From Hydrurus foetidus (lineage: Eukaryota): 39,273 nt of DNA. Positions 1 to 39,273 of the stretch are shown here, piece after piece. Made by a program: the position numbers and the translations under genes. Every line of letters starts with the position of its first letter. Position 1 is the first letter of the stretch. The stretch lies in NCBI GenBank assembly GCA_900617105.1, contig UYFQ01000418.1, positions 1-39,273 of the forward strand, written 5' to 3'. Below the pieces are notes generated by a model that was not told the origin of the DNA, searched no databases, and saw only the letters and a program-made list of their open reading frames with translations.

Positions 1-910
1 TGAGGTCATGCCCTTTGTTGCTTGTTTATGGTGCGCAGTGATTGCTGTTTTCTTCCCTGTATATCTATTACTAGAAGGTCGTGATCCCAACACTTCGCTA
101 TTCAACCCTCTTCCTGTGCCACTTATCAAATCCGTTGGTTTTAGTGGATAGTGATGAGTGTGGGAACGAGACAAATGCGGTGTTAAATTGCTGTGCGTTC
201 TGATATGCATGGTGCTGTCAAAGTCCTCATTCTTGTGTGCCCCAGGTTTGGAAGGAGTGACGAAAATGAGCCAAAGCATTACTCCGTACAGAAGGAGTAA
301 TAATTTGACCGTAATGCGACTAGACTCTCTTCTCGATGAGGTTAAACCGACATCTGAAGATAAGATACCCGCAAAAAGAATAATCCCGATCAGCAGATGA
401 CCGGTCCATACGAAACTTATCCCCAGTATACCCGTCACAGCTTGAATGATGAAAGCAGGCAGCTTGTAATTCCTCATCGTTCAAAGCAAGATAGTTGGAA
501 ATTCCAGGGTGGTTAGACAATTCTCAGTGAATGAATAGGCTTCACTTCTCTTTGATGAATTGAGCTATTTTCCTCCCTAAAGTACTGCACCGAAGTTGTC
601 CAACAGGTAGAAGCTGATAATTAATGTCTTGATTAAAGCAGGACTGCTGCGTTCGATATAGATACCAGCTGGAAGTGCAAAATTGCTCTTACCGCTGTTG
701 CGCACTACAGCACAGGAAGGTTTCAATGCTTCAATGCTTCCACGAGTAACTATTTCATAAGATGCATCCAGTCGACCTGAACTCATCAGTTACTCCTCTC
801 TCCTCTATATTGCTCGAGCTGGAGCTGTTATGAATCCTGAAGGAGTCTCAACAGTCGGTCAGTCGATCCAACCCGACGAGAGAAGACCGGACCCCTTGGG
901 GGTTGGAGGT

Positions 911-964
911 TTTACACGGTATGTTTCATAATTTTACACGGTATGGTTCATGATTTTACACGGT
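911..964. repeat. 22-bp tandem repeat, ~2.5 copies (TTTACACGGTATGkTTCATrAT)
   Basis: TTTACACGGT recurs at 911, 933 and 955. Confidence 0.85.
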
Positions 965-1071
965 CCCGATTCATCGCCATATATAAATTTCAAACGAACT
1001 CTCCAAAATTCAAATTAAAATTCAAGTAATTTAGTTATTGGGCACGCGTGTGGTAACCAAGCATGTAAAGA

Positions 1072-1214
1072 AATTAATTGCAATTTAATTGTTGGGGTCA
1101 GGTAGCTTGACAATCAATTATTGCAATTAATGTTATGAGGCTAACCAATTATTAGATATTGTACAATTAATTGCTCTCACTTAATTGTACAATTAATTGT
1201 ACAATTAATTGTAC
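1072..1214. repeat. AT-rich cluster of palindromic CAATTAATTG motifs ending in a 12-bp tandem (TACAATTAATTG)n
   Basis: Repeated CAATTA/TAATTG words; ttaattgtacaattaattgtacaattaattgtac at 1181-1214. Confidence 0.7.
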
Positions 1215-1396
1215 TTTATTGATATAAATTACTCGCCATATAAGTTCCAGTAACACCAAGTGGTCAGCTGTCTGGATCCCTCCGCCTCCTGGAGAGGTGG
1301 TTCGAACCCCCTTGAACCGACATTGTAACGAAGAGCAACGTTCAAGTGACAACACAAAACTACTTCGAAAGTTACGTTGCAGCAACAGGGTTTGAG

Positions 1397-3921
1397 ATGG
1401 ATGTTTCGACAAGCCAGAAGAGGAAGAGGCCTCTGTTGGAAGATGCCGCTGAACAGGGGGCAAGTGGCCTTGATTTCAATACCGCGAAGAGCTGCAAGAT
1501 AACTGCGGATGCGGAGGCAACAACTCCTAAGGAAACGGACTCGTTACATGCGAACATCTCGTCTCCACTGGACGGTGCTGAGAACAGAGAGCGCAATGCT
1601 CTTGTGACGACGGGTGAAATGGATGTGCAGCAGGAATCTCAATTTTCTGCTGCTGCACCGACATCAGCTCTGAAACAAATCTTACAACAACAGTGGAGTG
1701 CCGAAGCGCAGAAAAGTTTGAGGGTAGTATATGATGACAGTGGCAGAGATAACGATTTCGCTGATGAGAGCATCGGGAGTGAGATCATGTCAGACATCGA
1801 CACACATCACGGTGAATTAAAAATTAGTCTGCCTCCCAGAAATGGAGTCACAGTCTCAGTCGATAGCAAATCAATCAACGGAACCGATTCAGTCCCGCAG
1901 AAAGCAGCGGTGGCAAAAAGTGCTCCGATGACCCGATCCTCTATCGGCAATGTTAATACGACGAAAAGCACTTTAGTGACTCCAATCGGTGATATCGATC
2001 ATGTCGATGGTGACAACAAAGTTGCTGCGGTGACTGTAGCTGTCTCGAACAGCATATCTTCATCATCAAAAGCTCGAAGCCACGCAATTGCAACTTCAAC
2101 AGGGGCTGCGGATCGCATCGTAACCTCTCTCTTAACTCCGATTCTTCCGACCAGTAGAAAAGATGATGGTGGACCTGATATCAACATTCCTGTCATTGAT
2201 GATACTACGAGATTAGTGAAGAAACGCAGTAAAAGCAAGTTTGGCATCTGCTGGCTATTACTTCTTGGCATTCTAATTATCTTCATGGGCTTCTGTTTTT
2301 TTACGTATGTTCCTACAAACAATAACACGAGCATGAATAAGAGTACAACAGTCGAGGATATTCTGAGCAACGGTAATGTATCTGAAGCACTGCTACTCCC
2401 TACATTGGATGATCCTATATTCACAAGAGGTGCTCAATTTCTCCAGCAATTAAGCGGCTTAGAACAAGAAGTTCTTCTTCTTTCAGAAATACTAGACCAC
2501 GCTGCAGCAGTAGAAACAGAATCGGAAATTCTCACAATGAAATCAAATGCAGAACAAGAAGAGTTCAAACTGGAGACAGACAATGCTCTGATAGAATTGG
2601 AGTCGTACATATTTAAACTGGAAGAAGAAGGAAAAGTTCTCATTAAGAACGGTGCAATACTTGAAAAAGAAAGTTCCGAACTATTTTCAGAAGGAGAAAT
2701 TACCGATGAGGAACTGGAAATGAAAATGGAAAATCTTCAAGAAATGCAATTAAATGTGGAAAATCTGGAAACTGTTATTGATCGCATTGAAATTTTGGTG
2801 GATGAATCAGCAGCTAATTCTGAGATTGATCATTTCATCGACTCTGACTCAGATGAGCTTGTCACACTCGCAGAATTGGATGAAGTTGAAGTTGAAGATG
2901 GGTCGCCAAGGAGTGCAGAAGATATAGAGAGGGATACTGTTATTGCAGGTGCGGTATCGGCTGTTGAGAAAGTGTTGTCGACTTTAGAAAAAGATCTTGC
3001 AGTATCTGTGGGTGAAGTTGACACGGCGATTAAAAAACACGTGTCCGTACAAGCAGATGAAGAGTACGTGCGCACCGCAAAATTGTTGGCTGATGAGGCA
3101 GCAGTAAAATTGCAAGCAGAAATTGATAGTGAAGTCGAGAGGGAAAAAGAGATTGAAATGAAAAAGAAAAGAAGGAAAAAGAGGAAGAAGAAAAAAAGGC
3201 GGAATTACTTGCAGTAGAATTGAAAAAAGCTCAACTTGAAAAAGAACAAAAAGAAGTGGATTTGATGGGAAATATTCTGAGTGGAAGAATATTGGATTAT
3301 GCTGTGTGGCCAAGGGGAGGTAGGGTAATCCCTCCGGGGCAAACAATTTCAATGTCGGGTAAAGCAGTCGTACTTACGTCACTACCGTACGTTCTTTCCC
3401 AAGGCGTGTTTAAGAGATTTCGACATAAATTCCGACTGGAAAAAGAGTCTTCTGATGCAACCGTCCTTATCAGTCATGTTGCGGAGATGAGTGGTGGAGT
3501 TGAGAAAGATGAGTTTAAATGCTATTCTTTCAAGGGGGACAAAGGAAACGTAACTGTCACAATGCATTCCGCTATTAGAGTTTCTCATATTCAAATATTA
3601 CACAGCCCGAAAAATTCGAATCAATCAAACGCACCCAAAAAAATTAAAATAATAGGATGGCCGGAAAAACCTTCTTCATCAATGTCGGTTATAGAGGGTC
3701 AAGATATTGGAACTTTTGAATATAAAGTGAACGAAAACAAGGGAGAAATTTCGTATTTACAAACTTTCCCCATTTCAAGTTCAATCCCCATGGGGATGGA
3801 ATTGAATGAGTACGTACGGGAATTCAAGGCGATAACAGTATACGTGCTGTCGAATCATGGAGACGTAACGCACACAAGTATTTGTCGTATTAAAATTCTA
3901 GGTGAATTAGCTGCTGTTTAA
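1397..3921 (+). CDS. SUN-domain (Sad1/UNC-84) inner nuclear membrane protein, split by a 1-nt frameshift near 3151-3155
   Basis: First ATG at 1397 is followed by an NLS-like KRKR, a long disordered N-terminus, one TM helix (FGICWLLLLGILIIFMGFCFF) and an acidic coiled coil. ORF 3220-3921 has SUN motifs (DYA..GGRVI, CYSFKG..G.VTV, SNAPKKI, YVLSNHG...TSICRIKILG). Adding one A to the A-run after ATG at 3148 fuses the frames (MKKEKKEKEEEEKKAELLAVELKK). Confidence 0.88.
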
Positions 3922-4063
3922 TATTTTTAGCCTTGGATGCGTCGTGTGTTGTATATTGTACTATTGCATATTTGTTCATATCAGTCTACAAGAGTGTTTT
4001 ATTGAATCAACCGATTTGTAGAAATATGAATTATTAGTCCCCAGAAAAGATTATGTATCGCTA

Positions 4064-4120
4064 CCAAATTACACATGTCCGTACGTACGCGCCGCCAAAT
4101 TACACATGTCCGTACGTACG
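4064..4120. repeat. 26-bp direct duplication (period 31) between the convergent gene 3' ends
   Basis: CCAAATTACACATGTCCGTACGTACG at 4064 and 4095. Confidence 0.85.
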
Positions 4121-4418
4121 TACATTACAGCATACGTATGTGCGTCCCTCTTTAGCAGTGTTATAGATTTGATTCTATAAAATTACGAATAAATTGTGAT
4201 GCTTCGATTTATAGTACAACACTACACTATCAATTTCTCGAGCCCATAAAAGCTTTAAGAATAAATTACAAATAAAATAAAACGACAAAGATTTATTTTT
4301 ATTACTATCATGTAAAATTGCTATGTATGTAAGATATGAGAAAGGCGCAAGAAAAAAGAAATAAATTGATAAAAAGGTGTAGAAAAAGAATATGAAATGT
4401 ACGGTACGCTGCATCACT

Positions 4419-5636
4419 CTAACTGACAACTTGAAGTTGTTGAGATGCACTTGATATGAAGTCCGTCTCAAGACCATTTCCAACTGCATTGTCAATAACA
4501 TTTTCACTGTTAATTACTGCCTTACTTTCACTGGAGATGCATCGCCAGTGTTTGAAAGCAACTATCAGAAATTTCAATTTTATCAGCTGTTGTGCTGCTT
4601 TTGTAATCGTTCTTGACGCTTTTTTTCTCACATCCCCGTGCAGTACGGTTAGTCCGGCCAACAGAGCTTCCGCTTCCTCCTCATTCTCAACGCATAAGTA
4701 CACAGTCTTCATCTGTTCTGCATTTATAGGTGAGGCATCGCAGATTTGTATCGTTACCATATTCGTATCAATGTTATCTGATGCTACAGATCCAACTGAT
4801 AGCAATGGGATGATCAATGAGTCCTTTTCTCGACTGACTAAATCAACACTAGTATCAGTGGAATTGCCACACACGTCATCAGATGCTTGTTGTTCTTTTA
4901 TTTGCAAATGGAATCCACCCTTCATAAGATTGACTTTACACACTTTAAGTTCACTCGAAGTAGAAGAAGAATGTAAGGTGTTAGTGCCGTTACAACACTT
5001 GACATCTGCATAGATTCCTTCGATCAGCATTCCAGTAAAGTTCCTAAGAAGTTGCATCCTAAGAGAAGTAGTTTCAAGTCTCTTCTGAGGCTCAATAAAT
5101 TCTTGTGATAAACTTTTTGATAAAAATGGGTCAGAATCTTGCTGGGGAAGAAAAGAATTTATCACATTTAGTTTCGCCAATGAAGTTGAGAGAGATATGG
5201 CTCCAGCGAGTAGACCGTCATTTGGAGCCAAGAATACCTGCCATAAGATTGTTTTCAAGTGCCTGTGTGCTTTTTGCCTTACTTTCTGGCTGATAATGTT
5301 TATTTGCTCATCGATATCCTGCTCATATTTCTCAAAATTTGGCTTAAGGATGTACGTATAGATTCTAAAAGATCCCTGAAATTGAGGCAAAGTTAGCCAA
5401 AGTATGAAGAGCACCTTGCTCTCAGGAGGCCAGTTTCGGAGAACTGAAAAGTAATTTAGGAGGAATTCAGCGTAGAGGAACAAACCGAAGACAGACCAGT
5501 AAGTCAAATATTCTCTGATGCCTTCATCATCCTTAGAGACAATAGCCTTCGTCGAGTCCAAGCATGGCAATAAATACCCAAAAATGTTGAATAAGAGTTT
5601 TGAAACGAATAACCTTATCGTCCAAATGGATGTCAT
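4419..5636 (-). CDS. TB2/DP1/HVA22 (REEP/Yop1-like) membrane protein with a probable C-terminal PH-like domain
   Basis: N-terminus GYLLP...S.KAI...EYLTYWSVFGLF...KVLFILWLTLPQFQGS..IY..ILKP.F.KYE.DID is the HVA22/REEP pattern. The C-terminal part has beta-rich segments ending in TVYLCVENEEEAEALLAGL, typical of the PH-fold terminal helix (inference). Confidence 0.85.
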   Translation of the reverse strand: MTSIWTIRLFVSKLLFNIFGYLLPCLDSTKAIVSKDDEGIREYLTYWSVFGLFLYAEFLLNYFSVLRNWPPESKVLFILWLTLPQFQGSFRIYTYILKPNFEKYEQDIDEQINIISQKVRQKAHRHLKTILWQVFLAPNDGLLAGAISLSTSLAKLNVINSFLPQQDSDPFLSKSLSQEFIEPQKRLETTSLRMQLLRNFTGMLIEGIYADVKCCNGTNTLHSSSTSSELKVCKVNLMKGGFHLQIKEQQASDDVCGNSTDTSVDLVSREKDSLIIPLLSVGSVASDNIDTNMVTIQICDASPINAEQMKTVYLCVENEEEAEALLAGLTVLHGDVRKKASRTITKAAQQLIKLKFLIVAFKHWRCISSESKAVINSENVIDNAVGNGLETDFISSASQQLQVVS

Positions 5637-5834
5637 GTGATGCTGCGAAAGTCTCTATTAGGTAGAGACTTCCTCTTCAAAATTCAGAAAGTCTTCCATC
5701 GTGAGTCCCTCCTCGAAACTGTTTTCTCTTTTGAAGGAAACCTCCTCGGTGCTATCGACCGATATGATGTCTACCTCACATTTCACAACGTGCAGCGAAT
5801 CTGTGGAGGATGACATGATTTCATTTCGAACTTT

Positions 5835-5869
5835 GAAAACAGAAAACAGAAAACAGAAAACAGAAAACA
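5835..5869. repeat. (GAAAACA)5 short tandem repeat
   Basis: Directly visible. Confidence 0.9.
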
Positions 5870-5882
5870 TCATCATACCGTC

Positions 5883-6206
5883 TGTTGGGATATATCTGAG
5901 ATCCGTGGTAGCGCACGAACGCGATAGTACAGCTCGGAAGGTTCTCAAGGCCAAGGCTCGTGAAACGAGACTACCGTTAGTCAACGATCACTTGTTAATT
6001 AGACTGTGCTTCATCAGTCAAAAAGGCCACGAGTCCAAACAATGCATACGATCATATCCTACTCTACGGTTGCAGCCTGTGGATCCCGTGTTCACTGATC
6101 CACCCGCTGCACGTATGCGTACTTACTCAAAAAAGCGTACTGCAGTACGCTAAACAACGTAAGTACACAGATTGTGTTCGTGTCATAAACTATGACACTT
6201 CCAACA
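5883..6206 (-). repeat. 3' LTR of Copia-1 (324 bp)
   Basis: Matches 11152-11475 except for 3 C/T differences counted by eye. Confidence 0.97.
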
Positions 6207-6216
6207 CACCCCTATG
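6207..6216 (-). other. Polypurine-tract-like site of Copia-1 (CATAGGGGTG on the element strand)
   Basis: Abuts the 3' LTR; the identical 10-mer abuts the Copia-2 LTR at 27716-27725. Confidence 0.75.
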
Positions 6217-6272
6217 TCACATCACAATCGTCGCCTTTCATGCATCTAACATAAGTCGCGGCAATTATGAAT

Positions 6273-9200
6273 CTAATCTACATTGCTTCCTTCCCATCCG
6301 GTTATTCCTTCTCTCTTCGACTTGAATTGAGCTCCTTGCAGCGGCTTCGTCAGAAGGTTCGCGTACATTGATTTTGTTCCGAGGTGGACTACTCGTGCCT
6401 CGCCCATGTCCACCCGCTCCTTAAGCCAGAAATATCTGATCGCTATATGCCTTGTCCGTTCCGCCGCTGACCGCCCTCTCTCGATGAGCGACATGCATGA
6501 CATGTTGTCCTGGTACACCGTCACTGGACCACACGCATATCCTTGCCCTATGATAAAATTTCTCAAATGCAGAGCTTGGTTAGAAGAGTCGGATAGCGCC
6601 ACTAGTTCCGCCTCCGTGCTTGACTTCGTCACTATTTGCTGCTTCGAAGACTTGCAGTGCACCGCACCCCTCTGTCCCACCACAACGCAGCTTCCCGTAT
6701 GTGACTTTCCATCAGGATGTACCCCGAATGCTGCATCGATTAGGACACTCACTTCTATTCCCTTGTCTCCAGGCGCAAACACGATCCCTCTGTCTTTGGT
6801 GCAGCACACATACTTGAGCAGTCGCTCTAGTTTAACGAGATCATCACTGTTGCACTTGGTCACTCTCGTGGCCAGGAATGCGACTGCAGTCAAGCAGTCT
6901 GGCCGAGCACGCTTAGCTAGGTATAGCAATTTCGCAACGTGGCGATGGAATCGCACCCGCTGCTCCTCCGTCGCCATCATCACACATTCCCTCACATCGA
7001 ACAGCCCCTCAGTGGCAGGCGTTCGCGCACCCCCAATTGTCCCGCTTTCCTTGAGCATGTCCTCCACGTACCCACACATGGACACCCTGGCTACACCTGT
7101 TATAGACATATCGAAAACCATACCTAGATAGTTCACGACAGGTCCGTTCTTCCGTGTAATGTCACCATACTTCTTGATCAACCCAGTCGCGAGTGACTCG
7201 ATCATCTCCTTATCTATGCTCGTGATCATCAGATCGTCCACATGTACCGCTATGGTGCATTGCACCCCGTGTTCATTGTGTCTGTTGAACACGCAGATGT
7301 CGTGAGTGTTAGCTACATATCCCAACTCGGACAGGGTATCCCTCAGATTCTCATACCATAAGGCAGCTGACTCTACGCAGCCGTATAGCGCTTTTTCCAG
7401 ACGCACTACCACGCGCCCCTTCATGTCCACATAGTCAGCATACTCGGGTGCTAGCTTAATCATTATGTTGGTCATGTTTCTGTCCAGGCGCATGTGGACC
7501 GTGAGTCCTGTCGTCATATCGGCATTGAGAAATGCTCCGCTTATGTCAATTACCGTGATGCATCGTCTCTCGTATGCTGCAATGCTCAGTAGTGTGAACA
7601 CTGAGCTTGTTCCAACGGTCGGTGCGGACAAGTCGTCATACATGTCTCTGTCCTGTTGGTCTCCTCCAGCGACTAACCGTGCCTTTAATTTTTCAAACTC
7701 ACCACTCGCCAGAAACTTCTCTTTGAGGAACATGCTGGATCGGATGATCCTATGTTTCTCCTCGCGAGAGAGTCGTGTCAGATCAACTGGTGCCCACACC
7801 TTCTTGCTGATCATCTGTCCAAGCTCCTTCTCGATGACGCTCACCGCTGCATCACCCCTTGTTCGCAGCGCTTCGTTCACAGATATATTCAATACACGCT
7901 CTCCCCAGTGGTCACCGTCCCCCGAGTAGTCTCTCGTCAGGAGTGCAAGTCCCCCCTTTTCCCCTCTGAAGTAGCTCATGAAGTCTTCTCGCCTCATTCG
8001 CGCAAGTGGACCTGGCTCGGCTGACATGCGCGTCTCGAATGTATCTCCTACAGTGTCATCCCGTGCACCCTCCGTTTCGCCAACCCCAGCGTCTGAGCAG
8101 CTCTGTGCTGTGTAGTCCACCGCAACTCCTTGCGCATCGAACGCCTCCTCACTGTCTTCTGTACGCACATATGGGCCTACTTCCATACCTCTCAAGCTGT
8201 TGATGAGATCTTCCATCTCAACTGACTTTGGTTTCATGGGGAGACGCACTGCCGCGATCGCGTGGTCCACATAGTTTGGCTGACTCAGGTCGTACATAAT
8301 GTCCGTTGTACTGCATTCACTGTGTTCCGGTTCATCCGGCATATCGTTGATGATGTCTGGGAAGTCTTCACTGTCTAGTGCAGCTAATGTCGGGTCAATG
8401 CCATTGTTTACTGCTGCCTCTATCGTGTCGGGCAGTACATCGGGCATCCCTTTCTTTGAGTCACCGTCCTGCTCAAATGATGTCGCTCGTATAGCAAGCT
8501 CCCCTTTTCCCTTCACTCGTCCATCCTCTAGAGCCAGTTCGTTCAGACGCTTGATAACAGATTCCGGCATGGGGAGTATCCTAAACTGGTCGCGATTCAC
8601 TAGTCTACCCGATCCAAGTGATAGCATTCTAACCGTGCCAGTCCTATTCCCCAGAGGGAGCATAACAACACAGTCTTCTGTTCTCGACTTCAGTGTGTTA
8701 TCAGTGTTCGGGACAGTGCATTGTGCATAGTCACCAAACGAGCATCTGAAGTCCCTCTTGCCGTCTGGCTTCCTCCCAATGAATGCTTCACGAGGGCTTA
8801 TCGCTGATTCCCGTAATCCGCTTGGTTCATAGTTGAGCCTGGATATCACGTACAGTACGCACATCGTGATACCCACAGTCGATAATGTAAAAGGTAGGTG
8901 ATACGCAACGTGCGACCGCACTCTCTCTTTAATTACTCGAATTCGTCTTTCTACTATCGCTACGTGCCCGCCAGCACCACTGATATCTACTTCTACTCCG
9001 AGCTTCCCAAGCTCGTCCACGAGGCTGATGACGGCCCCCTCGCCGTCGCTCATGATGACAGACGTCCTAAAGTTCTGTGACGCGAGCACTGCCAGGAAAT
9101 GGTTGATTCCTTTCCGCACCTCCGTCGCAGCTCTCGACGACTTCTTCGACACGATGTTGTTCAAACTGTATGCGATAGTAAGTCCAAGTGGAGTAGCCAC

Positions 9201-11125
9201 TCCGATTAGCATAGCTATTTTGTCTATAAACATTATATCGATTGATAGCACCTGATCTCTTTGCACGATTTTAGTGCTGACGACGATGTCGGCAACTGCG
9301 GTGGCTCTCTTGCATGTCTTCCCTTTTAGTGAAGCTACATCCTTTCCCCAGATGGCGTCTGCGATTTGAAAGTCTCTCGCAGATACTTCGAAGTTGCTTC
9401 CCGCGTTAACAATCGACATCGCCTGATCGACGGTCGGGAATCCCATTCTTGCCAGTAGCTCTCTTGCTCTCCGAGCTCTCTCTACTTCACGCTTCGTGAA
9501 CGCCTTAGTGTTTTCAACCACCGTTGAGACTAGAGCTGCTTCCGATTCCACGTCCCGCCAATCGCAAGAGTAAAAGCGCCCTTCACTCCCCACGATATGC
9601 TTCCGTCCGAAACAGTAGATTCTTTCGCTGTCCTTTGGCTGCAGTGTGAAGTAGTCCTCCTCGTGGTTATATCTCACGGCTGCTCCCGCGTCAACTTGCG
9701 ACGCGAATGATAGAACGTTGGCCGATGCTGATCCGCTGTAAAACACGGTCCCGAACTCCCCAAACTCTCCTTCACGATCAACGGAGACGTCAACTCCCTG
9801 CTGGATGCCACTCACTTTTATAGATTTTCTCGCTTTTCTTATTCCAGTAAGTAACTCGGCGTTGTTGAATATGTTCAATGAAGCTTCGTTACCTAGAAGC
9901 ACATCATATCTCGAGAAACAGCATATCTCAACAGATGAGACTAATGCAACACCCCACTCATCATCCTGCTCGCTCTCATTATCTGCGTCTGGTTCCTCAA
10001 CCGATACGTGGACTTTTCCAGATGATGATTTGCGTTGAGGACAGTCTCTAGCATAGTGCCCTTTCTCTTCGCACACGTAGCACTCCACATCGCTTAGCTG
10101 TTTCTTCTTGGCTCCACCAGTCTTGACTCCCTTCTTCTCTGTGTCTTTGGCCGCGGCTGCTTGTGAGCTGGCTGTAACGTACGCGGCGTTTGGTGCACCG
10201 GGTGTGGGTGTGAGTATGGAGCCGTTCTTGCGCCAGCCCAATGCGATGCGGAAAGCTCCGGCAAGTGTCTTGGGCAATGCATCAGGTTTGCGGCGGATGG
10301 CGTCGTTCTGCATATTGTCGTGCATATTTTTGTATCTTCTAGGGTCCAGTTTCCCAAGGAAGTCTAGTGCTCTCTTTGAATCGGACACTTCTGCCATCCC
10401 CACAGCGCGGTTTGCTTCGACCTGCTCATCGAATCTGTTCTTGAATGTGTCGAGCAGTTCTCTCTCCCCTTGTCTCATTGATCCGTACTTACGCTCTTGC
10501 TGGTGCTGATTGATCTCCATCATAGGATCATCGTCACCGAATATGTGGGTAAGGTGAGTCTTTCTGATCATTTCCCACAGCATGATACAGTCGAGGGTCA
10601 TGTATGCTTCGTGGTACCCCTCCTCCTCTCGCACTCTGGTCTGTGATGCAGGCGACACATGCGCCTCCACATCATGGGGTACAGCGTACGTTCGTTCTCC
10701 TTATGTGATTTGAGGTCGCGTTTTCTTTGAATATAGTCGTCTTCTCTGAATTTCGCCCTCGCTTTTGCAGACGCTTTTCTCCTTCTTGCATTTCTCGCTG
10801 CTCGATCCGCACTGCGTTCCGCCTTCTCGCGGGCTTCAGCTTCGAGTTGTGCTGGGTTGGCGACTGGTTTCTCGGCGTCAGAAGCCTCGTCTTCTGAATC
10901 CGAGCTGGAACTCTCCTCAGATGAGTCTGCAGGGTAATCCCTGTAGGTGAGTCTCGGATGCTCGTATCGCTTGTTGGTGGTAAAGAACATCCCTACGATT
11001 CCGTATAGTTCGGTTGCAATTGTCTGCATGTGTTCCCTCCATTTTATAATGTTGCTATTTTTTCCGTACTGAAGCGTACACTCCTCTGTACTTTTAGAAG
11101 CCTCAACGGCACGTTTTGGAGGCAT
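6273..11125 (-). pseudogene. Copia gag-pol polyprotein, disrupted by a 2-nt (TG) duplication near 10657-10660; protease catalytic Asp appears as Gly
   Basis: Zinc knuckle CYVCEEKGHYARDC; PR-position motif VLLGNEAS; integrase SIDIMF / MSDGEG / VERRIR; RT KARLVAGG, IDISGAF, LYG, HVDD; RNase H IDAAF, KSSTEAE, QDN, ANLLTK. Removing TG joins MMWRRM to SPASQTRV. Confidence 0.92.
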
Positions 11126-11139
11126 TGAAGAATGCCGTT

Positions 11140-11151
11140 ACAGTCTAATTA
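11140..11151 (-). promoter_or_regulatory. Primer-binding-site position of Copia-1 (TAATTAGACTGT), complementary to a 12-mer inside its own LTR
   Basis: Directly follows the 5' LTR; lacks the TGG start of tRNA 3'-end PBSs; is the perfect reverse complement of LTR positions 11265-11276. Confidence 0.8.
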
Positions 11152-11475
11152 TGTTGGGATATATCTGAGATCCGTGGTAGCGCACGAACGCGATAGTACA
11201 GCTCGGAAGGTTCTCAAGGCCAAGGCTCGTGAAACGAGACTACCGTTAGTCAACGATCACTTGTTAATTAGACTGTGCTTCATCAGTCAAAAAGGCCACG
11301 AGTCCAAACAATGCATACGATCATATCCTACTCTACGGTTGCAGCTTGTGGATCCCGTGTTCACTGATCCACCCGCTGCACGTATGCGTACTTACTCAAA
11401 AAAGCGTACTGCAGTACGCTAAATAACGTAAGTACACAGATTGTGTTCGTGTCATAAACTATGATACTTCCAACA
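11152..11475 (-). repeat. 5' LTR of Copia-1 (324 bp)
   Basis: Direct repeat of 5883-6206. Confidence 0.97.
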
Positions 11476-11483
11476 CCGTCCAG

Positions 11484-12309
11484 CAGGGGTTGCACGATTG
11501 ACAGACCACATTCCGTCTTTTTTGATACAGTCACAAACAGCAAGAAAATCACTTTTGAATGGGGTCTTTTCAGAGCAAAATTTCACACCAGAGATAGCTC
11601 GAGCTGTGAAGAAAGTATCTCGACCTCAGTAATTCGACCATGGTAAGTTTAGTGGCTGAGTTAGTTTTCAATGAAAATGCTTCAAAAAATTGCAAAGTGG
11701 GTCTCCGCACCGTGCATTCAAATTTTTATCATCATTTTCGGTCATAACTCAACAACCAGAGAAGTTGCGGGTGATTTTAAGCTTGATTTTTATTTTGATT
11801 CATATCGCCGGAGACTGTCGAAGACTTGATCTACTCTAATTATGGGGGGCGATCAAGTCTTCGACAGTCTCCGGCGATAAAGCTGACTCGGTGGAGGGGC
11901 TCTCTGGACACCAAAGTGTGGTACAGGAGTGTCAAAAATCAACTTTGCAGCCCGAGCATTAAAACTGCACCAGCTATCATAGAATAATTCTACTACTATA
12001 CTAGAGAAGAATCAATCTTAAAATCACCCGCAACTTATGACCGAAAACTATGATAAAAATTTGAATGCACGGTGCGGAGACCCACTTTGCAATTTTTTGA
12101 AGCATTTTCATTGAAAACTAACTCAGCCACTAAACCTACCATGGTCGAATTACTGTGGTCGAGATACTTTCTTCACAGCTCGAGCTATCTCTGGTGTGAA
12201 ATTTTGCTCTGAAAAGACCCCATTCAAACGTGATTTTCTTACTGTTTGTGACTGTATAAAAAAAGCCGGACTTGAGTGGGGGCGTGGTCTGTCAATCGTG
12301 CAACCCCTG
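11484..12309. mobile_element. Non-autonomous foldback/MITE-like DNA element with ~300-bp terminal inverted arms
   Basis: Ends CAGGGGTTGCACGATTGACAGACCAC / GTGGTCTGTCAATCGTGCAACCCCTG; arm 11484-~11788 is the reverse complement of ~12010-12309 with small indels; CCAG flanks both sides (11480-11483, 12310-12313); no coding capacity. Confidence 0.9.
11803..11879. repeat. Perfect 29-bp inverted repeat with a 19-nt loop inside the MITE
   Basis: TATCGCCGGAGACTGTCGAAGACTTGATC (11803-11831) / GATCAAGTCTTCGACAGTCTCCGGCGATA (11851-11879). Confidence 0.95.
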
Positions 12310-12805
12310 CCAGTGCCTCTTTTTTTGTACCGTCAAGTCCCGATTCTTTTGCACAACCCGGCCGAAATAGTGTGCTTCCCACAATATATGACAAGATATC
12401 GGTGGTCTACAGATACCTACATAACTCAAGCAATTGAATCATTGTAACCTGGGTTATGAGTGCTCTGCATCGCTGTAACTTTTGCCTTGGTTCCTCATTC
12501 GTGGATGTTGAAGTTGCCCTCGCAGAGCTTTGAAATCGCTCATTTAGAAAGGTTAGCTTTCTACCTTGATGGTTGCATTCTATTCAACCGCGAAGCTATT
12601 TTTGACGTAGAAGCACCGAGAGCACTGCAATTACTTCGTTTGATGTCACATTGATCTGATACTATTCTTACCTGAATATTATTTCTCAAGATTGCTGTGC
12701 TATTGTTGGTTTGGTAAAAGTGCGTGATCTGTGACACAAAGATGAAAACTCTAACATTAGAGGAAGAGATTTGCGCTTTTATGCTCGCAATCGTGTTGGA
12801 GAGAC

Positions 12806-15329
12806 ATGCTATTACGACTGGCAATGAGTTGGAGTATTATACATACAGCTGGAGAACTATGTTCTGAAGCTAATAAATTGAACAGCGACAAAAGCCTAGA
12901 GCTCACTGTTGACGCCTCTGCAGTTCATCAATCGTTCAGAATTTTCCGCAAATCACTACTGGCTTTGAATATAGATATGCTCATTATTTCACCAAGAGAA
13001 AAAACTGGGAAGGCGATGGATTCATTTCATAGTCTTGGAACTTTTTCTAATGGGTGGAAAATAAAGTTTAACCTACCAATTACTGATCCAATCTCTGAAG
13101 ACTTCGGCAGCTGTATCAACTCAAAACGCGACCTCATTATCAAACTGAGTCTCAACGGTCCCTCAAATTATAACGACCTTCGTATATTAAACTACGAGTT
13201 ATTGCTAAAGGAACGGGAAACGTCATTTCTTTCACCTACATTCGTCCCTCGGAAGAAAGTTTCTACCCTCGGTAAGAGGTACTTGGACTCACTTACTTCG
13301 AAAATCATTTCTGAAGTTAGTACAAACTATTCAACAGATGATGTTGTTTCATTAGCTTTAATGAATAGCATAGTCGAGGTAGCTGGGAGAAAGAGCAGAA
13401 AATTAGATGTTATTTCAAATTTATTTGGTGCTGGGTCAAATGATATAGATGGCGAATGTAATGACAATGAATCAACTGCTTCGAGTAATTCTGATGAATC
13501 CATTTCGGACAGTGAATTCAGCGCGCTATGTGATGTCATACCAGTAAAGAAAATTAAATATTCCACCGTTGAGAAGACCGCTATTATCACTCTTTTTGAT
13601 GAAGTCAAAGGCATCTATGAAAAAAAAACAACGCAAAAGCAATTACGCGATTGCGAAAAGAGTAAAATGCATGCTAAACAAAATTGAGGGATACGGCGAA
13701 ATAAAAACTCGTAATGTGCATAACTGGTATAAGAATAAAAGGAAGGTGCTGAAAAAAAAAGGAGTAAAAGTAATTGGTTCGTTTGAAGAGGAGGTCCTTC
13801 GTAATCTAATGATATGCGCCTTCGAGAAAGCTGATAATGTAAGCACCACAGGAATTTGCAATTATTATTTATAACTAAAAATGAAACTAATTTATAACAT
13901 TAATTTGTGCTACAAAAATACAGGACAATCCAGATGCTGTTCCAACTGCAAGGATAAATTTAAATGTGGCATACTCTTACACAATAATGTCAGCTACAGC
14001 AGCTGAGGTTCAGAAGCAAAACAATTGGACAAATGATGCAGTCGTTCAAAAATTAAAGTTTAGCAACAATTGGGTGAGGAACTTTTTAAACCGTAGTGGC
14101 ATGAGAAAAAGAAAAATAACTAGAGATGACAAAGCAATTCCGAATGCTGCTGATGTGGCAGCTCAAATGCAGGCGGGACAACTTCTATACAGGTCGCACG
14201 AACATAGTTCAAGTAACACATGGAATATGGATGAAACGTGCGTTACCTGGGCTATCGGTCCACTGCATATGTACGTACCCCAGAACCAGCAACGTGCGTC
14301 AAATGTGGGAATACCGAATACCAAGCTCCGTATAACAGCGGTTATAACTGTGAACGGACTTGGTGATTTTGCACCACTGATGTTCATCATCAAACACTCG
14401 GTAAGCTCAGAGAAGAAACCTGATCAATCAACAATGACAGTGATTAAAAGAATGCATAACAGCTCTGCGTTGAAATTTGATGCAGCACATGGATGGGAAT
14501 TATTATTATGGGAGAAAGAGATGACGATTAAAAATGTAACTGCTGTGCACAAATGTTGGTATTTGCGTCATAATGTTACACATCATATTATCACTAGTCA
14601 GTACAAAGCTTGGAATGATACAACTAGAATGATGATGTGGGTTGAACTTGTTATGAAGCCCATTAAAATTAGGGATGAGAAAGTTTTACTGTGGTTCGAC
14701 AACTGTGGTTGTCATAAAACACATGCAATTTCAAATACATTGAGTGAGTTAGACATTCGTGTTGCGTGTTTACCTCCAAACATGACAGCTATACTTCAAG
14801 TGCTTGATCTTGTTGTTAATGGACCTTTAAAGGCGCACGTTAGAAACAGTAGAGCAAATAAGATAGTTCAGTGCTTTAAATCTTACAAGATAGCTTTAGA
14901 TGCAAATGATGCTAAGGATGTAGCTGATCGAGTAGACTTACAATTTGTTGCCCCCAAGCCAGAAATGGCAGAATGTATTGAGAATTTGATATATCTATTT
15001 GGGAGAAATGGTGATTTTTAGAAAACGAAATTTAAGAAAGGTATTACATCATCATTTGTTAAGACGGGAACTATACCTGTAAATCATACTGACTCAGATG
15101 ACGCCGTATTCGTAGAATACAAAGTGGAGTCTATTTGTGGAACCATGAAAGTCATTCCATTAGGAACTAGACCTTGCGATGTTTTTGACTTAGTTGAACC
15201 TGAGAAGCAAGTGAAATTCAAAACATGATTATGAGTTTTGGTGATAATGAGTTTAATGACCATGAGGTCGTTGATGATAGTATGAGTGATGATGATGATG
15301 ATGATAACGATGATGATAACGATGCATAA
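12806..15329 (+). pseudogene. pogo/CENP-B-type DD35D transposase: intron 13839-13923, frameshift in the A-run at ~13620-13628, in-frame TAG at 15019, acidic tail
   Basis: HTH-like LKFSNNWVRNFLNR; catalytic motifs WNMDET, LLWFDNCGCH and LPPNMTAILQVLDLVVNGPLK (35 residues between the 2nd and 3rd D); the phase-0 GTAAGC...ACAG intron restores frame. Start codon uncertain. Confidence 0.88.
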
Positions 15330-16502
15330 TAGCTGTAACTATGACCGTATAGAATTGAGTGAGTTCTAAGAATCCAAATTAGAGTTCTCTGGATGATCTG
15401 GTCATACGTAGTGATTTATTATGAGAGGAAATAGTATGAAATGTTTTTTTAGAAGTGTTGTGTAATCGACCTAAAACTTAAGAGAGGTGTTGTAAATTTA
15501 AGTCTTAAATATACACCTAATTTTTTTGATAAGTGAGCGAATAAAATGTTTTACAATCTCAAAATTAAACAGCACTATTCCTTTTGGTGGTTGATGAAGC
15601 GAAATGGAAATTAATAGTGGAAATCGAACATATATCGCTTATCCGTACTGATGATTTTAAAATATAGGTAAATTTGGGGTATTAAAGTGCATTTAAGTTT
15701 TGTCATTTGAGTATTACTGATTTCTGGCCAGACCGAGAACATAATATTCATACCTATGAAGCTAGCTATGATTTGAGCTATCGACGAGAAAATTCTGATT
15801 AATATTCATCGAAATTTGTTAAGTTCGGAAAGTAGAGAAATTCGCTTAATTGAAGGGAGAACTGTGTGCGGTGTAGTGGTCTCAGAAATCTAATTGAATT
15901 AATGAGCATGATAGAATGCGTTAGTATGGTGTTTTATCTAGAAGCGCGATATCTTAAGTCTGCTTGAAAGTGGTTTCTGTTGATGTTATAGTGTTATAAA
16001 GTAGTCGAGGAGTGTCGTACCTAAATCTGCCTGCAACCAAATTATAGATTTAAAGAAATAACGGCTATCCAGTCTAACTGATTGCGTGAGATATTGAACA
16101 ATGACGTCAGAAGCACCTTGAAATATGTTAAAACATTTTATTGGAAATTTAATGAGGGTTTGCTACTGTTTCAAAGTTATTTAGTAACTCATAGTAGGTA
16201 TGGAGGTTTACAGAAGAGAGTTACTCACAATGACGGTTGATCTTCTGCACACATCAATTCATTTCCTAATTATCTTTTCAATTTCTATCTCGATTCATTT
16301 ATGTTCAATTTGCTGTGGACTAATCGTTATATATTCGCTTTATGACAACTATGTCATACTCAATATTTGATCAGCATTTTTTGAACGCCAAAATGTTGCT
16401 TGAAACCCCTCTTCCAACCAATTGATCATCTCTTACTGTCATGCCATTCTAGCCTTCTACTGGAAAGAATTGTGCAAGAAAATCAATTAGTGGTGTCAAA
16501 GT

Positions 16503-17031
16503 TTAAATTCGTTTTAATACTGGAATGTCTGCTGATTCGAGAAGTACTTCATACAGTTCATCAACCCAGCATTTAGAGTTTGATGTGAGAACAACTATCT
16601 CGATATCATAGCCTTTTCTACTGTGATTGAGTCTCTCATATGATAGTCTGCAGATGAAGCTATAACCAATCATGTAGTGAAGATTATCCCGAACACATGC
16701 AAGTGTGCCAAAATCATTATCCATAAGCGGAGCCAGTACTAGGCTAATCTCTTTACAGAGATTACCAATTCTATCACCAGCGACAAATCCCGATATTTCA
16801 CTTGCCTCAATCGTCAAGGGGAGAACAAGCTGGATGCAGTTTGAATCTGATATAGTACAGGTGCAATTCTTTAGTGCACGTCAGAGTAGGTCATGTTTCC
16901 AAATCATTCTCACCATATTGATTGCCCTTGTCTCTAACCAAATTGCACTCCACTCCTTTATTCACTTTCCTATCTTTTCCGAAGAAAAATCCTCCCTTAC
17001 CACTAGCTCTGAAGGACATCACCTCCATCAT
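16503..17031 (-). CDS. Stand-alone HIRAN-domain protein (~153 aa; exons 17031-16914 and 16846-16503)
   Basis: Splicing a 67-nt GTGAGA...TCAG intron (16913-16847) gives CNLVRDKGNQYDSNCIQL...GDRIGNLCKEISLVLAPLMD, matching the HIRAN consensus L.REP.N.YD.NAI.V...IG.L.RE.A..LAPL.D. The frame is open throughout. Confidence 0.82.
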
Positions 17032-18275
17032 GATAGCTGCAGCATTTTTTGCAATTTTTCATTTGAGATGTTGAGAATTATTGTCAGGTGAGAGGCGTCT
17101 CGTATTGTTCAAACGGAACTTTCATATTTATAAAATTGGGTTACAGACAAACTCAACGCTCAATCTTGAGCAAAAGCAAAATATGGAGAACCTCCATGCG
17201 CGAAAATAGACAGTGATTTTACACATCAGCAAAACTTCTAAGGGCATAAATTACCTTTTGACGACAGCTGAAGAAAGAGCGAAACAACGCGGTCAAGATG
17301 ATCTCTGGAAAACTGGTTGGAAATCAAAATTGAGTGAATGGTATGTGTTGCCATGCAAAGTGTGGTAGGAGAGGTCATACTTGACTTGAGGCGTCGAAGG
17401 GATGCCTGTTTGAAATATTTCCGTTTTTCCGGACAAAAGAATCGGGACTTGACGGTATTCGGGTTTTGGCCAAAAATGGCCAAATATGCATATTTCAAAG
17501 AACCTTTTCTAACACACTTAAACTCGTTGAAACGAGTTCAGGTTTCGAGACTAATCCGAATATTCTCCGCAAGAAGCAATATGACAGCTAAATTGTCCGA
17601 GCGCTGCCTCAGCTACAATTTGTCGTCAAAAATGACAATTTCTCATTCTGGACTCGCGGGAACCGAAATATTTCAAACTATGAATATGCCAGAAATTTCC
17701 GAAATCAGCAGTCTAACTTAAGAGTCGCCGGCCGTAGGTGTGCTCTTTTTTGAGTGTAGAATTTGTCCGTACCGCATACCGGCTGGATGTTTTCGAGTTT
17801 CTCACCAAATTCAATTCTGTAAATTGCGTTCGGTTAAATTCACCAATATCTAGCTGCGCTGTGTGTTCGCCAGTCGAAAATTGTTTTCTGTACGTGTGCT
17901 CCTTTTCTAATTCGAAAAATAGTGAGTATTTTCGAATTCGGAATCGATTCCCAACAACTGTCGCGCGAGTACAGAATTTCAAGCTGAACACGAATATCGA
18001 AACGGTTTGTTCAAATTCGTTGAAATGGAAAAATTCAATGTTTCGCCGCGAAGCGGCGATTTATCGCCGCCGTGTTTTGTACGAATTCCTGGATCTTTCG
18101 CCGATATTTCGCCGATCGAAAAAAGATCTTCAAATTTCTTCTGAGGAATGTGACGTCAACACAAATCCGCATAGGATACGATCGATTGGAGCGGCATCCT
18201 ATCAACGACGACCGCCGACCATCGAATGTTTACAAACTCAAACACCAATACAACACTACTCTCCCAATAGAAATC

Positions 18276-18917
18276 ATGACGTCAGCTGGTCCCAGCCAGA
18301 AAGATTTGGCCCTCAACGTCGACTATCTTCAACAGTTTTTTTGGAGCCTGACGCCGCCGCAACCAGCAACAATTTTACCTCAATCGTTTGACGAGATCAT
18401 AGATGTCGGGAGAGCAGCACTTCGCCGACAAGCAACAGCACAGCCACTCTGGGACTTCGTGACCATTAACTAAATAGACTTTAATGATGTTGGCGCAGAC
18501 TTAAAGCGCTTCCTTTTACCCCAATTAATTTCGATCGTCGTGACTCCGCAGATAATTTCGCAAATGGCTCTGGGAAATAAGTTCATTGCGATTCTAATCG
18601 CGGTCTCACAACTGGAACTTCTTCTAATCTTCACTCTCAGCTCCATAGCCACGAAAGCACCATCAGCATGGAAGCGGTTCTCCTTTCAGCATCGTTTGAA
18701 CTCAGCTACTACAGATCACTGTTACCCCGTCGATAATTTCGCATACGGCTCTGGGAAAAAAGTTCATTGCGATTCTAATCGCGGTCCCACAAATGGAACT
18801 TCTTCTAATCTTCACTCTCAGCTCCATAGCCGCGAAGGCACCATCATCATGGAAGCGGTTCTCCTTTCAGCATCGTTTGAACTCAGCTACTACAGATCAC
18901 TGTTACCCCGTCGATAA
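18276..18917 (+). pseudogene. Possible ORF remnant of unknown function running into the 181-bp array (in-frame TAA at 18471)
   Basis: From ATG 18276 (MTSAGPSQKDLAL...) the frame continues through a single stop into ORF 18540-18917. No recognisable domain. Confidence 0.3.
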
Positions 18918-19021
18918 TTTCGCATATGGCTCTGGGAAAAAAGTTCATTGCGATTCTAATCGCGGTCCCACAACTGGAACTTCTTCTAATCTTCACTCTC
19001 AGCTCCATAGCCGCGAAGGCA
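18540..19021. repeat. 181-bp tandem repeat, ~2.7 copies
   Basis: GATAATTTCGCA recurs at 18551, 18732 and 18913. Confidence 0.92.
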
Positions 19022-19080
19022 TAATGACTGCGAATATTATGTAAAATGTTTTGTATTGAAATTGTAAAGTACAACAAGCG

Positions 19081-19226
19081 TCACTCACTCACTCTCCCAC
19101 CCACCGATTCACAAACTCATTCACTCTTTCAATCTCTCACTTACTCACTCACTCTCTCACTCACACACTAACACGCTCCCGCAGTAACGCACTCACGCGC
19201 TTACCCAATTACTCTCTCACGCACTC
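19081..19226. repeat. Degenerate (CACT)n / (CCCT)n microsatellite
   Basis: tcactcactcactc...cactcactccctccctccc. Confidence 0.8.
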
Positions 19227-19436
19227 ACTCCCTCCCTCCCTCCCTCGAATCATGCCGTGGCAGTGATTTCTGAGCTAACATAGAAAGTCATCAACCATCT
19301 GACCACTGCGATTCTTATCGCACTACATATTACTGGGGAACTTTCATCTGAAGAAAATGTTGATGATTTGATGTACAAGTCATTATCAAATTAATTTAAA
19401 TATGGAATTGAAAAATGTAAACTAATTGGGCGAGGT

Positions 19437-22002
19437 TCAATTGCGCTTTCTCTTTAGACTCTTGCTCGATGGAGAGAGTTGAGATGCGACATTAGCATTA
19501 GAATTAGGTTCACAAGAAGCAGTCGAGGAAGAAGAGGAGGTTGATGTAAATGATGAGGAGGAGGATGATGATGATGAGGAGGATGAAGATGATGATGAGG
19601 ATGAAGATGATGAGCTTTCCCCAATCTCAGAGTTGGCTACAGTTAAGGGAGCTTTGACTAGGGGTGCTCTGGCAAAGTACGATGCAGTGTTTGGCTTCAT
19701 CTTGGCGCCCTCTTTAACCGTCTTCAGCTTTGCCAATCTACCATCTACAGCAGAAATTGTTGCAGTCAACTTAGCTCCAGCGTTCGACTTGGCGGTCTTA
19801 GCTCCGAGATATTTGATCTCATCTTCAAGTAATGATTTCATTGTTACCTCTGCCACTGCGCGACTTACATCCTTGAGGCGGTTATGCCACACTGTCCAGT
19901 CGGTGCCGACTTTATCTGTGGATGGAGGTCTTGTGAGCAGAAATGACCTTTGCTCCTCAGTGGTATGGGTCATCATGTGATTAGCGACATTTCTGCTGCG
20001 CCCGACATCCCTGCCCAATGCTGACCATGAGCGATTTTCCTTGAGGTTGTACTCATGGTAATCAGTGAAGAAATCAGCGATACCGATGTTGCTCGTCTTC
20101 GACAACTGATATCCATTTCTCGCTTGTTTCAGCACAGCAACCTCCAACACTGGATCGACCTCTGGCCGGGATACTGCGGCTAAAGTCTTCGAAGGCATCT
20201 ATATCATACAGGAGTGATTTGAGTACAGACGACTGACATGTATTAGGAGAGTGATATCGATATTCTTACATTTTGTGGTGTCTGACTTCTCCTTGGTTGA
20301 GGTGATCGTGGTGATTGCTCTACCACGTGCTCGCGAATCAAGTGAAGAATTTCTCCAATCAATTTCCTAGATTCTTTCAATTCTGTCTGAATTGCCAGGT
20401 TCTCCGCTCGAAGGCTCAGCATCTCATGCTGTAGTGCCTATTTTGTATTGATGTCATGAATACAAATATGAATATGAATATGAATTGTGTTGATTATGTA
20501 AACAGAGTCAACACTCACCGTGTAGAAGTGTACTCCAGAATCAGCAGTTTGGCTCTGGTTTAAATGGCGTGTGGAGTTGCGCATTCTGAAGTCATTGCGT
20601 ACTGAATTGCCCCAATCTGTAATTTCTCTCATTGTAATACCGAACTTACGTGCACTCAGCACAAATAAACGGACGATAATGTGATCCATACCGTACGATG
20701 CCTGCATCTCTTCATGGTGATGCAGAAAGATGCGAACATCGTCTTCGCAAAGTTCTTCAATGCACCGCATCCGGTGATACGGAAGTTCTGATCGAAAAGA
20801 TCGGATATCATTTTCATGACCTTATCGTCGTTCTCAGGGGTTAGGAAGACACTCAGTCGAGGCGGAAAACACGGTGCACGTGGATTCTGGTACCCAGACA
20901 GCGCCCTCCCGGCGATGCTAATAGCTTGTGTTGTGTTCAGGAAGTACTCAAACAGTGCACACAGAGACTCTCCCCTAGTTTTCCACCCCCCACGAGCTAC
21001 AGCTACCTCGAGACCTGCACCTATAAAGAGATCAAAGTATCGTCACAGGATAAAGTTGTAGTAACGGCAATTAAATTTGATTGTGATTTCATCACCTTCA
21101 GCATTAATGATGTCGTTGACACTGCCGACGCGCAAATCTGTAGCGGTTACATCCGATGAAAGAACATCGACTGTCTTGGACAGCTCCTTAAGCATATTGG
21201 ATATAGCCTTTGTTGTACTGATACTAGCAAAACAAGGAAACACCCACGATTGTCCCCCTGATCTCGCACTGAGGTGCCTGCTACCGCCCCCAACGGCTAA
21301 GTAGCAAGCAAGACTGTGAAACTCGCAAATTTCAAAGTTTCTTGCATCCGCAAAGAAGGTCATCTGCTGAACGTCACTTGTTTTCTGCTGATTCCAGCTA
21401 CTTGCTAGGAGTTCTTCATTGAAATTCCAGTATAAGTTTGACCAAGTGAGTAGTCCAACTTCTCCGCCTCTCCCAACAGCATGATAAGATGTGTTCAGGA
21501 TTGCTCTTGTTTCAATTGATTTTACTGTTCCTGTGCTAAGGAGCGATTTACCGATTTCGATAAGCGTCAATCTACCAACTCCTTTCGACTTGTCCTTAAC
21601 CATCGTACCATCTGCAATACAGCGTCTCGTGATCAGTTTTGCTATGTCTGTCATGACCTCTGTATTCCATGTTTCATGCAGATCAAAAACTTTATTCCTT
21701 TTGTGTAAACTTTTCAATGTGTTGACAACCCCTGTAAAGTATTGATTTGCAGAGTCTCTTCTCAGTCAAAGACCGGTCTTCTCACATTTAGCCTCAGTAA
21801 TCAAATATGTTCCAAATTGGCGCAACGTACTCTCATCACAAAGGACGCCCTCCCCACACTCAGAGTAAGTGATCCCTTTCGACAAGAGAAATGCAGTATA
21901 GTGATTCATGGCAGATGCCTTCCCATCGACTGTCGATTTCGCGTGGCCACCAGTGCCTGCTTCTCGATACGTTTGGCCACTAGTGCCAGTTTCGCTAAGC
22001 AT
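19437..22002 (-). pseudogene. Tyrosine recombinase YR-A (Crypton-like), 4 exons: 22002-21096, 21020-20519, 20437-20270, 20198-19437
   Basis: Catalytic motifs GRGGE, QQKTS, TDLRVG, ARGGW, LFEY followed by GRALSGY. Three GT-AG introns (75, 81, 71 nt) join the frames. Lesions: in-frame TGA at 21766-21768 and a 1-nt frameshift near 20727. C-terminus has a coiled coil, a helical domain, poly-Ser and an NLS-like KRKR. Confidence 0.88.
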
Positions 22003-22421
22003 AGTTTACCTCGATGACTCAAATTGCGGACTTTCTTACAGTGTCGCAGAAGAGATCTAATCTGATCATTGATTATTCTTCACGTCACCTCTACTCGCAT
22101 CACCAACATCACCCACGTCATCTCTTCGCACATGATGTTTGCTTCTGCACCAAATAATATCCCGGATTTTCCACGCGAAATATTGATTTCCGGGATCGGC
22201 GAAAAATATTCAATTTTGCTGAAAACATCCTTCCGGTTCCATTTTGAGTGCAAAAACGCGATTTTTTGAGGGAAATCAGCTTTTTTCGCCGGCGACTTTG
22301 GCGAAACTGAATTATCCGGTTTTGAATAAAATTCGAATTTCGCACCCTCTTCAGTCTTCTCTGTCAACCTTTCACCTGCAATATGCAGTAGATGATCAAA
22401 TAATTTTGCACTTCATAAACG

Positions 22422-24731
22422 ATGTCACGCGAAATCAGAGAATTGACTGGCGGCAACGCAATTGCGACGATAAGGGGGAAAATTTCTGCATCGAATAGTT
22501 TCTCTCAGTTCTTGAACGTTGCTGCTGCAACCAGTATCGATGATATTGAGGAGCAGGAGCTTTGCAATCCTGCCCTGTTGCGAAGATATGCGACTTTCTT
22601 GGTTGATCACTTCGTGACTGGTGACGACGATCGATTAATGTGTGACAGTGCAAAGCAGTACCTCTCAGGCGTATACAACGTGATCAAATTGCGTTTCCCG
22701 TTGAATGCAAACTATACAGCTGGTGGAAGCGAGTGGTACAAAAAGTTAAGGAAAGATATTACAAGTCAGATTACTTTAAGATGCATCGAATTAGGTGAGG
22801 GGTGGACAATTGAGTTCAAAGTACTTTCCAATAGTACGTAACACGACATCTCATCTTATCATGCATCAAATCAGGAGAGGAGGTGGCATCAAAGTCTTTT
22901 CCAATTGGACGAGATATGCTGAATGATATCTGTCGTTACCTGATTCAATCAAATACAACCGATGGAATCATTCATAGATTCGAATTTGTGATGCAGTTCT
23001 CATCCGGTGGGGGTTGGAGCGGAGAAGGTGCTTCAGCATCAGCAAATGGTTGCAACTGGGATTCTTTGTTGACTGCACTTACGTTGAACTGGAACCAGAA
23101 GAAGATAAGAAGACAGGATATTGTCAATTATGTCAATGACTGGGAGTTCTACGGAATAGATTTCTATCACGCATTTGCTGGGTATTTGATAGTCAAAGGT
23201 GGCACAGCAAAAAAGGCAAACGAAGTGGATGGTAGGAGCGCAAACTTCATCTTTCCGCATCTGGCTTCCTTGAAGGGATCTGGGGCGGCTGCGAAAAATA
23301 CACGATTTCTGCAAGAACTTGCTGGAAAAGTTGTAAACTTGCCATCCAATGTGGACGGCACCAGCTTGAGATCAGGGGCTATCCAAGAGATGGCCATCCA
23401 TCCTACCACCGACATGTTTCATGTTGCTGTCAGATCAGGACATCAGCAGGACCTGAGCATCAACTGCCGTGCATTCGAATAAACATGGTGTTTACCTTCT
23501 TCAACTCTCGTGGGGGGTATGGCTCTTGCTGGATACTCAAACAGCCGAAGAAAATGCTTCACCGCCCGCCTACCCTTGTACCCAAAACAAGATGACCAAC
23601 ATGATGGCATCCTTATTCCAGAGTGACATCGAGTTCGGCGATGCAAAGCAGCAACTCTACCACTGTCTCCTTGCGACCTTGCTAATGTCGCTGCAAAGAA
23701 TGGTAAGCCAACATGGAGTGAGCAGTATTATCGTGAAGGAAGTATTGGGAAAAGCAAGAGAGTTTAGCATCAGTTATGAAGATCTTCTAAGTTATGGCTC
23801 TTTGATCCGTAACGATTTTATCGAGCGTAATGTGGCCCACATTCCGATTCTTCCAGCTGTATCTGAGGTAGATGATCACTTCTATTATTATTTTGTTTGT
23901 ATCTGATCGTGTGCTGATAGTAAGATGTACTACGTACCGTCACCTTCACTTCACTTCATTTCATTTTATTTCACTTCACTTCACTTCACTTCACTTCACT
24001 TCACTTCACTTCACTTCACTTCACTTCACTTCACTTCACTTCACTTCACTTCACTTCACTTCTCGAGACGCTGGTCCAGAGGACTCCAGCACGACAGTGC
24101 CAGTAGGGTTGCAACTCCATCAAGAGTTATTGCTTTGGAAGACAACAGAGCAAACCTAGTTGAACCCAATCTGTTATCTTCCTCGAGCAACGCTGTACTT
24201 ATGACGATTTCAGGTATGAAGAAGCTCATCGCGAAGAATGTTCTCACCGACTATATGGTCCACAACGTGAAGCAATTTCCTCTGAACCTTGTTATAAATG
24301 TCAAAGATCCGGAAAGAGAAAGGAAGAGAATAATAAGAGTGATAGAGTATATGATGAGTTTTGCAACGGAAGCCGAGAAAGCTGATATTACCTGCCCACA
24401 GCCTTTGAAGAGCAGTACGACATGGGTCCCTTGGTTCAGTCGATTGAAATCCGTCTGCGAAACCCTCCAGACCAAGGCTATGGCTGCTCTTCTTGCTGCG
24501 GAGCTTGCAACAATGTCTGCAGAAGAAATCAAGAAAATCAAGCAACGGGATCCCTATGTCTCTTCAGTGGCCTCTAGAATTGGCTCGTACATTGATGTGC
24601 AGAGCAACAAGAGGAAAGGTGCCGACAATGCCGCAGAAGGTTTCAGCAAGCTCTTCAAGAAGACGGCCTCCTCATCATCGTCTTCAGCATCCTCATCTTC
24701 TTCAGCATCCTCTGTGTCTTCTTTGGTTTAA
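22422..24731 (+). pseudogene. Tyrosine recombinase YR-B (Crypton-like), paralogue of YR-A; introns 22795-22874 and 23868-~24089 (acceptor uncertain)
   Basis: Aligns by eye with YR-A over its length (DSAKQYLSGV/DSANQYFTGV, ITLRCI/ITRRCI, WNQKK/WNQQK, TSLRSG/TDLRVG, GMALAGY/GRALSGY, IRNDF/VRNDF, WFSRLK/WHNRLK, poly-Ser tail). The catalytic Arg position reads Trp (GWSGE), the catalytic Tyr position is TAA (AFE*, 23480-23482), and there is a frameshift near 23575. Confidence 0.85.
23945..24061. repeat. (TTCAC)n microsatellite inside the last intron of YR-B
   Basis: About 23 pentamer units, a few degenerate. Confidence 0.95.
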
Positions 24732-24916
24732 TTTAGTTTACTTTGCATTTCATAATTAGTTCATTTGTGCGGCACATACAATCCAGTAACATGAGGTGAT
24801 TTGGTGCAGTATGATATGTTGTAATTAGAAGACATTTGACAAGATTTGATATGATAGTAATGATAGCAGAAAAATAAGTAAGTGATAAGCAGTTAAATGA
24901 TAAACAATCAATCTTC

Positions 24917-26050
24917 TGCTGGTGCTAGTACAGGTGATGATTCCGAACAAGTAGACAGCACGAAGGTGCTCCTGTTGTATCGTTAGAGATGCGATGCTGG
25001 TGCTAGTACAGGCGACGATTCCAATGAAAGGGAGAGTTGTCACAACAACTGTACAAGTCAGTATGCTCATGAGACATAGGACAGTGCGAAGGTGCTCCTG
25101 TTGTATCGTTAGAGATGCGATGCTGGTGCTAGTACAGGCGACGATTCCAATGAAAGGGAGAGTTGTCACAACAACTGTACAAGTCAGTATGCTCATGAGA
25201 CATAGGACAGTGCGAAGGTGCTCCTGTTGCACCGTTAGAGATGCGATGCTGGTGCTAGTACAGGCGACGATTCCAATGAAAGGGAGAGTTGTCACAACAA
25301 CTGTACAAGTCAGTGTGCTCATGAGACATAGGACAGTGCGAAGGTGCTCCTGTTGTACCGTTAGAGATGCGATGCTGGTGCTAGTACAGGCGACGATTCC
25401 AATGAAAGGGAGAGTTGTCACAACAACTGTACAAGTCAGTGTGCTCATGAGACATAGGACAGTGCGAAGGTGCTCCTGTTGTACCGTTAGAGATGCGATG
25501 CTGGTGCTAGTACAGGCGACGATTCCAATGAAAGGGAGAGTTGTCACAACAACTGTACAAGTCAGTATGCTCATGAGACATAGGACAGTGCGAAGGTGCT
25601 CCTGTTGTACCGTTAGAGATGCGATGCTGGTGCTAGTACAGGCGACGATTCCAATGAAAGGGAGAGTTGTCACAACAACTGTACAAGTCAGTGTGCTCAT
25701 GAGACATAGGACAGTGCGAAGGTGCTCCTGTTGTACCGTTAGAGATGCGATGCTGGTGCTAGTACAGGCGACGATTCCAATGAAAGGGAGAGTTGTCACA
25801 ACAACTGTACAAGTCAATGCTCAGAGACATAGGACAGTGCGAAGGTGCTCCTGTTGTACCGTTAGAGATGCGATGCTGGTGCCAGTACAGGCGACGATTC
25901 CAATGAAAAGGAGAGTTGTCACAACAACTGTACAAGTCAGCTGCTCATGAGACATGGACAGTGCGAAGGTGCTCCTGTTGCACTGTTAGAGATGCGATGC
26001 TGGTGCCGCCAGTGATGATTCCAATGAGGGTGAGAGTTGTCACAACAACT
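24917..26050. repeat. 126-bp tandem array, ~9 near-identical copies
   Basis: GACAG(T/C)(G/A)CGAAGG recurs at 24954, 25080, 25206, 25332, 25458, 25584 and 25710, then with small deletions at ~25833 and ~25957. Confidence 0.95.
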
Positions 26051-26508
26051 GAGCAATACAGTTAATGAAGGATGGTCGCTGAGGTTGGCCGCCGCGGAAG
26101 ATGGTTGGGCTCCGAGGATACGGGTGAGCTCGAATGAGATCATGATGCGCCGCTGGAGCTCCCATGCTGGCGTTGCCGCCAGTGATGATTCCAATGAGGG
26201 TGAGAGTTGTCACAACAACTGAGCAATACAGTTAATGAAGGATGGTCGCTGAGGTTGGCCGCTGGATACTGGTGAGCTCGAATAAGATCATGATGCGCCG
26301 CTGGAGCTCCCATGCTGGCGTTGCCGCCAGTGATGATTCCAATGAGGGTGAGAGTTGTCACAACAACTGAGCAATTCAATTAATGAAGGATGGTCGCTGA
26401 GGTTGGCCGCTGGATACTGGTGAGCTCGAATAAGATCATGATGCGCCGCTGGAGCTCCCATGCTGGCGTTGCCGCCAGTGATGATTCCAATGAGGGTGAG
26501 AGTTGCCA
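26000..26508. repeat. 148/170-bp tandem array (~3.3 copies) sharing a core with the 126-bp array
   Basis: AGTGATGATTCCAATGAGGGTGAGAGTTG at 26011, 26181, 26329 and 26477. Confidence 0.92.
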
Positions 26509-27349
26509 GAACAGCTACGATCGCAACTAATAGCAGCGTTGTTAGTACTTCCTCCGTGAAAGAATGGTTGGGAAAAGTCGAAAAGAGCAGTGGTCGAGAC
26601 ATTTCATTTCGTCGCGAAATGGTTTTCCTCGAGGAAGATCTTTGCTTTCCTGTTCAATGTTGAAGAAAGAATTAGTTTCGAAGTGAATTTCGTGTATTGC
26701 TGAGGTTGAATCATGTCACGTGTGGATCATTCGATGATTCGAACTTTCTAGCGCGGAACTGGATGGATTTGGAGTATCCTGAAGATTTTTCTTCGTCAGA
26801 GGACAGACTTTTGTCGCCGGAAAGACGAATTTCTGACTCAGAGGAAGTGAGTTTGCGTCTTCTGCGTGCTCTCTACTTGAGTAGTGCTTGACGATTTGGA
26901 TGACACTGAAGAAACTGAGCTGGCAGATGGCAGATGCGCCAGGAAAACTGACATGAAAGTCCGTTTCGGAAGTTCGAAAATTAGGAGTAATAAGGAATTT
27001 CTTAAAGGGATATTAGGAGTAATTAGATCATCGGATAATAGGGGTAATATTGAATTTATTTGGTGGAATGTCTCTCCGCGAAACGGCCGATTCGCCGGCG
27101 AATCACGCATTTTTTGAGATGAAACTCTTAGGCTCCCCAAAAAATTTGAGCGGTGGTTTGTCCGTTGTCCGACTTTAGACCCCTCAAAAATTTCAGACCC
27201 CCGATTTCTGGTGTGTGTTCGGTAAACCGTTTCCAGAGGAAATCACAGCTTTCAGAAGTTGAAATCGCCCCGTCATATTCAACTTTGAAAAAAATGAAGA
27301 AGGTTTTTCAACGAAGTTTGCCGAACCCAGCGACTACTTCCACACTTCC

Positions 27350-30300
27350 TGTTGTACACTAAGATTCAGTTTACACTGAATGGACAACTATATCCTTCCT
27401 GGGTACGTGCTCCTTCTGCAGGTTCAACACGTGCGCTAGCAGCTATCCCGGGCTCAAGGTGAAAGCTCTGCTGGTGTGAGTATTAAGGTAATTAACGATG
27501 CAACATCGCTTACATCGTTCATGGAGACAGGCGAAAAGATCGCGCTGTCCCGCACAGTCAAACATGGTGCACTTTCATCATTTTGATGTTCCTGGGTTAA
27601 AGGAACCTGGACCGGTGGAGTAGCGACCACCACACAGCACACGACGTACGAAACGTCATCAAATGTACATACGTAATAACTTATACGGTTACTTAGCTCA
27701 TTAGTTATTCCGACACACCCCTATGGCGTGAGTCGTCGGGTTGGTGTACGCGAATGAAAACGCAATAGGATTCAAAAATGCTCCGTTTACTTGGAGTTTC
27801 ACAAATGGTGTATCATAACATGATTTCGTAGTGTAGGGAAGTAGGGTAATAGTGAGGTTGACTTTAATCGTGACGTTAGATGATTTATTACACACAGGGT
27901 AATTTTAGTATCATAAGGTCTGACTGATCCGAATGAGCATAGAGTTAAACAATACTAAAAAGACTTTATGTAACACGCAAACGAATGCACTTGAAATTAT
28001 TTTCTGACTGCTAGTACTATCTCGTTCCAGAATCGGGTCTTGGGTCTGGGTCCACGTTCCTCGCTCTTTATGTCTCTGTCAGGACTTTCTTGGGGTCTTC
28101 AGTGTGCGGTCTTGGTCTCGAATCGCACTTGACGGGGTAGAAAAAAATGATGGAGAGGGGTAGCAGGAATGGTGGAGTCTTGGTGTCTTGAGTGGTCAGT
28201 CTTCGTCATGATGCGCACTGATGGGGTAGTAGAGTTGGATGGGATGGCAGTAGGAATGACGGAGTCTTGGGGTCTTGAGTGTTCAGTCTTCAGCTGAAGC
28301 GGACAGCGGCGTTGTAGTAGGGTAAGACGGAGGGGGTAGCAGGTCGGATGGAGTCTTCGTCAGTAAGTGTTAGTTCTTCTTGGACGTGGGGTATGGGAAC
28401 CGTGGGTTGGATTTTGTGCGTACGGTCGGTGCGGAGTCCTCAGTCTTGCAGCCTTCTGCGTACGTGAGGGTACATGGTGTGGTGTTGAGTAGCTCCTTCC
28501 TGAGCTTCTTGAACAATGCCCCCTATAGTGGTTTAGTTAGAATATCTGCAATCATGTCAGTAGTAGGTAAATACACAATATCAATATCGCCGGTGATAAC
28601 CCTGTCGTCTAGGAAAAAGTATCGATTGTCTACGTGACGCGTCCGTTCGCTGTTCGAACGACCGTTACGCATCAGTTGTATCGTGGACTGATTGTCCTGG
28701 TATATGAGTGCAGGAGGTTGAGGGTGTCCCTGGCGTTCTAGGAAGTTCCTAGTCCACAGCACTTGGTTAGAGGCGTCGCTGAGTGCGACCAACTCTGCCT
28801 CCGTGCTCGACTTTGTCATCAGTCGCTGGGTTCCGCTCTTAGCGTAGATCGCTCCCTTTCCCAGGGTGATCACGCAGCCTGTGTGACTTTTCATATCGGG
28901 ATGTATGGCAAAGGATGCATCGATGTATGCAATAACATGGATAGGTTCAAACACTTCGAAAGTTATACCCATGTGTTGGGTGCCCCATACTGTACTGTAC
29001 TGTATTGTACGGGTCAGCTTGTCGTAGTCGTCCCTTTGGGGCTTCAGTACTCTCTTAGTTAGGACGCCACGGCTGTCAGGATGTCTGGCCTCGTCCGCTT
29101 ACTCAAGTAGAGTAGCTTAGCTGTAATAGAATGAAAACGCTCACGCAAATTATCAGGTAAGTATGAGTCGGATTCAGCAGGTGTAGTAAATAGGTTTGGC
29201 CGTGCGGGTGTGGTAGCCGTGCCCGGCATATCCCCGCACCCCTCAATGAAATCTTGTACAAATCCCTCCATTGTCATCTTGACCTTCCCTTCCTATGTAA
29301 TACCTATGTAATTTAAAACTTGTATAGTTTCAATTTGATTTATAACATCATCCACACGAGATTTAGATGAAGCAGTGATAATCATATCATCAACATGAAT
29401 TACGAGTGAGGTTTGTGTTTTATCCGGCTCAGTTCGGTTCAATACGCAGATATCATATTCATTAGCAATATAATTGAATTTAATTAAATCACTGGATAGT
29501 TTGTTATACCACAATTTAGCAGATTCAACACATCCATATAATGCCTTCTTAAGTTTAACAATTCATGTTCCATTGTTATTCATGTATTTGTTATATGTTG
29601 CATCAATAAATTAGTGCAGCAGTCAGTTGTTTGTTCAAACTCATGTATACAACATGCTCACCGGTCAGCGGCACCGGGGAAGTCAACAGTGGCAACAGCG
29701 CGTTTCTGTCTAGCAGCAATTGCAGTCAATATGAATACACTAGATGTGCTAGCAGTAGGTGATGCGCCATTGTTGTAAACATCACTATCTTGTAAGTGCC
29801 CACCGGCTACTAGTCTAGATTTCAGTTTTTCGAACATACCATCATTTTCTAAACATGCTACTCGGTATGATGGTGCGTTTTTGTTGTGGGGTGAGGGATT
29901 CATAAGTTACACCTTCCCAAACATTATTATCACACATTTGTTTAGGTTCAGATGTGATGGAATCAACAGCTATCACCCCTAACTTATTAATTCCTTCATT
30001 GACAGTCACAGGTGAGTTTGATTATAACAGGTTCCCAACATATTTCTTATCCCATTTACCTAGTTGATGGTTTCTACCGCTTCTACGCAACACGGGTAAG
30101 TTGATAACAGGTGGATCATATGCAGTGTCTATTATGGAGTCAGGTGGTGTGGATACTTCTGGGTGTACAATTACATCAACAAAGTCATCTTCATCATCGC
30201 TTGTACCAAATATATCGTCTATCAATGCTTGATCGTATTTTGGTGTGGAAACATGTGTGTCATCATGTGTGTCATCATAATATAGTTCGTCATTATCATA

Positions 30301-30656
30301 TGTAGTGTTATTCACATCCAGTCGGTCATCTACATATTCATCTAATGTGGATGGGTGATTTTCATCAGACATATCGAGTTGTGATTCAGGATCTGTGTCG
30401 TTATCATTGAGGTCGTTATCTTCAATAATCTCGTCGGTGTAATCTGCGTTAGCGTTTTCATCGACAGTTTCATATTCGACATCACCAATGTAAGCACTAT
30501 CATCTTCAACATCATCGTCGTCATCATCAAATACAGCGTGACTACTCTTCTCAAATACAGGCTGTTTAACATTGGCAGTTTTTCTCTTTGAAGCTAATAC
30601 ATTCAGGTGTAGTATCACTTCATCAGGCATAGGTAGTAGGGTCGCTTTAGTACGTT
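27350..30656 (-). mobile_element. Degenerate Copia-2 (3' LTR plus pol 3' half), interrupted on its 5' side by a Gypsy-like insertion
   Basis: Putative LTR TGTTG(27350)...CGACA(27715) followed by the same CACCCCTATG as Copia-1; broken pol on the minus strand. The left LTR boundary is inferred because no partner LTR is in the window. Confidence 0.85.
28480..30656 (-). pseudogene. Copia pol remnant (integrase C-terminus, RT, RNase H) with many stops and frameshifts
   Basis: LLPMPDEVI (cf. ILPMPESVI in Copia-1), KLKSRLVAGG, TVDFPGA, HVDD, KLLYLSKRTRPD, YIDASFAIHPDMKSHTG, TKSSTEAELVALSD, YQDNQS, ADILTKPL*G. Confidence 0.92.
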
Positions 30657-31045
30657 TGTGGCTCCCTCAGGGTCTGCTACCCCATTCAGCCGATTAGATG
30701 CTGTTTCCACCTTAGTACCTTCGTGTTCACAGCCACGACTATCAGTCACTAGCTAGTTTGTGCTGCTTTGCAGAAGTTACTAGCGTACCTTCTGTTTGCA
30801 TCCCTAACTAACAAGCTCCTTTTAGCCTTTAGACTTCCCTTTCTTTGCCTCCAAGGTCACAGTAGATCTACTTCCTTTAGTTTCTCTTCTTTAGACCCTA
30901 TCCTCCTACTCTAAGCTACCTTCTTCTACGCTACCCTGCTGCCCTAACTCTCCCGATTACCCTGCGTGGAGAATCTCGAATTTTATTCGAAATTCTCGTT
31001 TACGGGCAATTCTTACTGTCGCGAGCAAGTCTCCGAAGTCTGGTT

Positions 31046-31406
31046 GCCGTAAACTTAGTCACTCGGATTGAGATTTATCTCCCGATACTTGACTATCTTG
31101 TGGTTGCTTGAGTTTCATCTCAGCAATCCCATACTATTGTGCAGAGTTAACCCAGTTAACTTCTGCCCATTTCTCGCTTCAAGCTTTGCTTGATTGACGT
31201 CCGTGGATAGCTTTGTCTTCCACGCCGTAAACTTAGTCACTCGGATTGAGATTTATCTCCCGATACTTGACTATCTTGTGGTTGCTTGAGTTTCATCTCA
31301 GCAATCCCATATCTTTGTGCAGAGTTAACTCAGTTAACTTCTGCCCATTTCTCGCTTCAAGCTTTGCTTGATTGACGTCCGTGGATAGCTTTGTCTTCCA
31401 CGCCGT
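31046..31406. repeat. 178-bp tandem duplication in the leader of element A
   Basis: GCCGTAAACTTAGTCACTCGG at 31046 and 31224; GCCGT again at 31402. Confidence 0.95.
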
Positions 31407-31610
31407 TCTCGTGGTTGGTCGAGCAAGTCTCCCAATCCCGGCTCATTTTGTACGGATTGATTCATTCATCCGTCCAGAACTTACTTGACTTATTTTGCTT
31501 CGCCTAATCGTCTGTTTGATTTTCATCCAAACGGCACGAGGCGAAGCCCTTGCAAATTTTTTTTGGCGACTCTCGCTACTTAAAATTGTCAAGACATAAG
31601 TCATTTAACG

Positions 31611-34560
31611 ATGCCGTTATCCGATGACTCTTCGGAGATCTCGCCGTCGCTCGCCGAATTAACTACTCAAGTAGTTCCGGCAGCGACGACAGTTTCAAAA
31701 ACTCAGTCGACACCAACAGCGCCGACAGCAGTAGCTGCGTCTGATGGAACTGATCGACCGGTATTCCCAGTAACAATACTGGGACCTACCAACAGTTCCA
31801 ATCAGGCGCCGCCTAATCGTCATAACGACGACGACGACGACGTTCACACAACGCGACAACAAGACAATGTCACGTTGCGTTCGTCAGACGCAAACCGTCA
31901 ACAGACACGCCACAACAGCGACCCTGACCGGGATGATGACGACGGCGATACAAACCCTCGCCGCCGTATAGATTCACCCCCGCAACGATATCTCCGTCGT
32001 CAGGGCCTCGACAGTTACGACAACTCAACTCGTCGAAATAATCCCTTCGACGGAGATGCAACGGGCGACTATCCGCCTACTCCGAATCAACAGAGTGGTA
32101 GCGAAGACGGTGGTGACGTTAATCGTTACGATAACCGTCAACGCAACGATTCTAACCAGCGTCAATACAATGACGATAATCGAAACAACAACGATTATCG
32201 GCGTTTTAATGATGACAATCAAAGTCACAACGACAATCGTCGTAACTACGATGACTCCAACCCTCCCAGGGACAACCGTAATACGGGCCCTTCATACGGT
32301 ACGGAGCACCGTAACGACAATCGTCACGATAACGATGGACGTCAATATAACGATGATCGCCGCAACGACAATCAACGTCAGAGCGATAATCGTCGTTATA
32401 ACGACAATTACCGTCAGAATGACGACAGTCATGATTACGACAACGAGGGACGTCGCGGGTACAACACCCAATTCAATGACGATAACAGACGTCAATATGA
32501 CGATCGACGCAACAGCGACAATCGTCGCAACGACGACAACCCACGTCAGAATGACGGGCGTCGCGATAACGATAATCGTCAACAAGACGACAACCCTAAC
32601 AGGGATAATCGTAGAGACACCTTCCAACGTCCCAACGATAACCCCAAAGGGATAATCGTAATTACGAGGATTCTCGTCGTAATGACAACCCCAACAGGGG
32701 GAATTATTCTACGAATACTCGCAATTTCGATAATTTTCGCGACGACAACAACGACAACTTCCGTCAGGGAGATAACAACCCCAACAGGAGAAGTCGTCGA
32801 GAACCCCCACAGGGTTACGACGACAGTCCCCCAGGGAAAATCATCAAGGGGACGATCGTCGCCAACATGATACCTCGAACAGGGGCAATCGTAATACTGA
32901 CAGTCGTCAGTACAACGAAAACCAATATGAGGACGAACGTGCGACTGAGAGTCGTACGACTCCACGTGCGTCCATACGCGTGACCGACAACTCTAGATTG
33001 CTCGAGAGTCGCGATACGCGCATCCCCGAAGATGTGGGGACAGTAACCCGCACAGCGGATGCTCCTCGCAAACGCGCGTTACCCCCTCAAGAGGGTCCAA
33101 CGTCACGCAAGCGACAAGCCTCCCCACCAGGGTCACCGGAACGTCCTACGTACGTACGTACGTTTACTGGTGACACCGATTACAATCCCCAACCCCAACG
33201 AGTCATCCAGGAAATCCCACGGGAAATTCGGGTTCCGACCCCACTTCCCCTGGATCCTCCAGACATCGTGGTGCTACCCGCAACGGATCGCATCATCGAT
33301 TACGAGCTGCAAACAGCAGCGTTCCGAGCTGCAGGGGGCGGTCTGGACCCCAACGCAGCGCACCCAGTACGACCGCCGATACCACGGTATATACATGATC
33401 GTACGTCACCGATCAACGTACCCGCGGTACAGGTTGCCACACCCAGTGCGACCCCTACAGCGCTTGTAGTGGGTGGACGTGCTGTGGATGATGGTTCCCG
33501 ACCTATATCCGCTATTGCACTGCAAACGGTACTTTACGTTCTCAACGTGAATGCGTCCAGCATTATCGGACAGGATGCAGCGCGGGAGTTTTATGAGCAC
33601 TCCCAGCGCTGGACCAACAACTATGATGTTGGTCAAGTCATCTCGACTAAAGCAGTCAGATGCATTGATGATCAGATCCATACGGATCAAGATTATCCAT
33701 ACTCCGAGGAGACACGTAAAGTGTGGCTCCAAACTTTGACGGTCCCTCAAGTTGCGCACTTAGTCCTGCGCTACTTTCGCGCGGACACGCAACTCGGGCA
33801 GTCACTGGCGGAGCATTTCTCCGAAGTACATCTCGCCTTCTGTTACAACAAAAGAGAGATTGAGATGCGCTGCATGACGCAGTTTCGTGAGGTGGTTGAG
33901 AATCATGTACAAGTACATGGCACACTCAGCACTTCCGACCATGCCGCACTCACTCTTATTTTAGAGAAAAAGATGCCTCTTAACGGTGCCATCACCGCCA
34001 AATACAAAGAGCATAAGCGCGTCAACCCGCATGACGTGGACGATTGGGAATTTGCGATGCGTCGCTTCTTCTCCCAAGTCAATGCGGTACGACAGCTCCA
34101 GCTACACGTAGCGGCTTTCGGGGACCCCAACGACATTTACTGTCACCCCGCGAGACAAAATCCGTATGGGTTATCTCTCACGACTAACCCCAAAACCCTG
34201 TTGGTTGGTGCGGCACTCCCAGCATTACCACCGCTGGCACTGCCAACAACACCATTCCCGCAGTGTAACTCGTGTGGACACATGGACCATCTGCTTAAGA
34301 GTTGCCCACACATGTGGATGGTGGACTTGAACACCAACCACAATGTCCCGTGGGACCACTCCAACATGGGTCGCACGTGGGCACAGTACGGTCACGCGAC
34401 CTATCCTCTCCACGACCGCATCCCTGGTCTGGGCCGCTTCAAAATTCAGATACCCCGTCGTGAAACAAACTTCACTAACGAAGTACTGAATAAAGCCCAC
34501 CCCCAGGAGGTGGTCATAAGAAAAATACCAAGGGAACCCCAATCATGGGGGGAACTTTAA
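31611..34560 (+). pseudogene. Gag-like protein with a very long D/N/R-rich low-complexity N-terminus (frameshifts near 32647 and 32830) and a CCHC zinc knuckle
   Basis: DNRR-type composition continues across two single-base frame changes into ORF 32980-34560; CNSCGHMDHLLKSC is C-x2-C-x4-H-x4-C. Confidence 0.75.
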
Positions 34561-34612
34561 CCGGAGCGCCACCAACAAACCGCGATACGGTTCGGGTGGA
34601 CAAAACACCACT

Positions 34613-35928
34613 TTGGCCAACAACACCTCCATCAACGCAGCCAACAGTGGCCTACCACTCCCAGCCCCATACGATGGTACGTTAACTCATACCACGGTGG
34701 TGGATGCATTGGTAGTGGCGATACATGCGGCTAACACATGTAGCCCTACCGATACACCACCATCTTTATGTATACTCAACTCTGATATACTCATAACTGA
34801 TGCATTGGAGGTCTCAACCCCTTCCAATGCTATATCGGATAACATTAACGATGTTCTCCCCACATGTCTTCACGTGTTAAAGCCACCCCCTACCTCCCTG
34901 CCGCTAATCTCGGAGGTGCTGGCGGCGTGCCATAACCAGACCGACATGTCGGAAATACCGCTCATAGGTACGTTACCGTCTGACTCAATTGTAGCAGCGG
35001 TACACTCAACAAATCCTAATGAACTCCTCTCATTATTGGTGTTCAAGGATGAACGAAGAAGCTTGCAGGGACACGCCCCCACCACAGTCGCGTCAGCACC
35101 CCAGTCCACGGGACTTAGTCTTACAGCGCACGCGCTCCAAGACACGGGTAGCATGGCTGGCGATTTTGTTTCCAAATCACTGCTTGTCTCACTCGATGCA
35201 CTTGCTCATTGTTATGTGTCTTCAACCGCACTTAACGTTTGTAGCGGTCTCGATGGCACTTGTTATAGGTGTAATACCTTAGTCGATTTAGGCCTTACTT
35301 TTCTCGATGATAGTAATATTAAGCACACTATCTATATCACTTTTAGTGTTAATCCTTTTGCACAACTGGATCTGATCATCGGACGCAAGTCCCTGAATCA
35401 ACACAACTTGTTTGTGCTGACACCGACACGTATGGGCTTTGACCCTACGTTAGTCGAAACGTCACATAGCCCGGATGACATCGGTCTACTTCCCTTAAGG
35501 GCAGAGTCCGACATCGGTACAGATCCACATACCGACGTCTGTTGTCATCATAGTGACGCTGTCGGATCGCGTAGTCCTTGTACACAGTGTCGCCTGATTA
35601 CCGACACTGCTGACAATGGAGACGAAGGTCACTCGAGCACCCACCGTATTCCAACAGTGGGAGAAGAGTGGGGTCCATCTGCGCTATGGACGGGCAGTGG
35701 TCTTAACCGCCCCCCTTCTGAGACCGGGACGAGAGTGAACACAGTAACACTTAACGCCGCGAGCGTTTTGCCGTGCGGAATCTTGCCGTGCGGAATCAAT
35801 CTCAATGGAGATGAGATTGATGATGACAAAACGGATGCATTCGGTCCGTTTCTTTCTGCATTGATGAAAGACCCTACCCCAACAGGTAGGGCAAACGATG
35901 TCATCTCGACAATCACCTTTGGTGGGTC
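34613..35928 (+). pseudogene. pol N-terminus with a retroviral-type aspartic protease, cut off by element B
   Basis: ALQDTGSMAGDFVS and downstream LDLIIGR motifs; coding character ends at ITFGGS. Confidence 0.78.
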
Positions 35929-36494
35929 TGTTATAGTTTCCACTATGTATATATCACACGTACGTACGCACGTTGCTCACAACCACAAGTTTTTCATTCC
36001 AGTTTTCTGTTTCTGATTCTTAGATTGCTTCAATTCGTGATGCACTCGTTGCCTGTCAATCTCACTCACTTTTCATCGCTTTAAAACTTTAACTGAAACA
36101 CCTATACCGATACGGCTTCTCTTAGCCATCTCCGCTATTCTGGACTGACTTTCTTGTCAGCTAGAAGATCTTCGTCTCCTGCTTTCTTGCAGAACGAATC
36201 ACCGCTTTTCGTCACTTCACGACGTGCAACCGGCATAAAAGTACATTTCTCGTTCACGCACTTCGCGCAATCGAAAGACGCTTTCCTCGGAAAGTTTTTC
36301 AGTATCTTATCTCGTAGAGGCCTCGACCAATTTGCACAATTACTCTACTCTGAGAAGATTCGGACATAAAGCTACGCAAACTCCGAAGAAGCAAGAGTCA
36401 AGAAGATTTTGTGTAAGTCTTTGTTTCCAATCTGAAACTTCCGTCTACAGCCGATCTACAAATTCTCTTTTCCTATACTCTGGCTAGAGATTCC

Positions 36495-38131
36495 ATGTCG
36501 CTAAAGGATTCTACCAACTCTAAGGATAACAACCCAGCAGTGGATAGTCAACTAGACATGATGCTCATGTTCAAACAGTTCATGAAGTCAAGCCAAGAAG
36601 ACAGAATCCGCAACTCAAATGAGTTTACAGAGCTCCGATCAGCGATAGCCTTGATATCTAGAGGATCCCCGCAGATTTCACTCGATTCACCGATTCCAGA
36701 TCGAGCCAATGCCAATAGAAGATCTTCAATGTTCTTTGGCAGTCCGTTACCAAAGGAACGCGAATCGACAACGCAAACGCAAATACAAGTACTGCAAGCT
36801 GACATCATCTACGATAAAGAATTAAAAGTCAGCTCACTGCAAAGCAGCTACAACTCTTTACCTCCAAGTATTCTGGTCGCGAAGTCAGGACTGCACATAT
36901 GGTTGCGTTCTCGCTGCGCCCTCACGTTATTGCTTCATGGAACTCTTACTGCTTCAAGGAATCTCAAATCGCGGGATTGGAAGTAAAAGAAATTATGGTT
37001 GAGGACTGGTTATCCCTATCCAATGGTCAAGTTCAAGAAATCCTCGTTGAGTCAGCTCGACCTCGGACGCGAGAACTCTATTCTCGCGAGCTCGTACTCT
37101 TCCTTGGCAAAGGCATTCCCCAGACTCCGACAATCAACCCTGAAAACTTTTCGTCCACGTTCTATGCGCCTCTGATGAAATCCCTCAATGACCTCCTCCA
37201 TCTCCACGATTTGCTATCTGAAGAGACAAGCAATCACAGCAACAACAAATCCAAAATGCCTGTCCCTGGATATGGAACTCGTGATAGCCCTGGCCAGACT
37301 CAACTCTGGATCATATCACTCGGCAATCAGAAGGAAGCTGTTCTTCAATGGCTCGGCAAAGATGAGCTATCCAAGCACAAGACCCTAGCTCCCGCAGTCA
37401 AGTTTATTCGCTCTAAACTCATGGAAGGTCGTCTAAACAGCGAGGCTCGGCAAGACTTTGATTCCAAGCTCACACCCATTCGCTATGAAGACATCAGACA
37501 TATGCAAGGAGAATCAAACACAAGGCAACAGACGAACTTCAGTTCGAAGCCACTGAGCAAGCAACAGAACAAGATGCCTTTCTCAAGAGACCATCGTCCA
37601 CTTGATCATTTCTCTGCCATTCATTCCGCTGCACCAGATTCTTCATATCGTACCAGCTGTGAAGACGACAACTACTTTGATTCCAATGAAGATGGTGACA
37701 ACACGATCTACGATGAAGACAACAACGACTTCACCGATGACCTCGAGTATTCATCCATCTACAAAACGCCGACAAACTTTCAACACGACAATGAGCTATC
37801 CGCACTAGAGAATCTATCTTCCCGCAGTGCAATTGCAAGTACATTTCGCGGTTACTGTAGCGAGCTGTTCGTCTTTGGTTCTTGCCACCGTCGAGACTCA
37901 GGATGTACATTAGATCACACTTCATCTGGACAAGAGAAATGCATACACTCCTTCAATCTACTCGCGAAGAGAGACCTGACTCAGCATGGACAACTTCCGG
38001 CATTCAGCAACGCTACCACACCAGAACGATCAGGATCATTTAAACCATCTTTTCCTACCTCTCGTCAGGATAGCCGAATTCCGAAACCATACGCATCCAA
38101 TCAAGGCATGCGCTCACTCAAGAACAAGTAG
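36495..38131 (+). pseudogene. Gag-like protein of element B (frameshift near 36838) with a CCCH-type zinc finger
   Basis: ORF 36495 (…KELKVSSL) switches to the frame AKQLQLF…HMVAFSLRP; CSELFVFGSCHRRDSGCTLDH is C-x8-C-x6-C-x3-H; ends with TAG at 38129-38131. Confidence 0.7.
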
Positions 38132-39273
38132 GAGTTTGCAGGACCTTCTCTCACTGCAATGCAAGGAGAAGATCATCCTGCCGACAACCCCAAAATATTT
38201 GACCCAGACAATACCATATCGACGGCTCTCATTGCTCAACTAGCGTCTGCAATCTCAGTTGATCCAAAAGACCTGTGCCACCCGTTTATTCGGCCAGGAA
38301 CAATACGTAGTCCCGACGGATCCTCTACAATTGTTTTCGATAAAGGTCTACTCGACACTGGCGCCCAAGGCAGCAACTTCATTTCCGAAGACCTGTACTC
38401 GCGTCTGCCGGCCATCATTACCAATTTATCGAGACCCATCGATCGTGTTGTTCGACTAGGAGACGCACGACACCTCTTCATACAACTTGAGGTACCACTA
38501 AATGTCTCCATTACGGACTTCAATGGACAAGACCATGAACACACTCTATGGTACAGCGTCCTTAAAGAACTTAGCCATGACATCATCATAGGACTTGTTG
38601 ATCTCATCGGTCCTTTCTACACTCTGTTCGAGAACTCAGTTGCCACATCGCGCCATATCGCCAAGTCTCGTGATCTCGGTAGTCACCTATCCGCCTTGAC
38701 AACGACAATTATGACCTTAGCAACCAACGATCCAACTGACCATATGATGCAGCAAACTTCTGAGGCAATCAAGTTGGAACACACTGTCTACAAGGATCGG
38801 AAACGTTCAATCCAATCCAGCGTGAATACAACTGTGTCTCTCCTTGCTCTACAAGATGGCTCAACAGTTGAAACACTCCATCATCCTTTGCACGGCAACG
38901 TCTATGCTGACGAACGGATGGAAACAAGATACGACATCTTGACCTCACAATTATGCACCCCAACCACAGGTCTTGTCATGACACCGTTGTCCAATCCGAT
39001 TGATGCACTCGATCCCGAGGAACTCGATACGCCAGACCCTACCAGTTTCCCGGACGACATACTCGGATATCTCGCTACAACTCCTGAAAGTGCACGCGCA
39101 ATTTACCGCATCGATCTCGAGACCCATATCACAACTGAAATGCGAGAGGCTTGCCAGCATACAGTAGACCTACTGACATCAGAACTAGCATACGATGTGT
39201 TCGTACCGAGCACCTGGACTGGCATACGCATGGATCCATATCATCTCGGTACCAAACCCGGCCTTCCAGATCA
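38132..39273 (+). CDS. pol of element B (aspartic protease and linker toward RT), in frame with gag after a single TAG; partial
   Basis: Open frame from 38132 to the window end: EFAGPS...GLLDTGAQGSNFIS...HDIIIG...VFVPSTWTGI. Absent from the ORF track because it has no stop within the window. Confidence 0.85.

Follow-up and report, generated by a model that had tools for sequence, protein, structure and literature searches.

A stretch of 39,273 nucleotides from Hydrurus foetidus (contig UYFQ01000418.1; this whole stretch is referred to as the window) raised the question of how a Copia retrotransposon located in it could prime its reverse transcription. The primer-binding site (PBS) region of Copia elements normally pairs with a host tRNA. 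In the first-pass annotation it was claimed that the 12 nt directly after the 5' LTR of this element (TAATTAGACTGT, 11151-11140) lack an initial TGG and have ACAGTCTAATTA, a stretch inside the LTR (11276-11265), as their exact reverse complement, and this was found to be the case. The site inside the LTR begins 125 nt from the LTR end, and the match is exactly 12 nt long.

Structure of the element and its self-complementary site

The full-length LTR retrotransposon of the window extends from 11475 to 5883 on the minus strand and is of the Copia type (Table 1). TG...CA ends of the LTRs, a short target-site duplication and a polypurine tract (PPT) before the 3' LTR were found, as in Ty1/copia elements, and the gag-PR-INT-RT-RH order with an RT of the RVT_2 type also agreed with this group. 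When the polyprotein was compared with Pfam, RVT_2 (E 5e-25) and a zf-CCHC zinc knuckle were detected. The domains followed each other in the Copia order, namely, zinc knuckle, protease motif, integrase D-D-E motifs, RVT_2 and RNase H; the integrase D-D-E motifs, which were recognised by their consensus, are located ahead of the RT. A PPT ending in GGGGTG or GGAGTG was found again in relatives. The two LTRs differ at 3 of 324 positions, and the element is a recently inserted Copia copy. All three differences are A in the 5' LTR and G in the 3' LTR, and they are located upstream of the proposed RNA start. The sequencing runs that hold the element came from freshwater sediment, biofilm and air samples.

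Table 1. Coordinates of the features of the Copia element in the window
Feature	Position	Strand	Remarks
Target-site duplication GACGG, 5' side	11476..11480	-	
5' LTR	11152..11475	-	324 bp, TGTTGG...CCAACA; direct repeat of 5883-6206
Predicted self-primer ACAGTCTAATTA	11265..11276	-	would form the first 10-12 nt of the RNA, with its start at 11276 or 11274
Predicted PBS TAATTAGACTGT	11140..11151	-	directly 3' of the CA of the LTR
gag, N-terminal part	10658..11125	-	tblastn match to P0001 residues 1-156, 71%
Rest of gag, protease, integrase, RT, RNase H	6273..10700	-	ORF of 1475 aa; 78% to P0001
PPT end, AGGGG + TG	6207..6213	-	directly before the 3' LTR
3' LTR	5883..6206	-	the self-primer sequence occurs here again
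Target-site duplication GACGG, 3' side	5878..5882	-	

The ATG of gag is situated 26 nt past the LTR. This copy of the element is probably defective: gag is shifted in frame near 10655-10660, where 2 nt at 10655 are missing from many contigs, and the protease motif contains Gly at the position where P0001 has Asp. The gag frameshift may be an assembly error, since a neighbouring host gene is split too and its homologue, 98% identical, is whole. This host gene, which encodes a SUN-domain protein (window 1316-3921, plus strand), lies in two frames, and P0173, a single protein of 868 aa, is 98% identical to it across the part searched, which suggests indel errors in the window assembly. Just beyond the element, at 11800-11880, a long palindrome was observed in a stretch where the contig depth was very high and opposite-strand joints occurred; it is possibly a MITE or another repeat that was the target of the Copia insertion.

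Complementarity arising by chance in AT-rich sequence was considered as an explanation of the match. The core of the PBS is AT-rich, and 12-mers with an inverted partner no more than 324 nt away occur at 45-47 of approximately 38,900 window positions per strand, chiefly within palindromic repeats. Against this explanation, a match of at least 12 nt was obtained in only 3 of 20,000 dinucleotide shuffles of the LTR, with an offset of 0-3 nt allowed. In the modelled RNA starting at 11276, all 12 pairs had probabilities of 0.80-1.00. The criterion used for the prediction of self-priming in PMC6317226 is LTR complementarity of at least 10 bp located 0-5 bp after the 5' LTR, and here 12 bp was found.

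Covariation of the PBS and the LTR among relatives

A full-length alignment of 34 homologues was used for a metagenome search that covered 23 of 64 parts, and 79 loci were listed of the 556 confirmed. Many of the listed loci were circular contigs, in which a single, collapsed LTR separated RNase H from gag. A locus was regarded as testable when the start of the LTR was defined by the PPT, candidate ends were defined by the inverted repeat and gag was found downstream. A narrower first PPT rule gave 20 testable loci, and the widened rule gave 39. The other listed loci had no RNase H end (2), were of insufficient length or lacked a PPT under this rule (28), or had no gag detected downstream (10); three of these last ten have matches of 14-17 nt all the same. 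For each testable locus, the best match over the candidate ends was taken and compared with 200 shuffles in which the end was chosen in the identical way.

A perfect match of 10-25 nt between the PBS and the element's own LTR was found in 28 of the 39 testable loci among those listed (each p<=0.04), and in all 28 its first nucleotide was at offset 0 or -1 relative to the end of the LTR. Among the 11 loci that failed the strict rule, four had 9 nt (L008, by eye, L017, L024 and L052), L008 being left out of the 28 since its top match was inside gag, and four had 12-18 nt at ends that were missed by the rule (L051, L055, L068 and L073). One further locus, L032, cannot be judged. A clear LTR match was absent in two of the 39 tested loci, L021 and L035.

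When the PBSs of the 28 loci and the window were compared with the LTRs of foreign families, at least 10 nt matched in 5 of 812 pairs, and the median was 6; two of these five pairs were those between the window and L002, which have ten letters in common. With 28 of 39 listed relatives self-paired against 5 of 812 cross-family pairs, chance complementarity, which had a vanishingly small probability, was refuted by this control. The 29 elements have 28 distinct PBS 10-mers, and the identity of their RT-RNase H regions has a median of 46% and a range of 34-91%. Even in L057, L064 and L065, which are 86-91% identical, the PBSs differ, and every one of them is perfectly paired. Covariation of the LTR and PBS across related Copia families, which the first-pass annotation had set as a check, was thus observed: in 28 of the 39 listed testable loci, the pairing was kept with changed letters. 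At the level of sequence comparison, self-pairing is a real, lineage-wide trait.

Positions 2-5 of the PBS are A, A, T and T in 26, 25, 23 and 21 of the 28 loci, respectively, and this core may be a candidate cleavage or dimer signal. Five of the 29 elements have weak helices (-4.8 to -6.7 kcal/mol). In the tree, the window clusters with L001, L002, L020 and L024 (support 0.88), in which the matches are 10, 10, 12 and 9 nt long, respectively. The tree was built by FastTree from a query-anchored alignment without L032; because it was midpoint-rooted and had no outgroup, it gives no origin or direction. Searches of viral contigs found no relatives of the element, and a search with an alignment of gag alone matched 188 metagenome stretches, none of which were confirmed. 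A subclade consisting of L014, L016 and L078, with ends of the TGA...TCA type, has self-pairing of 14-16 nt, the arms being approximately 460-550 nt apart.

Sister families were also present in the runs that hold the element. In one of them, seen at loose ends in runs X2 and X12, the PBS is one base shorter (TAATTGACTGT), and in contigs of X18, X4 and X12, the LTR site has a gap of 1 nt at 11270, which restores the pairing. The linkage of the shortened PBS with this gap is deduced, since the two were seen on separate contigs. A third family (a loose end in X4) has yet another PBS. The summed contig depth, a rough measure, was approximately tenfold higher over 11260-11289 than over most of the downstream LTR and peaked at 11245-11289 in four runs; this peak at the self-primer was read as cross-family conservation of the site. 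In close subfamilies, PBS positions 10 and 12 (11142 and 11140) are variable, and no change of the partner at 11274 or 11276 was found for these variants among the rows listed; the helix that functions may therefore span no more than 9-10 bp.

The last RNase H motif of the element (6345-6362, minus strand) is A-N-L-L-T-K; its Asn takes the place of an Asp in other Copia elements. Asn was found at this position in 115 of the best 120 homologues (5 were not matched). In the tree, 11 rows with Asn formed one clade (support 0.996), whereas other self-pairing relatives have Asp; therefore, this Asn is not required for self-pairing.

The edge of the helix and the identity of the primer

In 22 of the 29 elements, the arm inside the LTR begins at a pyrimidine|A (Y|A) step (background 0.14), and in 23 its first nucleotide is A; in the window, a C|A step is located at the 5' edge of the predicted self-primer. 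A Y|A step fits the initiator consensus. At positions 2-7 upstream of the arm, pairing was at the level of chance (43/168). Both the Y|A edge and the chance pairing upstream of it are what a transcription start would predict. In the window, starts at 11276 and 11274 fit equally, and no TATA box was found upstream of the proposed start. Contigs of the RNA run X20, with low depth and a small share of words, covered parts of pol and the 3' LTR, and no 5' LTR bins were covered.

These observations bear on the possibility that the element primes itself with a different molecular end, that is, with the 3' LTR copy at the 3' end of the RNA or with the 5' end of a second RNA (a co-packaged RNA or a short LTR transcript). 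The self-primer sequence is indeed present in both LTRs, the 28 loci differ in the distance from the arm to the LTR end (55-234 nt), with no flanking helices that would fix a fold in cis, and the palindromic conserved AATT core could favour RNA-RNA pairing between two molecules. However, with a primer at the 3' end, U3 would sit upstream and the pairing need not end at an initiator-like step, as it does; the edge of the arm and the chance pairing beyond it thus argue against such a primer. Moreover, the cis helix is near-certain in the predicted RNA of the window. For a 5' end acting in trans, the same data fit cis and trans alike. Taken as a whole, this explanation is considered unlikely.

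It was also considered whether the helix could be a regulatory or structural switch (between translation and packaging, or for masking of the start site), the true primer being a host tRNA, a half-tRNA or another small RNA. The ATG of gag is only 14 nt past the helix, and half-tRNA priming is known in Copia lineages according to the available text of PMC6317226. A pattern of the anticodon arm and loop, built from general tRNA anatomy, fitted 8 of the 29 PBSs; in shuffles, it fitted 6.2 +/- 2.2 (P 0.28), so that the count was at the level of chance, and the PBS of the window, which did not fit this pattern (Osser, Bryco, Bianca type), was not among the eight. TGG was absent from the first 8 nt of the PBS in all 29 elements (28 relatives and the window), and no tRNA genes were found in the window. 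Considering that 28 different PBSs occur, that the matches reach 25 nt and that one site has a 1-nt indel, the PBSs could not be served by a fixed set of tRNAs. In addition, the helix begins at the LTR end, where priming has to start, in 28 of 28 listed loci. A switch accompanied by such a primer was therefore regarded as improbable.

Proposed mechanism and comparison with known systems

The best explanation of the data is that reverse transcription of the element is probably primed not by a tRNA but by its own RNA, of which the initial 10-12 bases would serve as the primer. RNA polymerase II would initiate at the C|A step (position 11276, or else 11274), and the capped 5' end would fold onto the PBS approximately 125 nt downstream, forming a 12-bp helix that ends at the CA of the LTR. 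By analogy with Tf1, the RNase H of the element would then cut at or near the 3' end of the helix, after the conserved ...AAUU[A/G], and leave a free 3'-OH, from which the RT would copy U5 and R; both the cut and the enzyme are deduced from Tf1 (PMC7175516, PMC4600332, as far as their text was available). The PBS would be rewritten in each cycle by plus-strand copying of the primer, which would explain the fast joint change of the primer and PBS.

Self-priming like that of Tf1 in a Copia element had been proposed in the first-pass annotation. The self-priming part of this proposal is well supported by comparison, namely, by the family-by-family covariation, the sharp initiator-like 5' boundary, the compensatory indel and the absence of a tRNA pattern. 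The likeness to Tf1 did not extend to the flanking helices. According to the available text of bioRxiv 10.1101/2022.12.06.519325, Tf1 requires a three-duplex 'pretzel', whereas flanking duplexes of the Tf1 type were not enriched in the 29 elements (mean z -0.12 upstream and +0.31 downstream) and those of the window did not differ from shuffles (p 0.79 and 0.90), in a test based on the simple duplex energy of 16-nt flanks, which could miss short helices. As far as these sequences indicate, a single helix appears to suffice, unlike in Tf1.

The PBS of Tf1 pairs with 11 nt of its own LTR, as described in the accessible part of PMC7175516; in the present lineage, the helix is 10-25 nt long. Tf1 and Tf2 of Schizosaccharomyces pombe, which belong to the Tf1/sushi group (Ty3/gypsy chromoviruses), are thus similar to the present element in that the PBS is complementary to their own LTR over a similar length and matches no tRNA. 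In contrast, Tf1/sushi elements have the Ty3/gypsy order RT-RH-INT and a chromodomain, whereas the order found here is that of Copia with an RT of the RVT_2 type, and no Pfam match to a chromodomain was obtained in the element or in the eight lineage proteins scanned. The proposed mechanism would work like that of Tf1, and the element is outside the Tf1/sushi group. Self-priming of Tf1 was demonstrated by experiment, whereas that of the present lineage is deduced from comparison.

Self-priming in Copia had been thought to be undescribed when the site was first noticed, but it had already been predicted for the TAR lineage of plant Ty1/copia elements, in 89% of 203 elements according to the available text of PMC6317226, where an earlier self-priming proposal for Houba and Osr-1 is cited (Neumann et al. 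2019). As far as that text goes, TAR elements are similar to those studied here in belonging to the Copia superfamily, in the 5-bp target duplication and in a self-priming prediction made by an identical criterion (a minimum of 10 bp adjoining the end of the LTR). The hosts of TAR are land plants, whereas the present host is an aquatic microeukaryote. When eight lineage proteins were compared with Pfam, no gag or integrase family was matched, and RVT_2 was matched at E values of 1e-20 to 1e-25. Plant Copia proteins match the gag and integrase families of Pfam, and they match RVT_2 far more strongly. The present lineage is probably not a member of TAR, and an origin separate from TAR is likely given these weak matches in comparison with plant Copia.

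In the fungal GalEa Copia elements, no tRNA PBS is described in the available text of PMC5445492, and a short palindromic core, CTAATTAGT or CTGATCAGT, directly follows the LTR (Conserved Hairpin Site). This core resembles the TAATTA core of the present lineage. However, the partner in GalEa is located 12-41 bp downstream, and no complement in the LTR is reported in the same available text, whereas the partner here is inside the LTR and variable between families. Among the look-alikes of the RT-RNase H region in the Atlas, those of known origin were mostly from Bacillariophyta (3 members each). For an HVA22-like host protein, the Atlas likewise pointed tentatively to diatoms (0.85). CoDiI and CoDiII are divergent Copia lineages of diatoms (Maumus et al. 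2009, PMC2806351); in the available text of that paper, no description of a PBS was found, and 'tRNA' did not occur. No description of self-priming in Copia elements of diatoms or other protists was found in the literature searched, to which most subscription papers did not belong.

Experimental evidence of self-priming comes from Tf1, a Gypsy element, and for Copia, predictions alone were found (TAR). The present lineage provides strong comparative evidence for self-priming by a Copia RT-RNase H, apparently without the scaffold of Tf1. It also bears on the hypothesis, put forward in the accessible part of PMC3601003, that tRNA priming was a late addition to LTR elements. More tentatively, with the balance of probability somewhat against the whole of it, the relatives could represent a deep, large Copia lineage of aquatic microeukaryotes that is wholly tRNA-independent. 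Its mode of priming would have an origin separate from those of Tf1/sushi and plant TAR, or would be an ancestral state that was kept. The mechanism would be minimal: a single helix would reach from the cap to the end of the LTR, the pretzel would be absent, and AAUU would act as a conserved signal for the cut; in the subclade of the present element, the last acidic position of the RNase H is occupied by Asn.

For a direct test, the lineage offers young families whose primers are short and defined, and the edge of the helix predicts the transcription starts of such elements. LTR finders that demand a tRNA PBS will miss or down-rank them.

Several other repeats were observed in the window. The regions 24828-26559, 18508-19050, 31046-31401, 13891-15021 and 32776-39271 contain tandem arrays (126, 148, 181 and 178 bp) as well as the remnant of a DDE_1 transposase; the long ORFs found there resemble another retroelement, and 38132-39271 had no Pfam match. 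A second, decayed Copia element of the same broad lineage is located at 27350-30009 on the minus strand, with a broken RT-RNase H region (28499-30009) and a PPT. Its 5' LTR and PBS are absent from the window. In its 3' LTR of approximately 366 bp (27715-27350), the sequence GTTAATTA was found approximately 140 nt from the LTR end, a geometry like that of the self-primer.
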